This document shows, piece by piece, positions 1 to 64,000 of a DNA stretch of 64,000 nt. Numbering within the stretch: position 1 is the first letter of the stretch; each line of letters opens with the position of its first letter. Made by a program: the position numbers and the translations under genes. The DNA is from an uncultured Christensenella sp. (lineage in GTDB: Bacteria > Bacillota > Clostridia > Christensenellales > UBA1242). The stretch lies in the NCBI GenBank assembly GCA_949292875.1, contig CASFBJ010000008.1, forward strand, positions 4,547-68,546. The letters are read 5' to 3'. Under the pieces are notes generated by a model, which ran no database searches, was not told the DNA's origin, and worked only from the letters and a program-made list of their open reading frames with translations.

Positions 1-1
1 A

Positions 2-655
2 GGTGAGGAACTTGAAATATCTAATCCTTACAATATGCCTCCAGTTGCTGAAATTGTAAGTTGGGAAGAACCAATAGTTAATATGGATATATACACACCG
101 CCAGAATACGTAGGTGCTGTAATGACCTTGTGTCAAGATAGAAGGGGTGTATATAAGGATATGCAATATTTAGATAGTAAAAGAGTAGTTTTAAAATATA
201 CTATGCCTTTAAATGAGATAGTATATGACTTTTTTGATGTTCTAAAAAGCAAAAGTAGAGGTTATGCAAGCCTTGATTATGAAATGTGTGGCTATCAAAC
301 AAGTTCTTTAGTTAGATTAGATATATTATTAAATGGTGAAATGTGTGATGCTTTAAGTATAATTGTACATAAAGATAAGGCATATATAAGAGGAAAAGCT
401 ATAGTAGAGAAACTAAAGGAAGTTATACCTAGACAACTTTTTGAGATACCTGTGCAAGCTTGTATTGGGGCAAAAGTTATAGCGAGAGAAACTGTTAAGG
501 CATATAGAAAAGATGTACTTGCTAAATGTTATGGTGGAGATATAACAAGAAAAAGAAAACTTTTAGAAAAACAAAAAGAAGGTAAAAAGAGAATGAGACA
601 AGTAGGAAATGTAGAATTACCTTCTGAAGCTTTTATTTCAATACTTAAGATATAG
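2..655 (+). CDS. lepA: Elongation factor 4 (LepA), C-terminal part; the 5' end is outside the window
   Basis: The frame is open from base 2. LepA C-terminal signature [51 protein letters not shown]. Followed directly by hemW. Confidence 0.9.
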
Positions 656-1783
656 ATGCAAGAACTTTCTTTGTATCTCCATATTCCTTTTTGCGAAAAG
701 AAGTGTAAATATTGCAATTTTATTTCATTTGAAAATTCATTTTGTATGATTGATACCTATATTAATCATTTAATAAAAGAAATACAAAAAACTCATATAG
801 AAAATGTTATAATTTCAACTATATATATAGGTGGCGGAACGCCAAGTTTATTAAAGGAAAAGCATTTAAAAAGTATCTTTAAAACAATATATTCGTTGTA
901 CAATGTTAAAAATGACGCTGAAATAACTATAGAAGCAAATCCTAATTCTTTAACTAAAGAAAAACTTTTATATTATAAAGAATTAGGCATAAATAGATTA
1001 AGTATAGGTATACAATCTTTAAAAGATAAATGCTTGCAATCCTTAGGCAGATTGCATACTGCAAAACAAGCTAAAAAAGTAGTAAGACTTGCAAGCAATA
1101 TAGGGTTTAATAATATAAGTGCAGATTTAATGCTTGGTATACCATTTTTGCATAAAAAAGATATTTGTAAAAGTGTAAATTTTTTATCTAAATACTGCAA
1201 CCATATTTCTGCATATACGCTAATTTTGGAAGAGGATACTCCATTATATAAAGAAGTTCAAGAAGAAAAAGTACATTTACCTGTGGAAAAAAAGTGTATA
1301 AATCAATATAGTTTTGCATACAAATTTCTAAAGAAAAAAGGATATACAAGATACGAGGTTTCTTCTTTTGCTAAACCTAATTATGAAAGTAGACATAATA
1401 AAAAATATTGGGATTTTAGTAATTATTTAGGATTGGGATTAGCTTCTCATTCCTATATAAATGATGTAAGATATAGTAATCCTACAACTTTTGAAGAGTA
1501 TTTTGATTTAATAGAAAATGACAAAGAAGAATTAAGACAAAAGGAAAAAATTTCCATTTTAGAGAAAAAAGAAGAATACATTATGCTTTCTTTAAGAAAA
1601 AGTACAGGAATAAATTTATTAGATTATTCAAATGAATTCAATGAAGATTTGCTTAAGAAAAAAAATAAAGAGATTACATATTTGTTGCAAAATAAATTTT
1701 TAGAGATTAAAAATAATCATCTTTATGCTACAGATACTGGAATGATGGTACTTAATCAAATAATTTTAAAACTTATTGATTAA
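656..1783 (+). CDS. hemW: Radical SAM heme chaperone HemW / coproporphyrinogen III oxidase-like
   Basis: N-terminal LYLHIPFCEKKCKYCNF (CxxxCxxC radical SAM motif). Contains GGGTPS. The ATG abuts the lepA stop. Confidence 0.85.
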   Translation: MQELSLYLHIPFCEKKCKYCNFISFENSFCMIDTYINHLIKEIQKTHIENVIISTIYIGGGTPSLLKEKHLKSIFKTIYSLYNVKNDAEITIEANPNSLTKEKLLYYKELGINRLSIGIQSLKDKCLQSLGRLHTAKQAKKVVRLASNIGFNNISADLMLGIPFLHKKDICKSVNFLSKYCNHISAYTLILEEDTPLYKEVQEEKVHLPVEKKCINQYSFAYKFLKKKGYTRYEVSSFAKPNYESRHNKKYWDFSNYLGLGLASHSYINDVRYSNPTTFEEYFDLIENDKEELRQKEKISILEKKEEYIMLSLRKSTGINLLDYSNEFNEDLLKKKNKEITYLLQNKFLEIKNNHLYATDTGMMVLNQIILKLID

Positions 1784-1852
1784 ATTTGAAAAATCTTAAA
1801 AACTATAAATATTTTGTAATCAATTGAATAAACTACCTATGAGGTAAGTTTT

Positions 1853-2566
1853 ATGTTTCAATTGAGTTTATGCGTTAGCGGTTTAAACGAAGATTATATA
1901 GACAAAAGTAAAAAAGATTTTAAAAACAAGATTATATCTTTAGATGGTGTTTTTTCTTTATATGAAAAAGGTGATTTTACATATTTTTTAATAGTTTCTA
2001 ATAAAAATACTGAGAAGATAATAAATATTGTTAAAAGTTTTATTTTTGATGCAATTATAAATTGTTTTAAGCTGAAATTAATTGTAGAAAATCTTAAATA
2101 TGATTTTGAAAAAGATATAAAATATCATGCTCTTATTCAAGCTTTACTTAGTTTTGATAGCGCTTGTGATGAAGAGTATTTGCTTAGTAAAATAGATTTA
2201 TCGTCTAATGAGTTTTACATAGAGTCTTTTTATTATTTTAAATGTAGATTAATGAGAGAAAAATGGCTTCAACTTATAGAAATTACTAATCAAAATTCAA
2301 AGCTTTTAAATGTAGAAGACAATTATCTTGATGTAATTAGATTTTTAATTGAAGGTATAGACAAGAAGCAAGATATTATAATTGAAGCGAAAGAAAAAAG
2401 TTTTCAAGTCTGTACAAACGAAAAAGTATTTTTGTTAGAATCTTATAAATCGTTAATGGATTTTATTATAAAAAACAATCCAAAGAAAATTTGTGTAAAA
2501 AATGTAGATAAAAAGTTTGTAAATTTTCTTAAACAACTTTTTTCTTCTAGGGTTATAGTTTGCTAG
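1853..2566 (+). CDS. Hypothetical protein, possibly YtxC-like sporulation protein
   Basis: 237-aa ORF with RBS gaggtaag upstream. Weak resemblance (FYIESFYYFKCRLMREKW) to the YtxC family. Assignment is from memory only. Confidence 0.45.
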   Translation: MFQLSLCVSGLNEDYIDKSKKDFKNKIISLDGVFSLYEKGDFTYFLIVSNKNTEKIINIVKSFIFDAIINCFKLKLIVENLKYDFEKDIKYHALIQALLSFDSACDEEYLLSKIDLSSNEFYIESFYYFKCRLMREKWLQLIEITNQNSKLLNVEDNYLDVIRFLIEGIDKKQDIIIEAKEKSFQVCTNEKVFLLESYKSLMDFIIKNNPKKICVKNVDKKFVNFLKQLFSSRVIVC

Positions 2567-2685
2567 TAAGCAGACTATTTTTTTGTAAAAAAATAGGCTT
2601 TTTTCTGTAGTTTTGTTATATTTGTTTGCAAAATATAAGATAATATATTATAAATATATTAAAACATTAAATATAGAAGGTGCAT

Positions 2686-5600
2686 ATGAGGGCTTTAAAA
2701 GTAATTATAAGTTGTATTATTTGTGTGGGTTTATTAGGTGGAGTTGGTTATGGTATATATACAGCAATAGTAAACCAAGGCTCAGAAGTTTCCATATTTG
2801 TTGATGGAGAATTTTTTGATATAAATGACATTGTGAAAGACTATGATAGAATCGCAGAAGGTACGACTATAGTTTTACCAAGCACTGATGAAGACCTTGC
2901 GACTTTTGGTATAAGCAAAGAAGGGTATTCTTTTGGGGGTTGGTACTACGATGCAGGTTATACAAGATTAGTTGAAAATTCATCTTTTGTGAAAAGTAAA
3001 GGATTGATTAATCTTTATCTTCAATGGAAACCTAAAGATTATACAATTTATACAATAGAATTAAAAGATGTATATGCGGAAGATTTTGATTTTAAAAATT
3101 TTGGAAATATAGATTATTATAAGCAAATAGCAAATATACAAAATCAAGATGATTTTGCACCAAATATTATCTCATATAAAAGCTCTATTATGTTGCCTGC
3201 AAAATCTTCAGCACAAAGAGGATATGAATATGTATGGATAAAGTGGATAGGTGAAAGTGAATATGAAAAAGATGAAAGTGATATGCCTATCTACTACAGT
3301 GGAGGGTATCAAGTAACAAGCGACGCTGTATTTGTACAGTGTAAAATGCCTAAAAAATATACTGTAACATATAAGTATATAGATGAGATGGGAGTAGAAC
3401 AAATAATTGGTCAAACTCAGTTAAGATTTAATGAAGAAACAGACAATATATATCAAGAAATTACAGAACTAAATTATGCTAGAGTAGGTTATGACTTTAA
3501 AGAATTTTATCTTCAAGTTGGCGAAAATAAAATATCAATAGATAGTTCTGCTTACATAAATGAATATATATTAAGTGCGGTGGGTGATACCGGAAAATTT
3601 GATTGTTATGTTGCATATACACCTAAAAAATATGAAATAAGAATTGTAGGTTATGCTGATGGTAATCCTATATATACAGATGGAAATCTTGAAATAAATA
3701 TTGCTGAAAATATTGATTATTATAGCAATTTGCAAACTTATTTAACAGATAAATATCAAAACACAACATTACTAGTTAGAAATTTCTTGATATTTCAAAA
3801 CTTTACTTTAGAAAATGGCGAAGTTATAACAGAAGAAACTACAATGCCTGCTTACAATATAGAAGTTAGGGCAAATTATAGCATAAAGAGTTATGTAGTA
3901 GATATACAATTATCACTAAAAGATGAGACAGTGTCTTTAAATGCGGGAGAACAAGAAGAGTATAGATATGGCACAGCGTTTGATATAGATAATGATATGA
4001 GAGACTTTACATACGCTTTAAATCAAGGAATTAATACAAAAAATTATTTTACTGATGAGTTTGTTTTTGCTTCATACACTGTCTCTAGAGAAGGAGAAGG
4101 TGACATAGAAGGGATAACAGACATTGATGGACTAAAAGGCCTTGCTTGTTTGCAACAAATGGATAAAGATGTGGTTATTACTATAAATACAACTAAGTCA
4201 AGATTTTTTGTGGCGTATACTGAATATAGTTTAGCAGATGACAAAGTTGTCAAAGTTTATGAAAGACATGAGATATTTTTTGATGATATGACAGGTGCGG
4301 GACACGTGCAAGTTGCAGGTACTCCTATAAAGGCTAATAATGAGCTTGGTGGCTGGAAATTAGTAGATACTGCAACATTTGGTGACTATGCATACATAGA
4401 TTATGGTTATACAATATACAAATCTCAAGTAACAGATGATGTGATAGCCTATGCTGAATGGTATGATACAGACATGTCTGGAGATTTTTCTAGGTATTGG
4501 AATTATGTACTAAATGATGAGAATAAGACAGCAACAATTACATCATATAACGGCTCAAAAGTTAATATTGCTATACCAAAGTCTATACAAGTAAGCGGTG
4601 AGCTATATACTATTACAAGCGTAGGTGATGGTACAAAGTCTGTTTTGTCAACTACATCTTCTGTGAAGAAGATAATTATTCCAACAAGTGTGATACTTGT
4701 AAATTCCAATGCGTTTGCTGGAGCGAATAAAGTAGATGTAAGATTCAAAGATTCAGACACTAATGAAAGAAACCTTGTAATTTCTTCTTTTGCTTTTACA
4801 TCTTTCTTTGATTCAAAAGGAAGCCATTTATACGGAGTGAAGAGTGTATATTTGCCAAAAAGAACATTAGAAGTACAAGAAGGAGCATTTGCTTACAATA
4901 GTTATCTTGAAAATGTAGATATAAATAGTGAAAATGGAACTTATACGATATTTAATGATGTAGAAAATGGCGTAAATGTTCTCTATAAAAATAATGGAAT
5001 AGATAGAGAATTAGTCGTGTATAGTGCTAGAAATAAGATAGCTGATTTTACTATTCCTAGCGATGTGTCAAGAATATGTAGTTATGCATTTTCATACAGC
5101 GAGAAATGGGGAGATGCGCCTAGCTTAAGAAATGTTAGGATAGAAAGTTCAAATCATTTAAAGGAAATAGGCGATTATGCTTTTGCAAATCAAATGACAT
5201 TAAATTCTGTTTATTTTCCAGAATTAAACAATCTAACGACTTTAGGAGAAGGTATATTTGATAAAGCTTTCAGTATTTCAAATGTCCAAAACAAATATGA
5301 TATAGCATTCAAGTATGTAGCTTTTGACTTTAATCATTTAAATAAAATACCTGCAAAAATGTTTAACAATAATATTTTCTTACTTTCTATAGATATGCGT
5401 AATGCAGATATGATTACAGAAGTTGGCGCTAATGCATTTCATCAATGTGGGCAAAAATATGTAGAGGAATCTAGTAATCAAAATGATAATTTTATAAATT
5501 ATTATAGTTCAAGCTACACAAATATTCATAATGATGGAATAGCATATTTAGAAAATAATTTTGGAGTAGTTTGGAATAATGAACCGGATAGCGTCTTTAA

Positions 5601-6558
5601 ACAATTGTTATTAGAATATACACAAGCGTTTGTACTTGCAGATAATCAATTGTCAAAAGTTGACGAAAGTGCCTTTAGAACTACTGTAGTAAATGTATAT
5701 TTAGCAAATAATAATTCTATATCAATAGATACTCAATTAAAAATTTATGCTTTTTATGGTACAACTTTTAGAGCTTTAAATAGTATGCAATACAATACAA
5801 ATTATCAAAGTGTGGCTTCACCAAATGTTGTAATGGAAATAGATAGTATAATTATAGAGATGTATTCATTCTATAAATCAGTGCTAATTGATATGGGTAT
5901 AAAATTTGTAGATTGTATATTTCTAGTAGGAAGTTCGGGCGGTCAATCTTTTAGAGATTTTAAAATTATTGATACAACAAATACGCCAGGAACATATAAT
6001 TTTGAAGTTATAATAAATAATCAAATTGATGCAGAAGTTGATGGTTCAAATGTTTCTAGTACAACTATAAAATCTGGTGTATTTGCTAATATGAACATGC
6101 CTAATTCTAATGTTTCTTTAAATGTTAAAAGTGGCTTAAATGCAACATTAGGTGCGCAATCAATGTATAGAATAAATTGTAATGAATTAAATATAACTAA
6201 CATTATGAATGTGGCAAACAATGCATTTGCTGATGCAGAAGAAAATAGTATGCAAACAAGTGCTTTTGACTCTGCTAAAAAAATAACTTTTACAAATTGC
6301 AGTTTTGATATTGAAGTTCAAATTATTTCTGGAACAGAAACAATAAATAAGTTTAGGAATCTATTATTTTATGAAATGAGAACTTTAAAAACTGTTGTGT
6401 TTAATAATTGTACAAATATATACAATAGATTTAGTACAGATGAAAATTATAAAAACAACTTTAATACATTTAAGACTTTGTATTGCCCTTATGTAGATGT
6501 TGCCTCTGATGATGTATTTAAAACTATAACTGTAAATTTTAGAGAGAATACTATATAA
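2686..6558 (+). CDS. Large cell-surface protein with an N-terminal membrane anchor, Listeria-Bacteroides type repeats and BspA-type leucine-rich repeats
   Basis: N-terminal hydrophobic segment VIISCIICVGLLGGVGYGIY. GYSFGGWYYDAGYT repeat motif. Many LRR_5-like units (IAIPKSIQV..ITSVGDGT, IIIPTSVILVNSNAFAG, FTIPSDVSRICSYAFSYS, LKEIGDYAFANQ). ATG at 2686 follows RBS gaagg; the track start at 2680 is a GTG. Confidence 0.8.
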   Translation: MRALKVIISCIICVGLLGGVGYGIYTAIVNQGSEVSIFVDGEFFDINDIVKDYDRIAEGTTIVLPSTDEDLATFGISKEGYSFGGWYYDAGYTRLVENSSFVKSKGLINLYLQWKPKDYTIYTIELKDVYAEDFDFKNFGNIDYYKQIANIQNQDDFAPNIISYKSSIMLPAKSSAQRGYEYVWIKWIGESEYEKDESDMPIYYSGGYQVTSDAVFVQCKMPKKYTVTYKYIDEMGVEQIIGQTQLRFNEETDNIYQEITELNYARVGYDFKEFYLQVGENKISIDSSAYINEYILSAVGDTGKFDCYVAYTPKKYEIRIVGYADGNPIYTDGNLEINIAENIDYYSNLQTYLTDKYQNTTLLVRNFLIFQNFTLENGEVITEETTMPAYNIEVRANYSIKSYVVDIQLSLKDETVSLNAGEQEEYRYGTAFDIDNDMRDFTYALNQGINTKNYFTDEFVFASYTVSREGEGDIEGITDIDGLKGLACLQQMDKDVVITINTTKSRFFVAYTEYSLADDKVVKVYERHEIFFDDMTGAGHVQVAGTPIKANNELGGWKLVDTATFGDYAYIDYGYTIYKSQVTDDVIAYAEWYDTDMSGDFSRYWNYVLNDENKTATITSYNGSKVNIAIPKSIQVSGELYTITSVGDGTKSVLSTTSSVKKIIIPTSVILVNSNAFAGANKVDVRFKDSDTNERNLVISSFAFTSFFDSKGSHLYGVKSVYLPKRTLEVQEGAFAYNSYLENVDINSENGTYTIFNDVENGVNVLYKNNGIDRELVVYSARNKIADFTIPSDVSRICSYAFSYSEKWGDAPSLRNVRIESSNHLKEIGDYAFANQMTLNSVYFPELNNLTTLGEGIFDKAFSISNVQNKYDIAFKYVAFDFNHLNKIPAKMFNNNIFLLSIDMRNADMITEVGANAFHQCGQKYVEESSNQNDNFINYYSSSYTNIHNDGIAYLENNFGVVWNNEPDSVFKQLLLEYTQAFVLADNQLSKVDESAFRTTVVNVYLANNNSISIDTQLKIYAFYGTTFRALNSMQYNTNYQSVASPNVVMEIDSIIIEMYSFYKSVLIDMGIKFVDCIFLVGSSGGQSFRDFKIIDTTNTPGTYNFEVIINNQIDAEVDGSNVSSTTIKSGVFANMNMPNSNVSLNVKSGLNATLGAQSMYRINCNELNITNIMNVANNAFADAEENSMQTSAFDSAKKITFTNCSFDIEVQIISGTETINKFRNLLFYEMRTLKTVVFNNCTNIYNRFSTDENYKNNFNTFKTLYCPYVDVASDDVFKTITVNFRENTI

Positions 6559-7148
6559 TGAAGATAATTACAAAAAATGGCTATTTTGAACAATCTATCA
6601 ATAAATCTAGATTTATAGGTTTCGCATATTTTGTAGATAGTGAAGAAGATGCACAAAAACTTATAAAACAAATACAAAATAAATATTATGATTGTAGACA
6701 TGTAGTGTATGCCTACAAAATAGAACCAAATATAGAAAAAAAAGGAAATAGTAGCGAGCCTGCAGGTACTGCAGGTGCGCCTATTTTATCTGCTATAGAA
6801 AAAAACGAATTGACTAATGTTTTAGTTGTTATTGTCCGCTATTTTGGAGGAGTTCTTTTAGGTGCTAGTAATCTTTATAGGGCGTATAGTTCTACCGCTT
6901 TAAACGCTTTACAAAATGCCGAATTGAAAGAGATGGAATTATATTATGCTTGCTCTATATTATGCGATTATGCTATCTATAATCAAATATTGTCTTTATC
7001 CAAAAAATATAGTGATATAAAGATTTTGAAAACATTTTTTGGAGATAAGATAGATATAAAAATAGCATATAAAGATATCTCAAAATATGATTTTATAGAT
7101 AAAATAATAAAGACTCAAAATGCAAAGGTAGAAAGTGTATGGCTATAA
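6558..7148 (+). CDS. YigZ / IMPACT family (UPF0029) protein
   Basis: Motifs SSEPAGTAGAPIL and VVIVRYFGGVLLGASNLYRAY are typical of YigZ/IMPACT N-domain proteins. Confidence 0.8.
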   Translation: MKIITKNGYFEQSINKSRFIGFAYFVDSEEDAQKLIKQIQNKYYDCRHVVYAYKIEPNIEKKGNSSEPAGTAGAPILSAIEKNELTNVLVVIVRYFGGVLLGASNLYRAYSSTALNALQNAELKEMELYYACSILCDYAIYNQILSLSKKYSDIKILKTFFGDKIDIKIAYKDISKYDFIDKIIKTQNAKVESVWL

Positions 7149-7150
7149 TA

Positions 7151-7762
7151 ATGCAAATAGAGAAAAAACCACGAATAAAGAATGTGTTTGTTATTGCTAT
7201 AGATACTGGAGAGTATTTTGACATATATGATGAATACATTGTTATGTCTAGGTTAAAAGTAGGTAAAGAAATATCTGAAGAAGAGTTAAAGCAAATAGCG
7301 ATAGAAAGTATGGAAAAGATAGCAAATCAGTATTGCTTACAAACTTTAACTAAAGGAATGAAAACTAAAAAAGAATTATTTGATAAGTTGTTACAAAAAA
7401 ACATAACTGAAGATGTTGCTACTATTGTATTGAAGAAACTTGAAAACTATGGTTATATAAATGATAATGCTTATGCTGAATTGTATATATCTATAGCAAA
7501 AGATAAAAAGGGTATATATGCTATAAAAAGAGAACTTGAACTTAAAGGTATAGATAAAGAACTAATTGAAGAACTTTTTGAAAATAGGGAAGATGATTTT
7601 GAGGTTGCTAGTAAAATAGCAGAAAAATATATGCGTAATAAAGAAAATACATATAAAAATAAATCTAAACTATATGCACATCTAGTGTCAAAAGGTTTTG
7701 GTTATGATACTATAAATGCTTTACTAAATTTGTATAATTGGAATAATGATAAAATTGAATAA
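7151..7762 (+). CDS. recX: RecX-like regulatory protein
   Basis: Repeated three-helix units: KKELFDKLLQKNITEDVATIVLKKLENYGYINDNAYAELYI, then GIYAIKRELELKGIDKELIEE. The start at 7151 (MQIEKK) is preferred over 7139. Confidence 0.65.
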   Translation: MQIEKKPRIKNVFVIAIDTGEYFDIYDEYIVMSRLKVGKEISEEELKQIAIESMEKIANQYCLQTLTKGMKTKKELFDKLLQKNITEDVATIVLKKLENYGYINDNAYAELYISIAKDKKGIYAIKRELELKGIDKELIEELFENREDDFEVASKIAEKYMRNKENTYKNKSKLYAHLVSKGFGYDTINALLNLYNWNNDKIE

Positions 7763-7818
7763 AAAAAGTACTCTATGGAAGTTTTCCTATAAGGTTTACT
7801 TCGTAAGAGTACTTTTTC

Positions 7819-8073
7819 TTAACCAACAAGTTGAGTCAATTTTGACACTCTTCTTGCAGCGTTATTTTTATGTATAACGCCTTTGTTTGCGCAAGAGTCT
7901 ATATATGAAACAACTTCAGGTAACATAGCTTTTGCTTGCTCCATTTCACCATCTTTTACTAATTTTTCTAATTTTTTAGTAAGTGTAGCAAGTTTGCTTT
8001 TTATCATTCTATTTTCCGCTGTTTTCTTATCTATTACTTTTATTCTCTTTTGAGCAGATTTAATATTTGCCAC
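7819..8073 (-). CDS. rpsT: 30S ribosomal protein S20
   Basis: MANIKSAQKRIKVIDKKTAENRMIKSK is the canonical S20 N-terminus. Length is 84 aa. Confidence 0.92.
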   Translation of the reverse strand: MANIKSAQKRIKVIDKKTAENRMIKSKLATLTKKLEKLVKDGEMEQAKAMLPEVVSYIDSCANKGVIHKNNAARRVSKLTQLVG

Positions 8074-8217
8074 GACTTTATCTCCTTACTTTTCGTTATT
8101 TACTATACGAGTATATCATACAAAAAAATAAAATGCAATAAGTTTTTATAAAAATTTTTATTTTTTGTATATCATAATTTTAATAATTTTGCAAAAACTA
8201 TTTTTGGAGGATAAAAT

Positions 8218-9072
8218 ATGAAATTCTATTCTGATGTGGCAAATGAACTTATTTCTAATAGTTGTAAAAGAGATGAAACCAAATTAGATTATGGTTGTAC
8301 ACAAGTTATTATACATATAGATTCTGTTAAAAAAGAAAAACTTTTTGGAAAACCTAAAGGTGAATATTTTACATTAGAATGTGCAAATCTTTTTGCTTTA
8401 GCGCCTGTAGTTATGGAGTATATGATTGAAAACCTTGCAAAATATCTGCAAAAAAAGATTAATGATATGCTCAAAAAAGAAGAATACAAAGTATTAATAG
8501 TTTGTCTTGGGAATGATAACCTTGTTAGTGATTCACTAGGCGCAGAAGTTTTTGATAACTTAATTGTTTCTCATCAGTCTATAACAAATAATGTTCTTTA
8601 TGCTCTTAAGCCTAGTGTATATGGTAAAACTAATATAAAAAGCGTAGAGCATATTCAGGCAATGGTAAAAAAACTAACTCCAGATATTTGTATTATTGTA
8701 GATGCGTTGTGTGCAAAAAGTATATCTAGATTAGGAACATGTGTGCAAGTGTGCGATAGTGGAATTGTGGCAGGTGGCGCTGTAAATAGGGGTGTAGATA
8801 TGATATTGTCAAAAAGAACTTTAGGAGTGCCAACATTATGTATAGGTTCGCCACTAGTTGTGCGAGTAGAAAATATATTAAACGAATTTATGCAAGATTT
8901 AAGTGATATAGATGTAGATGATGATAATCTTTTATTTGGAAAATATAGAAATGTGGTTGTTGCTCCAAAAAACATAGATGAGATAGTAAAACAAAATGGT
9001 TATATGATTGCTTCTGCACTTAATTATGCTATTTTGAAACTTAATGTAGATGAACAAGATAAGATAAGATAA
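8218..9072 (+). CDS. gpr: Germination protease (GPR endopeptidase, peptidase A25) homolog, short form
   Basis: LIVCLGNDNLVSDSLGAEV and IIVDALCAKSISRLGTCVQVCDSGIVAGGAVNRG...LGVPTLCIGSPLVV match the two GPR active-site regions. rpsT-gpr adjacency is the same as in Bacillus. Confidence 0.72.
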   Translation: MKFYSDVANELISNSCKRDETKLDYGCTQVIIHIDSVKKEKLFGKPKGEYFTLECANLFALAPVVMEYMIENLAKYLQKKINDMLKKEEYKVLIVCLGNDNLVSDSLGAEVFDNLIVSHQSITNNVLYALKPSVYGKTNIKSVEHIQAMVKKLTPDICIIVDALCAKSISRLGTCVQVCDSGIVAGGAVNRGVDMILSKRTLGVPTLCIGSPLVVRVENILNEFMQDLSDIDVDDDNLLFGKYRNVVVAPKNIDEIVKQNGYMIASALNYAILKLNVDEQDKIR

Positions 9073-9193
9073 GATAAGATAGTATTATTGTTTATAAATT
9101 GCAATAAAGAGTAAAAGGGATATTTTTGTATCCCTTTTAACTAAAAAATGCAATACATGTAATATTTTTTTTATGTACATATATATTTATAAT

Positions 9194-9898
9194 ATGAAAA
9201 AGATATTATTCATTGATAGCGGGTTGGGCGGTGCTAGTATAATAAAAAATTTGTATCAAATGGATAAAAAATACGATATTGTTTTTTATGTTGAAAATAA
9301 GTTTGCACCATTAGGCAAAAAATCTAAAAGCTTTTTATATAAATTAGCAAAAAATATAATACTTGATATGCAAAGCAAATGCGAAATAGGCTTAGTTGTT
9401 TTAGCATGCAATACTCTAACTGTTGCTTGTATAGAAAAGCTGAGAAAAGAATTTGATATAGAGATAATAGGGACAGAACCTAATGTGAAAGTGGGAGAGG
9501 GTAACACATTAGTACTTGCTACTACTTTTACAATTAAGCATTGTAAAATAATAAAAAATAAACCATTCAAAAAAATATCTTTGCCAAAATTATCTAAAAT
9601 GATAGATAAAAATTTTGATAACTTGCAAGCATGTTTGCCATATTTAAGTAAAAGATTAAAAGGTTGCAAAAATATTTCAAATGTTATTTGTGGTTGTACT
9701 CATTATGTTTTTGTTAAACCTTACATAAAACTACTCTTAGGTGAAGTTGTTTTTTATGATGCGGTTAATGGTGTTTCAAACAGAGTTGTAGAACTTGCAA
9801 GTAATTTTGAAAAAGAAAAAAATACATTTGAACTTATACTTTCTAAAAAAGATACAAAATTATCAAACTATATAACTACATATCTTTTTAAAAACTAA
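9194..9898 (+). CDS. murI: Glutamate racemase
   Basis: FIDSGLGG, ACNTLT and GCTHYVF motifs (the two catalytic Cys regions). The start at 9194 (MKKILFIDSG) is preferred over 9173. Confidence 0.8.
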   Translation: MKKILFIDSGLGGASIIKNLYQMDKKYDIVFYVENKFAPLGKKSKSFLYKLAKNIILDMQSKCEIGLVVLACNTLTVACIEKLRKEFDIEIIGTEPNVKVGEGNTLVLATTFTIKHCKIIKNKPFKKISLPKLSKMIDKNFDNLQACLPYLSKRLKGCKNISNVICGCTHYVFVKPYIKLLLGEVVFYDAVNGVSNRVVELASNFEKEKNTFELILSKKDTKLSNYITTYLFKN

Positions 9899-9932
9899 AA
9901 TATAAAATATTCAAAAATTATTTTTAAAAACC

Positions 9933-9962
9933 TTGACAATGTATATTTACTTATGCTATTAT
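9933..9962 (+). promoter_or_regulatory. Sigma-A type promoter for rpoBC (TTGACA, 18 nt spacer, TGcTATTAT)
   Basis: TTGACA at 9933-9938 and TATTAT at 9957-9962 preceded by TGc. A leader of about 340 nt follows before the rpoB start. Confidence 0.5.
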
Positions 9963-10304
9963 TATCTATATTATGGGGAATTGTCGCACGGTTATGAAAA
10001 TTTTTGGTGTATTTAACTTAGTTTATAAAATATAATTGCATTTAGGCACACTTTGGTGGGCCTTTTTCTAGTTATAAAAGACTAAGGGATGTGGCCGTTT
10101 TATGTGAGTCGCATATCCATTGACTATATTCCTAACATTTTAACTAAGGTTACTTAGTATGCGTTTAGATTTGTATCTAAAAACAGTTTCTCATTGTCTA
10201 ATAATCAAATTGCACTTGATTTGACAAAAAATTATATTAGACGAGCATGAGACATTTTTTTGTCTAAAATGCCTTTGATTAGTAAAAATAGGAGAATGAG
10301 TAAA

Positions 10305-13300
10305 ATGTCAGAATTATTAGATGGAATAAAAAAGGTTAAATTTGGAAAAGTTGAGAGATATTCTTTTGCTAGTAAACCTAGTTGTTTGGAAAATATGGAC
10401 TTGCTTGAATTACCTAAGAAAAGTTTTAAAAAATTTATAGATGAAGGCATAGGAGAATGTTTAAGAGACTTTTCACCTATTAAAGATTATTCTGGTAAGG
10501 CATATATCTACTTTCTAGATTATAGTTTAGATAAAGAGCCTAAGATTTCTAAGCAAGAATGTAAAAGAAGAAGTTTGACTTATTCAGTAGCTTTGAAAGC
10601 AAAAGTTAGATTAGTTCTTACAGATACAGGCGAAGCAAGGGAACAAGAAGTATTTTTGGGCGATTTACCCTTAATGACAGAAGATGGATCTTTCATTTAT
10701 GATGGAGTAGAAAGAGTTGTAATTAATCAAATAGTTAGGTCTCCAGGACTATATTTTTCTGGTGCAATTGACAAAACTGGTAAAGAGCTTTTTAAAGCAT
10801 TACTTGCGCCAACTAGAGGCTCATGGTTTGAATTGGAACAAACACACGCTGAAAATTTGAAAGCAATAATTGATAGAAGTAGCAAAATTTCTGTTGTTGC
10901 TTTCCTAAAGTGCTTTGGATATACAAACGAAGAGATTTTAGATATGTTTGGACATAATCATATTATTGTTGCTGGAGTAGAGAAAGAAGATTTAAAATCT
11001 CAAGAAGAATGCCTTATAGAACTTGCTAAAAAAATGCGTCCTAACGATATGCCTGATGCAAATGCTACTCGAATGTATCTTGACGATATCTTTTTCAATA
11101 GACAAAGATATAATCTAGAAAAAGTGGGTAGACACAAGTTAAATAAAAAACTATATCTTGGTACAAGACTTGCAAAACAAGTATCTGCAAAAGATATAGT
11201 ATTAAATAATGAAGTTTTAGTTAAAGCGGGCGAAACTATTTCTCCTGAAATGGCTGAAAAAATTGCAAATAGTGGTATAAATGTAGTAGATATAATCACT
11301 CCAACAGGTGAGAATCTAAGAGTAATAGGTAACAATCATGTATTTGCTCACAAATATATTGGTTGCGATATTGATGAACTAAATTTACCTGATATGGCAT
11401 ATTTCCCAGCATTAGTAGAAATTTTGGAAGATTGTAAAACTAAGCAAGATAAAATAAATGCCATTAATGAAAATTTTGAAAAGCTTATTGCTTATGAACT
11501 TGTTATGGAAGATTTCCTAGCAACTATTTCATATCATTTAGGATTAGATGCTGGCGTAGGTGAGACTGATAACATAGATAACTTAGAGAATAAGAGAGTG
11601 GCTCCAGCAGGAGAATTACTACAAAATTCATTTAGAATAGGTATAAATAAATTATCAAATGTAGTTAGAGAAGCTATGCAAAGTCAAGACATGGAAAACT
11701 TAATGCCTTCAAATGTTATGAATGCTAGACCTTTGAATAAAGAATTAAGAAGCTTCTTTGCTACAAACCCATTGTGTCCTATTATGGACCAAGTAAACCC
11801 TATTTCAGGTGTTACTCAAAAAAGAAAACTTTCTTCTGTTGGTAAAGGCGGAATAAAGAAAGAAAGAGCGGGTTCAGATGTTCGTGATATTCACGACTCA
11901 CAATATGGTAGAATTTGTGCAATTGAAACCCCAGAAGGTCAAAGTATAGGTCTTATCAATTCTTTTGCAAGTTTTGCAAAGATTGATGATTATGGATTTA
12001 TTTTAGCGCCATATAGAAAAGTGAATAAAGAAACTTTACAAGTAACTGATGAAATAGTTTATCTAAATGCAGAAGAAGAGAAAAAATATTATATTGCTCA
12101 ATCTATAGAGAAAACAGATAAAGAAAATAGATTTGTTGAAGAAAAGATTTTGTGTAGATATGCAAGAGAAGTAGTAGAAGTAGATGCAAGTAAAGTTGAT
12201 TTTGTAGACTATGCGCCAAATATGACTCTTTCAACCGCTACAGCTCTTATTCCATTCATTGAAAATAACGAATCTGCTCGTGCGCTTATGGGTTCAAACA
12301 TGCAAAGACAAGCAGTTCCGCTTATCCAAACTGAAGCTCCTATTGTAGGTACTGGTATGGAATACAGAGTTGCTGTAGATAGTGGTGTAATGGTTATTGC
12401 TAAAAATGATGGTGTAGTAGATTATGTAGACTCCAAAGAGATAAGAGTAATAACGAAAGATGGCGAAGATGTTTATGAATTAATCAAATTTTCTAAACCT
12501 ACAACAGAAACTTGTTTTAACCAAAAACCTATTGTAAATACAGGAGATAAAGTAAAGAAAGGTGATGTCTTAGCAGACGGATATTCTACAAAAGATGGCG
12601 AATTAGCATTAGGTAAAAATATGCTAGTAGCATTCATGAATTTTGATGGTTATAACTATGAAGATGCGGTAGTTGTTAGTGAAAGAATATCTAGAGAAGA
12701 CTTATACACTTCTATAAACTTAAGAGTAGAAGAAGTAGAATGTAGAAGTACAAAACTAGGCGATGAAGAAATAACTAGAGATATACCAAATGTCGGTGAA
12801 AGTGCGTTAAAGAACCTTGATGAAAGAGGCATAGTTAGAGTTGGTGCTGAAGTTAAGGCTGGAGATATACTTGTTGGAAAAGTTACTCCTAAAGGAGAAA
12901 CTGAACTAACTCCAGAAGAAAGATTATTAAGACAAATCTTTGGTGAAAAAGCTAGAGATGTTAGAGATAAATCTTTAAGAGTTGACCATGGACAAGGTGG
13001 CGTTGTAATAGATGTTCAAGTATTTAGTAGAAAAAACAAAGATGAGTTGCCTTCTGGTGTAAACATGGTTGTTAAAGTTGCAATAGCTCAAAAGAGAAAA
13101 CTTATAGTCGGTGATAAAATGTCGGGTAGATATGGAAACAAAGGTGTTGTTTCTAGAATAGTACCAATGGAAGATATGCCATTTATGGCAAATGGACAAC
13201 CAGTAGATATTTTGCTTAACCCACTAAGTGTAAACTCAAGAATGAACTTAGGACAACTTTTAGAAACTCACTTAGGCCTTGTTGCTAAGAGCTTAGGTTG

Positions 13301-13982
13301 GAAGATATGTTCACCATGTTTTGACGGAGCATCTGGTAATCAAATACAACAACTATTAAAAGATAACAATTTCCCTGAAGATGGTAAAATGGTGCTTTAT
13401 GATGGAAGAACAGGTTTGCCATTTGAAAATAGAGTTACAGTTGGTTATCAATACATGATTAAGTTAGATCACATGGTAGATAGTAAAATGCACGCAAGGT
13501 CTACAGGTCCTTACCAATTAATTACAAGTCAACCTTTAGGTGGTAAGGCACAAGGCGGTGGACAAAAGTTTGGTGAAATGGAAGTTTGGGCAATGTATGC
13601 ATATGGTGCTGCTCATGTACTTCAAGAAATGCTTACAATTAAGTCAGACGATGAAATAGGTAGAGTAAAGACATTCTCTGCTATAGTAAATGATGAACCA
13701 TTACCAGAACCTGGTATTCCTGAATCATTTAAGTTGTTGTTAAAAGAATTGCAAGCTTTAGCATTGGACATTACTATACTTAATCCAGAAAATAAAGAAA
13801 TTTCTATTTCTCAATTAAGCAGTGATGTGGAAGATAATATAAATATATTAGATAAGCCACAAGAAGAAGAAATAGTAGATATAGGCATAGATTTTGAAAA
13901 TACAGAACAAGAAAGTGAACAAACAGAAGACGATTTGGACTTTGAGTTTGATGAAGATAGTATGTTTGACTTAGATGAATAA
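10305..13982 (+). CDS. rpoB: DNA-directed RNA polymerase subunit beta
   Basis: Full-length RpoB signatures (GRHKLNKKL, NMQRQAVPL, GDKMSGRYGNKGVVSRI, QKFGEMEVWA). The start at 10305 follows RBS aggaga. There is an acidic C-terminal tail. Confidence 0.97.
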   Translation: MSELLDGIKKVKFGKVERYSFASKPSCLENMDLLELPKKSFKKFIDEGIGECLRDFSPIKDYSGKAYIYFLDYSLDKEPKISKQECKRRSLTYSVALKAKVRLVLTDTGEAREQEVFLGDLPLMTEDGSFIYDGVERVVINQIVRSPGLYFSGAIDKTGKELFKALLAPTRGSWFELEQTHAENLKAIIDRSSKISVVAFLKCFGYTNEEILDMFGHNHIIVAGVEKEDLKSQEECLIELAKKMRPNDMPDANATRMYLDDIFFNRQRYNLEKVGRHKLNKKLYLGTRLAKQVSAKDIVLNNEVLVKAGETISPEMAEKIANSGINVVDIITPTGENLRVIGNNHVFAHKYIGCDIDELNLPDMAYFPALVEILEDCKTKQDKINAINENFEKLIAYELVMEDFLATISYHLGLDAGVGETDNIDNLENKRVAPAGELLQNSFRIGINKLSNVVREAMQSQDMENLMPSNVMNARPLNKELRSFFATNPLCPIMDQVNPISGVTQKRKLSSVGKGGIKKERAGSDVRDIHDSQYGRICAIETPEGQSIGLINSFASFAKIDDYGFILAPYRKVNKETLQVTDEIVYLNAEEEKKYYIAQSIEKTDKENRFVEEKILCRYAREVVEVDASKVDFVDYAPNMTLSTATALIPFIENNESARALMGSNMQRQAVPLIQTEAPIVGTGMEYRVAVDSGVMVIAKNDGVVDYVDSKEIRVITKDGEDVYELIKFSKPTTETCFNQKPIVNTGDKVKKGDVLADGYSTKDGELALGKNMLVAFMNFDGYNYEDAVVVSERISREDLYTSINLRVEEVECRSTKLGDEEITRDIPNVGESALKNLDERGIVRVGAEVKAGDILVGKVTPKGETELTPEERLLRQIFGEKARDVRDKSLRVDHGQGGVVIDVQVFSRKNKDELPSGVNMVVKVAIAQKRKLIVGDKMSGRYGNKGVVSRIVPMEDMPFMANGQPVDILLNPLSVNSRMNLGQLLETHLGLVAKSLGWKICSPCFDGASGNQIQQLLKDNNFPEDGKMVLYDGRTGLPFENRVTVGYQYMIKLDHMVDSKMHARSTGPYQLITSQPLGGKAQGGGQKFGEMEVWAMYAYGAAHVLQEMLTIKSDDEIGRVKTFSAIVNDEPLPEPGIPESFKLLLKELQALALDITILNPENKEISISQLSSDVEDNINILDKPQEEEIVDIGIDFENTEQESEQTEDDLDFEFDEDSMFDLDE

Positions 13983-13997
13983 AAGGAGATAGGGTAA

Positions 13998-16900
13998 ATG
14001 TTTGAATTAAATAATATAGATGCAATAAAAATATCTATTGCATCTCCCGAAAAGATTAGAGAATGGTCCTATGGCGAAGTTAAAAAAGCAGAAACTCTAA
14101 ACTACAGGACACAGAAACCTGAACCAGATGGCTTGTTTTGTGAAAAAATATTTGGCCCTACACAAGATTGGAGATGTAGATGCGGTAAATATAAATTAAA
14201 TAGATACAAAGGCGTTATTTGTGACAAATGCGGAGTAGAAGTAACGAAAAAGAAAGTAAGAAGAGAAAGAATGGGACATATAGAACTTGCTACTCCTGTG
14301 TCTCATATTTGGTATTTTAAGGGCGTTCCTTCAAGAATAGGCGTTATTCTTGATTTAAAACCTAAACATTTGGAACAAGTATTGTATTATGTTTGTTTTG
14401 TAGTTACAGACCCAGGAGATACTCCATTACAATACAAACAAATACTTACAGACAAAGAACTTAGAGATGCTCAAGAAATATATGGTGCAAATTCATTTAA
14501 AGCAGGTATGGGTGCTGAAGCCATAAAACAATTACTTGCAGATATAGACCTTGATAAAGAGATTGTAGAATTAAAGAAAATTATAGATACAGATAAAGGG
14601 CAAAAAAGATTAAAAGCATTTCGTAAGTTAGAAGTTGTAGAAGCTTTTAAAAAGAGTGGAAATCAACCTAAATGGATGATTTTAGATGTTCTTCCTGTAC
14701 TTCCTCCTGATTTAAGACCTATGGTTCCTATTGATGGTGGCAGAATGGTTGCTTCTGACCTTAACGATTTGTATAGAAGAGTAATAGTTAGAAACAATAG
14801 ATTAAAAGAGCTTATTGCAATCAATGGTCCTGATGTAATTATTAGAAACGAAAAAAGAATGTTGCAAGAAGCAGTTGATGCGCTTATAGAAAATGGTAAA
14901 AGAGGAAAACCTGTACAAAACTCTAAACAAAAAGATTTAAAGAGTTTGTATGCAAGTATTAAGGGTAAACATGGCCGTTTCAGAGAAAATATGCTTGGAA
15001 AAAGAGTAGATTACTCAGGTCGTTCAGTTATTGTCGTTGGTCCAGAATTAAAGATGTATCAATGTGGACTTCCTAAAGAAATGGCACTTGAACTTTTTAG
15101 ACCTTTTGTAATGAAGGAACTTATTAAGTACAATCATGCGACTAATCTTGCTAGTGCTAAAAGAGCCATAAATGCTTGTAAGCCAATTGTATGGGATATG
15201 TTAGATAAGGCAATAAAAGGACATCCTGTTATTTTGAACCGTGCACCTACACTACACAAGTTAGGTATACAAGCATTTGAACCTATACTTGTTGATGGTA
15301 AAGCAATAATGCTACATCCACTTGTTTGTGAAGGTTTCCATGCAGACTTTGACGGTGACCAAATGCCAGTACACATACCACTTAGCTTAGAAGCTAGAGC
15401 AGAAGCTCAAGCAATACTTTTAAGTACTAATAACATATTAAGACCTTCAAATGGTAAATCTATTGTTGACCCTTCTAAAGATATGATTATAGGTGTTTAT
15501 TATCTTACACTAGTTAGACCTGGTGCTAAGGGAGAAGGTAGTATATTTGTTAGTGAAGATGAAGCTATTATGGCTCATGCAACTCAAAATCTTGATTTAC
15601 AAGCACAAATATATGTAAGAAGAGAAGCAGATTTTGAAGGTGAAAAAGTTGTCGGTAGAGTAGCAACTACTGTTGGTAAAATACTTTTCAATAGACAAAT
15701 TCCGCAAAATATAGGATATGTAGATAGAACTAAGAAAGAAAATGTTTTAAGATATGAAATAGAGCAACCAGTAGGCAAGAAAGAGATTGCTAATCTTGTA
15801 AAAGATTGTTATTATGCCTTAGGTGTAAATGAAACAGTTAAAATGATTGATAGCATCAAAGAAATGGGATTTAAATATTCTACACTTGCTTCTTTAACTA
15901 TATCACTATTTGACTTTAAGAATAATGATATAAAAGATAAAGTTGTTGGTGAAGCAGAGGAAAATGTTAAGCAAATAGAGAAACAATACAAGAGAGGCTT
16001 AATGACTCATACAGAAAAAGTAGATAAAAATATAGAAATCTGGAATGAGGCTGTAGAAAAAGTTGAGTCTTCAATGCTTGATTGTATGGAAGATTTTAAC
16101 CCTATTAAAATGATTGTAAATTCTGGTGCTCGTGGTAACAAGCAAAACTTAAACCAGGTAGCAGGTTTAATCGGTATAATTTCAACTACTTCAGGTGAAA
16201 AGATTGATGTCCCTGTAAAATCTAACTTTAAAAAAGGAATGGAGCCTATAGAATATTTCATTGGTTCTCGTTCTGGTCGTAAAGTTCTTGCAGATACTGC
16301 AATTAAGACAAAACAAAGTGGATATCTAACTCGTAGACTTGTGTATGTTACTCAAGATGTTATTATTACAGAAGAAGATTGCTTTAAGTCTCTTGGTGAA
16401 TCAGTAAAGGGAATGAAAGTTTCTAAGATTGTTTCAGAAGGCAGAGTAATTCAAAAATTGAGCGAAAGAATAGAGGGTAGAGTTGCTGTTAATGATATAA
16501 TTAATCCTAAAAACAACGAAGTAATAGTGAAATCAAATGAAATGATTACAAGTTCTCAAGCAAAACTTATAGAGAGTTTGGGTATAGAAGAAGTAGAAAT
16601 TCGTTCTGTATTTACTTGTAAATGTTCAAGAGGTCTTTGTGCGAAATGTTATGGTAAGAGCATGACAAGTCATGACCTTGTGCCATTAGGCGAAGCTGTT
16701 GGTGTTATTGCAGCACAAGCAATTGGTGAACCAGGAACACAGTTAAGTATGAAGAACTTTGCAGCTGGTGTCGTTGGTGGTATAGATATTTCAAGAGGTT
16801 TACCAAGAATAGAAGAAATATTTGAAGCTAGAGACCCTAAAGGAAAAGCATATTTGTCTGAAGTTGCTGGTAAAATAAGTGTTAGAGAAGTAGACAAGAG

Positions 16901-17579
16901 AGCAGAGATAACTGTTCATTCTAAGTCAGATGGTGATGTCGTTTACCTATTACCATTTGGCGTTAAGTTAAAAGTTAAAGATGGCGACACAGTAGAACCT
17001 GGAACTCCATTTACTGAAGGACCTATTAACCCTAAAGAATTGCTTAGAACAAAAGGTGTTAAAGTATTGCAAGAATATCTATTGCAAGAAGTTGTATCAG
17101 TATATAGCGGTCAATCAATAGATATCAATACAAAACATATTGAGATAGTTATTAGACAAATGGTTAAGAAGGTTAAGATTGAAAACGCTGGAGATGCTAA
17201 TTTCATTCCAGGTGAATATGTAGACATTCATGAGTACGAGAAAGAAAATCAGAGAGTGCTAATGGAAAATGGAGTACCTGCGCTTGCAAAGAAAGAAGTT
17301 TTAGGTATTATTAAAGCATCTATCAATAGTGATAGCTTCCTTGCAGCAACTTCATTCCAATACACTTCTAGTGTTCTTACAGATTCTGCGGTGAAAGGTA
17401 AAGTAGATAACTTGCTAGGACTAAAAGAAAATGTATTAATAGGTAAACTTATACCTGCTGGTACAGGTTATCCACTATACAAGAATATAAAACCTGTTCA
17501 TATAAGCAAACTTGAAAACGAAAATAAAAAAGAAAGTTATCAAGAAGATGAAATGCTTGAAGAAGAAATAGATTTCTAA
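13998..17579 (+). CDS. rpoC: DNA-directed RNA polymerase subunit beta'
   Basis: Zn-finger CRCGKYKLNRYKGVICDKCGVEV, catalytic motif in its NADFDGD region (reads HADFDGDQMPVH here), NRAPTLHKLGIQAFEP. Confidence 0.97.
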   Translation: MFELNNIDAIKISIASPEKIREWSYGEVKKAETLNYRTQKPEPDGLFCEKIFGPTQDWRCRCGKYKLNRYKGVICDKCGVEVTKKKVRRERMGHIELATPVSHIWYFKGVPSRIGVILDLKPKHLEQVLYYVCFVVTDPGDTPLQYKQILTDKELRDAQEIYGANSFKAGMGAEAIKQLLADIDLDKEIVELKKIIDTDKGQKRLKAFRKLEVVEAFKKSGNQPKWMILDVLPVLPPDLRPMVPIDGGRMVASDLNDLYRRVIVRNNRLKELIAINGPDVIIRNEKRMLQEAVDALIENGKRGKPVQNSKQKDLKSLYASIKGKHGRFRENMLGKRVDYSGRSVIVVGPELKMYQCGLPKEMALELFRPFVMKELIKYNHATNLASAKRAINACKPIVWDMLDKAIKGHPVILNRAPTLHKLGIQAFEPILVDGKAIMLHPLVCEGFHADFDGDQMPVHIPLSLEARAEAQAILLSTNNILRPSNGKSIVDPSKDMIIGVYYLTLVRPGAKGEGSIFVSEDEAIMAHATQNLDLQAQIYVRREADFEGEKVVGRVATTVGKILFNRQIPQNIGYVDRTKKENVLRYEIEQPVGKKEIANLVKDCYYALGVNETVKMIDSIKEMGFKYSTLASLTISLFDFKNNDIKDKVVGEAEENVKQIEKQYKRGLMTHTEKVDKNIEIWNEAVEKVESSMLDCMEDFNPIKMIVNSGARGNKQNLNQVAGLIGIISTTSGEKIDVPVKSNFKKGMEPIEYFIGSRSGRKVLADTAIKTKQSGYLTRRLVYVTQDVIITEEDCFKSLGESVKGMKVSKIVSEGRVIQKLSERIEGRVAVNDIINPKNNEVIVKSNEMITSSQAKLIESLGIEEVEIRSVFTCKCSRGLCAKCYGKSMTSHDLVPLGEAVGVIAAQAIGEPGTQLSMKNFAAGVVGGIDISRGLPRIEEIFEARDPKGKAYLSEVAGKISVREVDKRAEITVHSKSDGDVVYLLPFGVKLKVKDGDTVEPGTPFTEGPINPKELLRTKGVKVLQEYLLQEVVSVYSGQSIDINTKHIEIVIRQMVKKVKIENAGDANFIPGEYVDIHEYEKENQRVLMENGVPALAKKEVLGIIKASINSDSFLAATSFQYTSSVLTDSAVKGKVDNLLGLKENVLIGKLIPAGTGYPLYKNIKPVHISKLENENKKESYQEDEMLEEEIDF

Positions 17580-17608
17580 AAATGCCGTAAAAATATTGAA
17601 AAATGGTA

Positions 17609-17637
17609 TTTACAAATGAATTATCTTATGGTATAAT
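17609..17637 (+). promoter_or_regulatory. Promoter (TTTACA, 17 nt spacer, TGgTATAAT)
   Basis: TTTACA at 17609-17614 and extended -10 TGgTATAAT ending at 17637, about 30 nt upstream of the ORF at 17670. Confidence 0.55.
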
Positions 17638-17669
17638 ATTTGTGTAAGATATAGAAAGGAGATTGTCCT

Positions 17670-17972
17670 ATGGAAAAAAGTTTTAACTATCCTGTTAATG
17701 TAGCTAGAAATTTAGTTTTAAGTGGCTATAAAATGAAAGCAATGGTAAAAGATACAGGTGATATAATATACATGAATAGTCATGGAGATTTAAGAATTTT
17801 GTACAATCAAAGTTTGAAATCAAAATTAGCAAATAAAATAGCATCTTCTTTTACTTATCCAAATAAAGAAGAAGTATTAGAAAACTCATATTATGAAGAA
17901 TCTAGAAGACTTGCTGCTGTTAAGCAAAATCTTCAAAATAAAAATAATAAGATTGATAATATAGAAAAATAG
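17670..17972 (+). CDS. Hypothetical protein (100 aa)
   Basis: ORF with RBS aaggag, its own promoter and its own terminator. No family recognised. Confidence 0.5.
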   Translation: MEKSFNYPVNVARNLVLSGYKMKAMVKDTGDIIYMNSHGDLRILYNQSLKSKLANKIASSFTYPNKEEVLENSYYEESRRLAAVKQNLQNKNNKIDNIEK

Positions 17973-17993
17973 AACCGTTTGGTTCTATTTTTT
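17971..17993 (+). terminator. Intrinsic terminator
   Basis: agaacc-gttt-ggttct hairpin followed by atttttt; it overlaps the stop codon. Confidence 0.7.
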
Positions 17994-18052
17994 ATAAATA
18001 AAAATTCAATTATAAAGATATATATTTTTTTATAAGTATTTCAAGTTATATT

Positions 18053-18694
18053 TTACCACTTGTGAGCAGAACTTGTACCTATTCTATTAGCACCTGCTTT
18101 TATCATGTCTAGTGCAGTTTGCATATCTCTTATCCCGCCAGAAGCTTTTATCTTTTTGTCTTTACTTATGTTCTGTTTGATAAGTTCAATATTTTCTAAT
18201 TTTGCTCCTTCGCCTACAAAACCTGTACTAGTTTTAATGTATTGAGCATTGCTTTTATCAAATATTTTACTTATTTTAACTATTTCTTCTTTGTTTAAAA
18301 CGCTAGTTTCTATAATTACTTTTACAATTTTTGCACATTTACAAACTTCATTTATATCATTTAGTACATATTCATAGTTATTAGATTTAAAAGCGCCTAT
18401 ATTTGCGACCATATCTATTTCATCTGCACCATCGTTTATACATTGCATACATTCAGCAACTTTTATATTTGTAGGGGTGCAACCTAAAGGGAAACCTACA
18501 ACTGTTGCAATGTGTATATTACTATTTTTATAATTTGCAATTATATACTCTTTAGCGAATTTTACATAATAAGGATTTATGCAAATAGCATAGAATTTTT
18601 TTTCTACTGCAATATCAATTAAATTTTTAATATCTTCTTCATTTGCATCTGTTTTTAGTAATGTTAAATCGATATAATCATTTATTGGTTTCAT
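18053..18694 (-). CDS. deoC: Deoxyribose-phosphate aldolase
   Basis: IDLTLLK, ATVVGFPLG, ADEIDMV, IKTSTGF (Schiff-base Lys), KASGGIRD...GANRIGTSS. Confidence 0.9.
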   Translation of the reverse strand: MKPINDYIDLTLLKTDANEEDIKNLIDIAVEKKFYAICINPYYVKFAKEYIIANYKNSNIHIATVVGFPLGCTPTNIKVAECMQCINDGADEIDMVANIGAFKSNNYEYVLNDINEVCKCAKIVKVIIETSVLNKEEIVKISKIFDKSNAQYIKTSTGFVGEGAKLENIELIKQNISKDKKIKASGGIRDMQTALDMIKAGANRIGTSSAHKW

Positions 18695-19517
18695 TTTTTA
18701 GACTCCTTTTCCAGTAAAATAGGTATTGTTGTGCATATCCACTATATAATCCAAAGATTTTTACTAAATCAAAAGCAATTTTTTTTCTATTTGTTTCTTT
18801 ACCTTTTAAGTTTTCTTTATAAACTTTATCTATCCAGGTATCTACAGGAAAGACATCTTGTCTTCCATAGCCAAAAAGAAGTATACAATCTGCAACTTTA
18901 GGTCCTATACCACTTATAGATATTAGTTTTTCTCTTAAGCGATTAGTTTCTAATTTTTCTAATTCAACTAAATCTAATGTCTTTAATTGTTGCAAAGCTT
19001 TAACCATTTGTTTTGCTCTATAGCCTAATCCTGCTTGAAGAAAAAATTTTTCATCTTGTTTAGATAAAGTAGCTAGAGTAGGGAAAGCAAAAAAATCTGT
19101 TTTTTTCTCGCCTAAGTTACTGCATATATATTCTATGCTCTTTTGTATCCTAACTATGCGATTGTTTGCGGAGATTATGAAACTAATAATTACTTCAAAA
19201 GGATTTTGCTTTAAAATTCTTATACCATTTCCAAAATTAATTGCACTATCTAGTAAAGGATAATTTTTTAAGTGATTTTTAATTTTTGAATAATCAGTAT
19301 TTAAGTCAAAAAAATTTCTAAAATACTCTATATCTTTTTCTTTACATTTTATAATATAACCTGTTTTATCTTTATAAATTTCAGCTTTTTTATCAAGACT
19401 TATAACTCTATATCCTTGATTTGTTTTAGTGTATCTAAAAATTTGCCCACATTCTAAAATATGGGTAGGGTTAAAATCATTTGCATTTTCTACTTTAATA
19501 ATTGAAGTTTTTTCCAT
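18678..19517 (-). CDS. ogg: 8-oxoguanine DNA glycosylase (Ogg-type, HhH-GPD superfamily)
   Basis: HhH-GPD region ISGIGPKVADCILLFGYGRQDVFPVDTWI plus an OGG-like N-domain (ILECGQIFRY). Confidence 0.75.
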   Translation of the reverse strand: MEKTSIIKVENANDFNPTHILECGQIFRYTKTNQGYRVISLDKKAEIYKDKTGYIIKCKEKDIEYFRNFFDLNTDYSKIKNHLKNYPLLDSAINFGNGIRILKQNPFEVIISFIISANNRIVRIQKSIEYICSNLGEKKTDFFAFPTLATLSKQDEKFFLQAGLGYRAKQMVKALQQLKTLDLVELEKLETNRLREKLISISGIGPKVADCILLFGYGRQDVFPVDTWIDKVYKENLKGKETNRKKIAFDLVKIFGLYSGYAQQYLFYWKRSLKNETNK

Positions 19518-19593
19518 ATTATAATTATATCTTAACTAGATAATATTTGCAAATATAAATGTTAAATATAATTTTCTAATAAAGCTTAATGAA

Positions 19594-19622
19594 AAAAGGT
19601 TATAGATTACTATAACCTTAAA
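19594..19622 (-). terminator. Intrinsic terminator of the 19641-21464 gene (minus strand)
   Basis: aaggttatag / ctataacctt palindrome followed by a T-run on the minus strand. Confidence 0.55.
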
Positions 19623-19640
19623 TTTAAATATAGCTATTTT

Positions 19641-21464
19641 TTATAAAGTTGGATTATTGTACAATTCTTCTTTTAATCTTTTCTTTAAATCTTGATTGAA
19701 TTCAGCCATTTCTTCTTTAGCATTATTAGAAGTTTGTTCTAATTTTATCTTAGACTTTTCTGTCTTTAAATTTATAGTATTTACTAACATTTGTTTGTAA
19801 TTATTTAAAGTTTGAAGCCCAGCCTTATAAATAGCATCTTTGTCTTTCATTAAATCGTCATACTTGTTTTGTAATTTTGTTAATTCTTTCTTACAATCTT
19901 CTATATTTAAGTCATATTGAACTAATTCTTTTGCCTTGTTTTCATCAAAGAACTTTGTTATTGCTTCAGTAATATTTTTTTCTAATTCAGCAGTATCTTC
20001 ATTTTTCAATGCTTTTTCAACCAAAAATTTCATATCATTTTCAGATAAAGTAATAATTGGATTGTTGTTAATAGGGTAATTTGATATTACTGTATTAATT
20101 AATTTTGTAACATTCTTTAAAATTTCATTTTCGTTAGTACAATTCAATAATTCTTTTTGTTCATTTGATAAATCTTTAGTTATATTATCTTTTTCAGTAT
20201 TAGTTTTTTCTAGTAACTTAGCTAAATCTTCATCATATTTTGCATTAATATTTTTAATCATTGAATTGCATATATCAATACTATCTTGAATAGGTTTTAT
20301 AGCTTCTTGATTATTTGGGTCAATTTTACTTATTGTTTCTTTACTATTTTTGATATGCTCTTCATAAATAACCAATTCTTTGTTTTTCTTTTCTTCTAAT
20401 GCGCTTTTTTCTTTTGTGCTATTCTTTTCAATTTCAGCTAATTTATTTTTTATATCTTTATTTGTTAAAACACTTTTTCTTATATTTTCTAGAGTAGTAG
20501 CTATGTCGTTTGGCATTTCTTTGCTCATTTCTTCTAGTTGAGCTTTTCTAGAATTGCATTCTTCAATAAAAATATTTCTTTCATCTATTTCTTGTTTTAT
20601 AGGTGCTAATTCTTCATCTAATTTTTCTAACTTTTTACATGTGGATAGATAACTTGTTGTATATTGGTCTACAATTGCTTGCATTTCATTATCTTCAAAT
20701 TTTAGATTTGGATCTTCATAGTCATTCATTCTTGCTATTTGTTCATTTAGCATTGCATCAATATTGTCTTTAATTGAAATGTTAAAAGTATATTTGTCTA
20801 AATCTTCTTTAATAGAAGCATTTAATTCATCTCTTTTAATATTGTACGCATTATTATAATTATGTAGATTTACTTTAGGTTTAACTTTTCCAAATCTCAT
20901 TCTAACTTTTCTATATAGGCTACCTAATATACTATTAGAACCAAATATTGTATTTAATCCTTTGACTGCGCCACCAGCGATACCAAATCCTAAAAGTCCC
21001 ATAGCTAAAGGAGGTAGAGCAACAGCACTTGCTACAACAGTAGCAGTATAGGCGATAGTAGGAACTGCACATATTGCTAACAAAGCTCTATTTCCGTTTT
21101 TATCAGTTTTTGCTACATAGGCAGGTTTAAAAAGTTCTTGTGAAAGAATTTTTTTATCTCTTTCTTGAACCATGGCTTTTGCACCACTCATGTCAAAATC
21201 GTCAAGAATAAAATATTGTAAATGTTCATCATCTACATAAGTTTCTGCTTCATTAGGAACTACTACATTTTCTGCAGCATAATCTTTTATAGCATTTACA
21301 GTATTGTCTTGTAATTCTATAGGTTTTGAAACCACAGCTGTTGTATCAAAATCATCTAATGAAGATTGTCTATAATTTTTTTCTGTATTTTCTACTTCTA
21401 TATCTTCAACTTCTTGTGTTCTAATAAGTCTAGAAAAATAATTTTTAAATTTAGTTAAAATCAT
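19641..21464 (-). CDS. Hypothetical membrane-associated coiled-coil protein (607 aa)
   Basis: Central hydrophobic Gly/Ala-rich segments (LLAICAVPTIAYTATVVASAVALPPLAMGLLGFGIAGGAVKGL), then about 400 aa of K/E/N-rich heptad-like sequence. The gene is monocistronic. Confidence 0.6.
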   Translation of the reverse strand: MILTKFKNYFSRLIRTQEVEDIEVENTEKNYRQSSLDDFDTTAVVSKPIELQDNTVNAIKDYAAENVVVPNEAETYVDDEHLQYFILDDFDMSGAKAMVQERDKKILSQELFKPAYVAKTDKNGNRALLAICAVPTIAYTATVVASAVALPPLAMGLLGFGIAGGAVKGLNTIFGSNSILGSLYRKVRMRFGKVKPKVNLHNYNNAYNIKRDELNASIKEDLDKYTFNISIKDNIDAMLNEQIARMNDYEDPNLKFEDNEMQAIVDQYTTSYLSTCKKLEKLDEELAPIKQEIDERNIFIEECNSRKAQLEEMSKEMPNDIATTLENIRKSVLTNKDIKNKLAEIEKNSTKEKSALEEKKNKELVIYEEHIKNSKETISKIDPNNQEAIKPIQDSIDICNSMIKNINAKYDEDLAKLLEKTNTEKDNITKDLSNEQKELLNCTNENEILKNVTKLINTVISNYPINNNPIITLSENDMKFLVEKALKNEDTAELEKNITEAITKFFDENKAKELVQYDLNIEDCKKELTKLQNKYDDLMKDKDAIYKAGLQTLNNYKQMLVNTINLKTEKSKIKLEQTSNNAKEEMAEFNQDLKKRLKEELYNNPTL

Positions 21465-21681
21465 AAAACTCTCCTTTTATTGAAACAAATTTTATTTCAA
21501 TAATCAAACTAAATATATAATAGCATAGTTGTTTATAAAAGTCAATATGCCTAATTAAGAAAGTTTGTAAAAAAATAAAATTAAAACTGGTTTTATAAAA
21601 AAATTAAAAGACAGCATGCTTATACTTGCGTTTACATTTAAGATTGGGTATAATATATTATAATCATTTTAAGGAGTAAAT

Positions 21682-22398
21682 ATGAAAATACCGACACCAC
21701 ATATAAATGCGAAAAAAGGCGATTTTGCTAAAACTGTATTAATGCCAGGAGACCCAAACAGAGCAAAATATATAGCTGAAAATTTTTTAGAAAATGCAAA
21801 ACTTGTAAATAATGTTAGAGGTATACAAGGATATACGGGTAAATATAGAGGTAAAGACATTTCTGTAATGGCTAGTGGAATGGGTGTTCCATCAATGCTT
21901 ATATATAGTGAAGAACTTTATGAAGGTTATGGCGTAGAAAATATTATTAGGGTAGGAAGTGCTGGATCTATTAACGAAGAACTAAAAATAAAAGATTTGT
22001 TGCTAATTCAAGGGGCTAGTTCAAATGGTAAAGTTTTAAATAATTTTGTAAAAGATTTAAGTATTTCTGCAGTTTGTAATTTTGAATTACTATCTAAAGC
22101 AAATAATCTATGTAATAATTTAGGATATAAATGTAAAGTGGGAAATGTTCTTTCATCAGATTTTTTTTATGATGAAGCACCAGAAAAAATGAAGGAAATT
22201 AAAAACTTAGGTATACATGCTGTAGAAATGGAGTGTGCAGGTTTATATTTAAACGCTATGAGATTTAATAAAAAAGCTTTAGGAATATGTTCTATTTCAG
22301 ATGAAATATATAGCGGTAAAAGTTTAAATAGTGAAGAAAGAGAAATAGGCTTTAACAATATGATAAAATTAGCTTTAGAACTTGCTTTTGTTTTATAA
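21682..22398 (+). CDS. deoD: Purine nucleoside phosphorylase, DeoD type
   Basis: TPHINAKKGDFAKTVLMPGDPNRAKYIAENFL...GYTGKYRGKDISVMASGMGVPS; VEMECAGLY. Confidence 0.9.
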   Translation: MKIPTPHINAKKGDFAKTVLMPGDPNRAKYIAENFLENAKLVNNVRGIQGYTGKYRGKDISVMASGMGVPSMLIYSEELYEGYGVENIIRVGSAGSINEELKIKDLLLIQGASSNGKVLNNFVKDLSISAVCNFELLSKANNLCNNLGYKCKVGNVLSSDFFYDEAPEKMKEIKNLGIHAVEMECAGLYLNAMRFNKKALGICSISDEIYSGKSLNSEEREIGFNNMIKLALELAFVL

Positions 22399-22431
22399 TT
22401 AATCACAAAGTTTTAGTGCTATGCATAATCT

Positions 22432-23583
22432 ATGTATATGATATATTTAGATAATGCTAGCACTACTTTTTTTAAACCAAAGCGCGTAAAAAAAGCTGTT
22501 AAAAAAGCTTTAAAACATTATACAGCAAATGCAAGTAGAAGTGGGCATGATTTTGCTGTAAGAACTGCAATGCAAGTCTCTAAAACAAGGGAAATTCTTG
22601 CAAGTATTTTCAATTGTGAACAAAATATGGTAATTTTTACAAGTGGCTGTACTGAAAGTTTAAATCTTGCTATCAGAGGTACTTGTAAAAAAGGCGGTCA
22701 TATAATACTTACCGTTTATGAACATAATTCTGTATTGAGAGTAGTTGAGTATTTAAAACATAATTATGATATAAGCACTACGATAATTTTACCTGAAAAA
22801 AATGGTAAAATTTTACCCGAGCAGATTGAAAAAGCGATAAAGAAAAACACTTATTTGCTTATAGTTAATCATACAAGTAATGTTACGGGTATTACGCAAG
22901 ACTTATTAAGTATAGGAAAGATAGCAAAAAAGTATAAGATATTATTTTTAGTTGATGCTGCGCAGTCTGCTGGACACAAACAAATAGATATGAAAAAATG
23001 CAATATTTCCATGCTTGCATTAGCTGGGCATAAAGGTCTTTTAGGATTGCAAGGTGTAGGTGCTTTATGTGTTTCTAAAAAAGTAAAAATAAGCCCTATA
23101 AAATTTGGAGGTACTGGAACTTTTAGTGAAAGTTTAAAACAACCTTATGATATTCCCGAAGGCTTTGAAAGTGGAACTTTTTCTGCGTTAAATGTGATAT
23201 CTATGGGTGTTGGTGCAAAATACGCATATGATAATTTAATTTTAATTAATACTAAAATATTAAAATTAGCACAAAAAATAATCAACAATTTAGCAAAAAA
23301 TAAAAAAATAATACTTTATTCTAATGAAAAAGCGGAAAGCGGAGTTGTTAGCTTTAATATTGTAAATATGCATCCACAAAATGTTGCTACTATATTAAAT
23401 GACAAGTATAAGATTGCGGTTAGAAGTGGTTATGCTTGTGCTCCTTTGGTGCAAAAATTTTTGAGAACAGATGCATTAGGGGGTGTTGTAAGAGTATCTA
23501 TAGGTTATGGAAATAGTATTAAAGATATTAAAAAATTTTTAAGTGCTATAGAAGAGATTACGCTTGGTATTAGTAAAAACTGA
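22432..23583 (+). CDS. Cysteine desulfurase family / class V aminotransferase
   Basis: YLDNASTT N-terminus, VNHTSNVTG, DAAQSAG, PLP-lysine region LALAGHKGL. Confidence 0.8.
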   Translation: MYMIYLDNASTTFFKPKRVKKAVKKALKHYTANASRSGHDFAVRTAMQVSKTREILASIFNCEQNMVIFTSGCTESLNLAIRGTCKKGGHIILTVYEHNSVLRVVEYLKHNYDISTTIILPEKNGKILPEQIEKAIKKNTYLLIVNHTSNVTGITQDLLSIGKIAKKYKILFLVDAAQSAGHKQIDMKKCNISMLALAGHKGLLGLQGVGALCVSKKVKISPIKFGGTGTFSESLKQPYDIPEGFESGTFSALNVISMGVGAKYAYDNLILINTKILKLAQKIINNLAKNKKIILYSNEKAESGVVSFNIVNMHPQNVATILNDKYKIAVRSGYACAPLVQKFLRTDALGGVVRVSIGYGNSIKDIKKFLSAIEEITLGISKN

Positions 23584-23698
23584 TGTTATTATTTAGATTA
23601 ATTCAACTTTAAATTAAAATTGTGTTATTTTATTAATTAAAAATTGATGTCTATATCTATACTAATTTAAATTCATTTTTAAATCTTCATTATAGCTG

Positions 23699-23727
23699 TT
23701 GACATTTTTTTAATCACAATGTAAAGT
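23699..23727 (+). promoter_or_regulatory. Promoter upstream of queF (TTGACA, 17 nt spacer, TAAAGT)
   Basis: TTGACA at 23699-23704 and TAAAGT at 23722-27. Confidence 0.45.
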
Positions 23728-23811
23728 AAATTTGTTATCTATTGTTTCAAATTGCATTATGAGTAAGACTGAACAATAGGAATGATTATATTCGTAAGTA
23801 TTGAGGTAAAA

Positions 23812-24279
23812 ATGAATAAAGTTGATGACATAAAGGATTTAAGTAAATTAGGAAAAAAAATAGAAAATTATAAATTTACTTATAACAAAGAAGGCCTTGA
23901 AGCTTTTGAAAACAAGTTGGGTAATGATATATTTGTAAAGTTAGATGCTTTTGAGTTTACGACTTTATGTCCAATAACAGGACAACCAGATTTTGCTGAT
24001 ATCATTATAAACTATGTCCCAGATAATTATCTTGTTGAAAGCAAATCTTTAAAAATGTATCTTTTTGGATTTAGAAATGAGGGAAATTTTCATGAAGCCG
24101 TAGTTAGTAAAATAATGCAAGATTTAATAGACTTGCTTGACCCTAACTATATAGAAGTGATAGGTAAATTTTCTGCAAGAGGTGGAATAGCTATATTACC
24201 TTTTGTAAATTATGCAAAAAAAGGAACAAAATACGAAGATTGGCTTGATAAAAGAAAGTTAGATTATGCAAGACAATAA
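23812..24279 (+). CDS. queF: NADPH-dependent 7-cyano-7-deazaguanine (preQ0) reductase, type I
   Basis: FTTLCPITGQPDFADIIINYVP...VESKSLKMYLFGFRNEGNFHE...ARGGIA. The start at 23812 (MNKVDD, RBS gaggt) is preferred over 23782. Confidence 0.85.
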   Translation: MNKVDDIKDLSKLGKKIENYKFTYNKEGLEAFENKLGNDIFVKLDAFEFTTLCPITGQPDFADIIINYVPDNYLVESKSLKMYLFGFRNEGNFHEAVVSKIMQDLIDLLDPNYIEVIGKFSARGGIAILPFVNYAKKGTKYEDWLDKRKLDYARQ

Positions 24280-24382
24280 TTCGGTTAATATTTGTTTTAA
24301 CTTAAATTTTATAAATATGTAGATTTTGTTCTACATTTTTTTATATAAAAGCCAAAAGTTTACTAAATTTTTAAAAATTTTC

Positions 24383-24411
24383 TTGACTTTTTTATAGAAG
24401 TTTGCTACTAT
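24383..24411 (+). promoter_or_regulatory. Promoter of the rplM-rpsI operon (TTGACT, 17 nt spacer, TGcTACTAT)
   Basis: TTGACT at 24383-88 and TACTAT at 24406-11 with TGc upstream. A leader of about 100 nt follows. Confidence 0.5.
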
Positions 24412-24519
24412 ACATGAGTACTTTTTGCGAATAAAGTTCTATTTATTAATTTAGCCCTTAGTAATTAGGAGTTTTAAGGCATCTAGTCAAGAAATAATAT
24501 TGTAGTTTGGAGATAAAAT

Positions 24520-24963
24520 ATGAAAACATATATGGCTAACCCTCAAACTGTGGAAAGAAAATGGTATATAGTAGATGCAAAAGGTCTTACATTTGGTAGA
24601 TTAGCTAGTAAAGTTGCAAATGTACTAATGGGCAAGCATAAAACAACTTATACTCCACATGTTGATTCAGGGGATTTTGTTATTGTAATTAATTGTAGTG
24701 AGTTAGTTTTAACAGGCGATAAATTAGCTCAAAAGAAGTATTATCATTATTCAGGTTTTCCTGGTGGCTTGAAGGAAGTAGGTTACGATAAACTTATGAA
24801 AGAAAAGGCAAATTTTGCTTTTATTCAAGCTGTTAAAGGTATGCTTCCAAAAAATAGTTTAGGAAGAAAAATGATAAATAGGCTTAAAGCTTATAATGAT
24901 GCTAATCATGGGCATGAAGCTCAAAAGCCAGAAATTTTAGACTTAAAAGGAGAAAATAAATAA
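24520..24963 (+). CDS. rplM: 50S ribosomal protein L13
   Basis: [46 protein letters not shown] is canonical L13. Confidence 0.95.
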
Positions 24964-25613
24964 TGCCAGCAAAGAAGAAAGTAGAAGAAGTAGCTGAAGT
25001 TAAAGAAGAAGTGAAAGCTAAAAAAGCAACAACTAAAAAAGCTGACGCTAAGACTGAAGAAACTGTAAAGAAAGCTCCTGCAAAGAAAGTAACTAAGAAA
25101 GAAACTGCTAGTGAAGAAGTAAAAGAAGTTAAGTCTAAAAAGACAACTGCAACTAAAAAAGAAGCAGTAAAAGAAGAAGCTAAACCAAAGAAAGTGGCTA
25201 CTAAGAAAACTAAAGTTGCTAAAGATACAACTATTCAATTCTGGGGAACTGGTAGAAGAAAGAAGAGTATCGCAAGAGTTAGACTTTTACAAGGAAATGG
25301 TAAGATAACTATAAATGAAAGAAGTGTAGAAGACTATTTCCCATTTGGAACACTTGCTCAAGTTGCTAAGCAACCATTAACATTAATTAATGCCCTTGAC
25401 AAATTTGATGTTATAATCAAAGTACAAGGCGGTGGATTTAGTGGACAAGCAGGTGCTATAAGATTAGGTATAGCTAGAGCACTTATTAAGTTTGATGAAA
25501 CTTACAGAAGTGAACTAAAGAAAGCAGGATATCTAACAAGAGATGCAAGAATAAAAGAAAGAAAGAAATACGGCTTAAGAAAAGCTCGTCGTGCTGTTCA
25601 ATTTTCAAAATAA
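24963..25613 (+). CDS. rpsI: 30S ribosomal protein S9 with an 88-aa Lys/Ala/Glu-rich N-terminal extension
   Basis: The C-terminal 128 aa are canonical S9 ([14 protein letters not shown]...[19 protein letters not shown]...[11 protein letters not shown]). The start overlaps the rplM stop as TAATG. There is no internal ATG before the S9 core. Confidence 0.88.
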
Positions 25614-25625
25614 TTTGCATTTTTC

Positions 25626-25650
25626 AAAAACCACGCAAGTGGTTTTTTTT
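25626..25650 (+). terminator. Intrinsic terminator after rpsI
   Basis: aaccac-gcaa-gtggtt hairpin plus a T8 run. Confidence 0.8.
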
Positions 25651-25740
25651 AAATACTTGCAATTAAATAAAATATTTTTGTATATTTTTTGCAAAATATA
25701 GAGAAATGTATTATACTATCACTATATAAGGAGATAAAAA

Positions 25741-27834
25741 ATGCAATCAAAGACTTGGAAAATAGATTTAGATGGTAAAATTATTACTATAGAAGTTGGT
25801 AAATATGCTATGCAAACTAATGGACATTGTATAGTTAGTTGTGGCGATACTAAAGTTATGGTTAATGTTACAATGGCAGAAAAACCTAGAGAGGGTGTAG
25901 ACTTTTTCCCGTTAGGCGTAGATTTTGAAGAAAAGATGTATTCTGTAGGTAGAATACCTGGAAGTTATAAAAGAAGAGAAGGAAAAGCAACAGATAAAGC
26001 GATACTTACAAGTAGGCTTATAGATAGACCACTTAGACCGCTTTTTCCTAAAGGATTTTATAATGATGTAAATATTGTTGCTACTGCTCTTTCAGTAGAC
26101 CCAAATGTTTCGCCAGAACCACTTGCTATGCTTGGAAGTTCTGTAGCATTAAGCATTTCTGATATACCATTTGAAGGACCTACAGGTTCAGTATGTGTAG
26201 GTATGATTGATGGAAAATATGTGATTAACCCTACTGCGAAAGAACAAGAAATGAGTAAAATGCATACTATGCTTGCCGGAACTCACGATGCTATATTAAT
26301 GGTTGAGGCTGGAGCAAGTGAAGTAACTGAAGAAGAAATGCTAGAAGCTATTGCTTTTGGACATGAATACATTAAAAAATTAGTAGAGTTGCAAAATGAG
26401 ATTGTAAAAGAATGTGGCGTGGAAAAAAGCAAAAAGGTACAATATTTTCTATTAGATGAGAGCAAAAAAGCTGAAGTTAGAGAATATGTGTATCCTTTGT
26501 TAGAAAAAGTTTATGCTGAAGTAGACAAAATAAAAAGAAAAGATTTAGAATCTAGTACAGATGAGAAAATAAAAGCATATTTTGAAGAAAAATATCCTGA
26601 TGATTTAAGGGAAATATTAGATGCTGTTTATAATATAAAGAAAGAAATAGTTAGAGGAAAAATTGTAAACGAGGGCGAAAGACCAGATGGAAGAAGTTTA
26701 AAAGAAATTAGGCCTATTTGGTGTGAAGTTGGAATTCTTCCAAGAGCTCACGGAAGCGGTGTTTTTACTAGAGGACTTACTCAAGTAATGACTACTTTAA
26801 CACTTGGAATGTTATCTGAGGCGCAAGAGGTAGAAACTTTAGAAGAAGATGATATTCAAAAAAGATATATGCATCATTACAATATGCCTGCATATAGTAC
26901 AGGTGAAGCAAGACCTTTAAGAGCTCCAGGAAGAAGGGAGATAGGTCATGGTGCTTTGGCGGAGCGAGCTTTGGAGCCAGTTCTTCCTAGTGAAGAAGAA
27001 TTTCCTTATGCTATTAGGACTGTTTCTGAAGTTTTGTCATCAAATGGTTCTACTTCTCAAGCTAGTGTTTGTGGTAGCACTTTGGCATTAATGGATGGAG
27101 GAGTACCTATTAAAGCACCTGTTGCGGGTATAGCAATGGGCTTAATTAAAGATAAAGAAAGTGGCAAAGTTTGTGTGCTTTCTGATATACAAGGCTTAGA
27201 AGATTTTTTCGGAGATATGGATTTTAAGGTTGCTGGTACAGAAAAAGGCATTACTGCTATACAAATGGATATAAAAATAAAGGGAATAGATGGAGCAATA
27301 TTAAAAACTGCGTTGTCACAAGCAAAAGAAGGCAGACATCACATTTTAGGTGAAATGTTAAAAGTTTTAGATAGTCCAAGAAAAAATTTGAGTCCATATG
27401 CTCCAAAAATTATTTCTTTTGAAATAGACCCAGAAAAAATAAGAGATGTGATTGGTACGGGCGGTAAGACTATTAATAAGATTATAGAAGAAACTGGCGT
27501 GAAGATAGATATTACAGATGAAGGATTAGTTTCTATCTCAGGAAAAGATGCTGATATGCTTAACAGAGCAAAAGAAATAATTCAAAATATAGTAGAAGAA
27601 GTAGCCGTAGGAAAGAATTATAATGGCGAAGTTGTGAAAATAGAAAAATTTGGCGCGTTTGTTAGTATTTTAGGCGGAAACAAAGAGGGGCTTATTCATA
27701 TATCTAAAATGAGTGATAAGCACATTAAAGATGTAGAAGAAGTTTTACGATTAGGAGATAAAGTTGAAGTTCAAGTTATAAAGATAGATGATAAACACAG
27801 AATAGACTTTAAACTTAATAAAATTTTGATTTAA
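25741..27834 (+). CDS. pnp: Polyribonucleotide nucleotidyltransferase (PNPase)
   Basis: Two RNase PH domains, a KH domain (GTGGKTINKIIEETG) and an S1 domain (GEVVKIEKFGAFV). Contains the FGDMDFKVAGT motif. Confidence 0.95.
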   Translation: MQSKTWKIDLDGKIITIEVGKYAMQTNGHCIVSCGDTKVMVNVTMAEKPREGVDFFPLGVDFEEKMYSVGRIPGSYKRREGKATDKAILTSRLIDRPLRPLFPKGFYNDVNIVATALSVDPNVSPEPLAMLGSSVALSISDIPFEGPTGSVCVGMIDGKYVINPTAKEQEMSKMHTMLAGTHDAILMVEAGASEVTEEEMLEAIAFGHEYIKKLVELQNEIVKECGVEKSKKVQYFLLDESKKAEVREYVYPLLEKVYAEVDKIKRKDLESSTDEKIKAYFEEKYPDDLREILDAVYNIKKEIVRGKIVNEGERPDGRSLKEIRPIWCEVGILPRAHGSGVFTRGLTQVMTTLTLGMLSEAQEVETLEEDDIQKRYMHHYNMPAYSTGEARPLRAPGRREIGHGALAERALEPVLPSEEEFPYAIRTVSEVLSSNGSTSQASVCGSTLALMDGGVPIKAPVAGIAMGLIKDKESGKVCVLSDIQGLEDFFGDMDFKVAGTEKGITAIQMDIKIKGIDGAILKTALSQAKEGRHHILGEMLKVLDSPRKNLSPYAPKIISFEIDPEKIRDVIGTGGKTINKIIEETGVKIDITDEGLVSISGKDADMLNRAKEIIQNIVEEVAVGKNYNGEVVKIEKFGAFVSILGGNKEGLIHISKMSDKHIKDVEEVLRLGDKVEVQVIKIDDKHRIDFKLNKILI

Positions 27835-27835
27835 A

Positions 27836-27865
27836 AAATTGCAAGGCTTTTTGCAATTTTTAATT
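27836..27865 (+). terminator. Intrinsic terminator after pnp
   Basis: attgcaa-ggcttt-ttgcaat hairpin plus a T-rich tail. Confidence 0.7.
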
Positions 27866-27881
27866 TTATTTTAAAAATTAC

Positions 27882-27910
27882 TTGACAATTTGAATAATAG
27901 GTGGTAAAGT
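27882..27910 (+). promoter_or_regulatory. Promoter of the ylxM-ffh-rpsP operon (TTGACA, 17 nt spacer, TGgTAAAGT)
   Basis: TTGACA at 27882-87 and TAAAGT at 27905-10. Confidence 0.5.
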
Positions 27911-27914
27911 CTTT

Positions 27915-28247
27915 ATGCTTGACTATGGGGGAACTATGGTAAAAAACAACGAAGAATTATTTTTGTTGTACGATTGTTATAAAAAATTGTTGACAAAAAA
28001 TCAAATTGATTGTTTTGAATTGTATTTTATCTATGATACAAGTTTAGTTGAGATTGGAGAGCAATTAGGCATATCTAAGCAGGCTGTTAAAGATACTATA
28101 GACAAGGCTAAGACTAATTTGGCAAAATATGAAGATGCTTTGCATTTGGCAGAGAAGTACAAAAGATATAATGCAATAAGGCAACAAAAGCATGATTTGG
28201 AATGTGAAGAATATGCTAAGTTATTAGAAAAATTGATAGAGGAGTAG
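27915..28247 (+). CDS. ylxM: YlxM/UPF0122 helix-turn-helix protein (signal recognition particle associated)
   Basis: LYDCYKKLLTKNQIDCFELYFIYDTSLVEIGEQLGISKQAVKDTIDKA, located immediately upstream of ffh. The start could instead be 27936. Confidence 0.75.
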   Translation: MLDYGGTMVKNNEELFLLYDCYKKLLTKNQIDCFELYFIYDTSLVEIGEQLGISKQAVKDTIDKAKTNLAKYEDALHLAEKYKRYNAIRQQKHDLECEEYAKLLEKLIEE

Positions 28248-28251
28248 AGGT

Positions 28252-29568
28252 ATGGCATTGTTTTCATCTTTAAGCGAAAAAATGAATCATATTTTTTCTA
28301 AACTCACGAAAAGAGGCAGACTAACTGAACTAGAGATAAAAGAAGCAATGAGAGAGATTAGGGTTGCTTTATTAGAAGCTGATGTAAACTATACAGTAGC
28401 AAAAAATTTCATAGCTTCAGTTTCTGAAAAGGCAGTAGGTGAAAAAGTACTTACAAGTCTTACTCCTGGACAACAAGTTATAAAGATTGTTAATGAAGAA
28501 CTAACTAATCTTATGGGTAAAGAACAAAGCAAATTAGTGTTTGCTTCTAAACCGCCAACTATTTTAATGATGTGCGGTTTGCAGGGCGCTGGTAAAACAA
28601 CAATGTCTGGTAAGCTTGCAAGTTATCTTAAGCAACAAGGCAAAAAAGTTCTTTTAGTTGCTTGTGATATTTATAGACCTGCTGCAATAGAACAGTTAAA
28701 GGTTGTAGGTAAACAATCAAATACTCAAGTATTTGAAAAAGGAACACAAAGTCCTGTAAAGACTGCAAAACAAGCTATAGAGTATGCAAGTAGTTATGGT
28801 TTTGATGTTGTTATAATAGATACTGCTGGTAGGTTGCATATAAACGAAGAACTAATGATAGAGTTGCAAGAAATAAAAGAAGCAATAAGTCCTACTGAAA
28901 TTTTGCTTACTGTAGATTCTATGACAGGTCAAGATGCTGTCAATGTAGCACAAACATTTAACGAAAAACTAGATATAACAGGTGTTATTTTAACAAAGTT
29001 AGATGGTGATACTAGAGGCGGTGTTGCTTTATCAATTAAGCAAGTAATAGGAAAACCTATAAAGTTCTGTGGCGTCGGCGAAAAAATGGGGGATATAGAA
29101 CCTTTTTATCCTGATAGAATGGCTTCAAGAATACTCGGTATGGGAGATGTACTTTCTTTAATAGAAAAAGCACAACAAGCTATTACTGAAGATGAAGCAA
29201 AAAAATTAGAAGAACAATTTAGAAAAAATAATTTCACATTTGAAGACTATCTAGCACAAGTGGAAAGATTGAAAAAAATGGGAAATATTAAAGACCTAAT
29301 TGGAATGATACCAGGAATGGGGAATAAGTTAGGTGGTGCTTTAAAAGACTTTGATGATAGCATTATAGATAAAAATAAGGCTATTATACAGAGTATGACA
29401 AAACAAGAAAGAATGAACCCTAATATAATTAATGGTAGCAGAAAAAAAAGAATTGCTTTAGGTAGTGGCACTACAATTCAAGAAGTGAATGCACTATTAA
29501 AGCAATATGAACAAACAAAAGAAATGATGAAACAATTTAATAAGAAAAAAGGTTTGTTTAAGTTTTAA
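28252..29568 (+). CDS. ffh: Signal recognition particle protein Ffh
   Basis: GLQGAGKTT, DTAGRL, TKLDGDTRGG, and a Met-rich M domain (GMIPGMG). Confidence 0.95.
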   Translation: MALFSSLSEKMNHIFSKLTKRGRLTELEIKEAMREIRVALLEADVNYTVAKNFIASVSEKAVGEKVLTSLTPGQQVIKIVNEELTNLMGKEQSKLVFASKPPTILMMCGLQGAGKTTMSGKLASYLKQQGKKVLLVACDIYRPAAIEQLKVVGKQSNTQVFEKGTQSPVKTAKQAIEYASSYGFDVVIIDTAGRLHINEELMIELQEIKEAISPTEILLTVDSMTGQDAVNVAQTFNEKLDITGVILTKLDGDTRGGVALSIKQVIGKPIKFCGVGEKMGDIEPFYPDRMASRILGMGDVLSLIEKAQQAITEDEAKKLEEQFRKNNFTFEDYLAQVERLKKMGNIKDLIGMIPGMGNKLGGALKDFDDSIIDKNKAIIQSMTKQERMNPNIINGSRKKRIALGSGTTIQEVNALLKQYEQTKEMMKQFNKKKGLFKF

Positions 29569-29625
29569 TCTGGTTACAACTGCTTATGCAGTTTAACATA
29601 TACAATAATTTAAAAGGAGTAAAAA

Positions 29626-29916
29626 ATGCTAAAGATTCGTTTACAAAGATTTGGTGATAAAGGAAATCCTAATTACCGTGTAGTTGTTGCAGATTCAAGA
29701 AATCCTAGAGATGGAAAGTTTAAAGAATTGTTAGGAACTTTCAATCCTATGAGAGAACCTGAAGAAATAAAAATAAATGCAGAACTTGTAAAGAAATGGA
29801 TTGCTAATGGTGCACAACCTACAGATACTGCTCGTGCATTGCTTGAGAAAGTTGGTATATTAGAGAAAAAACCTTGCACAAAAGTTTTTAAGAAAAAAGA
29901 AAAGAAAGAGGACTAA
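29626..29916 (+). CDS. rpsP: 30S ribosomal protein S16
   Basis: [41 protein letters not shown]. Confidence 0.92.
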
Positions 29917-29919
29917 TAA

Positions 29920-30153
29920 GTGAAAGAGTTATTAAAATATATCATCAAAAGTTTGGTATCTAAACCAGATTTAGTTCAAGTAGAAGAAATAGAAGATGGT
30001 GCTTTTATGGTGCTAAAAGTAATTGCAAGTGAAGACGATTATGGAAAGATAATTGGTAAAAATGGCAAAGTAGCACAAGCATTGCGTTCTATTATTCGTA
30101 CTGCAAATAAGGAAAAAGATATTCGTTATTTAATAAAAATAGGCGATAAATAA
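29920..30153 (+). CDS. KH-domain RNA-binding protein (YlqC/UPF0109)
   Basis: GKIIGKNGKVAQALRSIIRTA is a KH GXXG motif. GTG start after RBS aagagga. The position after rpsP is conserved. Confidence 0.8.
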   Translation: MKELLKYIIKSLVSKPDLVQVEEIEDGAFMVLKVIASEDDYGKIIGKNGKVAQALRSIIRTANKEKDIRYLIKIGDK

Positions 30154-30210
30154 AAAGAGCATTATATATTAGTGTCGTGTAAAACTTCACTTTTATATAA
30201 TGCTTTTTGT

Positions 30211-30444
30211 TTATTTTAATTCGTCTTTATCTCTCATTAACATTATTCTGCCTCTATTTGCTATAGCTACATATATTAGGTACAATGTTGCTAAGCCTAC
30301 AAGTATGTATATTATTCTGCTAAAAACACTTGCTGTAGAGCCAAATATACCTGCAACTATATCAAATTGGAAAATTCCTACACTAAGCCAATTTAATCCA
30401 CCTATAGCGAGTATAATGCTAGCAATCAAATTTATAATTCTCAT
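30211..30444 (-). CDS. DUF378 family small membrane protein
   Basis: IGGLNWLSVGIFQFDIVAGIFG...SRIIYILVGLATLY is the typical DUF378 pattern. The + strand ORF at 30200-30475 is its antisense shadow. Confidence 0.75.
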   Translation of the reverse strand: MRIINLIASIILAIGGLNWLSVGIFQFDIVAGIFGSTASVFSRIIYILVGLATLYLIYVAIANRGRIMLMRDKDELK

Positions 30445-30595
30445 TTTTATTCTCCTTTTTCTTAGTCAATTATAGTGTACGCTTAAAAATGAATATTATA
30501 CTAAAAATAATAACTTTTTATTTTTACTCTTTTGCTTGCGTTCAACTAATTTTTGTTATATACTTATAAAGTATTTAATTTTTAGAGGTTTATAT

Positions 30596-31729
30596 ATGAT
30601 AGAAGTAAAAGAAGTAACAAATAAGAAAATGCAAAAAGAATTTTTAAATTTTCCTGATTTATTGTACAAAGATTGTCCTTATTATGTGCCAGCATTAATA
30701 GGAGATGAAAAAAAGATTTTTAAACCTACATATTATTATTATGAAAATTGTGAAGCTATTTATTTCAATGCCTATAAAGATGGTGAAATGGTTGGTAGAA
30801 TTTCTGGTATTATACAAAAACAATCTAATGAAAAAAATAATGAAAAAAGAGCTAGATTTACTCGTTTTGATACTATTGATGATTTAGAAGTTGCAAAAGC
30901 ACTCCTTTCTAAAGCTGAAGAATGGGCTATAAGTAAAGGAATGGATACAATTTGTGGACCATTAGGTTTTAGTGACTTAGAAAGATTAGGTATGCTTGTT
31001 AAAGGCTTTAGAGAATATGCAACATATGAAGAAGCATATAATTATGATTATTATCCAAAGTTAATAGAGCAGTGTGGTTACGAAAAAGAAGTAGACTGGT
31101 TAGAGTTTAAACTTTTTCCGCCAAGAGTGATGGATGAAAAGATTACAAGGCTTTCAAAAGCAGTGCAAAAGCGATATAAATTACATGTCCCTGAAGTGAA
31201 AAATGTTTCAAAATTTTTAGATAAATATGAAAATCAAGTTTTTGAAGTTTTAGATGAATGTTATAAAGATTTGTATGGAACTGTGCCTTTTACTGAAAGT
31301 ATGATAAAAAATCTCGTGGCTCAGTTTAAGTTAGTAATTAAACCTGAGTGTCTTATAGCTGTATGTGATGAAAATGAAAATGTTGTTGCTTTTGGTTTTG
31401 GAATGCCATCTCTTGGAGAAGCTGTAAAGAAGAGTAAGGGTAAAATGTTACCTTTTGGTTGGTACAGAATTCTTAAGGCTATAAAAAATGTGAAGGTAAT
31501 GGATTTAGCTGTTATAGGTGTAAAACCTGAGTTACAACACTCTGGTATAGTTGCTGTACTTATGGAAAGATTAATGAATGTTATGGTAGATGAAAAGCTA
31601 GAGCATTGCGAAACTAATTTTTGTTTGGAGCATAACACAAAGATACTAAAAACTTGGGAACTTTTTGAAAGGGAACAACACAAAACTAGAAGAGCATATG
31701 TAAAAAAATTAGTTAAGGAGGAAAATTAA
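30596..31729 (+). CDS. GNAT-like N-acetyltransferase family protein (about 378 aa)
   Basis: N-terminal FLNFPDLLYKDCPYYVPALIGDEKKIF pattern seen in long GNAT-fold proteins. The start at 30596 follows RBS agagg. Confidence 0.55.
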   Translation: MIEVKEVTNKKMQKEFLNFPDLLYKDCPYYVPALIGDEKKIFKPTYYYYENCEAIYFNAYKDGEMVGRISGIIQKQSNEKNNEKRARFTRFDTIDDLEVAKALLSKAEEWAISKGMDTICGPLGFSDLERLGMLVKGFREYATYEEAYNYDYYPKLIEQCGYEKEVDWLEFKLFPPRVMDEKITRLSKAVQKRYKLHVPEVKNVSKFLDKYENQVFEVLDECYKDLYGTVPFTESMIKNLVAQFKLVIKPECLIAVCDENENVVAFGFGMPSLGEAVKKSKGKMLPFGWYRILKAIKNVKVMDLAVIGVKPELQHSGIVAVLMERLMNVMVDEKLEHCETNFCLEHNTKILKTWELFEREQHKTRRAYVKKLVKEEN

Positions 31730-32217
31730 TGGGTTTTATAGATTGGCTTACAAAAGACAATTCCGTTGCGGTAGATGAAGAAGTTAAAGAAGAAAAAAAT
31801 GAAGTTGTAGAGCAACCAGTAATAGATGATGATGCTCTAAATTGTTTGAAAGAACTTTCAAATAATGAAAAAATGCAAACTGCTGAATATGATGAAGAAT
31901 ACGACAATGAAGATGATTTTGAAGTAAATAAGTTGCCTCAAACAAATTTTCAAATGCAACAAAATGCCTCTTTTACTATTTTTAAGGTTATAGATGAAGA
32001 GGATGTAAGACAAGTTTTGAAACATTTAAGTGAAAATGCTCCTTGTATTGCAACATTTGAAAATGTTAAGAAAAAGGACTTAATATTATTAATGAAGTAT
32101 TTGCAAGGAGGGACTTTTGTGCTAGGCGCTAATATGAGTGAATGGCAAAAAGATGCTTACATTATAGTACCTCGTGGAATGACAATTAATCTACAGGAAA
32201 AAACGAAAAGGAAATAA
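31729..32217 (+). CDS. sepF: Cell division protein SepF-like
   Basis: C-terminal SepF fold pattern: FTIFKVIDEEDVRQVLKHLSENAPCIATFENV...LMKYLQGGTFVLGANMSEWQKDAYIIVPRG. Confidence 0.65.
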   Translation: MGFIDWLTKDNSVAVDEEVKEEKNEVVEQPVIDDDALNCLKELSNNEKMQTAEYDEEYDNEDDFEVNKLPQTNFQMQQNASFTIFKVIDEEDVRQVLKHLSENAPCIATFENVKKKDLILLMKYLQGGTFVLGANMSEWQKDAYIIVPRGMTINLQEKTKRK

Positions 32218-32220
32218 TAT

Positions 32221-32865
32221 ATGTCTCATATAAAACAAATATTTTCTAAGACAAACCTTATTTTGTACGGTATAATATTGGGTATAGTTTTTTTAGATTT
32301 GCTTTCAAAATTTTTAGTAGATACATTTATGGACTTATATGAATCTGTACCTTTTATAGAAGGTTTTATTAATTTTACATATATAGCGAATAAAGGCGGG
32401 GCTTGGGGAATGCTTGCTGAATCAGGCGCAACTCTATGGCTTGCAATATTTTCGCTTATCTTTATCATAATATTTTTTAGTTTAAATGCTTATTATATAA
32501 AGAAGAAAAATTTATTGTATCATTTTAGTTTTTGCTTAATTGTAGGTGGAACTTTTGGAAATATGATTGATAGATTTTCGCTTGGTTATGTGAGAGATTT
32601 TATAGAGTTTGATTTTATAAATTTCCCTGTATTTAACATAGCGGATATATGCTTAGTTGTAGGAGTATTTTTGTTTTGTTTGTGGTATATCTTGTCATTA
32701 TACAAAGAATGTAAAATTAATTCAAGTGATGTGATATGTAGTACCGGTGAAACTAATGAGCAAAGCAATAATATAAAAAATATGGAGCATTCTATTGAGG
32801 ACAATAATAACAAGTTGGAAAAAAACGAAAAAGATAACAATATAAAAACTGATAATATAAAATAA
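32221..32865 (+). CDS. lspA: Lipoprotein signal peptidase (signal peptidase II) with an Asn/Lys-rich C-terminal extension
   Basis: ANKGGAWGM, GGTFGNMIDRFSLGYVRDFI, FPVFNIADI motifs. Confidence 0.85.
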   Translation: MSHIKQIFSKTNLILYGIILGIVFLDLLSKFLVDTFMDLYESVPFIEGFINFTYIANKGGAWGMLAESGATLWLAIFSLIFIIIFFSLNAYYIKKKNLLYHFSFCLIVGGTFGNMIDRFSLGYVRDFIEFDFINFPVFNIADICLVVGVFLFCLWYILSLYKECKINSSDVICSTGETNEQSNNIKNMEHSIEDNNNKLEKNEKDNNIKTDNIK

Positions 32866-32931
32866 TTATAATGCTAATGGAATAATAAAAACATTTATTG
32901 CACACATTATTATTAGTAGGAGGTGTGATAA

Positions 32932-33192
32932 ATGAAAAAGATATTTTTACTTATTTTTCCATTAGCTTTTTTGATAGGTTTAATGCCTTATTTCTTTTCA
33001 AATCAAGAAGTAAGTTATACAAGTTCACATCCAAATATTTCTCCTGAAGAAGAACAAGTTCAAACTTTTAGTAAAGAAGATAGTAAAAAACTAGAAAGGG
33101 AAGTGAAGAAAGTAGAGAAGATAAGTGCAGATGTTATAGGTGTAACAGAAAATGCAACTAAACTTATAACAGATGGAATTTATAGCATTTAA
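32932..33192 (+). CDS. Small secreted or membrane-anchored hypothetical protein
   Basis: RBS aggagg; N-terminal signal-like segment MKKIFLLIFPLAFLIGL. Confidence 0.45.
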   Translation: MKKIFLLIFPLAFLIGLMPYFFSNQEVSYTSSHPNISPEEEQVQTFSKEDSKKLEREVKKVEKISADVIGVTENATKLITDGIYSI

Positions 33193-33200
33193 TATAATTA

Positions 33201-33284
33201 TATTTGTAGAAAGATAGTAAAATTGTATAAAAAGCTACTATTTGTAGAAAGATAGTAAAATTGTATAAAAAGCTACTATTTGTA
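33201..33284. repeat. Tandem direct repeat, 38-bp unit, 2.2 copies
   Basis: tatttgtagaaagatagtaaaattgtataaaaagctac occurs at 33201-33238 and again, identical, at 33239-33276. A third copy begins at 33277 (tatttgta). Confidence 0.9.
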
Positions 33285-33423
33285 TAAATGTAAAATAAAA
33301 TTTAGTTTTTTATAACTATTATACTTGAATTATTTAAGTTTTTTTGATATAATGAATATCCGTAGAGCGGATATTTTTATTTTAAAAAATTTGTTTATAT
33401 ATTAAGTTTTATTGGAGAAAATC

Positions 33424-34248
33424 ATGAAGGTGTGTTGTTTGGCAAGTGGAAGTAAGGGTAATATGACATATGTGGAAACTGAAGATTTAAAACTTTTAAT
33501 TGATTGTGGTTTAGGTATAAGAGATGTAGAAAGTAGACTTGATAAAATTAATGTAAATCCTCAAGACATTGATTTAATACTTATAACGCATGAACATTCG
33601 GACCATATTTCAGGAATAAACAAGCTATATACAAAGTATAATGTAAAACCTTATGTACATTTCCAAAGTTTTGATTCTGTAAGAGAAAAAACTAGACTTA
33701 CAAAAAATAGTTTTATCACATTTTATAACTCTGATTTTTATATCGGCAGTACTATTATAACTCCGCTTTTATTAAGTCACGACGCAAGTAGTTGTGTGGG
33801 CTTTAGTATAGTATCTCCTTCAGGTAAAATGGCAATTATTACTGACACGGGAACAATTAAAACCGAAGTTTTGAATATAATAAAGAATAGTGATGTTGTA
33901 ATATTAGAAGCAAATCATAATGAGGTAATGCTTAGAAATAATCCAAACTATCCTATAGCATTAAAAAAGCGCATCCTTTCAAATATAGGTCATTTAAGTA
34001 ATAGGCAATCTGCTGATTATATGTATAAGTTATTCGAATTAGGTTGTAAACAATTTGTGCTTGCGCATTTGAGTGAAAACAACAATACTCCAAAACTTGC
34101 TTATATGGACATCACAGAATATATGATGTCTAATGATTTAATAGAAGGGAAAGATTATTTTATAGATTTAGCTTGGCAAGATAGAGTAGGAACTGTATAC
34201 AATATACAACAAGAAAATAGTGTAAAAGTCGAAAATGTAACTTTTTAG
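33424..34248 (+). CDS. MBL-fold metallo-hydrolase (YycJ/WalJ-like)
   Basis: LITHEHSDH motif, plus DTG and AHLS motifs. The ATG at 33424 is preferred over the TTG at 33412. Confidence 0.8.
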   Translation: MKVCCLASGSKGNMTYVETEDLKLLIDCGLGIRDVESRLDKINVNPQDIDLILITHEHSDHISGINKLYTKYNVKPYVHFQSFDSVREKTRLTKNSFITFYNSDFYIGSTIITPLLLSHDASSCVGFSIVSPSGKMAIITDTGTIKTEVLNIIKNSDVVILEANHNEVMLRNNPNYPIALKKRILSNIGHLSNRQSADYMYKLFELGCKQFVLAHLSENNNTPKLAYMDITEYMMSNDLIEGKDYFIDLAWQDRVGTVYNIQQENSVKVENVTF

Positions 34249-34257
34249 GGGTTTAAA

Positions 34258-35742
34258 GTGAAAAAAGATGGTAAAAAAACAATCAATCAACTAGAAGATG
34301 AAACCAAAAATTGTTCTTTAGATAATCAATCTTTAAATGAAAAAAATGAGGTTAAAGAAAAAAAAGAAGTTGAAGAAATAAATAAAGATTGTGAAAATAT
34401 AGATGATATTGGTCAAATAGTTGATGAAGATATTTTTAGGAAAAAGTTAAAGCGAAGTAAGGAATTAGTAAACAAAGATAAGTCACCTCAAAAGAAATTA
34501 TGGTCTTTTATATTTTTTGTATTAAATGTTGTTATTGTAGCTATCATCTTACTTGGAATGCTTGAAGGTGATAATTACACTCCTTTAGATAAAATTCCTT
34601 TTAATTATTGGTGGATTTTTGCCTCTATTATGGCTTTTGTTGTAATGGTTCTTATTGATCAAGTAAGATTTTGGCTACTTATTAAAAAGTCTACTAAAAT
34701 GAAACGCCCTTTTCTTGCTTATAAAGTAGGGGCGGTAGGGAAGTATTATGATGCTATAACTCCTTTATCTACAGGTGGGCAACCTTTTCAAGCGTATTAT
34801 CTAACGACTAGAGGAATTAAGGCTAGTCATGCAGTATCTATTCCTATTGCAAAATATATAGCGCAACAACTTGTTTTTTCTGTTTTGTCTATAATTATAC
34901 TTATTCTTGCATTCACAGAATATAAGCATCTGCTACCTGATGGCTTTGGAACTGATTGGGTTCTTTTGGCTTGCTGGATTGGTTTCATTTGTAATTTTGT
35001 TTTAGTAGCACTAGTTATTTTGCTTTCTATAGGAACTTTTGGGAAAAAATTTGTTTTAGGTATATTAAAGTTTTTAAATAAAATAAAACTTATTAAAAAT
35101 TATGATGCAACATATGAAAAACTTTTAAATATAGTTGAAGAATATCAAAGAACAGTAAAGTTTTTTGTAAAATCTCCTTTCTTACTTATTGCGACGATAC
35201 TTTTTAGTGTTGCATATCTAGTTATACAATACTCAATCCCTTATTTTATTTATTGTGCTTTTTGTGGCACTCCAAGTACAGAAGTTTGGGTTCAAATGCT
35301 CATTGTATCATTGATGATTGATTTGGCAGCTAGTTTTATACCATTACCTGGCGGTAGTGGTGTTGCTGAACTATCTTTTACTGCAATGTTTGCTGGACTT
35401 TTCTTAGGTGCAAGTTTTTGGGCTTTGTTATTCTGGCGATTGCTAACTTATTATGGATATGTTATACAAGGATTTTTGCTTTTGGTTTACGATGCGGCTT
35501 GGGGAAATAAGAAAAACAAAAAGCATCTTGCTTATTTAAAAGAACATGATGAGTATTATAAAAATGTTAATGAAATTAATGATGTTTTGTTAAACGATGA
35601 AAAAGAAAATAGCAATTTAGATGCGTCAGTTGAACAAACTGAAGAAATAAGCATTCATGAACAAACTGAAGAACTGTTACAAGATGAAAAAGGGAATGAA
35701 GACATAGAACAAAATAGTAAAAATATTGATGCAAATAACTAA
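34258..35742 (+). CDS. Flippase-like / lysylphosphatidylglycerol synthase TM-region family (UPF0104) membrane protein with charged terminal extensions
   Basis: Multi-pass membrane core with TPLSTGGQPFQAYYL and IPLPGGSGVAELSF motifs. K/E-rich N-terminus and acidic C-terminus. Confidence 0.65.
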   Translation: MKKDGKKTINQLEDETKNCSLDNQSLNEKNEVKEKKEVEEINKDCENIDDIGQIVDEDIFRKKLKRSKELVNKDKSPQKKLWSFIFFVLNVVIVAIILLGMLEGDNYTPLDKIPFNYWWIFASIMAFVVMVLIDQVRFWLLIKKSTKMKRPFLAYKVGAVGKYYDAITPLSTGGQPFQAYYLTTRGIKASHAVSIPIAKYIAQQLVFSVLSIIILILAFTEYKHLLPDGFGTDWVLLACWIGFICNFVLVALVILLSIGTFGKKFVLGILKFLNKIKLIKNYDATYEKLLNIVEEYQRTVKFFVKSPFLLIATILFSVAYLVIQYSIPYFIYCAFCGTPSTEVWVQMLIVSLMIDLAASFIPLPGGSGVAELSFTAMFAGLFLGASFWALLFWRLLTYYGYVIQGFLLLVYDAAWGNKKNKKHLAYLKEHDEYYKNVNEINDVLLNDEKENSNLDASVEQTEEISIHEQTEELLQDEKGNEDIEQNSKNIDANN

Positions 35743-35754
35743 AAAAGAAGATGA

Positions 35755-37095
35755 TTATTCATCTTCTTTTTCTATAACAAAAGTTAAAAAATTTTTTGTT
35801 AAGTCGTCGTATTTTACTAATTCGCTTACTTCTATACCTAATACAACATAAACCATATTTTCATGTGCTATTAAAGGAATGAAATCTCTTTTTCTTTGTG
35901 GTATTTTTTTATCAATAAAAAAATCTTTTAATTTCTTTTTTCCGCCACCAAATTTTACAAATATGTCGCCTTCTTGTCTATATCTTATAACGCAATTTGT
36001 AGGGAGTTTGTCATAGTCAATTATGTGTCTATATAGGTTTTTGTTTTGCAAACTTTTCTGTTTTTTTATAGTAACCGTACCAAAATTTTCAAAAACATAT
36101 TGTTCTAATTTCAAATCTATAGGTTCTAATACATTTTTTAAGATTTTGTTAGTTATGGTTATTTTGTCATAATCTTTGTATACTATAACATTGTGCGGTA
36201 AATCTATTTTACTGCCATTTTGCGCTTCTAAGGCAAATTTGTATACTATATCAAAATGTTTTTTTTCTATGTCTTTATATATTTGTAAAAGATTAAATGC
36301 TTTTTTTAATAATCTATATATTATAGAAGTATGTTCGCTAAAAACTTTTAAAGGAACATATACTTGATTATTTTTTTTCTCTAATAAGTCTAAATTAGTA
36401 TTTGATAAAATATAATTTTCATCTAATTTGCAATTATTTGAAAAGCTACATATGTTTTTTTCAAATGCAGGAAATTTTTCTTGAATAATAGGGAAGATTA
36501 CATTTCTTATATAATTTCTTGAGTATTCATTATCTAGGTTTGTTTCATCTGTCATATATGTTAAATTATTTGCGTTTATATAGCTAATAATTTCATACTT
36601 TGAAGTATGTAACAATGGTCTAATGTAGAAATCTCTTTTTTCATCCATACCACAAGCGCCTTTTAATCCGCTTCCTCTTAATATATGTAACATTACAGTT
36701 TCTGCTTGGTCTAGCATATGATGTGCTAATGCTACTTTTGTAATGATTTTATCTTCATAACATTTTGCAAAAAAATTGTATCTTAATTCTCTAGCGCCAT
36801 CTTCTATACTTAAGCCATTTTGTTTGCAATAGGAAGAAACATCTACTTGAGTACTTAGTAACTTTATTCCTTTACTTGCACAGTAATCTGTTACAAATTT
36901 TGCATCTCTTAAGCTAGTTTCTCTTAAAGTATGGTCCACATGTAATGCTATAATATCAAAATTCATTTTGTCTTTTATTTCATGCAAAAAATTTAGTAAT
37001 GCTATACTATCACTTCCACCACTAACAGCTACACCTACAATGTCGTTTTTTTGAATTAAATTATACTTTACTATAGTATTGTATACACTTTGCAT
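35755..37095 (-). CDS. tilS: tRNA(Ile)-lysidine synthase
   Basis: PP-loop VAVSGGSDSIALL; LHVDHTLR; AHHMLDQAETVMLHILRGSG. Confidence 0.87.
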   Translation of the reverse strand: MQSVYNTIVKYNLIQKNDIVGVAVSGGSDSIALLNFLHEIKDKMNFDIIALHVDHTLRETSLRDAKFVTDYCASKGIKLLSTQVDVSSYCKQNGLSIEDGARELRYNFFAKCYEDKIITKVALAHHMLDQAETVMLHILRGSGLKGACGMDEKRDFYIRPLLHTSKYEIISYINANNLTYMTDETNLDNEYSRNYIRNVIFPIIQEKFPAFEKNICSFSNNCKLDENYILSNTNLDLLEKKNNQVYVPLKVFSEHTSIIYRLLKKAFNLLQIYKDIEKKHFDIVYKFALEAQNGSKIDLPHNVIVYKDYDKITITNKILKNVLEPIDLKLEQYVFENFGTVTIKKQKSLQNKNLYRHIIDYDKLPTNCVIRYRQEGDIFVKFGGGKKKLKDFFIDKKIPQRKRDFIPLIAHENMVYVVLGIEVSELVKYDDLTKNFLTFVIEKEDE

Positions 37096-37182
37096 TATAT
37101 ATCTCCAATTATGAGTATATTGTACAATTTATTCTTTTATTTGTCAATATTATGCAAAATGTATTTTGTCGTATTTTACATT

Positions 37183-38916
37183 TTATTGTACAGTAACGCT
37201 TTTAGCCAGATTCCTTGGTCTATCGGGGTTAAGGTTTAAAATGTTGCAAGACTTATATGCTAACTTTTGAAAAGGTATAATACTATACAAATTTATAGGC
37301 ATATTTTTCTTTCTTTCTAACTTTATTATGTAGTCCGCAGTGTCTTTGGGAACATCTAAAGTAGTTATTAGGGCGGTTTTTCCATTTCTAGTTTTTATTT
37401 CATTTATTGCTGTAAAAATAGAATTAGCATATTTTTCTTGTGTTAAAATGGCTATACTTAAAGTGTTTTTGTCAATTATAGACAGTGTGCCGTGTTTTAA
37501 TTCTCCACAAGGATAGGAGATGGCGTTTCTATATGTAAGTTCTCTGTATTTTAAAACTCCTTCCATAGCAGACACATAATCTTCGCATTTTCCTATAAAA
37601 ATTACAGTACTAGATTTACACATTTCTTTAGCAAGTTCATCTTCTTTATTTGACTTGATTAGGTCTGTTAAAAGTTTTGCATCTATGTCTATATCTTTTT
37701 TCTTGCATAGAAAATATATAGCAAGTATAGTGCAATTATAAACTTTAGTTGAAGCAACACTAACTTCTTTTCCTGCATATATAGGCAAACAATAATTACA
37801 TATTTTACTTAATTGACTATGAGTAGTATTTGTTATACCTAATGTTTTATATCCTAAATCTTTTACTTTTAAAAGCGCTTGCAAAGTGTCGTAGGTTTCA
37901 CCGCTTTGACTAATGAAAATAAATAAAGAATTTTTGTCAGTCAAAATTTCTTGGAATAAAAACTCACTTGCAATATGGCAAGTGCAGGGAATCTTAAGTA
38001 AATTTTCAATAATGTATTTTCCAATGCATGCTGAATGATACGCTGTGCCACAAGCGATTATATGTATTTGCTTATATTCTTTTAGGTCAGGTATTTTATG
38101 AGTAGAATTTTTGTAATGAAATAGTGTATTGCATAGTGCTTGAGGGATATCATTTATTTCTTTTTCTAAAAATGAACCGAATTCACCTTTAGAACTACTA
38201 TAATCAAAATCTTTAAATTCTATGCTTTCTTTTTCTATTTGTATATTGTACATGTTAAAAAAAGTAATTTTTTGTCCATTTGCAATGAAACATTCTCCGT
38301 CATTTAATTCATAATATTCTTTTATTAAGCCTTGAAATGCTATAAGGTCACTGCTAAAAACATAACCAGCTTCCATTTTGCCTACATAAAGTGGAGATTT
38401 GTTTTTAACTCCATAAATGCATTTTTCACAGTCTTGAACTTGCGCTAGAATTGCATATGAACCTTCTAACAGACTTATAGCATCTATAAAACTAGACATA
38501 CTTACTCCGTTTATAAAAAATTGTCTATCTATAGTTTGCGCAATAATTTCACTGTCGCAATCGCTTATTAGTTTGTCCTTTAAATTAAGAGACTTTATTA
38601 AATCTTTATAATTATCTATTATCCCATTATGAACAATGCAAACTTTTCCAATATGGTGAGGGTGTGTGTTTTTTTCACATATATTTCCATGTGTCGCCCA
38701 CCTTGTGTGGCAAATTATATTTTTAGATTTTTTGCTACTTATTTTATCGTATAAAGTTTTTATGTATCCAACGCTTTTGTATACATTTAGTTTGTTTTTA
38801 TCTAATGTACTTATCCCTACAGAGTCATAACCTCTATATTCTAAAAGTTCAAGTCTTTGTAAGGCTTGTTTTAATTCGTATGAATGCTTTGAAATAATGC
38901 CAAATATACCACACAT
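37183..38916 (-). CDS. glmS: Glutamine-fructose-6-phosphate aminotransferase
   Basis: MCGIFGI N-terminus (Ntn Cys), two SIS domains, C-terminal RNLAKSVTVQ. Confidence 0.92.
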   Translation of the reverse strand: MCGIFGIISKHSYELKQALQRLELLEYRGYDSVGISTLDKNKLNVYKSVGYIKTLYDKISSKKSKNIICHTRWATHGNICEKNTHPHHIGKVCIVHNGIIDNYKDLIKSLNLKDKLISDCDSEIIAQTIDRQFFINGVSMSSFIDAISLLEGSYAILAQVQDCEKCIYGVKNKSPLYVGKMEAGYVFSSDLIAFQGLIKEYYELNDGECFIANGQKITFFNMYNIQIEKESIEFKDFDYSSSKGEFGSFLEKEINDIPQALCNTLFHYKNSTHKIPDLKEYKQIHIIACGTAYHSACIGKYIIENLLKIPCTCHIASEFLFQEILTDKNSLFIFISQSGETYDTLQALLKVKDLGYKTLGITNTTHSQLSKICNYCLPIYAGKEVSVASTKVYNCTILAIYFLCKKKDIDIDAKLLTDLIKSNKEDELAKEMCKSSTVIFIGKCEDYVSAMEGVLKYRELTYRNAISYPCGELKHGTLSIIDKNTLSIAILTQEKYANSIFTAINEIKTRNGKTALITTLDVPKDTADYIIKLERKKNMPINLYSIIPFQKLAYKSCNILNLNPDRPRNLAKSVTVQ

Positions 38917-39035
38917 AAATAAAATTCCTTTTTAAAATTTTGATATAATTAATTATGCGTGATGCATTTAAAATGTTTATATGCTTGCATTTTTTATAAA
39001 TATTTTTTATAATTAAAAGATGTTTAGGAGGTAAT

Positions 39036-40361
39036 ATGGGTAACAAGAAAGGGAATAAAGGCAAAAAGAATATAGATAACAAAAAAAATATAGTTGAGGA
39101 AAAAATTGAGCAAAAGGAACTAGAACAATCACAAAACAACTTAGAAAATGTAGATAATATTTCTAAAGAGTTAAATAAAGAAAATGAGAATGTACAACTT
39201 AAAGAAAGCAATAATTTTACTTTAAGTGAGCAGGAAGAAGATATAGTAGAACAAAAAAAGTTTGGTTTCAATAGATTTGATAGTTCTATTAGTTTAATAA
39301 TAGGAGGCATATGTGTTCCATTTGCTTTTTCTATTATCGCATTAATTGTTCTAAGTTTAGTTTCTGTTATTTCTGGAGTAGGAGCAGATAAATTATTAGA
39401 AATACCTATAGTATATACATTAGTTTCTTGTAGCGCACTCATTGGTTATGGTCTTTTTGCACTATATATGTGCAAGAAAAAAAATAAAGATAAAAAGAAT
39501 ATTTTGAAGTTACAAGATGTAGATGTAAAAACTAGAACAATTATTTTTAAAAAAGTTAATTGGAAAATGGTTCTTATTTGCGTAGTGTTGCCACTAATTG
39601 CCTTATTTTTAACAAGTTATTTTGTAAATTTAGTAACTGCTGGTTTGCAAAATATAGGTTATAGTAAGCCTAATGATTTGCCGTTCAAAATAGATAATTT
39701 TTGGAATTTTCTTTTATCCTTAATTTTCTTAAGTTCGTTACCTGCATTTGTGGAAGAGTTGCTTTTTAGAGGTATAATTTTAGGAGGACTTTTAAATTCT
39801 GCAAAAACTCATAAAGCAAGGGTTATAAGCGTATTTGTTTCCGCGCTTCTTTTTGCTCTTTGTCATCAAAGCGCATTGCAATTTGTTTATCCACTTATTA
39901 TGGGTGTAGTATTTGGCTTTATTTATATGTACACAGGAAATATATGGTATAGTATAATTGCTCATTTCACTTCAAATGCGGTAGTTTGTTTAGTAAATTT
40001 TATAAGTGAATTATCTGGTAATGTTTCAACTAGTATAGATGTAACTTGGCTTTATGCAGTTATAGCTATTTTGACTTTAGCTGTCTTTATAACTATTTTG
40101 TATTTTGTATTAAAACTTATTAGAAAAATGTGTAAAAATAGTTCCTCATTTGATTTGGATAATACAAATGTTAACCAACAAAATATAGAAAAATGTTTAG
40201 TTGAAAGTAAAGAAGATTTGATGTATACTCATATAGATGGTGTATATAACTATAGAAAAAGTATGGAAGAGAAAGATAAGCTTGCTATAATTTATGGAGC
40301 CATTACTATAGCTATACTTTTAGGACTACTTATAAATGATTTAATCACATATATAAAATAG
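39036..40361 (+). CDS. CPBP family intramembrane glutamic endopeptidase (CAAX protease-like) with a Lys-rich N-terminal region
   Basis: FVEELLFRGIILGGL, ALLFALCH and IIAHFTSN motifs in a polytopic membrane protein. Confidence 0.75.
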   Translation: MGNKKGNKGKKNIDNKKNIVEEKIEQKELEQSQNNLENVDNISKELNKENENVQLKESNNFTLSEQEEDIVEQKKFGFNRFDSSISLIIGGICVPFAFSIIALIVLSLVSVISGVGADKLLEIPIVYTLVSCSALIGYGLFALYMCKKKNKDKKNILKLQDVDVKTRTIIFKKVNWKMVLICVVLPLIALFLTSYFVNLVTAGLQNIGYSKPNDLPFKIDNFWNFLLSLIFLSSLPAFVEELLFRGIILGGLLNSAKTHKARVISVFVSALLFALCHQSALQFVYPLIMGVVFGFIYMYTGNIWYSIIAHFTSNAVVCLVNFISELSGNVSTSIDVTWLYAVIAILTLAVFITILYFVLKLIRKMCKNSSSFDLDNTNVNQQNIEKCLVESKEDLMYTHIDGVYNYRKSMEEKDKLAIIYGAITIAILLGLLINDLITYIK

Positions 40362-40370
40362 GTACAGTAT

Positions 40371-41312
40371 ATGAGAGAAAAAAATATAGATAGTAATTAT
40401 GAAGTTTTTACAATAACAGATAATGAAGTAGGTAAAAGATTAGATGTAGTTTTATCAGATGTTTTTAGTGAACATTCAAGAAGCTACATAAAGAAGCTTA
40501 TTGATGAAAATTTTGTATTTGTAAATGAAAAATGTCAAAAAGCAGGTTATAAAGTAAAGTATGGTGATATAGTATATATAGAGTTCCCTGTAGAAGAAAC
40601 TTATAGTTTGGAGGCACAAAATATTCCTTTAGATATTGTTTATCAAGATGAAGATATTGCAGTAATAAATAAAGCAAAAGGAATGGTAGTTCATCCTGCT
40701 GTTGGTAACACGGAGGGAACTTTAGTAAACGCAATTCTGTATCATATAAAAGATTTAAGCGGAATAAATGGTGAACTCCGTCCAGGAATAGTGCATAGGA
40801 TAGATAAGGATACTACAGGACTTTTAGTTATAGCAAAAAATGATATGGCTCATAGGTCATTAAGTGAGCAAATAAAAAATAAAACTTGCAAAAGAATATA
40901 TAAAGCTTTGGTCCACGGTGCGCCACCTAATAGTGAGGGTAGAGTAGTTACTTATATAGGTAGAAACCCGAAAGATAGAAAGAAAATGGCAGTTGTAGAA
41001 GAAAATGAAGGTAGACTTGCTGTGACTAATTATAAGGTTTTAAAAAAATATGCACATTTTAGTTTAGTTGAATTTTCTTTAGAAACAGGAAGAACTCATC
41101 AAATAAGAGTGCATTGTAAATATTTAAACATTCCTATTGTAGGTGATTTTACATATGGAGCACCAAAAAATAAGTTTGGAATAGAGGGTCAACTTCTTCA
41201 TGCTTGTAAACTTATTTTACAGCATCCACGCACAAATGAAATAATGACTTTTGAAGCGAAGTTGCCTAACTTTTTTCAAGATGTTATAGATAAATTAGAG
41301 AAAACAAATTAA
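40371..41312 (+). CDS. rluD: 23S rRNA pseudouridine synthase, RluA/RluD family
   Basis: S4 domain N-terminus, catalytic HRIDKDTTGLLVIAKN, GRTHQIRVH. Confidence 0.9.
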   Translation: MREKNIDSNYEVFTITDNEVGKRLDVVLSDVFSEHSRSYIKKLIDENFVFVNEKCQKAGYKVKYGDIVYIEFPVEETYSLEAQNIPLDIVYQDEDIAVINKAKGMVVHPAVGNTEGTLVNAILYHIKDLSGINGELRPGIVHRIDKDTTGLLVIAKNDMAHRSLSEQIKNKTCKRIYKALVHGAPPNSEGRVVTYIGRNPKDRKKMAVVEENEGRLAVTNYKVLKKYAHFSLVEFSLETGRTHQIRVHCKYLNIPIVGDFTYGAPKNKFGIEGQLLHACKLILQHPRTNEIMTFEAKLPNFFQDVIDKLEKTN

Positions 41313-41376
41313 AATATTCTTGCTTTTATTAAAGACTTGTGGTATACTACAATATATTTGTTAAGGAGATGATTAA

Positions 41377-41655
41377 ATGTCAGGTCAAGGTGGAAAAGAT
41401 TGGAGAGTAATAATCAATGCTCTTGCTTTTGTTTCAGTTATGCTTATAGGTATTGCACTAATTTTAGTTAAGATTTTTGGTGGCGGTCAAGTTTCAACCG
41501 TTATTGCAAATGTTGCAAATGCTTTAGCTTACATTATTACAGCTATATCAGGTTTTTTCTTTGTAAAAAACAAAAAGCAAGTTTGGATATGGGTAGCTTA
41601 TCTAGTTGGTGTAGTGATGATTATAATAGGCTTTATACTAACATTATTTAGTTAA
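41377..41655 (+). CDS. Small 3-TM membrane protein, hypothetical
   Basis: RBS aaggag; three hydrophobic segments; own promoter-like TGgTATACT and own terminator. Confidence 0.5.
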   Translation: MSGQGGKDWRVIINALAFVSVMLIGIALILVKIFGGGQVSTVIANVANALAYIITAISGFFFVKNKKQVWIWVAYLVGVVMIIIGFILTLFS

Positions 41656-41659
41656 TTTT

Positions 41660-41694
41660 AACCACCGATTAAAACATTCGGTGGTTTTTGTTTT
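41660..41694 (+). terminator. Intrinsic terminator
   Basis: accaccga-(9 nt)-tcggtggt hairpin plus a T-run. Confidence 0.75.
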
Positions 41695-41703
41695 AGGAGT
41701 GGT

Positions 41704-42084
41704 ATGAAATTTTTTAATAAATATATTTTTTATTTTATAGGTGTTCCTTTCGTCTTATCAATAATATTTTATTTGATAGCATTAAAACTAAGTAATGCTG
41801 TATTTTTAATTTTATATTTGGTAATGATAACTATAGGATTGGTTTTTTTTTCCTATTATTCTTGGAGAGAAGTTTTAGACATCTATAAAACATATATCTA
41901 TATACCAAAACTTGAAAAAATGGAAATAAAAATGCAAATTAAACAAGACCCTGTTTTTGCAAGTGAATATAAAGAAAATAAAAAATTAAAAAAGCAGTTT
42001 TATCAAAAAAGATTAATTAATCATGTTTTTTTTGGTATTTTTTCTATTGCGTTAATTGTGTTGATATTTATTAATTTTATTTAA
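41704..42084 (+). CDS. Hypothetical membrane protein (126 aa); last ORF with host-like composition
   Basis: Three hydrophobic segments. RBS aggag. TTA/ATA-rich codon usage like the chromosome. Confidence 0.45.
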   Translation: MKFFNKYIFYFIGVPFVLSIIFYLIALKLSNAVFLILYLVMITIGLVFFSYYSWREVLDIYKTYIYIPKLEKMEIKMQIKQDPVFASEYKENKKLKKQFYQKRLINHVFFGIFSIALIVLIFINFI

Positions 42085-42120
42085 TGGTAACTAAATGAAC
42101 AAATTTTTTGATATATTACA

Positions 42121-42156
42121 ATCTCATTGTCAGGATAAGACAGTGAGATTTTTTTT
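42121..42156 (+). terminator. Intrinsic terminator A at the chromosome/phage junction
   Basis: atctcattgtc-(7 nt)-gacagtgagat hairpin (one G-U pair) plus a T7 run. Confidence 0.75.
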
Positions 42157-42157
42157 C

Positions 42158-42190
42158 AGGTTCGTCTTAACTGGCGAACCTATTTTTTTT
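42158..42190 (+). terminator. Intrinsic terminator B at the junction
   Basis: aggttcg-(10 nt)-cgaacct hairpin followed by a-T8. It sits directly before the RBS of the first phage ORF. Confidence 0.7.
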
Positions 42191-42209
42191 GATTAAAGGA
42201 GGGAAGAAA

Positions 42210-42365
42210 ATGCTTACAAAAAAGAAACCAAGCATCTGTTCACAAATTGAACCTGAATTGAAAGCATTGGTTGTGGACTATGCAAAAAAAGAGTTCGGCG
42301 GAAATGAGAGTCTTGCGGTAAGAAAAATCATTGAAAAGTTTTTTGAAGCAAACAAAAAACAATAA
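42210..42365 (+). CDS. Small ribbon-helix-helix (CopG/Arc-like) DNA-binding protein, 51 aa (not in the ORF track)
   Basis: My translation: MLTKKKPSICSQIEPELKALVVDYAKKEFGGNESLAVRKIIEKFFEANKKQ. Beta-strand/helix/helix pattern. Strong RBS aaggaggg. Confidence 0.5.
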   Translation: MLTKKKPSICSQIEPELKALVVDYAKKEFGGNESLAVRKIIEKFFEANKKQ

Positions 42366-42406
42366 AACAAAAGCAATTAAAAAATGTATTTTAATGGAGG
42401 TATCAA

Positions 42407-42574
42407 ATGAAAAAATACAAAATTAACTTTTATTCAAAACTTCTAAACAAAAGAATAACAAAGGTTGTGGAAGATCCAAAAAATTATACCGATGCAATTA
42501 TTCTTGAAGTGATTGAAGAACCAAGAAGCATTTATCACAGACAATTAAGAATTGTTTTGGAGGTGAATGTATGA
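42407..42574 (+). CDS. Hypothetical 55-aa protein (not in the ORF track)
   Basis: RBS ggagg 6 nt upstream. The stop overlaps the next start (ATGA). Translation begins MKKYKINFYSKLLNKRITKVVEDPKNY... Confidence 0.35.
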   Translation: MKKYKINFYSKLLNKRITKVVEDPKNYTDAIILEVIEEPRSIYHRQLRIVLEVNV

Positions 42575-43455
42575 AAATAACAAACAACTTAAAATTGCCA
42601 CAACCATTTGTTGATGCGGTTGACAAAGATTATCAATATAAAGACAAAAGGTATTCAGTTACAACACTGTTAAAACCAGTCAGGGAAATCATGTTGTTAA
42701 GAAGACACAATGATGAAATTGAATGTGATGTCAGTGATATGATTTGGGCAATTTTTGGAACAGCGGTGCATTCTGTGTTGGAAAATTCAACAGAAGGAAA
42801 ACACCTATTAAAAGAAAAATCACTTGAAATCAAAATCGGTGATTATACATTGTCAGGAAGAAGTGATTTATATAATGTGCATTCATTTACAGTTATTGAT
42901 TACAAAGTAACATCAGTTTGGAAATACATATTGAAAGAATTTGATGATTATAAAAAACAGGGTGCAATGTATGTTTATATGTTGCAAAAGTTGGGTTACA
43001 AAGCAAAAAAAGCAGAGTTTATTTTGGTTTTGAAAGATTGGCAAAAATCAAAAGCAAAGTTTGATAAAAATTATCCACAACTTCCTGTTCAAAAAGTTCA
43101 GTTCACTTTTACAGACAAAGACATGGAAGAAATTGAAAAATTTATCTTTGATAAGTTTGAACAAATAAAAGAAGCGGAACAACTTGAAGATGCAAAATTG
43201 CCATTATGTTCAGCAGAAGACAGATGGAACAGTGGTGATAAGTTTGCAGTTATGAAAAATGGAAGAAAGACCGCTTTGAGAGTGTTAGACAGTAAAGAAG
43301 AAGCAGAACAATACAAAAGCAACAATGGTGGTGATTACATTGAAACCAGGAAGGGTGAAGATAGAAAATGCCAGGATTATTGTCAATGTTGTGAGTTCTG
43401 TGAACATTACAAAAAATGTGTGAAAGATGGTGGTTCACAACCACTGCCATTTTAG
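42571..43455 (+). CDS. PD-(D/E)XK (RecB/Cas4-like) exonuclease with a C-terminal Cys cluster
   Basis: GRSDLY...VIDYKV (D...D-x-K core) and CQDYCQCCEFCEHYKKC. Positioned directly upstream of an annealase. Confidence 0.68.
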   Translation: MKITNNLKLPQPFVDAVDKDYQYKDKRYSVTTLLKPVREIMLLRRHNDEIECDVSDMIWAIFGTAVHSVLENSTEGKHLLKEKSLEIKIGDYTLSGRSDLYNVHSFTVIDYKVTSVWKYILKEFDDYKKQGAMYVYMLQKLGYKAKKAEFILVLKDWQKSKAKFDKNYPQLPVQKVQFTFTDKDMEEIEKFIFDKFEQIKEAEQLEDAKLPLCSAEDRWNSGDKFAVMKNGRKTALRVLDSKEEAEQYKSNNGGDYIETRKGEDRKCQDYCQCCEFCEHYKKCVKDGGSQPLPF

Positions 43456-43473
43456 AAAGGAGGTATCAATAAA

Positions 43474-44271
43474 ATGGAACAAAAAGAAATACGACTTTTA
43501 ACAAAAGATGACATTGAAGTTAAAGTTAAAAAAGTTTTAGATGGCAAAGCATTATTACTATTATACAAAACTGCAAGGATTGACATGGCAATACTTGATG
43601 AAGTGTTTGGTGTGTTCAACTGGTGCAATGAATACAAAGAAATCAAAGGCAACATGTATTGTGGTGTCGGTGTAAGAGAAAGTGCAGACAAAGATTTCAT
43701 TTGGAAATGGGATTGTGGCATTGAAAGCAGGGAAGATGAAGAAGGAAACCAAAAGAAAGGTGAAGCAAGTGATGCATTCAAAAGAGCATGTTTCAAAGTT
43801 GGTATTGGTAGAGAACTTTACACTGCACCTGTTATTTACATAAAAGCAGAAACAGTTGCTGATGGTAAAAAACACAAATTAAAAGACAGTTTTGCAAAAT
43901 ATACAGTCAAAGAAATTCAATACAATGAAAACAGAGAAATCACAAAATTGATTATTGTTGACAGAAAGGGTGTGCAAGTATTTCCAGTAAATAAAGTTGA
44001 AAACACACCTGCACCAAAAGAAGAAAAAAAGCAACCTGCAATCACTGGTGAGAAATTAAAAGAAAGACAACAAAGATTACAGGAAGCATTGGCAAATAGT
44101 GAAATAACACTTGAAAATGCTAAAAAATGGGCAAAAATTAAGTCAAAACAAGACATTGAACCTGAACAATTAAGTGATGATTTATTTGAAGCACTTATTC
44201 AGTCAATAACCAAACCTGAATATCAAAAGAAAAAAGAAGAAACACCACCTGATGAAGATGACATATTTTAA
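43474..44271 (+). CDS. Rad52/Sak-type single-strand annealing protein
   Basis: KGEASDAFKRACFKVGIGRELY motif typical of Rad52/22 (Sak) family phage SSAPs. Lys/Glu-rich C-terminal half ending in DEDDIF. Confidence 0.7.
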   Translation: MEQKEIRLLTKDDIEVKVKKVLDGKALLLLYKTARIDMAILDEVFGVFNWCNEYKEIKGNMYCGVGVRESADKDFIWKWDCGIESREDEEGNQKKGEASDAFKRACFKVGIGRELYTAPVIYIKAETVADGKKHKLKDSFAKYTVKEIQYNENREITKLIIVDRKGVQVFPVNKVENTPAPKEEKKQPAITGEKLKERQQRLQEALANSEITLENAKKWAKIKSKQDIEPEQLSDDLFEALIQSITKPEYQKKKEETPPDEDDIF

Positions 44272-44285
44272 GGGGTAGGTGAAAG

Positions 44286-44855
44286 ATGATTGGCAAGATT
44301 AAAGTGGGAAATCCACAATTAAAAGTAGATTATAACAACAACTATGAGATTTCTTTTCCAGTGAATAATCAATCAAAATATGCGGTTAAGCAAATTATGA
44401 ATGACCTGCAAAAGAATGAAAAAGAACTTTCAATTACTATTGATTATCAAAAAAGACACAGAACATTAGACCAAAATGCATTGATGTGGGCATTGCTTAC
44501 AGAATTTGCATATCACCAAAATGGCGGAAGAAGGGGTGGAATTACAGAAGAAGAATTGTATATCCAAATGCTTCACAAATATGGACAGGTTAAGTTCTTG
44601 TTGATAAAGGAAGAAGCAGTTGAAAGTTTGAAAAATGATTACAAAGACATTGTGGTTATCAATAAAGGTTTGAAATATCAGGGTTCTTTGTATGCAGAAG
44701 TCAAATGCATCATTGGTTCATCAAATGAAGTTTATGACACAAAAAGAATGGCAGAACTTATTGATGGAATTTTAGATGAAATGGCAAAAGCAGGAATTGA
44801 AACTGCAAATAAAAGAGATTTGGAAGAACAGTGGAGGAATTATGGAAGAAAATGA
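44286..44855 (+). CDS. NinB/Orf-like recombination mediator or HNHc_6-type protein (uncertain)
   Basis: RHRTLDQNALMWALL motif resembles the DQNA-containing NinB/HNHc_6 families. The position is between the SSAP and RusA. Confidence 0.4.
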   Translation: MIGKIKVGNPQLKVDYNNNYEISFPVNNQSKYAVKQIMNDLQKNEKELSITIDYQKRHRTLDQNALMWALLTEFAYHQNGGRRGGITEEELYIQMLHKYGQVKFLLIKEEAVESLKNDYKDIVVINKGLKYQGSLYAEVKCIIGSSNEVYDTKRMAELIDGILDEMAKAGIETANKRDLEEQWRNYGRK

Positions 44856-45270
44856 TGTTGTTATTGTATATGGTGAACCAAAAGGAAAAGCAAGACCAAG
44901 AACAGTAACAATCAATGGTTTTGTTCAAACCTTCACACCAAAACCAACAAGAGATTATGAAGCGGAAGTCAGGAAGGCATACAGGAAGCAAAATGGCAAA
45001 AAATGGAGCAAAGAATTTCCATTGAAATTGATTGTTTCTGCTTACTGTAAAATTCCAAAAAGTTTCACCAAATTAAAAAAGCAACAGGCAATAGATGGTG
45101 CAAAAAGACCTATCAAAAAACCTGATTTAGACAATATCATAAAAATCATTTTAGATGCTTTGAATGGTGTTGCTTATGAAGATGATTGCCAGGTTGTTGA
45201 AATCAAATCAAAGAAATTTTATAGCGAAGTTGAAAGAGTTGAAATCAAACTGGAGGAAGTGAAATGGTAA
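44842..45270 (+). CDS. rusA: RusA family Holliday junction resolvase
   Basis: GEPKGKARPR...TPKPTRDYE...KIPKSFTK...KKPDLDNIIKIILDALNGVAYEDDCQV. The start at 44842 follows RBS ggagga. Confidence 0.82.
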   Translation: MEENDVVIVYGEPKGKARPRTVTINGFVQTFTPKPTRDYEAEVRKAYRKQNGKKWSKEFPLKLIVSAYCKIPKSFTKLKKQQAIDGAKRPIKKPDLDNIIKIILDALNGVAYEDDCQVVEIKSKKFYSEVERVEIKLEEVKW

Positions 45271-45521
45271 AGATTTACATGGAATTAACCGCAAGAAAAA
45301 GCGGTTTAACACAAATTGGTTTTTACAAACCTGGTAACAGTTACATTCCAAATAGTTCAGTCATTCAAATTCCTTTCACTTTGACAGACAAAGAACTTGC
45401 ACCAAGTTTTGATTATGGAAAAGCACTTAAACTTGCAAATCAAACACTTCAATCACTAAACATGGGTTATTACAGAACAATAACAGTTGACTTTGTGGAG
45501 GTGCAGAATGAAAAAGTATAA
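45264..45521 (+). CDS. Hypothetical phage protein
   Basis: Overlaps the rusA stop (ATGGTAA). No family recognised. Confidence 0.4.
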   Translation: MVKIYMELTARKSGLTQIGFYKPGNSYIPNSSVIQIPFTLTDKELAPSFDYGKALKLANQTLQSLNMGYYRTITVDFVEVQNEKV

Positions 45522-45858
45522 CACAGTTAAAAGTCAGGATCTAACAGAAACAACAAGAAACAGGTTGAACAAAGTTTATTCAATGTTAAAAACATCAACA
45601 ACCAAAGAAGAAATTGTGATGAATTTAGACATCAATGAAAGGGTTGCAAGAGATTTAATATCTTACATAAAAAAGAAATTTCCAGTCATTTCAAACAGTC
45701 AAAATAAAGGTTACAGATTGGCTCTTTCAGTTGATGATTTGGAAGATGCAAAACAAACTATTGCAGAAGCAAGAAGCAGAATAAATGACTTGCAAGAAGG
45801 CATCAAACCACTTGAAGATTTTGTTGACAGAATAGGGGTGGTTTATGAAGAAAAATAG
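45508..45858 (+). CDS. Putative winged-helix DNA-binding protein
   Basis: TKEEIVMNLDINERVARDLISYIKKKFPVISNSQNKGYRLA resembles an HTH_11/WYL-type winged-helix N-domain. The start at 45508 follows RBS ggaggtg. Confidence 0.4.
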   Translation: MKKYNTVKSQDLTETTRNRLNKVYSMLKTSTTKEEIVMNLDINERVARDLISYIKKKFPVISNSQNKGYRLALSVDDLEDAKQTIAEARSRINDLQEGIKPLEDFVDRIGVVYEEK

Positions 45859-46555
45859 TTTTGTGGTGTATAGCGAATATTTAAGATATTTTGATAAATT
45901 GTCATTGATTGAAAAAGGAAAATTGATTGATGCAATGTTAAGATTTTCACAAGATTTGCCTGTTGAAGAACAAATCAAAGACATGGAAGCATCAACAGAA
46001 ATGGCATTTATGTTCATCAGCAATCAAATGAGTTTAGATGCACAAAAGTATGACCGCAGGTGCGAAACTTCAAGACAAAATGGTTCAAAAGGTGGTGCTC
46101 CAAAAGGGAATAAAAATGCAAAAAAACTTGATGAAAATGATGAAGAAAAACAACCTAAACAACCTAAAAACAACCTAAAAACAACCAAAAACAAGCCTAA
46201 TGATAATGAAAATGATAATGATAATGATTTTCAAAAAGAAAATAAAAAAAGAAAAAGCATCATCTTGGCAGATGATGACATTGAAGGTTTGATTGGTGAA
46301 AATTTTAGAGATGAAGAAGTTGCAAATAAGTTTAGAGAATTTATCCAAATGCGAAAAGCAAAAGGTGTTTCAAAGGCAGTAAGAACAAAAGCAACTTTTG
46401 ATGGGTTGGTTAGAGATTTAAGGAAGTTTGCAGGTAAAAGCAAAAAGAAAGCACTTGCAATTCTTGATAAAGGAATAAACAACTGTTGGCAGGGTTTATT
46501 TGATATTCCTGACTTTGTAGAAGATGAAGAGGAGGGTGTTCCTTATGCAAACTGA
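45845..46555 (+). CDS. Replisome-organizer-like protein (DnaD-like C-terminal region) containing internal iterons
   Basis: Position immediately upstream of DnaB. C-terminal FREFIQMRKAKG...ALAILDKGINNCWQGLF. Direct repeats lie in the middle of the gene. Confidence 0.5.
   Translation: MKKNSFVVYSEYLRYFDKLSLIEKGKLIDAMLRFSQDLPVEEQIKDMEASTEMAFMFISNQMSLDAQKYDRRCETSRQNGSKGGAPKGNKNAKKLDENDEEKQPKQPKNNLKTTKNKPNDNENDNDNDFQKENKKRKSIILADDDIEGLIGENFRDEEVANKFREFIQMRKAKGVSKAVRTKATFDGLVRDLRKFAGKSKKKALAILDKGINNCWQGLFDIPDFVEDEEEGVPYAN
46151..46200 (+). repeat. Iteron cluster: CAACCTAAA x3 perfect plus 2 degenerate copies at 9-11 bp spacing; candidate phage origin
   Basis: caacctaaa at 46151, 46160 and 46171; caaccaaaa at 46182; caagcctaa at 46192. 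Followed by a (GATAAT/GAAAAT)n AT-rich stretch at 46201-46227. Confidence 0.55.
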
Positions 46556-47936
46556 CAAGAAGTTTTACAATGCACAAGCAGAAAAAGAGATGTTGGCATG
46601 TGTGTTGGTTGACAATGTTGCGAATCCATTTGTTACAGAAGACATAATGGCAAAAGTTAAAGTTGATGACTTCTTCTGCAATGAATACAAAATTGTTTAC
46701 ACATTGATGCAAAAGTTATTCAGGGCAGGCAAAGAAATCAACATTGTTACATTGTGGGAACTTCTTGACAGACAATCACCGCCACCTTTGAAAATGGAAG
46801 AACTTGTTGCACTTGCAGATAAAATTTTGCCAAACAATTCAAATTATCAAACAACTATTGATATTTTGAAAGAGAATACCAGGTTGAGAAAATTGAAAAA
46901 TCTTGCAACACAGTTTGATGAAAAGTTAAACACCAAAGACTCTTCATTGAACATCATGAAATCAATTCAGGGTGAACTTGTAGAACTTGAAGAAAGTGAA
47001 ATTGTAAACTTTGACATTGAACATGCTGATGTCAGTTCCAAGAAGGAACTTGAAAGAATAGACCAAATAATTATGGGAAAACATGATGACTTTGGTTTGC
47101 CAACAGGTTTTCCAGTATTGGACAAAACATTGTGGGGTTTACAGAAAAGTGATTTGATTATTCTTGGTGCAAGAGCAGGTGTCGGTAAAACTGCATTTGC
47201 ATTGAATGTGTTAAACCACTGTGCAAACGAATTGAAAAAGAACTGTTTGTTTTTCAGTTTGGAAATGCCAAAAAATCAAATCATTCAAAGGTTGTATTCG
47301 CTTATTGGTGGGGTTGATAACTATGACATCAAAAAAGCAACACCGCTTGGACAACAACCTGAATTATTGAAAAAGATTGCATCAAAAATTGAAAATGGAA
47401 GTTTGTATATTGATGACACATCAAAAAACACAGTTGCATCAATGTCAATTAAGGCAAAAAGATTTCAGCGAAAAAATGGTTTAGATTTGGTTGTGATTGA
47501 TTACTTGCAATTCATCACACCAAGTCAAAGGACAGGCAACCGCTTCCAAGATGTAGGTGATATTGCAAGAGATTTGAAAGTCATGGCAAGACAGTTGAAT
47601 GTTCCAGTTATTGCACTATGTCAGTTGAATAGACAGTTGGACAATGAGAAAAGAACACCAACACTTGCAGATTTGAGAGAATCAGGCGAAATTGAAAACA
47701 ATGCAGATATAATCATGTTTTTGCATTCAACAGATAGCAAATACAACGAAAAGCGAAACATTGATTTAATTATTGGCAAGTTTAGAAGCGGACAGATGCG
47801 AGCAGTGAAAATGGAATATGAAGGCAAGTGTTTCAGGTTTAAGGAACTGGAAAAAGAACCAGTGAAGAAACCAACAACCAAACAAACTTCAATGGAATTA
47901 ACACCTATTGAAGATGATGGAAGTTTGCCATTTTAG
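46545..47936 (+). CDS. dnaB: Replicative DNA helicase (DnaB family) with an SSB-like C-terminal tip
   Basis: GFPVLDKTLWGLQKSDLIILGARAGVGKTAF (Walker A), FSLEMP, VIDYLQF, ALCQLNR. Ends ...ELTPIEDDGSLPF. Confidence 0.9.
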   Translation: MQTDKKFYNAQAEKEMLACVLVDNVANPFVTEDIMAKVKVDDFFCNEYKIVYTLMQKLFRAGKEINIVTLWELLDRQSPPPLKMEELVALADKILPNNSNYQTTIDILKENTRLRKLKNLATQFDEKLNTKDSSLNIMKSIQGELVELEESEIVNFDIEHADVSSKKELERIDQIIMGKHDDFGLPTGFPVLDKTLWGLQKSDLIILGARAGVGKTAFALNVLNHCANELKKNCLFFSLEMPKNQIIQRLYSLIGGVDNYDIKKATPLGQQPELLKKIASKIENGSLYIDDTSKNTVASMSIKAKRFQRKNGLDLVVIDYLQFITPSQRTGNRFQDVGDIARDLKVMARQLNVPVIALCQLNRQLDNEKRTPTLADLRESGEIENNADIIMFLHSTDSKYNEKRNIDLIIGKFRSGQMRAVKMEYEGKCFRFKELEKEPVKKPTTKQTSMELTPIEDDGSLPF

Positions 47937-47943
47937 TAGGAGG
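47895..47943 (+). repeat. Left copy of a 49-nt direct repeat (46/49 identical to 49764-49812)
   Basis: gaattaacacctattgaagatgatgg-NNN-tttgccattttagtaggagg covers the last 13 codons, the stop and the downstream RBS. Confidence 0.9.
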
Positions 47944-47947
47944 TAGT

Positions 47948-48385
47948 ATGAAATTCTTTGAACTTATAAAGCAATACAACAATACAAAATTCAGGTTGAA
48001 ATCAAAAATGAATGAAGAGGCAGAATTAAGGGAATTGTGTGCATTGCCAAAAACAAGTGATATGGGTGGAATGCCTGGTGCTCCAGGTTATAATGGTTCA
48101 CCTGTTGAAAAATTTGTGATTAGACTTGATGAATTAAAACAAGAACAAAACAAACTTAATTCCAAACTTGAAGACATAAGAAATGACATCATGCTTTTCA
48201 TTGACACACTTGATGATTACTTTGCAAGACAGGTTGTTGAATTAGTGGTATTTAGATTATCACCAAGACCGAACTGGAAACATGTTGCAAAAAGAATTGG
48301 TTACAGTGAAAGCGGTGCAAGAGCATTATACAAAACAAGTGCTTCAAAATTGGAAAATCTTGAATTGGAGGAATTAAAAAGATGA
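47948..48385 (+). CDS. ArpU/RinA/DUF1492-like sigma-70 region-4 type phage late transcription regulator
   Basis: C-terminal HTH-like segment ARQVVELVVFRLSPRPNWKHVAKRIGYSESGARALYKTSASKLE. Central GMPGAPG segment as in phage ArpU/RinA-type activators. Assignment from memory. Confidence 0.55.
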   Translation: MKFFELIKQYNNTKFRLKSKMNEEAELRELCALPKTSDMGGMPGAPGYNGSPVEKFVIRLDELKQEQNKLNSKLEDIRNDIMLFIDTLDDYFARQVVELVVFRLSPRPNWKHVAKRIGYSESGARALYKTSASKLENLELEELKR

Positions 48386-48729
48386 GTTACTTTGGAAATG
48401 AAAAAGAACTTGCAGATAAAGAAAGAGAAGAAGCAGAAATTGTTGCAAGTAACGAATATCAAAAAGAAGTTGATGAAGGTTCGCCACACATAGAAAGATT
48501 GGCAGATGGTTCATGGGTTGCAAGCATAGAAGTTGACATGCAGAATGCAAGTATTGATGAAGTTGAATATCAACAACAAAGATTGCTTGAAGCAATATTG
48601 GAACAAAAAGAAAAAGATGCAACTGACACATCAACCTATGTTTGCGAAACAAAAATGCTTCATTTTGTTGCATCAGGAAGAAAAACAATAATTGTCAAAT
48701 TGAGAAAGGTGCAAAATTCAAATGAATAA
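48382..48729 (+). CDS. Hypothetical acidic protein
   Basis: Start overlaps the upstream stop (ATGA). No family recognised. Confidence 0.4.
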   Translation: MSYFGNEKELADKEREEAEIVASNEYQKEVDEGSPHIERLADGSWVASIEVDMQNASIDEVEYQQQRLLEAILEQKEKDATDTSTYVCETKMLHFVASGRKTIIVKLRKVQNSNE

Positions 48730-49426
48730 AAAGAAAGTTGTAAAAATTGGAATTATCTGTTTGTGCTTAATTGCATTGTGTGTTGGGGTTTATTTCATTC
48801 TAAAACACTTTGGCATAACAGATGTTGAAACAATAAGAAGTGTTGTTGAAAGTTGTGGTGTTTGGGGTTGGTTAGTATTCATGCTTATGTTTATAACTGC
48901 CAGTGTGTTCTTGTGTTTTATACCAGGAACATCAGCATCATTCATTGTTGTTTCAATCGTATTGTTTGGTGCATGGAAGGCATTGATTATATCTTCTGTG
49001 TCAGTCATTATTGCTTCATCAATTATGTTCTTTATTGGACACACTTTTGGTGAAAAGGTGGCGGAAAAAATTGTTGGAAAAGACAGTTTACATAAAGCAC
49101 AAGAATTGATTGATGTTAAAAGCAAAATATTCTTGCCATTGATGTTTCTGTTTCCTGTTTTTCCTGATGATGCACTTTGCATGGTTGCAGGAATGACAAA
49201 AATGAAATACTGGTATTTCTTAATTGTTGTTGCAGTTTGCAGAACAATAGGTATTGCCACTATATGCTTTTTGGGTAGTGGTTTTATAAACTGGGCATCA
49301 CTATCAATTATTGAATGGTTTTGCCTGATAACATGTTGTTTGGTTTGGTTGTTTGTTATATTCAAAGCATCAAACAAAATAGAACAAAAAATTAAAAATA
49401 AAAAGGTGGAAGAAAAAGATGAATAA
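48722..49426 (+). CDS. TVP38/TMEM64 (DedA-related, SNARE-associated) family membrane protein
   Basis: Polytopic protein; LFPVFPDDALCMVAGMTKMKYWYFLIVVAVCRTIG matches the re-entrant-loop motif of the DedA/TVP38 superfamily. Confidence 0.62.
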   Translation: MNKKKVVKIGIICLCLIALCVGVYFILKHFGITDVETIRSVVESCGVWGWLVFMLMFITASVFLCFIPGTSASFIVVSIVLFGAWKALIISSVSVIIASSIMFFIGHTFGEKVAEKIVGKDSLHKAQELIDVKSKIFLPLMFLFPVFPDDALCMVAGMTKMKYWYFLIVVAVCRTIGIATICFLGSGFINWASLSIIEWFCLITCCLVWLFVIFKASNKIEQKIKNKKVEEKDE

Positions 49427-49805
49427 ATGTATTTTTATTGGAAATTTAACAAAAGATCCTGAATTGGCAACAACTTCAAGTGGTGTTACAGTGTGCAGGT
49501 TTACACTTGCAGTTCAAAGAAAATTTGCAAATGCAGATGGCGAAAAGGAAGCAGATTTTATCAACATTGTTGCTTGGCGAAAACTTGGTGAAACTTGTGG
49601 AAAATATCTTGCGAAGGGTAGAAAATGCAGTGTTACAGGTGCAATGCAAACAAGAAGTTATGATGCACAAGATGGTTCTAAAAGATATGTAACAGAAATA
49701 ATTGCAGAAGAAATTGAGTTTTTATCAGCAAAACCACAAGAAGACGGCGGTTCAGCTGATCCTGAATTAACACCTATTGAAGATGATGGTGATTTGCCAT
49801 TTTAG
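49419..49805 (+). CDS. ssb: Single-stranded DNA-binding protein
   Basis: MNKCIFIGNLTKDPEL...FTLAVQR...ADFINIVAWRKLGE...V.GAMQTRSY (OB fold). Canonical tip DDGDLPF. Confidence 0.92.
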   Translation: MNKCIFIGNLTKDPELATTSSGVTVCRFTLAVQRKFANADGEKEADFINIVAWRKLGETCGKYLAKGRKCSVTGAMQTRSYDAQDGSKRYVTEIIAEEIEFLSAKPQEDGGSADPELTPIEDDGDLPF

Positions 49806-49812
49806 TAGGAGG
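49764..49812 (+). repeat. Right copy of the 49-nt direct repeat
   Basis: Same sequence as 47895-47943 except for 3 central nt. Confidence 0.9.
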
Positions 49813-49817
49813 CGAAC

Positions 49818-50231
49818 ATGAGAAACATACAACAGATGGTGAACTATTTGCAAAAAAAGTTGATTGAACATGGTTTTATAATTCAGCGGTTAGATGCAGA
49901 AACAACAAAATCAGTTTATTTGAAAATTGATTATGGTTTGTGCAATAGCATAAGAATAAGCGACCATACAGGCAAAAAAGAATTTGCATACCGCTTCAAC
50001 ATTTTAAGACAAATGCCATCAAAATCTTGCCAGTTCTTTGACAATGGCAGATTTCCAAGATATTTCTATTCATTTGATATGGTTGACAAAATGATTGAAG
50101 ACATCTTGAAAAGAAGAAGTCAGCAAATTCAAAGATATGGCAAGAAGTTGTATTTGGCATTCCAGGAAAAAGAGAAAACTGAAAGGAATGGAAACAACAG
50201 ATTTTGGAATAAAGCAAAATTTGTGAATTGA
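49818..50231 (+). CDS. Hypothetical phage protein (137 aa)
   Basis: RBS aggagg. No family recognised. Confidence 0.45.
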   Translation: MRNIQQMVNYLQKKLIEHGFIIQRLDAETTKSVYLKIDYGLCNSIRISDHTGKKEFAYRFNILRQMPSKSCQFFDNGRFPRYFYSFDMVDKMIEDILKRRSQQIQRYGKKLYLAFQEKEKTERNGNNRFWNKAKFVN

Positions 50232-50243
50232 CCTGGAGGAAAT

Positions 50244-51014
50244 ATGGAAGAATTTTATGTGTTGAGTTGGAGCAGGGGCAAAGACTCCAGTGCATTGTTG
50301 GTGTATGTTCTTCAAAAAAAGATGCCACTTCATGCAATAGTAACATGCGACATAATGTTTGATGAACATACCAGTGGTGAACATCCACTTATGGCAAAGT
50401 GGTTAGATGAAGCAGAAGAAAGAGTGAATTATTTATTAAAAAAGTTTGGTTATGAACATGTAAAAATAATTCACTTGACTGCCAAAAGAAATTTTTTAGA
50501 ACAATTTTACACAGTGAAAAGAAAAGGCAATCATATTGGTGATAACTATGGGTTTCCTTATATTATAGGTGCTTGGTGTAACAGTAAATTAAAACTTGAT
50601 CCAACAAGTAAATATATCAATAATTTATTGAAACAGGGTTATTGTGTTACTGAATATGTTGGAATTGCAAGTGATGAACCAAAAAGGTTGAAGCGGTATA
50701 AAGTTTTAACTTCACACAATCACAAATACATAACACTTGCAAAGTTTATGATAACAGAACAAAAAGCATTAAGGACTTGCAAATATTGGAAATTGCTATC
50801 ACCGAAATATGAAAATTCATTCAGGTGTGGTTGTTGGTTCTGTCCAAAACAATCATTGTATGATTTGTATAATTTGTGGAAGAACCACAATGAATACTTT
50901 GAAAGATTGTTAAAAATTGAAAAGGATTCTCATAACACTTTCAAACCTGGTTCAACACTTGCTGAAATTAAGGCAAGATTTGAAAGTGGTTATATTCCAA
51001 AAAGGAAAAGGTAG
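50244..51014 (+). CDS. PAPS reductase / PP-loop ATP-pyrophosphatase family protein
   Basis: VLSWSRGKDSSALL (SGGKDS-type PP-loop). C-terminal CGCWFCP Cys pair. Confidence 0.68.
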   Translation: MEEFYVLSWSRGKDSSALLVYVLQKKMPLHAIVTCDIMFDEHTSGEHPLMAKWLDEAEERVNYLLKKFGYEHVKIIHLTAKRNFLEQFYTVKRKGNHIGDNYGFPYIIGAWCNSKLKLDPTSKYINNLLKQGYCVTEYVGIASDEPKRLKRYKVLTSHNHKYITLAKFMITEQKALRTCKYWKLLSPKYENSFRCGCWFCPKQSLYDLYNLWKNHNEYFERLLKIEKDSHNTFKPGSTLAEIKARFESGYIPKRKR

Positions 51015-51021
51015 GTGGCAA

Positions 51022-51288
51022 ATGAAAACAGAATATGTGTGGGTAGATAGAAACCGAAATCACTACAAGTTAGAAGACATAAGCAATTCATACTTATTAA
51101 ACATTATTAAGTTTATTTGTGATGGTGGTGGTTTTACAGATGAAATGAGTGAAAGAAAAATCAAAATGCTATTTGATGAAGCAAAAAAGAGAAATTTACA
51201 ACACAAATTTCAACTTGAAAATGCAATAAGTGCATACCATGAAAAATTAAGTTATGAATGCCAGGTGTTTTGTCCTGATTGGGAGTGA
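51022..51288 (+). CDS. Hypothetical phage protein (88 aa)
   Basis: ATG at 51022 follows RBS aaggtaggtgg. The upstream part of the track ORF overlaps the previous gene. Confidence 0.42.
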   Translation: MKTEYVWVDRNRNHYKLEDISNSYLLNIIKFICDGGGFTDEMSERKIKMLFDEAKKRNLQHKFQLENAISAYHEKLSYECQVFCPDWE

Positions 51289-51290
51289 TT

Positions 51291-52217
51291 ATGAATAATG
51301 AATTTAATGCAGATGAAATCAAAGCAAGATATACCATTTATGAGATATTAAGCAAGTATGGACTTTATCCGCAAAGAAATAACATGATTGCATGTCCATT
51401 TCACAATGAAAAGAATGCATCAATGAAGATATATGACAACAATACATTTCATTGTTTTGGTTGTGGTGCTGATGGTGATATTTTTGACTTTGTGCAAAGA
51501 ATGGAAAATTGTGATTTTATAAGAGCAATGGAAATTATCACAAATAGCACCTTTCAACCTTACATTCCAAAGAAAGAACCTGTTAAAACCAAAGTTGCAC
51601 AGAATCCACAAATGTTGAAAAACTATATCAAAAAATGTCATGACAATTTGTCAAAAACAGATTACTTCTATAAAAGGAAGTTAAACAAAGAAACACAAGA
51701 AAAGTTTTGTCTTGGTTATGATGAAAAATACAATTCTGTTGTGATTCCTTACAATAAAGAACTTACATATTATCAAAGCAGAAATGTAGAAACAAAAGCA
51801 TTTTACAAACCAAACACAGACATTGCAGGAACTGAACCATTGTTTAACCAGGAAGCATTGAAACTTGCAGATTGTGTGTTTGTTGTTGAAAGTCCTATAT
51901 GTGCATTATCAATCATGCAATATGGATACAATGCCATTGCATTATGCGGTGTGCAGGGGTGGAAGAAATTACAGAACATAGAAATAAACAAAGATTGCAA
52001 ACTTATTCTATGTTTAGACAATGATTTTGAAGGCAAAAAGGCAAGAGATAACATCATCAATGCTTTTCCTGAAAAATCAATCGCATATAACATTGCCAGT
52101 GAATGTAAAGATGCAAATGAACTTCTTATTAAAGATGAAACCAGGTTTGTAAAAAATCTTTACTTAATATCAACACTGGTGAAGAAAACATATTTTGGAG
52201 GGAATTATGAAAATTGA
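51291..52217 (+). CDS. DNA primase (CHC2 zinc finger plus Toprim)
   Basis: ACPFHNEKNASMKIYDNNTFHCFGCGADGDIFDF (CHC2). Toprim-like VFVVESPICALS ... LCLDNDFEGKKA. Confidence 0.8.
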   Translation: MNNEFNADEIKARYTIYEILSKYGLYPQRNNMIACPFHNEKNASMKIYDNNTFHCFGCGADGDIFDFVQRMENCDFIRAMEIITNSTFQPYIPKKEPVKTKVAQNPQMLKNYIKKCHDNLSKTDYFYKRKLNKETQEKFCLGYDEKYNSVVIPYNKELTYYQSRNVETKAFYKPNTDIAGTEPLFNQEALKLADCVFVVESPICALSIMQYGYNAIALCGVQGWKKLQNIEINKDCKLILCLDNDFEGKKARDNIINAFPEKSIAYNIASECKDANELLIKDETRFVKNLYLISTLVKKTYFGGNYEN

Positions 52218-52989
52218 AAGTATTGAAAGTAAAAAAATTTTAGATGAAGCATTGAATTATGCAAAAAATGTTACTGTTGACTATACCACAAAAGAAGGTT
52301 GCAATGAGTATATAACAAATGTTATTGATAAGTTCAAAGAAGCAAAGAAAAGCATTGATGAACTTGCTGAAAATGTTACATACAAATTGGAAAACATTGA
52401 AGAACTATTGACAACTGATAATGTTGGAAACATGTTTGAAGTTGGTGATGAACTTGAATTTGAATTGTTGACTGGCGAACCTGCAACAATAGTTTGCATT
52501 GGCAAGAACCATGACAAATTAAAGAATGGTGAAAAAGCAACATTGACATTTGCATTTAAGAAATGTCTTGATGGCGAATTTGAAATAGATCCAAGTGGCA
52601 AAAATGAATGCGGTTGGAAGAATTGCAAAATGCGAACAGTTTACTTGCCAAGAATATTCAAATTGCTTCCAAAGGTTATTCAGGACTTGATTGTTCCAGT
52701 TGAGAAAATTGCAAACAATGGAAAAGACAAAAAAGAAACAATGCTTGACAAACTATTCCTTTTGAGTGTTAGAGAATACACAGGAACAGATGAAGACAGT
52801 TTGAAAGGCGAAGGTAAACAATATGAATACTTTGCCAAAGGCAACAAGTTCTTGAATGAATTCTGGTGGACTCGCAGTCCTTACACTAATTACACTATTA
52901 ATTGGTACACTGTTACCAATTATGGTCACATCAATTATTACAGTGTCTACTCTACTCTTTATGTCCGCCCCTGCTTCTGCATCTGTTAA
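52207..52989 (+). CDS. Hypothetical protein with a DUF6273-like C-terminal motif
   Basis: FWWTRSPY...YVRPCFCI resembles the WW[TL]RSP...VRP signature. The N-terminal half is acidic. Confidence 0.45.
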   Translation: MKIESIESKKILDEALNYAKNVTVDYTTKEGCNEYITNVIDKFKEAKKSIDELAENVTYKLENIEELLTTDNVGNMFEVGDELEFELLTGEPATIVCIGKNHDKLKNGEKATLTFAFKKCLDGEFEIDPSGKNECGWKNCKMRTVYLPRIFKLLPKVIQDLIVPVEKIANNGKDKKETMLDKLFLLSVREYTGTDEDSLKGEGKQYEYFAKGNKFLNEFWWTRSPYTNYTINWYTVTNYGHINYYSVYSTLYVRPCFCIC

Positions 52990-53021
52990 AATCGCAAGTG
53001 TATTAACACTTGCAATGCTAT

Positions 53022-53804
53022 ATGCGGTTAGAACCAGGAAATGTTTACAACATGGATTGTATAGATGGCATGAAGCAATTATTGAAGCAGGGTATCACAG
53101 TTGATTGCATCATAACAGATCCACCTTACAATATAAGTGTTGAAGGCAAAGAGATTAAAAGAGATAAACCAAATACAAAAACCGCCAGGAAAACATCAAT
53201 CAAATTTGATTTTGGTGAATGGGATAAAATGGACAATGCAGAGTTTGAAAAGTTTATTGAAGAATTTGTTTCACTTGCATGTCAGTTATTAAAACCTGGA
53301 GGAGCAGTGTTGTGTTGGTTTACAAAAGAAAAAATAAGTTGGTTAGCAGATTTATTCAATAAGAATGGAATTAAAACCAAAACAATAATAACTTGGCACA
53401 AAACAAATCCAACACCACAATTTAGAATTACAAATTATCTGTCAGCAAGTGAATTTTGTTTTTATGGAATAAAAGAAGGCGGAAAATACACATTCAATTT
53501 TGAAAAGCAAAATGACATGCACAATGTGATAGATTATCCAAATGCTTCTATTTATGGCGAAACAGAGCATCCAACAGAAAAACCGCTATATATTATAAAT
53601 AAGTTGGTGCGAACACATACAAACGAAGGTGATTTAATTTTGGACTGTTTCATGGGTTCATTCACAACCGCAGTGTCTTGCCACAAATTACAAAGACAGT
53701 TTATAGGTTTTGAGAAAGATGCGAAGTTTTATGAAATGGGAAGTGCCAGGTTAAAGAAAGCACAATCACAATTAAGCATATTTGACATGGGGGTTAAGAT
53801 ATAA
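53022..53804 (+). CDS. DNA methyltransferase, beta-class (probably N6-adenine)
   Basis: Motif IV IITDPPYNI precedes motif I LILDCFMGSFTTAV. The HPTEKP motif is present. Confidence 0.85.
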   Translation: MRLEPGNVYNMDCIDGMKQLLKQGITVDCIITDPPYNISVEGKEIKRDKPNTKTARKTSIKFDFGEWDKMDNAEFEKFIEEFVSLACQLLKPGGAVLCWFTKEKISWLADLFNKNGIKTKTIITWHKTNPTPQFRITNYLSASEFCFYGIKEGGKYTFNFEKQNDMHNVIDYPNASIYGETEHPTEKPLYIINKLVRTHTNEGDLILDCFMGSFTTAVSCHKLQRQFIGFEKDAKFYEMGSARLKKAQSQLSIFDMGVKI

Positions 53805-54085
53805 TGCAATCAATTCTTCAAAAAAGAAAAGAGTGTTATATAACACATTCAACTGTTGGACTTCATAAGCATCACATCTTTGGTGGTGCTAACAGGAACA
53901 TAAGTGAAAAGAATGGGTTTTGGGTGTGGTTAAGATATGACCTTCACAACCTGTCAAATGATGGTGTCCACAATGATTATCAATTCAATTTGCAATTAAA
54001 GCAGAAATGCCAAAAAGAGTTTGAAAAAACACATTCCAGGCAAGAATTTATGAAATTGATTGGTAGAAACTATCTTGATTGGTGA
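53804..54085 (+). CDS. Conserved Cys/His-rich small phage protein (HNH/Ref-like?); last early gene before the late control region
   Basis: KECYITHSTVGLHKHHIFGGANRNISEKNGFWVWLRYDLHN..GVHN is a pattern I recall from many Bacillota prophages. The function is not established. Confidence 0.45.
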   Translation: MQSILQKRKECYITHSTVGLHKHHIFGGANRNISEKNGFWVWLRYDLHNLSNDGVHNDYQFNLQLKQKCQKEFEKTHSRQEFMKLIGRNYLDW

Positions 54086-54096
54086 AATTGTATCAC

Positions 54097-54124
54097 TTTT
54101 AGCAGGTTTTAGCACATTTTAGCA
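54097..54124 (+). promoter_or_regulatory. Three TTTTAGCA boxes with exact 10-bp phasing; candidate activator site
   Basis: ttttagca at 54097, 54107 and 54117. The boxes end 19 bp upstream of the extended -10. Confidence 0.5.
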
Positions 54125-54142
54125 GAACAAATAAAGAAGAAG

Positions 54143-54159
54143 TGTGATATAATTATAAT
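54143..54159 (+). promoter_or_regulatory. Candidate late promoter: extended -10 (TGaTATAAT) without a good -35
   Basis: tgtgatataat at 54143-54153 and a second tataat at 54154-59. The -35 position reads gaacaa. Confidence 0.5.
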
Positions 54160-54280
54160 GTGCAAAAGTATAAGAAAAAACAATCGTAGCAATTAAGTTT
54201 GCCGAAAATCTTTGCGAAAGTAAGAACGGAAAAAGCAGTAAGAAATTACTTTGTGAGTTTGATTGTTTATAGCATAAAAC

Positions 54281-54313
54281 AAAAACAAGTTGGTGATGCT
54301 GACTTGTTTTTTT
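54281..54313 (+). terminator. Intrinsic terminator within the late leader
   Basis: aacaagt-(11 nt)-acttgtt hairpin (extendable by A-U pairs) plus a T7 run. Confidence 0.72.
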
Positions 54314-54436
54314 ATGGTGTTGTTCTGCATCTGTATGATACCTCGCAGATAAAGAATAGGGGAAACCGACTGCCAACATTAAAAATGCGGTTAAGGTGGG
54401 TGAATTTAATGGCAGAAATCAAATAAAGGAGTATTT

Positions 54437-54649
54437 ATGGAAGAAAAAGACATTTTGAATAGATTTGTATATCACAAACCAAAAGAAGATGATGCAATGA
54501 AATTTGTTACAATAAGACAACAGGCAAAACAATTTGCAGACATAATAAATGGGGTTGTGCCAGAAGGTAGAGAAAAAAGTTTGGCAATAACAAAACTTGA
54601 AGAAGTTGTGATGTGGGCAAATGCAGGAATAGCAAGAAGGGGGGAATAA
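54437..54649 (+). CDS. Small helical phage protein (70 aa); possible Acb2/Tad1-hairpin-like cyclic-nucleotide sponge
   Basis: RFVYHKPKEDDAMKFVTIRQQAKQFADIINGVVPEGREKSLAITKLEEVVMWANAGIARR. The F-x-YH-x-P ... REKSLA-x-TKLEE-x-MWAN-x-IA pattern is recalled from that family. Not verified. Confidence 0.4.
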   Translation: MEEKDILNRFVYHKPKEDDAMKFVTIRQQAKQFADIINGVVPEGREKSLAITKLEEVVMWANAGIARRGE

Positions 54650-54650
54650 T

Positions 54651-55043
54651 ATGAATATAGCAATTTTAATATTTTTAATTATAAACTTCTTACTTGTTGG
54701 AATGATTGTTGCATGTTTTATTTGGGGCATTCATAGTGATAACACAAAACAAGTTAAGAAGGTTCATGAATTGAATTATCAGTTGAATAAACAAACAGAA
54801 GATTTTGGCAAGTTAAGAGCAGAATATTTTGCACTGCAAGAAAGAAAACCACAACATTCAAAATTCAAAATAGGTGCAAGAGTTTATTGCATCAAGAAAA
54901 ATTTTGTCTATACAGGTGTTATTGATAGTATAAAGTTTTTAAGTGATAAAACAATACAGTATGAAATTAGCACTGACACAACAAAGGTTACTGCATTAGA
55001 ACATCAAATATTCTTGGGAACACCACCAGTTGAAGAAAAATAA
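54651..55043 (+). CDS. Membrane-anchored hypothetical protein (130 aa)
   Basis: N-terminal TM segment IAILIFLIINFLLVGMIVACFIWGI. The start overlaps the upstream stop (TAATATG context). Confidence 0.45.
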   Translation: MNIAILIFLIINFLLVGMIVACFIWGIHSDNTKQVKKVHELNYQLNKQTEDFGKLRAEYFALQERKPQHSKFKIGARVYCIKKNFVYTGVIDSIKFLSDKTIQYEISTDTTKVTALEHQIFLGTPPVEEK

Positions 55044-55060
55044 CCTAAAACAACCTAAAA
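55032..55060 (+). repeat. Second copy of the organizer-gene iteron pair
   Basis: gaagaaaaaTaacctaaaAcaacctaaaa compared with gaagaaaaaCaacctaaacaacctaaaaa at 46142-46170. Confidence 0.6.
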
Positions 55061-55085
55061 TAAGCAAATAGGTTGTTTTTATTTT
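55047..55085 (+). terminator. Intrinsic terminator upstream of terS
   Basis: caaccta-(11 nt)-taggttg hairpin (extendable by A-U pairs) plus a T-run. Confidence 0.7.
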
Positions 55086-55109
55086 ATATAAAAATACAAA
55101 GTTAGGAGG

Positions 55110-55544
55110 GTGGCGGTGAATAGCGAAAAAGAATATCCAAATTTGAACACTCCTAATGCAATAAAAAACAGGTTCAGCGGTGAAAGGGCGGTAGAGTTAG
55201 GCAAGAAAGGCAATAAGAAGCGAAGTGAAAATATACAACTTAAAAAACTGCTTATAAAAGCATTACAAGATAAAGCAGAAAGTGATATTGCCAAAGAAGT
55301 TATGAAGCAATCAGGAGTGCAAGTTACACAAAGGCGAAGTGTCAAAAACAAAGAAGTATTGGCACAGTCCATTATCTTACAAGCACTTGGTGGAAACTTC
55401 AAAATGACACAACTGCTTATAAAGATGATTGGTGAATTGCCAAATGACAATACCGCTTACAATATAGAAAATCAAAAACATGATTTAGACACAATCGTGA
55501 ATGCATTGAAAGGAGTGAATGATGACACAGAAGAAACAGAGTAA
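55110..55544 (+). CDS. Putative terminase small subunit
   Basis: Assigned by position immediately upstream of terL. Basic N-terminal region (GKKGNKKRSEN). GTG start at 55110 or 55116 after RBS aggagg. Confidence 0.45.
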   Translation: MAVNSEKEYPNLNTPNAIKNRFSGERAVELGKKGNKKRSENIQLKKLLIKALQDKAESDIAKEVMKQSGVQVTQRRSVKNKEVLAQSIILQALGGNFKMTQLLIKMIGELPNDNTAYNIENQKHDLDTIVNALKGVNDDTEETE

Positions 55545-55737
55545 AAAAGAAGTATGTGCAAATTTTGCACGAACTCACAAAGTTGGAAGCAAAGTGTATG
55601 GAATGAAGATATTTGATATTGCAAGAAACAATGAAGGTGAAATATTTGTCATATTGCCTTTGTATGATTTTGCTAAACACATAAATGTATTGGGTGAACA
55701 ATGTTTGGCGGATTCACAAAAAAGCAAAAAAGAATAG
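55519..55737 (+). CDS. Small ORF (72 aa) bridging the terS end and the terL start; uncertain
   Basis: Good RBS aaggag 4-5 nt upstream. Overlaps terS by 26 nt and terL by 37 nt, in a third frame. Confidence 0.3.
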   Translation: MMTQKKQSKKEVCANFARTHKVGSKVYGMKIFDIARNNEGEIFVILPLYDFAKHINVLGEQCLADSQKSKKE

Positions 55738-56972
55738 TCAGCAATATCAACAAGAGATGGTTAAAACCATTAACAATCTTCAATGGTGCAGTTAGGAGTG
55801 GTAAAACCTTTTTAACATATTTCATCATTCCATTATTGCTTGATGCTTTTGCAGGAAGCAGGGGCATCATAACAGGCAAGACACTTGGAACAATAGAAGA
55901 AAACATTTTGAAACCTATGCGGGATTTGTTTCCTGCAAATGTTGGTGATGTCAAAGTTGATGCAACAGGCAACAGGTATGTGAACCTATTTGGAACAGAT
56001 GTCAGGTTGGTTGGTGCGAATGACAAAGCAAGTGAATACAAAATCAGGGGTGCAACTTATGCATGGGCAATCTGTGATGAAGTTACAACATATCCAAAGA
56101 ATGTGTTTGCAATGCTTATGTCCAGGTTAAGTGAAGATGGTGCGGTTTGTATATGCACAACAAATCCTGATATACCTTCACACTGGTTGAAAGTTGATTA
56201 CATTGATAAGAAAGACATTGACATTGATGTTTACAACTTCACCATTGATGACAATCCAACACTTCCACCTGCTTATGTTCAACACATGAAGAACCTATAT
56301 GAAGGCACAGAGTTCTATGACAGGTTCATTCTTGGCAAGTGGGTTAGTGGAAGCGGTGCAATCTATAAGTTGTTTGTATTAAACAATGACAGATATTTGA
56401 TAGATGAACCAAAAGAAGATGAACCAAAGGTGAAATACATTGAATATGCCTGTGGTGTTGACTTTGGTGAAAATGTTTCTGCAACAGTGTTCAAACTTGT
56501 GGGGTTAAGACAGAACTTCAAAGGCATTGATATTATTGCAGAAGAAAGAATTACAGAACATGGTGATGTCAAACTATTGCAAAAACAATTCATTAACTTT
56601 TTGAAGAAATGCAAAAGTTATGGTTACAGGGTTGATTTTGCTTATTATGACAATGCACAAAAGACACTTGGTGAAAGTTTGAAAACCGCAGTTGCAAAGG
56701 AAGGAATTGCTTGCAATGTAAAACCATGTGTTAAAGATGACATTATTGAGAGAATCCACCTGGTTATTGCATTACTGGGTGCAGACATGATAAAGGTTCA
56801 CAAAAGATGTAAACATGCGGTTAAAGCATTTAATGATGCAGTATGGGCAGAAGGCACAGAAGAAAGATTGGATGAAGTCAGTGAAGTCAATGTGGTTGAT
56901 GACCTTGATGCATTTGAATATGCAATACAACACTGGAGCAATAATTTGAAGAAGGTTGCATTGTTAGAATAA
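55701..56972 (+). CDS. terL: Terminase large subunit (PBSX/Terminase_3-like)
   Basis: Walker A FNGAVRSGKTF; Walker B-like AWAICDEV; C-terminal nuclease half with ACGVDFG and DDLDAFEY. Confidence 0.9.
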   Translation: MFGGFTKKQKRIVSNINKRWLKPLTIFNGAVRSGKTFLTYFIIPLLLDAFAGSRGIITGKTLGTIEENILKPMRDLFPANVGDVKVDATGNRYVNLFGTDVRLVGANDKASEYKIRGATYAWAICDEVTTYPKNVFAMLMSRLSEDGAVCICTTNPDIPSHWLKVDYIDKKDIDIDVYNFTIDDNPTLPPAYVQHMKNLYEGTEFYDRFILGKWVSGSGAIYKLFVLNNDRYLIDEPKEDEPKVKYIEYACGVDFGENVSATVFKLVGLRQNFKGIDIIAEERITEHGDVKLLQKQFINFLKKCKSYGYRVDFAYYDNAQKTLGESLKTAVAKEGIACNVKPCVKDDIIERIHLVIALLGADMIKVHKRCKHAVKAFNDAVWAEGTEERLDEVSEVNVVDDLDAFEYAIQHWSNNLKKVALLE

Positions 56973-56987
56973 TAAACTGGAGGAATT

Positions 56988-58457
56988 ATGGAATTAGTAA
57001 AAACAGTTAGTGATTACTTACACAGAGCATTCAAAACAGACATTTCATATATAGAGTTCTTTACAAGAATAAGTGATTTCAAAGAATGGTATGAAGGTGA
57101 AACAAAATGGCATGATTACAAGATTTGGAATGGTAAGAAACGAAAGAAACAAAAACATCTTTCACTTGGTATGGCAAAAACTGCATGTGAAGACATGGCA
57201 AGTTTGCTGATGACTGAAAAGGTTGAAATTAGGTGTGCAAAAGAACCTGCAAATGCATTGTTGCAAAAAGTATTAAAAAACAACAATTTCAAAGTTATGG
57301 CAAATCAACTTGTTGAATTATCTTGTGCATTGGGAACAGGTTCTTTTGTTGTTTCAATTAAAGAAGGTTCAAATATGAACAATCTTACTGTTGATGACAT
57401 TTTGATTTCATATATTCATGGTGATTTCATTTTTCCTATAAAGTGGGATAATGGAAGAATAACAGATTGTGCCTTTGTTACTACTGGGAACAAAGATGGT
57501 GATGTTACTTATAAAGTCATGAGTTTTGTATATGATGAAAAAGCAAGAGAATACATGGAATATGTTGAAGAAGTTGATGGTGATGGCGGTGTTATAAGAA
57601 CTGGTGAAATCATTGAAGGTGTTGAACTGATTGAAGATAAAGGGCATCAATACAAAACGAGATTAAAACATTCACCATTTCAAATTATCAAACCAAACAT
57701 TGTAAACAACTTTGATAAAACAAATCCTATGGGTATGTCAATCTTTGGCAATGCAATACCTGTTCTAAAAAGCATTGATGAAATATATTCATCTTACAAA
57801 AATGAATTTAGAATGGGCAGAAAAAGAATATTTGTCAAAGCAGGGTTACAAGCAATCAGGTATGACAAAACAGATGACACCTGGATTGATTACATTGATG
57901 ACAATGAAGTTGTATATCAGCAACTTGCAGATGAGTGGGAAAACAACAAACCACCTATTTATGAAAGTAACATGACATTAAGAGTGGCAGACCATAATAG
58001 TGCTATGGAAATGCAACTTAATGTGTTTTCAAGAAAGGTTGGACTTGGTGAAAACTTTTACACATTCAACAATGGTTCAATTTCAACTGCAACACAAATA
58101 ATTAGTTCAAATTCTAGTTTATTTAGGAATATAAGAAAGCATGAATTAGTGCTTGAACCTGCACTTATTGGACTAGCAGAAGCAATTTGTGAGTATTTGA
58201 AGGTTGATCCTGGTGAAATTACTGTTGACTTTGATGACAGTATTATCATTGACACAGAAAGCGAAAAGAACCAAGCAATGCAGGAATATCAAGCAGGTTT
58301 AATTGATAAGGTTGAATATTTTGTCAAAACACAAAAGATGACAAGAAACCAAGCAAAAAAACATGTTGATGAAATGACAGCAACAGGCACAATGATGGAA
58401 GCAGAAGACATCTTGGCAGAAAAATATAGTGAAGAAATGGGAGGAATGCATGAGTAA
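56988..58457 (+). CDS. Portal protein
   Basis: 489 aa, immediately after terL. SPP1 gp6-like size and acidic C-terminus. Confidence 0.8.
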   Translation: MELVKTVSDYLHRAFKTDISYIEFFTRISDFKEWYEGETKWHDYKIWNGKKRKKQKHLSLGMAKTACEDMASLLMTEKVEIRCAKEPANALLQKVLKNNNFKVMANQLVELSCALGTGSFVVSIKEGSNMNNLTVDDILISYIHGDFIFPIKWDNGRITDCAFVTTGNKDGDVTYKVMSFVYDEKAREYMEYVEEVDGDGGVIRTGEIIEGVELIEDKGHQYKTRLKHSPFQIIKPNIVNNFDKTNPMGMSIFGNAIPVLKSIDEIYSSYKNEFRMGRKRIFVKAGLQAIRYDKTDDTWIDYIDDNEVVYQQLADEWENNKPPIYESNMTLRVADHNSAMEMQLNVFSRKVGLGENFYTFNNGSISTATQIISSNSSLFRNIRKHELVLEPALIGLAEAICEYLKVDPGEITVDFDDSIIIDTESEKNQAMQEYQAGLIDKVEYFVKTQKMTRNQAKKHVDEMTATGTMMEAEDILAEKYSEEMGGMHE

Positions 58458-59367
58458 CTTTATTGGAATGGTGTTTGCCACACTTAAAAAAGAAGGCATT
58501 GATACAAGCAAAATGGACACAAGCGAAGCAATCGCAAAATACAATGAAATTCAGGGCAGTGGTGGCGGTTCATCTACCAAAGGTGATGAAACACCAAAGA
58601 CAGAGCAAAAGACCGCTACAAAGGCAACAGATAAGAAAAATTTAGCAGTTGATGAAGGAACTACCGAGAAAGACTCGGCAGATGCAACAGTTTCCAAAAA
58701 GGAAACAGTTGAAGAAACTGGTGTAATAAGTCAGGACAAACAAAGGAATGACAGATATACAACAGGCAATCCTGACAATATTTCAAAGCAATCAAACATT
58801 GCAAACATTGGCAATGACCTTCAAAACTATAAAGGTTCAGGAAGTGCTGACTTGGTATTGCCTGGTGGCAAGTTTGTTCAAATTAGACCGCAAAAAGATG
58901 GTTCATTCCTGGTAAGAACGAGCAATGGGCAAAAATATGTTTCTTCTGTTGATGATGCGAAACAAGAAGCAGTCAATGCTTATGGTGGCAGTTCTACACA
59001 ACATGGAGCAATAAATACTGCTGAAAAAATGTCAACCGCAATGGGAATTTCACCTGATGAAGCAAAAGCATTTGTTTCAGGAAAAGGTTCATTGACAAAA
59101 GGTGGTTATGAAGGTGTAAGCAATGTCAAATCTGCACCAACTTTTGAATATAATACAACTAAAAAAGTTAGCACATGGGAAGAAGCACAGACTTATATTA
59201 AAGATATTAAACAAAAAATCAATGAACTAAACAATCAATTAAATAATGCTCCAAACAATGAAACAAAGAACAATATAAACTTACAGATAGCAAACTTAAA
59301 ATATGAACTTGCAAATTTTTATGATGAAAATGATGTAGATAGTTTGTGGTTAAAACGAAATAAGTAG
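58450..59367 (+). CDS. Hypothetical head-module protein carrying shared N-terminal module, copy 1
   Basis: MSNFIGMVFATLKKEGIDTSKMDTSEAIAKYNEI, then a Gly/Ser/Thr linker and a unique 260-aa C-terminus. ATG at 58450 follows RBS ggagga. Confidence 0.55.
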   Translation: MSNFIGMVFATLKKEGIDTSKMDTSEAIAKYNEIQGSGGGSSTKGDETPKTEQKTATKATDKKNLAVDEGTTEKDSADATVSKKETVEETGVISQDKQRNDRYTTGNPDNISKQSNIANIGNDLQNYKGSGSADLVLPGGKFVQIRPQKDGSFLVRTSNGQKYVSSVDDAKQEAVNAYGGSSTQHGAINTAEKMSTAMGISPDEAKAFVSGKGSLTKGGYEGVSNVKSAPTFEYNTTKKVSTWEEAQTYIKDIKQKINELNNQLNNAPNNETKNNINLQIANLKYELANFYDENDVDSLWLKRNK

Positions 59368-59374
59368 GTGGTAT

Positions 59375-59734
59375 ATGTCAAATTTCATAGGTTTAGTGTT
59401 TGGAACACTAAAAAAGGAAGGTATTGACACTAAAAATATGAGTGTTGATGATGCTATTGCAAAATACAATGAAATCACAAAATCATCTTCAAAGTTATTG
59501 ACATCAGGAACAACTGGAGGTAAAATACAACTACCAAAACAAGAATATGCACAAGTGGCACATGCTTTGGCAACCAAATACGCAAACAAGTCAATCAAAG
59601 CAACATCAATAAGCATTGGAAATACAATGTATATGGTAAAAAAAGTTAAACCAGGTTATTTTGAAGTTGTTGACAAGATTGACATTGAAGAATATAGAAA
59701 TTTGATTGAAATGTTGGAGGATAAAGATGATTGA
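59375..59734 (+). CDS. Hypothetical head-module protein carrying shared N-terminal module, copy 2
   Basis: MSNFIGLVFGTLKKEGIDTKNMSVDDAIAKYNEI, then an unrelated 85-aa C-terminus. Confidence 0.55.
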   Translation: MSNFIGLVFGTLKKEGIDTKNMSVDDAIAKYNEITKSSSKLLTSGTTGGKIQLPKQEYAQVAHALATKYANKSIKATSISIGNTMYMVKKVKPGYFEVVDKIDIEEYRNLIEMLEDKDD

Positions 59735-59930
59735 TGACAAAGAAATTGCACAGAAATTAAAACCTGAATTAAAAAGGTTTAATTTGACACATGAACAGAT
59801 TACTGCAATAGCAATAGCAATAAAAAAGAATCCACAACACTTGGACAAATGTGTTGAATATCTAAAAAAAGCAGATGATAAAACATCAGGTGAAGAAATA
59901 CAAACTGAAATCATTGACATCTGCTATTAA
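59727..59930 (+). CDS. Hypothetical small protein (67 aa)
   Basis: ATG at 59727 follows RBS ggagga and overlaps the upstream stop. Confidence 0.4.
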   Translation: MIDDKEIAQKLKPELKRFNLTHEQITAIAIAIKKNPQHLDKCVEYLKKADDKTSGEEIQTEIIDICY

Positions 59931-59940
59931 AAATAAACAA

Positions 59941-59970
59941 AAAGCAACTAGAACACATAGTTGCTTTTTT
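59941..59970 (+). terminator. Intrinsic terminator inside the head module
   Basis: aaagcaacta-(7 nt)-tagttgcttt hairpin plus ttt. Confidence 0.72.
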
Positions 59971-59986
59971 AATACCTGGAGGCAAG

Positions 59987-60943
59987 ATGTATAACATTAA
60001 AGAAATTGTTGCTGACCTGGAACTTGATATCAAAATTTTGATAAAACAAGCAGTTTTTAATGTGTTTAAGGCAGAAAACTTGATGAAGACAGTTACTGCA
60101 TTGATTGATAAGGAATTACAACCAGTAAAAGACAAACAGGTTAAAGACAGAGTAAAGAAAAGTTTAATTAAGTTCACAATTAAGCAATGGAAAACAATTT
60201 GCCATTCACTGCATCTTGGCGAACCATTATTGTTGATAGGTTTAGCAATACACAACCGCAAAACACCTGTTACAGACCTTCAAAAGAAGTCATTGCAGGT
60301 GGCGGTAAGCAAAAGCATAAACATGACAATAAAAACAAATGCAAATGCTATAAACAACACACTTTCAAATCTTGCAGATAGTTATCCAACAACCAAGATT
60401 GCACATCAACCATTGGACAGTCAGGTTGAGATGTGGCAAAGACATGAAGACCAGGAACAGATGGTTGACAGATTAAAACAACAAACTGACCTGGTTATTG
60501 TAAGCAGTCATGCAAACTGTTCTGCAAGATGTGCAAAATGGCAGGGTAAGGTGTTGAGTTTAAGCAACAAGTCAGGCATGACAACAGATGGCAAAACAAT
60601 TTATCCATTAAAACAGGCAACAGATGTATTTGTAACAACAAAGGCAGGCAGAACCTGGAAGAATGGATTGCTTGGGTTTAATTGCAGACATAAATTAATC
60701 CCTTACAAACCTGGAATGCGACAACCACATGTTAGCGAAGCACAAAGAAAGCATGAATATGCCATTGAATTAAAGCAAAGAGAATTTGAAAGACAAATAC
60801 GAAAATGCAAAACAGATGGCAAACTTTTGGAAGGTGCAGAAGCACAAAAACAAAGGTTAAAAGCAAAACAGTTAACACTTGAATATCAAAAGTTCTGTGT
60901 TGATAATGGCAGAGCATTCTACAAATCACGAATAGTGATATAA
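59987..60943 (+). CDS. Minor capsid / head morphogenesis protein (Mu F, SPP1 gp7 or minor-capsid-2 like)
   Basis: SSHANCSARCAKWQGKVLSL and GFNCRHKLIPY motifs. Located in the head module, downstream of the portal gene (three small ORFs intervene). Confidence 0.68.
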   Translation: MYNIKEIVADLELDIKILIKQAVFNVFKAENLMKTVTALIDKELQPVKDKQVKDRVKKSLIKFTIKQWKTICHSLHLGEPLLLIGLAIHNRKTPVTDLQKKSLQVAVSKSINMTIKTNANAINNTLSNLADSYPTTKIAHQPLDSQVEMWQRHEDQEQMVDRLKQQTDLVIVSSHANCSARCAKWQGKVLSLSNKSGMTTDGKTIYPLKQATDVFVTTKAGRTWKNGLLGFNCRHKLIPYKPGMRQPHVSEAQRKHEYAIELKQREFERQIRKCKTDGKLLEGAEAQKQRLKAKQLTLEYQKFCVDNGRAFYKSRIVI

Positions 60944-60964
60944 GCACCTGGTTGGTGCTTTTTT
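60942..60964 (+). terminator. Intrinsic terminator
   Basis: aagcacc-(5 nt)-ggtgctt hairpin plus tttt. Confidence 0.65.
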
Positions 60965-61024
60965 AATTGGTATAACCAACAGAAGTTGTTTATATAAACA
61001 AAATTATTTTTTAAGGAGGTAAAT

Positions 61025-61267
61025 ATGGACAATGTATTTCTTGAACTTGTTGAAGAAACTTTGAAGCAACATGGCATTGATGCAACAGACATGGCTGATG
61101 AAGAAAAAATCAGGCAATTTGAGCAACTTGCAAACAAAGACACAGAAGTTGCAGAAGAAGTTGTTGAAAAGGTTGCAGAAGAAGCGGAAGCAACTGGCAC
61201 AGATGAAGATCCTGATGCTGAACAACCACTACCAACTGGCACTGTCAGTCCAACAAAATTAGTGTAA
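61025..61267 (+). CDS. Acidic 80-aa protein carrying a diverged copy of the shared N-terminal module
   Basis: MDNVFLELVEETLKQHGIDATDMADEEKIRQFEQL aligns with the N-termini of the ORFs at 58450 and 59375. RBS aaggagg. Confidence 0.5.
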   Translation: MDNVFLELVEETLKQHGIDATDMADEEKIRQFEQLANKDTEVAEEVVEKVAEEAEATGTDEDPDAEQPLPTGTVSPTKLV

Positions 61268-61317
61268 TAAATAATTTTGTTTAATTAGTCAACAAAGACT
61301 CAAAAAAAGGAGCAATT

Positions 61318-61962
61318 ATGGAAGAAATTGAAAAGGTGGACACATCAACACCACAAAATGATGGAACAGATTTGGTTGACACTTCCAAAGAAGAAAAAGT
61401 GGACAATGGTTTTGACAAGTTAGAAGATGCAGATTTTGAAGAAACAAAAGATGCTGAAACAAACGAGAATGAACCTGCAAAACAAGACAAGAAGGTTGAC
61501 AAAACCTATACACAAGCAGAGTTGGAAAAAGTGTTGGAAAAAAGGTTGGCAAGAGCAACCGCACAACACAAAAAAGAACTTGAAGCACTTGAACAAAGAT
61601 ATAAAACAGGTGATTATTCGCCTGAAATAAAATCTTTACAAGAAGAATTAAAGTCAGCAAACCAAAAGAATGTTGAAATGCAAAATCAACTTGTAAGATA
61701 CGAGATTGACACTGCATTCACAAAAGCACAGGTTAAAGATGAATTTAAGGAATTTGTGGAATATAAGGTTTTGAGAATGGTTACAGAAGAAAAGAATTTT
61801 GAAAAATGCTTGAATGAATTTAAGCAACAAAAAGAAAATTCACAGTATTTTGCAGAAACCACTGGTGGAAAATCCGTTGTGCCACCAAGACCAACAAATT
61901 CAACTGCTGATGCAGAAGTGTTGGCAGGTGAAAGAAAATTGCAAAAGGCAATGGGAATCTAA
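61318..61962 (+). CDS. Capsid scaffolding protein (DUF4355-like)
   Basis: Acidic N-terminus, then YTQAELEKVLEKRLARATAQHKKELEALEQ. Located directly upstream of the major capsid gene. Confidence 0.65.
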   Translation: MEEIEKVDTSTPQNDGTDLVDTSKEEKVDNGFDKLEDADFEETKDAETNENEPAKQDKKVDKTYTQAELEKVLEKRLARATAQHKKELEALEQRYKTGDYSPEIKSLQEELKSANQKNVEMQNQLVRYEIDTAFTKAQVKDEFKEFVEYKVLRMVTEEKNFEKCLNEFKQQKENSQYFAETTGGKSVVPPRPTNSTADAEVLAGERKLQKAMGI

Positions 61963-61994
61963 AACAAAAATAAAAAAATTTTAAGGAGATTATT

Positions 61995-62873
61995 ATGGCA
62001 AATAATATTAGTTTACACAAAGTGTATTTGAAGTCATTAGACAAAATTTATCAAAATGAGTGTCTTACATCTATATTAGACACAGAAGAAATTGACTCTA
62101 CAAGAGAAGCAAAAACATTCACTGTTGACAAAATGGAAATGGATGGTTTGAGTGATTACAGTAGAGCAAATGGTTATGTAAATGGTGATGTTACATTAAC
62201 ACAAGAAGAAAAATCACCAAACTATGACAGGGGCAAAAAGTTTTCTGTTGATGAAATGGATGATGTTGAAAGTGGTTACATTGCATTTGGAAAACTTTCA
62301 GGCGAATTTGAAAGAACCAAAGTTATTCCTGAAATTGATGCATTTAGAATTGCAAAATATGCTAAAAATGCAGGATTAACAAAATTTGGTGCTATCACAA
62401 CTCCAGAAGATGCAGTGTCAGCAGTTGAAACCGCAGAACAAGAAATGGGTGATAAAGAAGTTCCATTGGAAAACTGTGTAATGTTCGTTTCTAACTCATA
62501 CTACAACCTTTTAAGAAGGGGTGCAGTTCAAAGATTTAGCGAAGTAAACAACACAAAAGTAAATAGAAAACTTGAAGAATTTGATGACATGAAAATTGTC
62601 AAAGTTCCTGAAAAGAGATTTTACAGTGATTGTGTGCTTGGTGAAAAAGGTTACACAAATGGCGGTTCAAAACTTAACTTCTTGATTGTTGAAAAATCAG
62701 CAGTTATGCAATTCCAAAAACACAAAGCATCAAATGTTATTTCACCTGAACAAAACCAAAATGCAGATGCATACATCTTGAAATATAGAAACTATGGACT
62801 TGCAGATGTTTATGATAACAAAATTGATGGTATTTACTCACATTCTGTTGAAGAAGTGGTTGTGGAAGCATAG
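61995..62873 (+). CDS. Major capsid protein
   Basis: 292 aa. Position after the scaffold gene, strong RBS aaggag, followed by a terminator-bounded small gene. The family was not identified by motif. Confidence 0.65.
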   Translation: MANNISLHKVYLKSLDKIYQNECLTSILDTEEIDSTREAKTFTVDKMEMDGLSDYSRANGYVNGDVTLTQEEKSPNYDRGKKFSVDEMDDVESGYIAFGKLSGEFERTKVIPEIDAFRIAKYAKNAGLTKFGAITTPEDAVSAVETAEQEMGDKEVPLENCVMFVSNSYYNLLRRGAVQRFSEVNNTKVNRKLEEFDDMKIVKVPEKRFYSDCVLGEKGYTNGGSKLNFLIVEKSAVMQFQKHKASNVISPEQNQNADAYILKYRNYGLADVYDNKIDGIYSHSVEEVVVEA

Positions 62874-62891
62874 TGAAGGAGGTATTAAAAT

Positions 62892-63074
62892 ATGCTATTA
62901 GAAACAGTTAAAACATATAAAGATAAATACACAGGCGAAATCTTCAAAACAGGTTCAACAAGAACAGTTGAAGCAGAAAGGGGCAAAGCACTTATTGCAA
63001 GAGGTGTTGCAGTTGAAGCAGAAGACAAGAAAACTAAAAAAGCAGAAAAGAAAACAGAAGAACCTGCTGAATAG
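62892..63074 (+). CDS. Small Lys-rich hypothetical protein (60 aa)
   Basis: RBS aaggagg. C-terminal KKTKKAEKKTEEPAE. Confidence 0.4.
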   Translation: MLLETVKTYKDKYTGEIFKTGSTRTVEAERGKALIARGVAVEAEDKKTKKAEKKTEEPAE

Positions 63075-63097
63075 TCCTGTAAATTATAAATTAAACA

Positions 63098-63127
63098 AAA
63101 AGGCATTGAAATACAGTGCCTTTTTTA
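63098..63127 (+). terminator. Intrinsic terminator after the capsid gene block
   Basis: aaggcatt-(7 nt)-agtgcctt hairpin (one G-U pair) plus a T6 run. Confidence 0.68.
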
Positions 63128-63187
63128 TCACTATTAAAGGAAAATCGCAGTTCAATTCTGCAAATAGTGCAATAAATGGAGGAAATT

Positions 63188-63607
63188 ATGATTTATACAG
63201 AAGGCATGACATTTGATAGTAAAACAAAGAAGTTTACACTTGATGAAGAATGGGTGAATAACAATGTGATGAAAATGGACTTTACAACAGTTGATGAAAC
63301 TGATGCCAACATTAGCACATTGAATAAAAGAATACTTGCAAGGGTTACAGAAGATGTTTACAGGTTCATCAGGCGAAGTTCTGCACATTATGCATCAACA
63401 TGTTATTTGTTGGCAACAGATGAAGAACTGAACATTGAATTAAGAAACTGTTTGCAATATCAACTTGAACACTTGACTATTAAAGGTGATACATCATTGC
63501 TTGAAGAACAAAAAGACAATATTTCACCTATGGTTAAAGAAATATTATACAGTTCAGGTGCATTGTCATTGATATTGCCTAAAATTCCAAGTGTGGAGGA
63601 ATGGTAA
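63188..63607 (+). CDS. Putative head-tail connector protein
   Basis: Assigned by position after the capsid gene. ATG at 63188 follows RBS ggagga. Confidence 0.4.
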   Translation: MIYTEGMTFDSKTKKFTLDEEWVNNNVMKMDFTTVDETDANISTLNKRILARVTEDVYRFIRRSSAHYASTCYLLATDEELNIELRNCLQYQLEHLTIKGDTSLLEEQKDNISPMVKEILYSSGALSLILPKIPSVEEW

Positions 63608-63946
63608 ATGTTAGAATTTTTAGCACCTAAAAGAAAGCAAATATTCAAAGCAAAGTGGGTTTCAGGTGATGATGAAAATAAAACTGGTTTTTTTAAGTTT
63701 TCAAAACCTGGTGAAGAAAAGCAAAACAAAACTTCTATTGGCAATATGAGTATAAAAACAGGAAGTGTTGTTTGGGAAACAAAAACCACATTGCCTATTA
63801 AAACAGATGATATTTGTTATTATAACAACCAAAAATATTATGTTGTTGAAGTTGGAATAAATGATGAAGAAAACCAAATCGCACATCTTTATTTCAATAA
63901 TAATGGCAATATAACAAAAATAATAACATTACAAAAGGCAGGTTAA
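63608..63946 (+). CDS. Putative head-tail adaptor / head closure protein
   Basis: Assigned by position and size (112 aa). The start abuts the upstream stop (TAAATG). Confidence 0.38.
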   Translation: MLEFLAPKRKQIFKAKWVSGDDENKTGFFKFSKPGEEKQNKTSIGNMSIKTGSVVWETKTTLPIKTDDICYYNNQKYYVVEVGINDEENQIAHLYFNNNGNITKIITLQKAG

Positions 63947-63957
63947 CATGGATAATT

Positions 63958-64000
63958 TGCAACTTATAGCAATACAAGCAATGAATTATTTGAGATACAA
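63958..64000 (+). CDS. Start of the next phage structural gene (truncated by the window end)
   Basis: ATG at 63958; the frame is open to the end (MDNLQLIAIQAMNYLRY...). Confidence 0.3.

Follow-up and report, generated by a model that had tools for sequence, protein, structure and literature searches.

SSB-type C-terminal tips on the replicative helicase and recombination enzymes of a prophage from a gut Clostridia bacterium

We analysed a stretch of DNA of 64,000 nucleotides (the window) that contains a prophage of an uncultured gut Clostridia bacterium, represented by a metagenome-assembled genome, in which four plus-strand genes within 7.2 kb encode proteins with C-termini that are SSB-type to varying degrees. 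One of these genes (42571..43455) encodes a Cas4/RecE/lambda-Exo-like PD-(D/E)XK exonuclease with a C-terminal Cys cluster (phrog_2139 exonuclease, E=2e-61), the translation of which ends in DGGSQPLPF. It is followed by the gene of a Rad52/Sak-like single-strand annealing protein (43474..44271) ending in PPDEDDIF, matched by Pfam Rad52_Rad22 (21.3 bits, the cut-off being 20.3 bits), by phrog_14970 (E=7e-54) and by the Erf-like SSAP family phrog_1097. A DnaB-type replicative helicase (46524..47936; Pfam DnaB_C PF03796, E=6e-78; DnaB N-terminal domain PF00772, E=2e-12) ends in MELTPIEDDGSLPF, with ELTPIEDDGSLPF as its tip, and a phage SSB (49419..49805; Pfam SSB, E=8e-34; phrog_44) ends in PELTPIEDDGDLPF. 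All four C-termini, which had been reported in a preliminary description of the locus, stand in the translations. When window ORFs of at least 50 amino acids were searched for a PF or [DE][ILVM]F end, the likely genes that matched were these four only. One further match was an antisense ORF inside the annealase gene.

Between the annealase and helicase genes lie plus-strand genes for a NinB/Orf-family recombination mediator (44286..44855; Pfam NinB, E=2e-6; phrog_72) and for a DUF6291 protein (45845..46555; Pfam DUF6291, E=5e-19; a weak match to the primosomal phrog_6451). The latter, probably a replisome organiser or initiator, is encoded by a gene overlapping that of the helicase, and a DUF6291 gene lies directly 5' of tail-bearing helicases in related loci L111-L113, L115-L118 and L122. 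Farther downstream, a plus-strand gene (51279..52217) encodes a DnaG-type primase with a CHC2 zinc ribbon and a Toprim domain (Pfam Zn_ribbon_DnaG, E=7e-18; Toprim_2, E=2e-11). It ends in YFGGNYEN, without a tip, and no C-terminal helicase-binding domain was matched in it by Pfam. We found no DNA polymerase gene in the early region between 42.2 and 55.7 kb, no match to an AAA+ helicase loader family among the window proteins searched, and no AAA+ loader on record in 13 tail-helicase loci. No tail of the host's own SSB was seen in the window.

The true start of the helicase is probably at 46545, which gives a protein of 463 amino acids. Its AlphaFold model comprises an N-terminal domain, a linker helix and a RecA fold, and the folded core reaches up to residue ~441. 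Residues 442-470 (nt 47847-47933) form a 29-residue extension with no secondary structure and a pLDDT of 55-61. As modelled, this C-terminal extension is disordered and carries the tip at its end, in the same order of folded core, disordered linker and tip as in SSB. The protein ends in EDDGSLPF followed by the stop codon, placing an acidic run and LPF at the extreme C-terminus. Among the 62 nearest helicase homologues (98-38% identity), 55 have an acidic-xPF end; in alignment A1, P469 and F470 are invariant and the preceding linker columns vary. In a set of 56 tail-bearing helicases, L stands at position -3 in 98%, P at -2 in 100% and F at -1 in 100%, and positions -10 to -4 hold a mean of 3.2 acidic residues versus 3.8 in 49 phage SSBs. 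The resulting consensus is a unit of ~12 residues, E-L-x-P-I-[DE]-D-D-x-L-P-F. Four homologues are without the tip (examples are an end in GGSLPFEGDLLY and a truncation at LIPIN), and from their sequences they look like products of decay. By the evidence of these homologues, a large helicase clade has the tail from its common ancestor. The conservation of the tail across that clade suggests that it gives mobile elements access to the proteins by which host SSB is normally read. An acidic xPF end was found on 0/70 cellular DnaBs.

The tips of the exonuclease and annealase resemble that of SSB less closely. The AlphaFold model of the exonuclease (pLDDT 89, with residues 288-294 below 50) matches 4ic1 Cas4 (SSO0001), 3h4r RecE and lambda Exo in Foldseek, and the last 9 residues (nt 43426-43452) form a flexible tail with LPF at its end. 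The LPF is preceded by D-G-G-S-Q-P, without an acidic run, and 23 tail-bearing exonuclease homologues have a mean of 1.26 acidic residues versus 3.8 in SSBs. With the acidic run missing, this tip may be read differently or weakly. In the annealase, the acidic tail (nt 44245-44268) ends in D-E-D-D-I-F, which has an acidic run and a terminal Phe without the Pro of an acidic run plus [IL]-P-F. An acidic D-x-F end was present in 11/19 of the closest annealase homologues, and in close relatives the tip was lost or displaced (DDDILN in L001, QDDITG in L112 and L113, and also DDDIFD). More distant family members have an xPF end in 23/101 cases, a true D-D-[LI]-P-F, and in 18 annealase homologues [LIMVET]PF is followed by 1-6 extra residues, which fits poorly with a free terminal carboxylate being strictly required. 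Lacking Pro and poorly kept, the annealase tip, too, may have a different or weak reading. Scored over homologues as had been proposed, tips were retained in the helicase (55/62 acidic-xPF) and in the exonuclease (xLPF in 12/12 of the closest), but not in close relatives of the annealase. The preliminary description had proposed for the four proteins a distributed SSB-tail mimicry. Conserved SSB-type tips do occur on non-SSB proteins, but four equal tips overstate the case: judged by sequence, the helicase alone copies the full SSB tail, and the exonuclease and annealase tips are weaker.

The phage SSB consists of an OB fold (residues 1-102), a short linker and a canonical Firmicute-type tip, ELTPIEDDGDLPF. 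The tail of the helicase is identical to that of this co-resident SSB at 12/13 residues, and the same codon is used at 11/12 residues common to both tails (P=0.003 given module codon usage). A repeat search identified two plus-strand copies of a 49-nt direct repeat (family D2; 47895..47943 and 49764..49812) that are 94% identical. They comprise the tip codons of the helicase and of the SSB, respectively, each followed by the stop codon and the next gene's RBS. Because the repeat extends past the stop codon, it points to DNA-level exchange between the two tails. The copies bracket a 1.87-kb cassette (a regulator, an unknown ORF, a VTT/DedA membrane protein and the SSB), which is absent 3' of the helicase in L114, L115, L117 and L119. 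Tails of helicases and co-resident SSBs were more alike than shuffled pairings in a set of only 10 genomes (p=0.013; p=0.048 without L111). The tail DNA of the two genes has diverged in L112, L117 and L122 (30/57 to 34/57 nt). In L122 the two tail peptides match despite many synonymous differences, suggesting a constraint at the peptide level.

Could such ends be chance, that is, unrelated C-termini with a terminal F, or artefacts created by frameshifts? An LPF end occurs on 0.38% of non-SSB ORFs (3991 unique ORFs of at least 100 amino acids from related viral loci, those with a phmmer match to SSB being left out), and the chance estimate for at least two LPF ends among 15 module proteins is P ~0.0014. 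As the preliminary description had supposed, the tip is unusual on non-SSB proteins: SSB is its sole carrier in four cultured Firmicute phages (SPP1, D6E, Javan6 and ANDSL2_ph1), and counts across 159 related viral loci were 1/77 for exonucleases, 4/72 for annealases, 2/15 for helicases and 49/70 for SSBs. The annealase DDIF is a loose match that varies among relatives, as chance would allow. The same tails recur in independent assemblies (L032, which is 100% identical, L111, L001, L112 and L113) and are conserved in dozens of homologues; they are no assembly artefact, and an origin in frameshift or stop errors is not borne out. Chance or artefact was rejected for the helicase and exonuclease, the tips of which are conserved in homologues, and we hold it to be highly improbable overall. 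These comparisons support the tips as conserved, selected C-terminal motifs of SSB type on non-SSB proteins. A recombination by-product is quite unlikely as well. On that account, tail-coding DNA and the following RBS serve as a short conserved joint for module exchange, and the helicase owes its tail to earlier joins, the tail itself having hardly any function. It would accommodate the repeat running into the RBS, a codon identity above codon-bias expectation, and the cassette between the repeats. A neutral remnant, however, would not hold L-P-F at 98-100%, and the tail persists in helicase homologues as distant as 38% identity, also in genomes in which helicase and SSB tail DNA has diverged or the locus is without an SSB. 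Exchange thus accounts for the identity of the tail DNA in this lineage, not for the persistence of the motif.

The main rival is a degradation tag: the C-terminal LPF would be read by host ClpXP, possibly via an adaptor, and joint turnover of helicase, exonuclease and SSB would limit activity in lysogens or time the lytic programme. ClpX control of phage replication proteins is a known theme, as for lambda O and MuA. All three proteins end in LPF, and the likeness of the exonuclease to SSB is limited to LPF, which suits a tripeptide degron. The identical terminal tripeptide is at work in a Firmicute, Streptococcus mutans, with its SsbA/SsbB LPF degron: the last three residues of UA159 SsbA, LPF, suffice for degradation by ClpXP, and GFP-LPF is degraded (PMC5143411). 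This recognition is reported to be strain-specific in S. mutans and not seen in other bacteria (PMC5143411). The helicase unit, at ~12 residues, is much longer than a mere three residues and corresponds to the interaction tail of SSB. A degron also fails to explain why nearly all carriers are proteins of DNA replication and recombination, and we consider it unlikely. Self-regulation appears rather unlikely. Here the acidic tail would fold back as a DNA mimic on the protein's own DNA-binding surface, or onto the OB fold of the phage SSB, gating DNA binding or helping to displace SSB from the strand that the helicase must encircle. There is precedent in T7 gp2.5, T4 gp32 and E. coli SSB, each of which has an acidic tail known to sit in the protein's own DNA-binding cleft. 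For gp2.5 this is mentioned in passing in PMC12339929. The helicase tail, flexible and 29 residues in length, would be long enough. But charge mimicry would not call for an L-P-F that is invariant at the very end of the protein, the tail of the exonuclease is hardly acidic, and L114 and L119 have no phage SSB in the locus to act on.

We favour, with a probability of about 0.6, the reading that the tips are a portable SSB-C-terminus docking motif that would plug phage enzymes into SSB-reading pockets. The SSB C-terminus is a hub recruiting PriA, RecG, RecQ, DnaE, RecJ, RecO and others. In B. subtilis its interactome includes PriA, DnaE, RecJ, RecO and RecQ (PMC3000357). The tips, most fully that of the helicase, have in common with the bacterial SSB C-terminus (D-D-D-[IL]-P-F after a disordered linker) the extreme C-terminal position, the acidic run plus LPF and the linker-plus-tip architecture, together with a Firmicute flavour, P-I-[DE] before LPF; phage SSBs end in TIDINESDLPF (SPP1), PIDIDDFDNLPF (D6E) and PMDISDDDLPF (Javan6). 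With a terminal Phe whose carboxylate is free, and with the Pro, the hydrophobic residue and the acidic run before it, a tip would fit SSB-tail pockets, and the phage enzymes could be drawn to SSB's partners without being SSB. The difference from SSB lies in the carrier: the bacterial tip sits on an OB-fold SSB, whereas here the motif sits on a DnaB helicase, a Cas4-like exonuclease and a Rad52-like annealase; valency would differ as well, SSB being a tetramer and the helicase presumably a hexamer.

The preliminary description knew of no replicative helicase with an SSB-type tail, which was incomplete: the acidic tails of the T7 gp4 helicase and the gp2.5 SSB bind the same basic patches of the T7 DNA polymerase gp5 (PMC12593628, PMC12339929). 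The C-terminal Phe of gp2.5 is essential, and a DTDF peptide represents the gp4 tail in PDB 6P7E (PMC12339929). At the T7 fork the polymerase faces the helicase's C-terminal end, and loss of the tail reduces processivity from 17 kb to ~5 kb (PMC12593628). By analogy, this shared polymerase site is the closest counterpart. In both systems the replicative helicase and SSB of one phage have a common type of tail, acidic and with an aromatic residue at the C-terminus, and the ring helicase bears it on its C-terminal face. However, gp2.5 is not a bacterial-type SSB, the T7 tail is not D-D-[IL]-P-F, and gp4 is a helicase-primase whereas the DnaB-type helicase here has no primase fused to it. In T7 the receptor is a polymerase of the phage itself; with no polymerase gene in the early region of this prophage, any receptor would have to come from the host or be some other protein of the phage. 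Tail-bearing helicases also occur in L114 and L119, where neither an SSB nor an annealase was called, and in L290 the exonuclease ends in GGELPF and the annealase in NGSLPF with neither a helicase nor an SSB in the locus. Such tails without a phage SSB point to host or other conserved receptors.

Candidate receptors, proposed by analogy, are host proteins such as PriA or DnaE, or the phage Orf/NinB protein. We regard the latter as a candidate for a reader of SSB-type tips encoded by the phage itself, since YbcN, a member of the Orf family, binds E. coli SSB and binds SSB C-terminal mutants less (PMC4118853). On the helicase ring, six flexible tails would extend from the RecA-domain (C-terminal) face. 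Given that neither a polymerase gene nor an AAA+ loader was detected in what was searched, the favoured role is that the tail tethers or loads the phage helicase via host SSB-tail readers, of which DnaE and PriA are known in B. subtilis, much as the gp4 tail acts on the polymerase site that the gp2.5 tail also uses. The weaker tips might place the exonuclease and annealase on the same hub, or might alternatively dock these enzymes to each other or to Orf/NinB. Lambda Red likewise has an exonuclease, an annealase, an Orf/NinB protein and an SSB in one recombination module. The pocket of the Red-beta C-terminal domain takes Phe94 of lambda Exo, and an overlapping position for SSB Phe177 was proposed (PMC6393309). 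The Exo Phe is internal, however, and not part of a C-terminal SSB-like tip; the lambda annealase reads a tail whereas the annealase here carries one, and it is Rad52-like rather than of the Red-beta/RecT family.

In metagenomes, PI[DE]DDxx[LF]PF followed by a stop codon was also found at the ends of HUH-Rep/SF3 helicases; the 29 non-SSB carriers included 17 matches to SF3 RNA_helicase, 11 to Viral_Rep and 4 to Rep_OBD. We count these as convergence, the motif recurring on a second helicase superfamily. More tentatively, and with rather less than even confidence, we suggest that Firmicute mobile elements have repeatedly captured the host SSB tip onto their own replicative helicases (DnaB-type SF4 in prophages, HUH-Rep/SF3 in small replicons) and onto some recombination enzymes, which the host primosome or polymerase (e.g. 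PriA, DnaE) would then read as 'SSB'. Gene conversion from time to time would hold the tails within a genome alike. If this is true, helicases could be recruited to foreign DNA without a loader and be coupled there to the polymerase, and host SSB could face competition for its interactome.

Bacterial chromosome gives way, within the window, to a prophage whose early region begins near 42.2 kb. An ORF at 40371-41312 looks by eye like an RluD-type pseudouridine synthase. The prophage genes recognised, all on the forward strand, encode an exonuclease (42571-43455), a Rad52-like annealase (43474-44271), NinB/Orf (44286-44855), RusA (44776-45270), a DUF6291 protein (45845-46555), a DnaB helicase (46524-47936), a regulator-like protein (47948-48385), a VTT/DedA membrane protein (48722-49426; Pfam VTT_dom, E=7e-20), SSB (49419-49805), a DnaG-type primase (51279-52217), a methylase (53010-53804), a terminase (55701-56972) and an SPP1-type portal (56988-58457). 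The VTT/DedA gene lies inside the replication module between helicase and SSB, an odd location for a membrane protein; it overlaps the ssb start and is kept in the related loci L111, L112 and L113. L111 and L112 are the closest of the syntenic loci, and upstream of the same module both encode a reverse transcriptase (RVT_1) together with an rve-type integrase (1-772 and 4288-5334 in L111; 1-793 and 4335-5384 in L112). Neither gene was seen at the matching position of the window, where host-looking ORFs are found instead. L112 also has an Acb2/Tad1-hairpin Pfam match between methylase and terminase (17127-17357); Acb2/Tad1 is an anti-CBASS/anti-Thoeris sponge family.

The preliminary description had reported SSB-type C-terminal tips on exonuclease, annealase, helicase and SSB, and a re-reading of the translations reproduced the four termini exactly. 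Sequencing error as their source is excluded because the same ends occur in independent assemblies (L032, L111, L001, L112 and L113); in L032, a contig of 'Clostridia bacterium RGIG8962, water deer rectum', the helicase C-terminus is 100% identical. Apart from these four, no likely gene among the window's ORFs (50 aa or longer) has a PF or [DE][ILVM]F end. Of the host genes in the window, only the 1193-aa ORF 13998-17579, presumably RNA polymerase beta', closes with an acidic stretch and F (...EEMLEEEIDF), which is probably a coincidence.

A survey of homologues upheld the tip most broadly for the helicase. An acidic-xPF end was found in 55 of its 62 nearest homologues (98-38% identity); the other seven comprise one xPF end, two acidic D-x-F ends and four with none of these, which look like decayed tails, judging by endings such as ...GGSLPFEGDLLY and a truncation at ...LIPIN. 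The next 58 homologues (33-37% identity) include 10 with longer Pro/acid-rich tails of the type ...DITDIF or ...DDELF, and the remaining 48 end directly after the RecA fold, like cellular DnaBs. The latter, which made up the bulk of what the genome-contig scan returned, served as the negative control, and none of 70 cellular-type DnaBs from reference genomes had an acidic xPF end. C-terminal extensions ending in F do occur on several cellular-type DnaBs, of which three come from Bacteroidia MAGs (L110, from a Bacteroidales MAG, L078 and L105; ends in this group include ...ANMQDVPF, ...FTNPEF and ...GANNEF); they may represent a weak form of the tip on chromosomal proteins, or have nothing to do with it.

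In the helicase alignment, P469 and F470 are invariant, L468 is almost so and the linker is variable; the consensus of 56 tails reads E-L-x-P-I-[DE]-D-D-x-L-P-F. In the AlphaFold model the folded part ends at about residue 441, and residues 442-470 lack secondary structure (pLDDT 55-61). With this conserved extension, the helicase repeats the layout of SSB, in which a folded core is followed by a disordered linker and the tip. Although the longest ORF starts at 46524, homologues are 455-465 aa long and the helicase gene of relatives overlaps the upstream gene by 11 nt, which points to the ATG at 46545 (MQTDKKFY..., 463 aa) as the true start. A tblastn search of cultured phages with the last 70 helicase residues gave no match, and the full protein had no cultured relative above 35% identity; therefore, no model phage carries this helicase clade. 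A search of JGI metagenomes with the exact tail DNA, ACACCTATTGAAGATGATGGNNNNTTGCCATTTTAG, gave no match. A 32-column profile built from both tails of the window, too short for a census, returned only 2 marginal, repetitive matches from 1.84 billion representative proteins. Scanning viral contigs with a single protein yielded 2 loci only, so that alignment-based scans were needed.

The tips of the exonuclease and annealase are weaker than that of the helicase. xLPF is the ending of all 12 closest exonuclease homologues (62% identity or more) and of 11 of 108 others; the preceding residues are N/G-rich, not acidic (consensus N-D-G-G-G-E-L-P-F). The exonuclease model is confident (pLDDT 89) with its last 7-9 residues disordered, and it matched Cas4 SSO0001, RecE and lambda Exo in a fold search, on which its placement depends, since neither the exonuclease profile nor the annealase profile had a sequence match in the PDB. 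The annealase ending noted earlier held less well: PPDEDDIF is common to 11 of the 19 closest homologues and the rest end in DDDILN, DDDIFD or QDDITG. True D-D-[LI]-P-F-type tips end 23 of 101 more distant Rad52-like annealases. In 18 of 120 homologues the motif stands 1-6 residues short of the end, [LIMVET]PF being followed by extra residues as in DADLPFSVRG, DEDLPFGG and VETPFDVGD (proteins P0169, P0171, P0177, P0181 and P0231-P0234 are among them), an arrangement one would not expect if the terminal carboxylate had to be free. In both families, then, tips have repeatedly been gained and lost.

Such tips are rare on non-SSB proteins of other phages. In 159 viral loci gathered through annealase and exonuclease alignments, they were carried by 1 of 77 exonucleases, 4 of 72 annealases, 2 of 15 helicases and 49 of 70 SSBs. 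SPP1, D6E, Javan6 and ANDSL2_ph1 have an LPF or VPF end on SSB only; in SPP1, the G40P helicase, G35P RecT and G34.1P exonuclease are without it. Other tip-bearing ORFs in the viral loci were not counted as non-SSB carriers, since most had SSB-like PHROG or weak DUF669 matches, or none. Proteins of 112-126 aa with DDLPF-type tips lie upstream of DUF6291 and helicase genes (L117:3259-3612, L115:8870-9211, L122:5472-5816, L123:8813-9151 and L121:8130-8510). They have no Pfam or PHROG match but share, by eye, the pattern ...VNV.VW.RK...KKGD.V...G.F...Y.SL.AD.I; we rejected them as a new carrier family since they look like minimal OB-fold SSBs. They are probably divergent SSBs and may form an unrecognised phage SSB family.

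A scan of viral contigs and metagenomes for DNA encoding PI[DE]DDxx[LF]PF followed by a stop codon recovered the tail on other helicases. In viral contigs, 47 unique proteins had this end, 38 of them SSBs and 9 others, including a 349-aa protein with Rep_OBD and SF3 helicase domains (L337). Metagenomes gave at least 108 unique proteins, including at least 63 SSBs; among the matches listed, further carriers were a single full-length DnaB and numerous proteins 270-400 aa long. Pfam matches of 29 non-SSB carriers among the matches listed (17 SF3 'RNA_helicase', 11 Viral_Rep, 4 Rep_OBD, 1 SpoVG and 1 DUF3127) indicate that the full Firmicute SSB tail also ends predicted HUH-Rep/SF3 helicases. We read its presence on unrelated replicative helicases as probable convergent acquisition. 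HUH-Rep plus SF3 proteins of about 320-390 aa ending ...EL[IV]PIEDDGSLPF are encoded at L435:1767-2792, L430:5195-6280, L377:2100-3083, L388:2632-3594 and L337:149-1198, and by two tail-bearing ORFs in L446. In L435, L446, L430, L388 and L377 the Rep gene follows, in order, a ...VSMLKRARQ-ended protein, a membrane protein that begins MEKYFMYGGAG and is about 275 aa long, and sometimes a small ORF.

We consider the tips to be, with a probability of roughly 0.6, a portable SSB-C-terminus docking motif. One rival is chance. In a background of 3991 unique ORFs (100 aa or longer) drawn from related viral loci, 0.38% of those without a phmmer match to SSB had an LPF end, which gives P ~0.0014 for two or more among 15 module proteins. 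Another rival is a neutral recombination joint. The helicase and SSB tails do form part of a 49-nt direct repeat (copies at 47895-47943 and 49764-49812, 94% identical), the strongest in the module, which runs past the stop codon into the RBS of the next gene. The same codon is used at 11 of 12 shared residues against 6.25 expected (P=0.003), and across ten genomes helicase tails resembled co-resident SSB tails more than shuffled pairings did (p=0.013; p=0.048 without the near-duplicate L111). In L122, the two tail peptides nearly match (ELEPIEDDGLPF and ELEPIDDDGLPF) despite many synonymous differences. These patterns suggest that occasional conversion and peptide-level constraint both act on the tails. 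Because the tail is ancestral to the helicase clade, the repeat reflects homogenisation of two existing tails rather than recent origin. The repeat also brackets a 1.87-kb cassette (regulator-like gene, unknown ORF, VTT/DedA gene and most of ssb), which is absent downstream of the helicase in several relatives (L114, L115, L117 and L119); recombination between the copies would delete it, while the helicase would stay intact and end in a tail derived from SSB. Two further rivals concern function: LPF could serve as a ClpXP degron (PMC5143411), or the tail could fold back and regulate the protein's own DNA binding.

Other loci and published systems give clues to a putative receptor. The tail-bearing helicases of L114 and L119 stand in loci where neither a phage SSB nor an annealase was called, and the L290 locus has an LPF-tipped exonuclease and annealase pair with neither helicase nor SSB. 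These loci favour a host protein, or some other conserved one, as the receptor. No AAA+ loader family was matched among the window proteins searched, and none is on record in 13 tail-helicase loci; where identified, the constant helicase neighbour is a gene of the DUF6291 or Phage_rep_org_N family that overlaps the start of the helicase gene. YbcN, a member of the Orf family, binds SSB, and binds SSB C-terminal mutants more weakly (PMC4118853). A pocket in the Red-beta C-terminal domain takes Phe94 of lambda Exo and also, as its authors propose, Phe177 of SSB (PMC6393309).

The nearest mechanistic precedent for a tail on both helicase and SSB is T7. Its acidic gp4 helicase tails bind basic patches on gp5 polymerase (PMC12593628, PMC12339929), and the gp2.5 SSB tail, with an essential Phe at its end, uses the same front basic patch as the gp4 tail, which is represented by a DTDF peptide in PDB 6P7E (PMC12339929). 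Unlike T7, the prophage has no polymerase of its own in the region searched (no DNA polymerase gene found, 42.2-55.7 kb), which argues that the putative receptor is probably a host protein, with DnaE or PriA as leading guesses, or phage Orf/NinB. In the literature we found no exonuclease, annealase or helicase (DnaB-type or Rep) described as carrying a bacterial-type SSB tip, which is weak evidence given incomplete literature coverage that leaves out most subscription journals; the principle itself is already known from T7 and the SSB hub.

The docking hypothesis is directly testable with 13-residue peptides such as ELTPIEDDGSLPF, and with the exonuclease (KDGGSQPLPF) and annealase (TPPDEDDIF) ends. 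If the tips bind as proposed, these elements would borrow one peptide already recognised by many host replication and repair proteins, explaining how small replicons, and phages without a polymerase, couple a foreign helicase to the host replisome. The principle seen in T7, where helicase and SSB share a single tail type, would then extend to helicases of the DnaB and SF3 types and to the hub formed by bacterial SSB. Such binding would also bear on recombineering, where compatibility between annealase and host SSB tail limits portability, and on anti-phage systems sensing phage SSB or recombinases, and would provide a simple sequence signature to predict the host dependence and host range of replication modules.

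Follow-up and report, generated by a model that had tools for sequence, protein, structure and literature searches.

In a prophage of a gut Clostridia bacterium, the DnaB-family helicase and the SSB of the replication module end in nearly the same 13-residue peptide, which resembles the C-terminal tip of cellular SSBs. The explanation that we judge best overall, and probably correct, is that a portable SSB-tip peptide is carried on both dnaB and ssb, that the tail on DnaB is ancestral, that gene conversion has kept the two 3' ends alike, and that the peptide has a docking role. The genes and sequence features concerned, all located in the window (the whole 64,000-nt stretch of DNA that was analysed), are as follows.

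42571..43455, + strand: exonuclease ending ..GGSQPLPF (phrog_2139)
43474..44271, + strand: Erf-like single-strand annealing protein ending ..PPDEDDIF
45845..46555, + strand: DUF6291 protein, overlapping the dnaB start
46524..47936, + strand: prophage DnaB-family replicative helicase (Pfam DnaB and DnaB_C), folded part to about residue 441-444
47856..47933, + strand: DnaB C-terminal extension, residues 445-470, a Lys/Pro/Thr-rich disordered linker followed by the 13-residue SSB-tip-like tail
47895..47943, + strand: repeat copy 1, comprising the last 13 dnaB codons (ELTPIEDDGSLPF), TAG, and the TAGGAGG RBS of the 145-aa gene
47948..48385, + strand: 145-aa regulator-like protein (phrog_36)
48382..48729, + strand: 115-aa acidic protein without a family match
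48722..49426, + strand: VTT/DedA-type membrane protein, 234 aa (Pfam VTT_dom, 7e-20)
49419..49805, + strand: prophage SSB, 128 aa, with OB domain at 1-102, short linker and SSB tip (Pfam SSB, 8e-34)
49764..49812, + strand: repeat copy 2, comprising the last 13 ssb codons (ELTPIEDDGDLPF), TAG, and the TAGGAGG RBS of the 137-aa gene
49818..50231, + strand: 137-aa gene 3' of copy 2, found in some relatives only
51279..52217, + strand: DnaG-type primase with Zn-ribbon and Toprim

The two copies are direct repeats that agree at 46 of 49 nt, as 26 matching nt, three mismatches and a further 20 matching nt, and their starts lie 1869 nt apart. The pattern occurs at only these two sites in the window, with zero occurrences expected (100 shuffles). 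Each copy consists of 13 codons (ELTPIEDDG[S/D]LPF), the TAG stop and TAGGAGG; the mismatches, at 47921-47923 and 49790-49792, distinguish GGAAGT in dnaB (G-S) from GGTGAT in ssb (G-D). The 21 nt upstream of copy 1 and copy 2 are unrelated (4/21 identical), and the copies enclose the 145-aa regulator-like gene, the genes for the 115-aa acidic protein and the VTT/DedA-type membrane protein, and all of ssb that precedes its repeat copy. This is largely as the original prediction had described it: the 46/49 repeat was re-found on the sequence at the dnaB and ssb 3' ends, the dissimilar upstream flanks and the change from G-S-L to G-D-L were confirmed, and the bracketing of a regulator, an acidic protein, a TVP38/VTT gene and ssb was borne out by the gene map, Pfam and PHROG. 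An assembly artefact, which had been named as a possible source of the repeat, is ruled out, since the same arrangement is present in an independent MAG contig (L017) and in L198, and a 55-kb Logan contig from run X1 crosses both copies unbroken.

The helicase belongs to the DnaB family (SF4), having an N-terminal DnaB domain (PF00772, 2e-12) and a C-terminal RecA-like DnaB_C domain (PF03796, 6e-78) with a Walker A motif, G-x-G-K-T, that is invariant in alignment A1; matches to DnaB structures in the PDB reach 2e-61. M8, at 46545, is also invariant in alignment A1 and is probably the real start of dnaB. In most members of the clade the DUF6291 gene is found in synteny with dnaB, and its product may be a helicase loader or a replication organiser. 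Neither an ORF of polymerase size nor a polymerase family was found at ~41.4-55.7 kb of the window or in annotated relatives; presumably a host polymerase is used. The exonuclease is a third module protein with a C-terminal LPF, an ending kept in all close relatives, and the acidic, Phe-terminated end of the Erf-like protein is only partly conserved among relatives. In all, 3 of the 55 long plus-strand ORFs in the window end in LPF, compared to an expectation of ~1e-4 per protein. The genes after ssb are variable, as the 137-aa gene occurs only in some relatives.

The C-terminal tip of SSB (SSB-Ct) is a hub for protein recruitment and reads ..DDDIPF in E. coli and ..DDDLPF in Firmicutes. DnaB has the end position, acidic run and disordered tether of such a tip. 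The protein stops at ..GSLPF, with L468, P469 and F470 invariant in 26 clade members, and the acidic run precedes this end both in DnaB (..IEDDGSLPF) and in the clade consensus, PI[ED]DD.(.)LPF. Alignments to PDB DnaB structures end at query residue 440-444, and the AF2 model has pLDDT below 50 at residues 445-457 and no secondary structure past 441; the tail thus sits past the folded RecA-like domain, after a disordered linker. The exonuclease tail (..SQPLPF) lacks the acidic run and is a poor fit to the classical SSB tip. A cellular SSB from the rpsF-ssb-rpsR operon of Clostridia (P0212) ends AKLQPIDDDSLPF, and the tip of the cellular Clostridia SSB reads ..KLQPIDDDSLPF. The DnaB tail equals the cellular gut Clostridia SSB tip over 12-13 residues, where P0212 stands for the host group and not for the SSB of this prophage's own host. 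At the level of sequence, then, the DnaB tail reproduces the C-terminal tip of a gut Clostridia cellular SSB.

The tail extends well beyond this prophage. The ending ..L.PI.DD..LPF, which cellular DnaBs do not have, is shared by roughly 55 of the 62 DnaB cluster representatives that match best (39-98% identity), and homologues of DnaB with as little as ~40% identity still carry the tail. Among 196 sequences (the window and relative loci), 29 DnaBs scoring at least 180 bits end in LPF, all of them in the tailed group and 24 of the 29 at 365 bits or above; those above 180 bits that end otherwise are L123, L038/L125 and several distant ones. The helicase clade has no member in the GenBank phage collection and is known from gut metagenomes and MAG prophages alone. 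Tailed DnaBs are found with no SSB-like gene inside 5-8 kb (L006, L009, L013 and L015), with ssb upstream (L016), and with a short, divergent upstream gene as the sole SSB-like one (L007, L008, L010-L012 and others; 113 aa, hhalign probability 91%). In L006 the gene upstream of dnaB encodes Phage_rep_org_N in place of DUF6291, and the tail is still there. These comparisons identify the DnaB tail as an ancestral, conserved trait of a clade of temperate-phage or prophage helicases from uncultured gut Clostridia, and as one that is independent of the presence or place of an ssb gene.

This distribution bears directly on the proposal, made in the original prediction, that a cassette of regulator, hypothetical gene, VTT gene and ssb entered through the ssb 3' end, created the DnaB tail, and could be excised again. 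Exactly these genes are bracketed by the repeats, the flanks upstream of the copies are unrelated, ssb and the genes following it are mosaic among relatives, and the likeness to cellular tips would fit a DnaB clade whose ancestor had captured the 3' end of an ssb gene long ago; we nevertheless consider this account very improbable, and as a recent event the insertion is contradicted. An insertion is not supported as the origin of a tail that is clade-wide and occurs on DnaBs with no downstream ssb, with no ssb at all, or with ssb elsewhere, for which L016 provided the relative that had been sought. The cassette genes are carried by all close relatives (L001, L003-L005, L017, L116-L118, L124 and L198-L200), and among these at least 12 there is no "empty" form and none that joins dnaB directly to the 137-aa gene at 49818, a junction that the prediction had suggested looking for. 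In relatives at 75-77% identity the gene order is unchanged and the two ends agree at only 26-29 of 49 nt, a situation that the prediction itself had taken to point away from recombination. The four genes also do not behave as one module, in that L006 has a homologue of the 145-aa gene after dnaB but neither VTT nor ssb, and the comparison with L198 shows a swap confined to ssb. Thus none of the marks of a mobile cassette was found, whether presence/absence polymorphism, a repeat occurring only with the cassette, or a single travelling unit. The repeat could in principle still mediate excision; eight metagenome assemblies contained no 1869-nt skip, but as contigs they cannot show rare forms. 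A direct repeat around a set of genes need not mark an insertion, and this is a caution for annotation.

The near-identity of the two ends at the DNA level is instead best explained by ongoing short-tract gene conversion, because blocks flip in both directions, the extra TAG has been copied, and codon identity is in excess. For the strains, the evidence consists of contigs and unitigs assembled from metagenomes. In L196 and L197, from two samples, ssb carries the dnaB version GGAAGT, giving 49/49 identity. In run X2 the dnaB copy carries the ssb version, as deduced from a 49-nt unitig at double depth whose flanking unitigs break precisely where the repeat begins and ends. An extra TAG follows ssb in the window, L017, L196, L197 and X5, and is missing from L198, X6, X7 and X9. 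The ssb gene is a recombination hot spot between phages that are otherwise 99% identical: between the window and L198 only an ssb patch (49428-49880) is diverged. In L199 and L200 an ssb tail of the window type, with 36 identical nt, accompanies a DnaB tail that differs, and the original transfer between dnaB and ssb may have run in either direction. With growing distance from the window, the within-genome identity of the two ends drops from 46 to 43, 40, 34, 29 and 26 of 49. In a permutation test on 14 genomes, DnaB and SSB tails were more alike within than between genomes (P=0.001 for peptide, <0.0002 for nucleotide), also when the window lineage was removed (P=0.013 and 0.002). Both the switching of blocks to the paralogue state and the greater closeness of paralogues within genomes are as gene conversion predicts, and conversion thus appears to keep the 3' ends near-identical in this lineage, past the stop codon as well. 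Of the original prediction that recombination had passed through these 3' ends, block conversion between the ends stands, and insertion or exchange of a cassette does not.

Part of the identity can be put down to strong codon bias and to TTGCCATTTTAG(GAGG), which nearly all relatives conserve. Taken to its limit, this would mean that no DNA was exchanged and that a selected peptide and codon bias produced the likeness by convergent or parallel conservation. The bias is indeed strong (GAA 0.87, GAT 0.78, TTT 0.82), TTG CCA TTT TAG GAGG is found at both genes in most relatives, and the tip-like peptide is conserved in hundreds of SSBs and DnaBs. However, the shared residues use the same codon at 11 of 12 positions where 6.2 are expected from window codon usage (P=0.003), three adjacent bases flip jointly to the state of the paralogue (L196/L197 and X2), the non-coding extra TAG is common to both ends, and the tails are more alike within than between genomes. 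We regard conservation without exchange as unlikely, and gene conversion as the better account.

The role of the tail is a separate matter. In the mechanism that we propose, the repeat is DNA for a portable C-terminal "SSB tip" (ELTPIEDDGxLPF) together with its TAG and RBS. A helicase hexamer would display six such peptides on its C-terminal face, and these could dock in pockets that recognise the SSB tip, either on host clients or on phage SSB-binding proteins. Docking of this kind would couple the helicase of a polymerase-less phage to the host replisome and repair factors, and would also allow a hand-off between helicase and SSB. We infer this docking function from sequence mimicry and from analogy. 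Bacterial genome maintenance recruits its proteins chiefly through the SSB C-terminal tip, whose clients in Firmicutes include PriA, DnaE, RecJ, RecO, RecG and RecQ. In B. subtilis at least 12 proteins, PriA and DnaE among them, are brought in by the C-terminus of SSB (PMC3000357). If the proposal is true, a tip-bearing replicative helicase would be a new phage route to host polymerases and to restart and repair factors. A broader version, which we hold tentatively and consider somewhat less probable than its opposite, is that the tailed DnaB, SSB, exonuclease and annealing protein form an "address-tag" system that plugs into the host SSB interactome, the tag being matched by gene conversion. 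A foreign DnaB would then recruit host polymerase without the usual clamp-loader contact, and phage enzymes would reach host SSB partners directly, for example PriA or DnaE in Firmicutes.

Two other functions for the tail were weighed. It might bind a phage partner, such as the DnaG-type primase, the DUF6291 protein, the Erf-like protein or the exonuclease, or might fold back on the DNA-binding surface of DnaB itself as an auto-inhibitor. Within genomes the DnaB tail varies together with that of the phage SSB, as expected of two tails fitted to one co-evolving partner, the DUF6291 gene keeps its synteny with dnaB, and the SSB tip is bound by E. coli DnaG primase (PMC3632105). Gene conversion, or tails that follow the host SSB, could also produce such co-variation, though, and the tail matches cellular SSB tips and persists in L006, where DUF6291 is replaced; a phage partner or auto-inhibition is therefore rather unlikely as the main role. 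We assign still less probability to a reading in which LPF serves mainly to mark phage replication and recombination proteins for degradation by ClpXP, thereby limiting their lifetime, in place of docking. The last three residues, LPF, are enough for ClpXP-dependent degradation in S. mutans UA159 (PMC5143411), the exonuclease keeps just ..PLPF with no acidic residues, and LPF ends are in excess in the window, as given above. Against this, recognition of LPF is strain-dependent, is absent in E. coli and other tested streptococci, and was not reproduced in vitro (PMC5143411), and the conserved stretch in DnaB is 13 residues long and takes in both the acidic run and L.PI, far more than a three-residue degron needs. 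Degron and docking roles can coexist.

Several known systems resemble the proposed docking tail in part. Like the DnaB tail, the bacterial SSB-Ct lies at the extreme C-terminus, has an acidic run and a hydrophobic-Pro-Phe end, and is preceded by a disordered linker; unlike it, the peptide here is borne on a hexameric DnaB (and in shortened form on the exonuclease) and not on an OB-fold protein, and its binding to clients is putative. The S. mutans SsbA/SsbB ClpXP degron has the same last three residues (PMC5143411), and differs in being strain-specific and in requiring only three residues, compared to the 13 conserved here. As in known short-tract conversion and phage mosaicism, paralogous tracts are alike within each genome, block changes match the paralogue, flanks are unrelated, and near-identical phages have exchanged the neighbouring gene, ssb. 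The tract here is very short compared with known gene conversion (26+20 nt perfect) and encodes a functional peptide and translation signals, so that the strain-level block flips would be a clear natural case of very short-tract conversion matching an interaction peptide across two genes. A further parallel is phage T7, in which the C-terminal tails of gp4 bind basic patches on the polymerase (PMC8472574) and the gp2.5 tail has been modelled at the site that a gp4-tail mimic peptide occupies in PDB 6P7E (PMC12339929); the tails contact the same polymerase patches, aiding coupling and hand-off (PMC8472574, PMC12339929). Both systems pair an SF4/DnaB-family helicase with a phage SSB, and in the prophage, as in T7, both proteins have acidic, Phe-ended tails. 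The T7 tails bind T7's own polymerase, whereas the prophage module has no polymerase for its tails to act on and they copy a host-type SSB tip. Near-identical tail DNA and gene conversion, found here, are not described for T7 in PMC8472574 or PMC12339929. If the docking role is correct, the T7 principle of a shared tail would extend to helicases of the DnaB type in temperate phages that rely on the host polymerase.

The direct repeats at 47895-47943 and 49764-49812 are identical at 46 of 49 positions, comprising 26 identical bases, three adjacent mismatches (GGAAGT vs. GGTGAT) and a further 20 identical bases; the pattern occurs in only these two places in the window, where none would be expected by chance. 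Each copy holds the last 13 codons of a gene, its TAG stop and a TAGGAGG ribosome-binding site, and the DNA just 5' of the two copies is unrelated (4 of 21 positions identical), as the original prediction had described. The two genes are:

46524-47936, DnaB-family helicase gene, with copy 1 of the repeat as its 3' end (Pfam DnaB_C, 6e-78)
49419-49805, SSB gene (ssb), with copy 2 as its 3' end (Pfam SSB, 8e-34)

The helicase reading frame probably starts at its second methionine, at 46545 (463 aa), and not at the listed 46524; this residue, M8, does not vary across the clade alignment, relatives in databases have 461–465 aa, and residues 1–11 are modeled with pLDDT below 50. Bracketed by the copies are a 145-aa regulator-like gene (phrog_36), a gene for a 115-aa acidic protein, a VTT/DedA-type membrane protein gene and the body of ssb. 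The VTT/DedA-family integral membrane protein (48722-49426) is encoded within the replication module, overlaps the ssb start and is kept in all close relatives; at the VTT–ssb junction (49414-49419), metagenome runs X3, X6 and X9 and the related locus L004 (12887-13189; a 100-aa ORF) carry an extra 218–290 nt. An assembly artefact was ruled out, as the same arrangement recurs in independent assemblies: a MAG contig (L017, Clostridia bacterium RGIG8962, water deer rectum), locus L198, and a 55-kb contig of run X1 that is unbroken across both copies. TAG is a minority stop in the window (9 of 40 long ORFs), yet it is nearly always used by the tail-bearing genes, where it is fused to GAGG, so that the stop doubles as part of the ribosome-binding site of the gene that follows. 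At both window sites (47934-47943 and 49803-49812) the TAG is duplicated (TAGTAGGAGG).

The first ~41.3 kb of the window (1-41312) are host chromosome, with these genes among others:

10260-13982, rpoB
13998-17579, 1193-aa ORF, likely rpoC
35755-37095, minus strand, tilS
37183-38916, minus strand, glmS
40371-41312, RluD-like pseudouridine synthase gene

The prophage starts at ~41.4 kb, just past the RluD-like gene, and opens with a recombination and replication module in the order exonuclease, Erf-like annealing protein, NinB-like protein, RusA, DUF6291 protein, DnaB, the four bracketed genes, a 137-aa gene, a PAPS-reductase-like gene and a DnaG-type primase, followed by terminase and portal genes. 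No DNA polymerase gene was found in this module. The 256-aa PAPS-reductase-like protein (50244-51014; phrog_424, 2e-35), between the 137-aa gene and the primase, has no match in the ten related loci checked (L001-L009). Metagenomes of ruminant and other guts contain nearly identical sequence. In run X1, the Logan contig starts at about window 41079, within the RluD-like gene near its 3' end, a point that may mark the attachment junction. In relatives, an RVT_1 reverse-transcriptase gene and an rve-type integrase lie 5' of the recombination genes (L003:1-5334, L004:1-5384); host genes occupy the corresponding place in the window's prophage. A small gene of the Acb2/Tad1-hairpin family (an anti-CBASS/Thoeris sponge family) is located near the late region in two relatives (L004:17127-17357, L199:10036-10266).

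Solved DnaB structures align with the window DnaB only to residue 440–444, and an AlphaFold2 model, for which 26 clade members were used, is confident to residue 441, with pLDDT below 50 at residues 445–457 and no further secondary structure up to the C-terminus. Residues 445–470 are therefore predicted to be a disordered Lys/Pro/Thr-rich linker followed by a 13-residue tip (tail peptide: ELTPIEDDGSLPF). The same extended motif ends SSB homologues of both the phage group and cellular genomes, such as P0212, encoded in an rpsF-ssb-rpsR operon of a gut Clostridia species, which ends AKLQPIDDDSLPF. On sequence grounds, the helicase thus bears a full copy of a host-type SSB C-terminal tip. A clamp-binding motif of the QL[SD]LF type was also weighed as an identity for the tail and dropped, as the tail matches SSB tips instead. 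LPF ends are found on 3 of the 55 long plus-strand ORFs in the window, against an expectation of about 1e-4 per protein. Related ends are borne by two more proteins of the module: the exonuclease end ..SQPLPF is conserved in all close relatives, and the annealing protein end ..PPDEDDIF only in part.

The ..L.PI.DD..LPF ending is present in about 55 of the 62 best DnaB homologues (39–98% identity) in a 5.8-billion-protein collection, including two at 53% identity that end MELTPIEDDSLPF and IELEPIDDDSLPF. Cellular DnaBs (~34% identity) end directly after the folded domain. In a scan of 196 sequences (the window plus loci from viral, metagenome and genome collections), the LPF ending was found on 29 DnaBs with scores of 180 bits or above, of which 24 reach at least 365 bits; above 180 bits, other endings occur in L123, L038/L125 and several distant DnaBs. 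From this distribution, the DnaB tail is judged to be old and clade-wide. GenBank phages gave a best DnaB protein match of 33.5% identity with alignments that stop before the tail, indicating that this collection holds no cultured representative of the clade; searching the same phages for near-identical DNA yielded no more than a 37-nt match within a streptococcal ssb. Distant DnaBs of other lineages (P0063, P0065, P0075, P0078, P0081, P0084; L040, L142, L182, L022) carry other acidic Phe-final ends (..DITDIF, ..DLEDLF, ..DDELF, ..LSDVF, ..QLDDTPF, ..ENVPF), and DnaB may have gained Phe-final acidic tails on more than one occasion.

The original prediction held that insertion or exchange of the four bracketed genes as a cassette gave DnaB its tail, an origin which the gene neighborhoods do not bear out. 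The order dnaB-145-115-VTT-ssb is kept in close relatives (75–99% identity). Tailed DnaBs are also encoded where ssb lies 5' of dnaB (L016), in nine loci with only a 113-aa protein upstream (L007, L008, L010-L012, L037, L119, L121, L122), and in four loci with no SSB-like gene within 5–8 kb either side of dnaB (L006, L009, L013, L015), so the cassette in this genome cannot have created the tail. The 113-aa protein was linked to SSB by profile–profile comparison alone (91% probability) and, like the 115-aa and 137-aa proteins, has no match in Pfam or PHROGs. Across the nine loci the proteins of this group are 112–126 aa long; encoded just 5' of the DUF6291–dnaB pair (for example L007:6870-7211, L008:6813-7151, L010:6761-7105), they end in an SSB tip (..ELEPYQDVDDLPF) and are probably short, divergent phage SSBs. 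Nor do the four genes behave as a unit: in L006, where VTT and ssb are missing, dnaB is followed by a homologue of the 145-aa gene, and divergence between the window and L198 is confined to ssb, with 28 mismatches in the 330 nt at 49428-49757 vs. ~0.6% elsewhere. The ssb genes of the two phages are 92.8% identical, neighboring genes are 98–99.8% identical and the 42 tail coding bases are unchanged; the diverged stretch (49428-49880) looks like an ssb-sized recombination patch. A junction lacking the cassette, with dnaB followed directly by the 137-aa gene at 49818, was not found among 200 loci. In principle, the four genes could be lost by recombination of one copy with the other; dnaB would then stay intact and tailed, and the gene after it would still have a ribosome-binding site. 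The corresponding 1869-nt skip, marking excision or duplication, was absent from eight public metagenome runs, available as assembled contigs in which rare forms are invisible, and in run X2 the internal 1877-nt unitig is at the same depth as its flanks.

The underlying idea that the two 3' ends recombine with one another is supported. Shared peptide and codon bias explain part of the DNA identity, and TTG CCA TTT TAG GAGG is found at both genes in most relatives. Over the 12 shared residues, 11 codons are identical vs. 6.2 expected (P=0.003). The more distant a genome is from the window, the less its own two ends agree: identical positions number 46 of 49 in the window, 43 in L198, 40 in L003, 34 in L199, 29 in L004 and 26 in L001. 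In near-identical strains, the states of the two copies are exchanged as blocks. The ssb of L196 and L197, which come from two samples, has GGAAGT; its 3' end thus matches the window's dnaB copy at 49 of 49 positions, with ssb-specific sequence after it. The reverse exchange is seen in X2, where the assembly graph breaks precisely at both repeat ends, a 49-nt unitig is at double depth, and the unitig into the 145-aa gene differs at three positions within its first 30 nt; the dnaB copy of X2 is therefore the ssb version. The extra TAG that lengthens the repeat beyond the stop follows ssb in the window, L017, L196, L197 and X5 but not in L198, X6, X7 and X9; it follows dnaB in the window and L198. 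Across 14 genomes, DnaB and SSB(-like) tails are more alike within than between genomes (permutation P 0.001; 0.013 without the window lineage). The block swaps, TAG pattern, codon excess and within-genome likeness together argue for repeated gene conversion over short tracts, running in both directions. As to the direction of the first transfer, the relatives give conflicting indications: the DnaB-type tail MELTPIE..SLPF lies deep in the DnaB tree, yet L199 and L200 carry the window's exact ssb-tail codons beside a different DnaB tail. The direct repeat would then reflect ordinary biology, with a short functional module undergoing gene conversion.

The SSB tip is a docking peptide for many genome-maintenance proteins. 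The six tips borne on flexible linkers by a DnaB hexamer would compete for, or recruit, SSB-tip clients at the fork, which would couple the phage's helicase to polymerase or restart factors of the host and help to coordinate hand-off between helicase and SSB. As the prophage brings helicase, primase and SSB and no polymerase, such coupling and hand-off would be the most plausible role. Alternatively, the partner of the tail could be a phage-encoded protein, or the tail could fold back in auto-inhibition, or the LPF end could act as a ClpXP degron, as reported for S. mutans SSBs, although there the effect is strain-specific (PMC5143411). Both the SSB tip and the shared-tail principle of T7 are already established; coupling to the host replication machinery, the favored role, would extend the latter. 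Full-text literature searches turned up no DnaB helicase described as carrying an SSB tip, which is no proof that none has been reported outside the library searched. The closest precedent is phage T7, in which the gp4 helicase and the gp2.5 SSB also have acidic, Phe-terminated tails, and both tails contact the same basic patches of T7 polymerase (PMC8472574; PMC12339929).

Follow-up and report, generated by a model that had tools for sequence, protein, structure and literature searches.

What turns on the late genes of a temperate phage, and why should a terminator stand between their apparent promoter and the first of them? The question is raised by a 351-bp gap (54086-54436) that forms the border between the early genes and the packaging/head genes of a temperate phage or prophage, the host of which is an uncultured gut Clostridia bacterium, a low-G+C Gram-positive. 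The window, as we call the whole stretch of DNA that was analysed, is 64 kb long. The elements in the gap, their order and their conservation are directly computed, and based on them we tentatively read the gap as a control region of the late operon, in which phased repeats would be followed by a promoter, a terminator and then the packaging/head genes.

The gap and its relatives

The DNA is 67% A+T. Since close relatives carry indels of 1 nt and of 8 nt inside the gap, we read it as non-coding. Two open reading frames in it were rejected as coding, one on the minus strand (54119-54379) due to the indels in close relatives and its absence from other clades, and one on the plus strand (54199-54426) that has the same indels, is missing elsewhere and is without a family match. 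The initial annotation held the gap to be the only sizeable non-coding one in the phage, which proved incorrect, as three others above 250 bp lack a long ORF:

59735-59986, gap without a long ORF
60944-61317, gap without a long ORF
62874-63175, gap without a long ORF

The early gene block upstream spans 12 kb (42.2-54.08 kb). The 64-kb window contains no tRNA, and megablast of the phage DNA against 50,697 phage records returned no match.

Relatives were found via homologues of the protein encoded at 47948-48385, the candidate regulator described below, and fall into ten clades, which are interrelated, and their counts are not independent. In all ten the order is the same: 10-bp-phased repeats come first, then a double -10 (single in L103) and a short leader, and an intrinsic terminator stands ahead of the first late gene. 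The promoter-then-terminator layout, likened at the outset to lambda pR'-tR', is thus real and its position is conserved in the ten clades. Viral contigs searched directly with the regulator gave no match, and the small terminase led to one contig, L042, the end of which was dismissed as a genome terminus since the contig starts at a swapped first gene and reflects an assembly break. Exact triple-box matches in viral contigs were unrelated perfect 10-bp tandem repeats rather than homologues.

Phased repeats and predicted promoter

54097-54104, 54107-54114 and 54117-54124, plus strand, three direct repeats TTTTAGCA with centres 10 bp apart, the putative operator at which the regulator would bind
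54125-54130, plus strand, -35 position, GAACAA, a 1/6 match to TTGACA
54143-54159, plus strand, promoter core TGTGATATAAT + TATAAT, with the extended -10 TGn+TATAAT at 54145-54153
54160-54174, plus strand, predicted start region GTGCAAAAG, start at about 54160-54166, including a -10-like TATAAG at 54169-54174

The three boxes start at 54097, 54107 and 54117 in a 10-bp phase, exactly as first described, and lie at about -63 to -36 relative to the predicted start. As a word TTTTAGCA is not enriched (15 copies versus 10.3 expected in the 64-kb window), and it is the only 8-mer in the window that is repeated at both +10 and +20 (0.0 in 200 shuffles). The pattern TTAGCA-N4-TTAGCA-N4-TTAGCA, with up to three mismatches, matches the window in this gap only. 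Retention of the boxes in relatives, on which the initial annotation had let its reading depend, is seen as phased repeats in all ten clades, and the repeat sequence drifts with divergence of the regulator, as listed here by identity of the regulator to the window protein:

100%, TTTTAGCA three times
74%, TTTTAGCG / AATTAGCG / TTTTAGCA
67%, TTTTAGCG / AAAAAGCG / AATAAGCA
47%, TTTTAGCA then AATTAGCA twice; variant L074, four AATTAGCA
42%, four phased repeats, the last ones TTTTAGCA and AATTAGCA
38%, TTTTGCA three times
35%, ATGTCGTGYT twice
32%, AGTAAAAAAA five times
detectable by profile only (L106), TGAGCAGGTT three times, plus TAAGCA

Two spacings predominate between the last repeat and the first -10 hexamer, one of 23-24 bp and one of 35 bp, differing by about one helical turn; in L103 there are 19 bp. 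The boxes are in all likelihood sites of the regulator.

The extended -10 TGaTATAAT at 54145-54153 with its poor -35 was likewise found as annotated. A second perfect TATAAT (54154-54159), absent from that annotation, abuts the first. The block TGnTAnAnT(n)ATAAT is present in nine of the ten clades, L103 having a single TGtTATAAT and then TAAAT. Read by eye, the sequence 3' of the -10 block is GC(G/A)AAA in 8 of the 9 variants compared, and most clades have a -10-like hexamer 9-10 nt beyond, a kind of match that arises readily by chance in DNA of such A+T content. We consider that the promoter probably lies upstream of the terminator. Its design, taken from the beginning to be activator-dependent, fits the published Ltr/Alt kind, in which direct repeats precede a -10 and the -35 is weak (PMC3753634, PMC13123087). 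Other clades carry TTGTAA or TTGTAG at the -35 position, 17 bp from the first -10 hexamer, and in several the promoter is near consensus (TTGTAA, 17 bp, TGnTATAGT), so that initiation alone is perhaps not the sole step under control.

The candidate regulator

47948-48385, plus strand, candidate late regulator gene (145 aa, pI 8.9)

The candidate regulator consists of an N-terminal helical hairpin and a C-terminal helix-turn-helix resembling sigma region 4. It matches phrog_36 'transcriptional regulator' (E 1.8e-12) and, weakly, the Alt-like phrog_2198 (E 0.006). Its AlphaFold model has a pLDDT of 86, and in PDB the C-terminal ~60 aa are matched best by chains of SigA region 4, at a probability of 0.9-0.97 and an rmsd of 2-3 A with an E of only 0.7-2. 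Searches with the family profile find proteins of DUF1492 and DUF722 (E ~1e-5), to which hhalign aligns it over ~120 columns with a probability of 97% and an E of ~1e-11. By these alignments the protein appears to be related to LtrB/DUF1492 remotely, below the family threshold. That it is ArpU or RinA proper could not be upheld, as NCBIfam and Pfam gave no match and hhalign to RinA returned a probability of 3.6%. It shows no similarity to known antiterminators, whether Q, N or other.

The gene ends 5.7 kb before the boxes, amid replication genes, and a homologue is found 4-6 kb upstream of every related control region; regulator and repeats are inherited together in phages that are otherwise unrelated. 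Between the window phage and the L067 group, the proteins detectably shared are limited to the regulator (47%), a VTT-domain protein (38%), a DUF6291 protein (30%) and a methylase (23%). The large terminases of the two have 24% identity, and still the boxes, the promoter and the leader core are kept. As the regulator is, besides three weakly conserved early proteins (23-38%), the sole protein common to the two most distant groups with the same boxes, it is likely the trans factor of the boxes. The earlier proposal of this protein for that role therefore gains ground, given that the box sequence changes as the regulator diverges.

The second proposed trans factor, the neighbouring 93-aa protein, fared differently. 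It had been called Cys/His-rich, which holds for His (seven residues) but not for Cys (only two). As its homologues lie in replication modules by SSB/early genes in 34 other phages, and as it is missing from the L067 group, which keeps the same boxes, we do not consider it the regulator. Its gene was also discarded as a marker of the late border, since SSB or other early genes follow it in 34 loci. A PDB sequence search with this protein found nothing.

Predicted terminators in the late operon

54281-54313, plus strand, T1, predicted intrinsic terminator (A-tract, stem of 10-14 bp, seven T)
55047-55086, plus strand, T2, terminator-like hairpin between a 130-aa gene and terS (55110)

The arms of T1 are AAAAACAAGT (54281-54290) and ACTTGTTTTT (54302-54311), and the seven T lie at 54307-54313. 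Its predicted folding energy is -17.4 kcal/mol (z = -4.4), a value equalled by 0 of 200 shuffles, and that of the core stem without the A/U extension is -9.6 kcal/mol. The initial annotation had placed a strong terminator here, about 120 nt before the next start codon; the place is right and the distance is 124 nt (start codon at 54437), whereas "strong" was generous wording for an A/U-rich hairpin. A simple consensus terminator scan missed T1, as it is A/U-rich and its loop exceeds 8 nt. T1 is the first terminator-like hairpin on the plus strand since the early gene block began: none is predicted in that block and five are predicted in 54.28-63.1 kb. A hairpin with a U-run occupies the T1 site in every clade (-9.8 to -16.2 kcal/mol), the stem sequences differing, and the 8-nt insertion of relative L058 sits in the T1 loop. 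We regard it as highly probable, judging by fold and conservation, that T1 is functional.

T2 lies only 23 nt from the start of terS, leaves no room for a promoter before that gene and is conserved in L046, L054, L058 and L063. The conserved T1 and T2 would fit read-through of the lambda Q type and do not prove it.

Leader RNA and the first late gene

54175-54270, plus strand, additional leader domain of ~100 nt present in some clades only, with ACAATC (54180-54185) and GATTGT (54261-54266) as its closing segments
54321-54358, plus strand, hairpin P1 of the structured leader
54360-54415, plus strand, conserved core with a candidate pseudoknot
54364-54368 and 54388-54392, plus strand, P2, AACCG pairing with CGGTT
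54370-54375 and 54410-54415, plus strand, P3, CTGCCA pairing with TGGCAG
54395-54400, plus strand, Shine-Dalgarno-like GGTGGG
54409-54426, plus strand, putative five-codon mini-ORF, ATG GCA GAA ATC AAA TAA
54437-54649, plus strand, first late gene, 70-aa protein with an Acb2/Tad1 hairpin domain (PF24729, E 3e-20)

A leader of about 120 nt, listed at first as part of the layout, finds no support as an essential one: the extra leader domain occurs in the window group and in the L072/L091/L093 group only, and in all other clades, which are the majority, the terminator follows the -10 block after just 5-27 nt. Downstream of T1, a hairpin at the P1 site is predicted in 8 variants, with unrelated stems (-9.2 to -16 kcal/mol, z -1.3 to -3.8). 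The leader core that follows is present, by sequence profile search, in one copy per phage and always at the control region, and it is missing in L100 and L103. RNAalifold on a MAFFT alignment yielded a weak nested model (-6.9 kcal/mol) that is broken by L094; as the MAFFT columns are off by one in L094 and L106, the leader helices were scored per sequence. The P3 duplex reaches -9.4 to -11.1 kcal/mol (z -3.4 to -4.9), and P2 is weaker. Covariation in relatives, suggested earlier as a check on the leader, amounts to one compensatory change in P3 (G-C to A-U) between the two main groups. Pairing of the P1 loop with GGTGGG was unsupported, its register differing in each clade.

Rfam 15 at permissive thresholds gave a best E of 0.29 for the gap and nothing over the leader element in two relatives. 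Pattern scans for the leader core in genomes and metagenomes returned the same phage groups plus chance matches in high-G+C genomes, and L086 and L087 were dropped as carriers because of weak resemblance (E 0.04) in ORF-poor DNA. The hairpin and candidate pseudoknot may constitute a new cis-acting RNA of phage late operons.

The mini-ORF starts inside P3 and ends directly at AAGGAG (54426-54431), the ribosome-binding site of the following gene. Equivalent ORFs of 2-13 codons are found in other clades, and L063 has at the same start a 35-codon membrane-type ORF. The 70-aa product of the first late gene also matches 'Acb2 homolog 43' (E 0.0015). The slot of this gene is swappable: with no change in the DNA upstream, relatives have at precisely this place a 92-aa or an 89-aa DUF6275 gene.

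Comparison with known late promoters

The Ltr superfamily comprises the families RinA, ArpU, LtrA, LtrB/DUF1492 and LtrC (Quiles-Puchalt et al. 2013, PMC3753634), and its members bind at 2-4 direct repeats that precede the terS promoter and determine specificity (PMC3753634). Given the remote homology of the window regulator to proteins of DUF1492 (LtrB) and DUF722, boxes and promoter together are, judged by sequence, a late promoter of the known Ltr/Alt kind. Like the Ltr proteins (~130-150 aa, pI above 8) the regulator is small and basic (pI 8.92), its modelled C-terminal domain resembles sigma region 4 as theirs does, and its presumed sites are direct repeats that stand at the early/packaging border, track the regulator in sequence and precede a sigma-A-type -10 whose -35 is weak. 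Unlike the published cases, in which the regulator gene lies immediately upstream of the repeats and terS, it is encoded kilobases away in the window and in its relatives; it matches no ArpU or RinA model and its homology to DUF1492/DUF722 is remote. The 8-bp boxes at a strict 10-bp phase, the double -10 and the structured leader without an Rfam family are further differences.

In phi13 the Ltr-dependent start was mapped at P23, where the repeats span -107 to -42 and the TATA box occupies -15 to -5 (PMC13123087). The phi13 sequence reads TATAAT, a leader of ~30 nt, a 10-bp hairpin with a T-run (at ~+27) and the ribosome-binding site of the first late gene, which is the promoter-then-terminator order of the window. 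The Ltr papers do not discuss a promoter-proximal terminator (PMC3753634, PMC13123087), and the word "terminator" occurs 0 times in the phi13 paper. A terminator between the repeats and the first late gene is seen in the ten clades, in phi13 (LtrC-type), in phi11 (RinA-type) and in the DUF1492 phage L113.

The resemblance to the lambda Q/pR'/qut/tR' system lies in an intrinsic terminator closely following the promoter, in a long late operon with more terminators inside it, in a promoter-associated DNA site for a phage protein (proposed in the window) and in -10-like hexamers beside or just after the -10. Those of the window, TATAAT at 54154-54159 and TATAAG at 54169-54174, may correspond to the sigma-dependent promoter-proximal pause element of the lambda type, although A+T-rich DNA readily yields hexamers of this sort. 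In contrast to lambda, in which the site lies between -35 and -10, the boxes are upstream of the promoter, the host is a low-G+C Gram-positive and the resemblance is one of layout only. Of 20 phage ORFs in 42.5-61 kb that were scanned, ten of them by PHROGs only, none gave a match to a Q-like family.

In the Lactococcus phage TP901-1, as cited in PMC3152322 and PMC13123087, Alt binds a row of imperfect direct repeats that cover -76 to -32 of a late promoter ahead of terS, a position comparable to that of the window boxes. There is no real homology between the two proteins (hhalign probability 0.2%), and the hairpin before terS in TP901-1 has a broken T-run. As its long leader (~480 nt) carries tRNA genes, TP901-1 is only loosely comparable. 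In the Bacillus phage phi29, as cited in PMC3152322, p4 is an activator of the late A3 promoter, which lacks a -35; p4 resembles the window in being bound upstream of such a promoter, and differs from it in being an unrelated protein with an inverted-repeat bent-DNA site at -58 to -104 and no leader terminator.

Proposed mechanism and alternatives

We propose that the regulator would bind the three phased boxes on one face of the DNA helix and from there drive host sigma-A RNA polymerase at the extended -10 promoter (54143-54159), transcription presumably starting near 54160-54166, and that the transcript would then meet T1, if active as predicted. As T1 would also end the 12-kb early block, the late genes would be silent until the regulator acts. 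In the reading that we favour, polymerase started here under the regulator would become terminator-resistant, as under lambda Q, and would pass T1, T2 and the later hairpins; once past T1 it would transcribe the structured leader (hairpin, candidate pseudoknot, Shine-Dalgarno-like motif and mini-ORF) and then the late genes. Binding to repeats and dependence of late transcription were shown only in other members of the superfamily (PMC3753634). We put the whole explanation, a late control region with regulator-dependent read-through, at rather less than an even chance; the read-through itself, which is what we above all infer, is possible rather than probable. The wider proposition that regulators of the Ltr superfamily also load onto polymerase at a promoter beside their repeats and let it read through a promoter-proximal terminator, a sigma-r4-like protein thereby acting like the unrelated Q, seems to us unlikely.

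It is conceivable, though somewhat doubtful, that the regulator only activates: it would recruit polymerase, and T1 would be a leaky attenuator or insulator that stops early-operon read-through and basal transcripts while a fixed fraction of unmodified polymerase passes. The published work on Ltr, RinA and Alt all describes activation via repeats (PMC3753634, PMC3152322, PMC13123087), the regulator has no homology to antiterminators, partial read-through is plausible at an A/U-rich terminator with so modest a core stem, and U-run hairpins within late operons can serve RNA stability or expression ratios. Yet a terminator placed after the promoter cuts activated as much as basal transcripts and is nevertheless kept in ten clades and in phi13, and with a second conserved terminator before terS the losses would multiply along a high-output operon. 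The lack of terminator-like hairpins in the early block also speaks against activation alone and for regulator-dependent read-through.

The RinA papers, in which the terminator is put before the promoter, suggest another arrangement, as the RinA-dependent 5' end of phi11/80alpha is downstream of the terminator (PMC3152322), which fits a terminator that merely ends the early operon. Transposed to the window, the regulator-dependent start would lie downstream of T1, and the upstream extended -10 would be a separate, perhaps constitutive promoter making a short RNA of ~150 nt here and ~40 nt in relatives. Indeed the phi11 gap has repeats, a promoter-like site and a terminator in an order matching that of the window, its 5' end lying 23 nt before terS, after the terminator and >155 bp from the repeats (PMC3152322). 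However, no promoter-like element is conserved downstream of T1 among the ten clades, the hairpin is only 18 nt (L103) and 34 nt (L100) from the start codon, and the sequence of the short RNA is not conserved, whereas the conserved -10 block, the 17-bp -35 of several clades and the helical phasing with the repeats favour the upstream promoter; in phi13, too, the mapped start is upstream of the hairpin (PMC13123087). We regard this arrangement as improbable.

That the repeats are instead a packaging site (pac/cos of the terminase small subunit) or replication iterons, with no part in transcription, is very improbable: pac sites typically show short repeats in phase close to terS and the gap does sit at the border of the packaging module, but the same boxes are kept with different small-terminase families and large terminases of 24% identity, the repeats vary with the regulator, two genes lie between the boxes and terS, and the L042 end that had seemed to fall in the gap is an assembly break rather than a genome end.

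Biological meaning

The timing of particle production, host lysis and DNA transfer by a prophage is set by its late-gene switch, which in Gram-positive bacteria is credited to Ltr-type activators. In the window and its relatives, the terminator that follows the presumably regulator-dependent promoter appears to be a conserved part of the switch. The Ltr/Alt kind of promoter is already known; the promoter-then-terminator layout recurs in related and in well-studied phages, where it was previously unremarked. As the same order can be read in phi13, the start of which is already mapped, the question of an antiterminator is directly testable in staphylococcal phages that are tractable in the laboratory. 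The gap also carries a conserved structured leader without a described family, and directly behind the switch lies a slot in which an Acb2/Tad1-like anti-defence gene gives way to other small genes. Should the terminator be merely a leaky insulator, the region would be an ordinary, well-preserved case of a known kind of promoter; if the Q-like reading is true, it would account for a puzzle from published work, namely the dependence of RinA on sequences that lie >155 bp upstream of the 5' end under its control.

Results

The prophage starts at ~42.2 kb of the window, whose G+C is 26-35% and whose host genes include rpoB/rpoC-size ORFs and an rluD-like gene (40371-41312). Its early block, on the + strand, encodes an exonuclease, an Erf-like annealing protein, NinB, RusA, a DnaB helicase, the regulator, SSB, primase, a methylase and a 93-aa protein, and the control region (54086-54436) is followed, in order, by genes for a 70-aa Acb2/Tad1-hairpin protein and a 130-aa membrane protein, terS (55110), terL (Terminase_6N) and an SPP1-type portal. 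Among named genomes the element was found only in a Clostridia MAG from water-deer rectum. In related phage contigs of ~37 kb the early block begins with a small ribbon-helix-helix gene, immediately preceded by a gene for an rve-type (DDE) recombinase (L063 2934-3983; L067 4338-5402); the equivalent window position (42100-42570) holds host-side genes and two terminators instead, and therefore the recombinase is elsewhere or the prophage ends here. More distant clades carry reverse-transcriptase (RVT_1) and S-adenosylmethionine synthetase genes (L067 1-627 and 14468-15553; L094 8420-9529; L097 12856-13935), with the synthetase gene immediately 5' of the late control region.

The elements described in the initial annotation are all present: three boxes, TTTTAGCA at 54097, 54107 and 54117, an extended -10, TGaTATAAT (54145-54153), its -35 position occupied by GAACAA, and a predicted terminator hairpin of A-tract, stem and T-run (T1, 54281-54313; -17.4 kcal/mol, z -4.4); the next gene starts at 54437. 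The annotation had overlooked that the first -10 is directly followed by another perfect TATAAT (54154-54159). As a single word TTTTAGCA is not enriched within the window; the phased triplet is unique in it and occurred in none of 200 shuffles. T1 was recovered by a custom scan and not listed by the consensus scan, because of its long loop and A/U-rich stem. The gap is nearly identical in 20 contigs that share identical flanking proteins with the window, the few differences being 1-nt indels and one 8-nt insertion in the terminator loop, from which it follows that the gap is not coding.

Further clades were reached through homologues of the regulator, and additional contigs through DNA patterns from the leader. 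Ten clades have the same order of elements before the packaging genes.

Order of elements, 5' to 3'
1. Phased direct repeats
2. TTGTAA or TTGTAG as -35 in several clades, with 17 bp to the first -10 hexamer
3. TGnTAnAnT, then ATAAT
4. GC(G/A)AAA
5. Short leader, 5-27 nt, except in the window and L072 groups (about 105-125 nt)
6. Hairpin and U-run
7. Ribosome-binding site, then first late gene

A ~100-nt extra leader domain (54175-54270), closed by ACAATC/GATTGT, is common only to the window and the L072/L091/L093 group, the other clades being without it. The phased repeats are kept in all ten clades, and their sequence drifts along with divergence of the regulator.

Repeats by identity to the window regulator
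100%: TTTTAGCA, three copies
74%: TTTTAGCG / AATTAGCG / TTTTAGCA
67%: TTTTAGCG / AAAAAGCG / AATAAGCA
47%: TTTTAGCA and two AATTAGCA; four AATTAGCA in L074
42%: four phased repeats, the last ones TTTTAGCA and AATTAGCA
38%: TTTTGCA, three copies
35%: ATGTCGTGYT, two copies
32%: AGTAAAAAAA, five copies
Profile match only (L106): three TGAGCAGGTT and TAAGCA

Between the L067 group and the window phage, the proteins detectably in common are confined to four, namely the regulator (47% identity), a VTT-domain protein (38%), a DUF6291 protein (30%) and a methylase (23%), and the large terminases are 24% identical; therefore the control region travels with the regulator rather than with the packaging genes.

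The regulator (47948-48385; 145 aa, pI 8.9) is predicted to fold into a long helical hairpin and a C-terminal domain of three to four helices, whose best structural matches are to sigma-A region 4, with good probability and weak E-values. It has no match in Pfam or NCBIfam. Its family profile aligns over ~120 columns, at 97% probability (hhalign), with DUF1492 and DUF722 proteins, DUF1492 corresponding to LtrB, family III in the classification of late transcriptional regulators by Quiles-Puchalt et al. (PMC3753634). Of the sigma/ArpU/RinA-like identity first proposed, the structural matches favour the sigma-like end, and this protein is the likely factor; kinship to RinA was not borne out, as hhalign found no relationship to phi11 RinA or TP901-1 Alt. 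The His-rich 93-aa protein, also put forward as a regulator, is a poor candidate: in 34 other phages its homologues belong to replication modules, and it is absent from phages that have the same boxes. This protein (phrog_7566; 53804-54085; 7 His, 2 Cys) has no Pfam match and no PDB sequence match; its gene lies directly 3' of the DNA methylase gene in the window and L063, and among replication genes elsewhere.

Between T1 and the first gene the leader is predicted to form a hairpin, P1, found in eight variants with unrelated stems, followed by a conserved core within which two predicted helices cross. P2 (AACCG with CGGTT) is weakly supported; P3 pairs CTGCCA with TGGCAG (in the second main group, UACCAAC with GUUGGUA) and has good support both in the individual sequences and from one compensatory change between groups. 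In the core loop lies GGTGGG (GGAGGG in L097); 8-11 nt further on, an ATG or TTG starts an ORF of 2-13 codons, the end of which falls at the following ribosome-binding site. From this same codon L063 has a 35-codon membrane-type ORF. L100 and L103 are without the leader element, which is therefore optional, and no Rfam family matches it. Possible roles are those of a stabiliser, in translational coupling or as an aid in passing later terminators. A sequence resembling the core (GGGGAACAACCGATTCCCAACATAGGGAAGGGTTAGGGTGGG) occurs in two metagenome contigs with few ORFs and 40-42% G+C (L086 24-63; L087 6336-6375), where it forms a simple nested hairpin; as the profile E-value is 0.04, the resemblance is likely due to chance.

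Discussion

A predicted T1 hairpin is present in every clade, each time with a different stem sequence, and its persistence despite these differences argues for selection on structure. A search of the + strand of the early block (12 kb, 42.2-54.08 kb) found no terminator-like hairpins, whereas five lie on the + strand from 54.28 to 63.1 kb, T1 and four with U-runs between late genes.

Terminator-like hairpins between late genes
55047-55086, + strand: T2, 23 nt before terS, conserved in the L063 group
59943-59965, + strand
60942-60960, + strand
63101-63121, + strand

Thus T1 is the first stop for early transcription and is also downstream of the late promoter. We tentatively prefer a mechanism in which, by analogy with lambda Q, polymerase modified with the help of the regulator would read through T1, since this best accounts for a terminator kept after the promoter and for the further terminators, and also for the near-consensus promoter in several clades. 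It is also possible that T1 is a leaky insulator, which agrees with the literature, where Ltr-type proteins are known solely as activators. A third option, with the late start lying 3' of T1 as was mapped in phi11 (PMC3152322), is unlikely here: in L103 and L100 the hairpin and the start codon are just 18 and 34 nt apart, and that stretch has no conserved promoter-like element.

Studied phages offer parallels. The phi11 gap between rinA and terS (L109 1341-1526) has a window-like order of TGGCAGT repeats, a promoter-like site (TTGATA-18-GATAGT, TATTAT adjoining), leader, intrinsic terminator (GGGTTGGCTGATTATAGCCAATCC and T6) and terS; the RinA-dependent 5' end was mapped just after the terminator, and according to its authors RinA requires sequences >155 bp upstream of that end (PMC3152322). 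In phi13 (L115 3980-4145), three 18-bp repeats, TTGATG, 18 bp and TATAAT are followed by a ~30-nt leader, a 10-bp hairpin with T-run (about +27 to +60), a ribosome-binding site and the first late gene. Its Ltr-dependent promoter P23 was defined experimentally, with the TATA box at -15 to -5 of the start and a reporter ending at +50, and no terminator is mentioned (PMC13123087); the published start lies upstream of the hairpin, and the reporter end cuts it. In L113, a DUF1492 phage, repeats and TATAGT precede a long leader, and 12 nt lie between the terminator that follows and the ribosome-binding site of a terS-like gene. In TP901-1 the 576-bp alt-terS gap (L110 2135-2376) contains, inside the late leader, a clear tRNA-Lys gene (55 bits in Rfam), a second tRNA called by ARAGORN only and a third T-arm-like motif; these tRNA-like elements are absent from the record's annotated features for that stretch.

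The window boxes lie at about -63 to -36 of the predicted start; the comparable sites of TP901-1 Alt are at -76 to -32 (PMC3152322), those of phi13 Ltr at -107 to -42 (PMC13123087). The boxes and promoter fit a known kind, the Ltr/Alt-type late promoters, with the protein of 47948-48385 as their likely factor. What is new relative to these promoters is the distant position of the regulator gene, the double -10, the conserved predicted terminator after the promoter and the unclassified leader RNA.

The first gene after the control region (54437-54649) encodes the 70-aa Acb2/Tad1-hairpin protein, whose family consists of sponges for cyclic-nucleotide defence signals. Near-identical relatives (the comparison took in L054, L058 and L060) can have in its place, exactly from the start codon on, a 92-aa gene without assigned function or an 89-aa DUF6275 gene. 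The first late-gene position appears to be an exchangeable slot, perhaps for anti-defence genes, under the late promoter.
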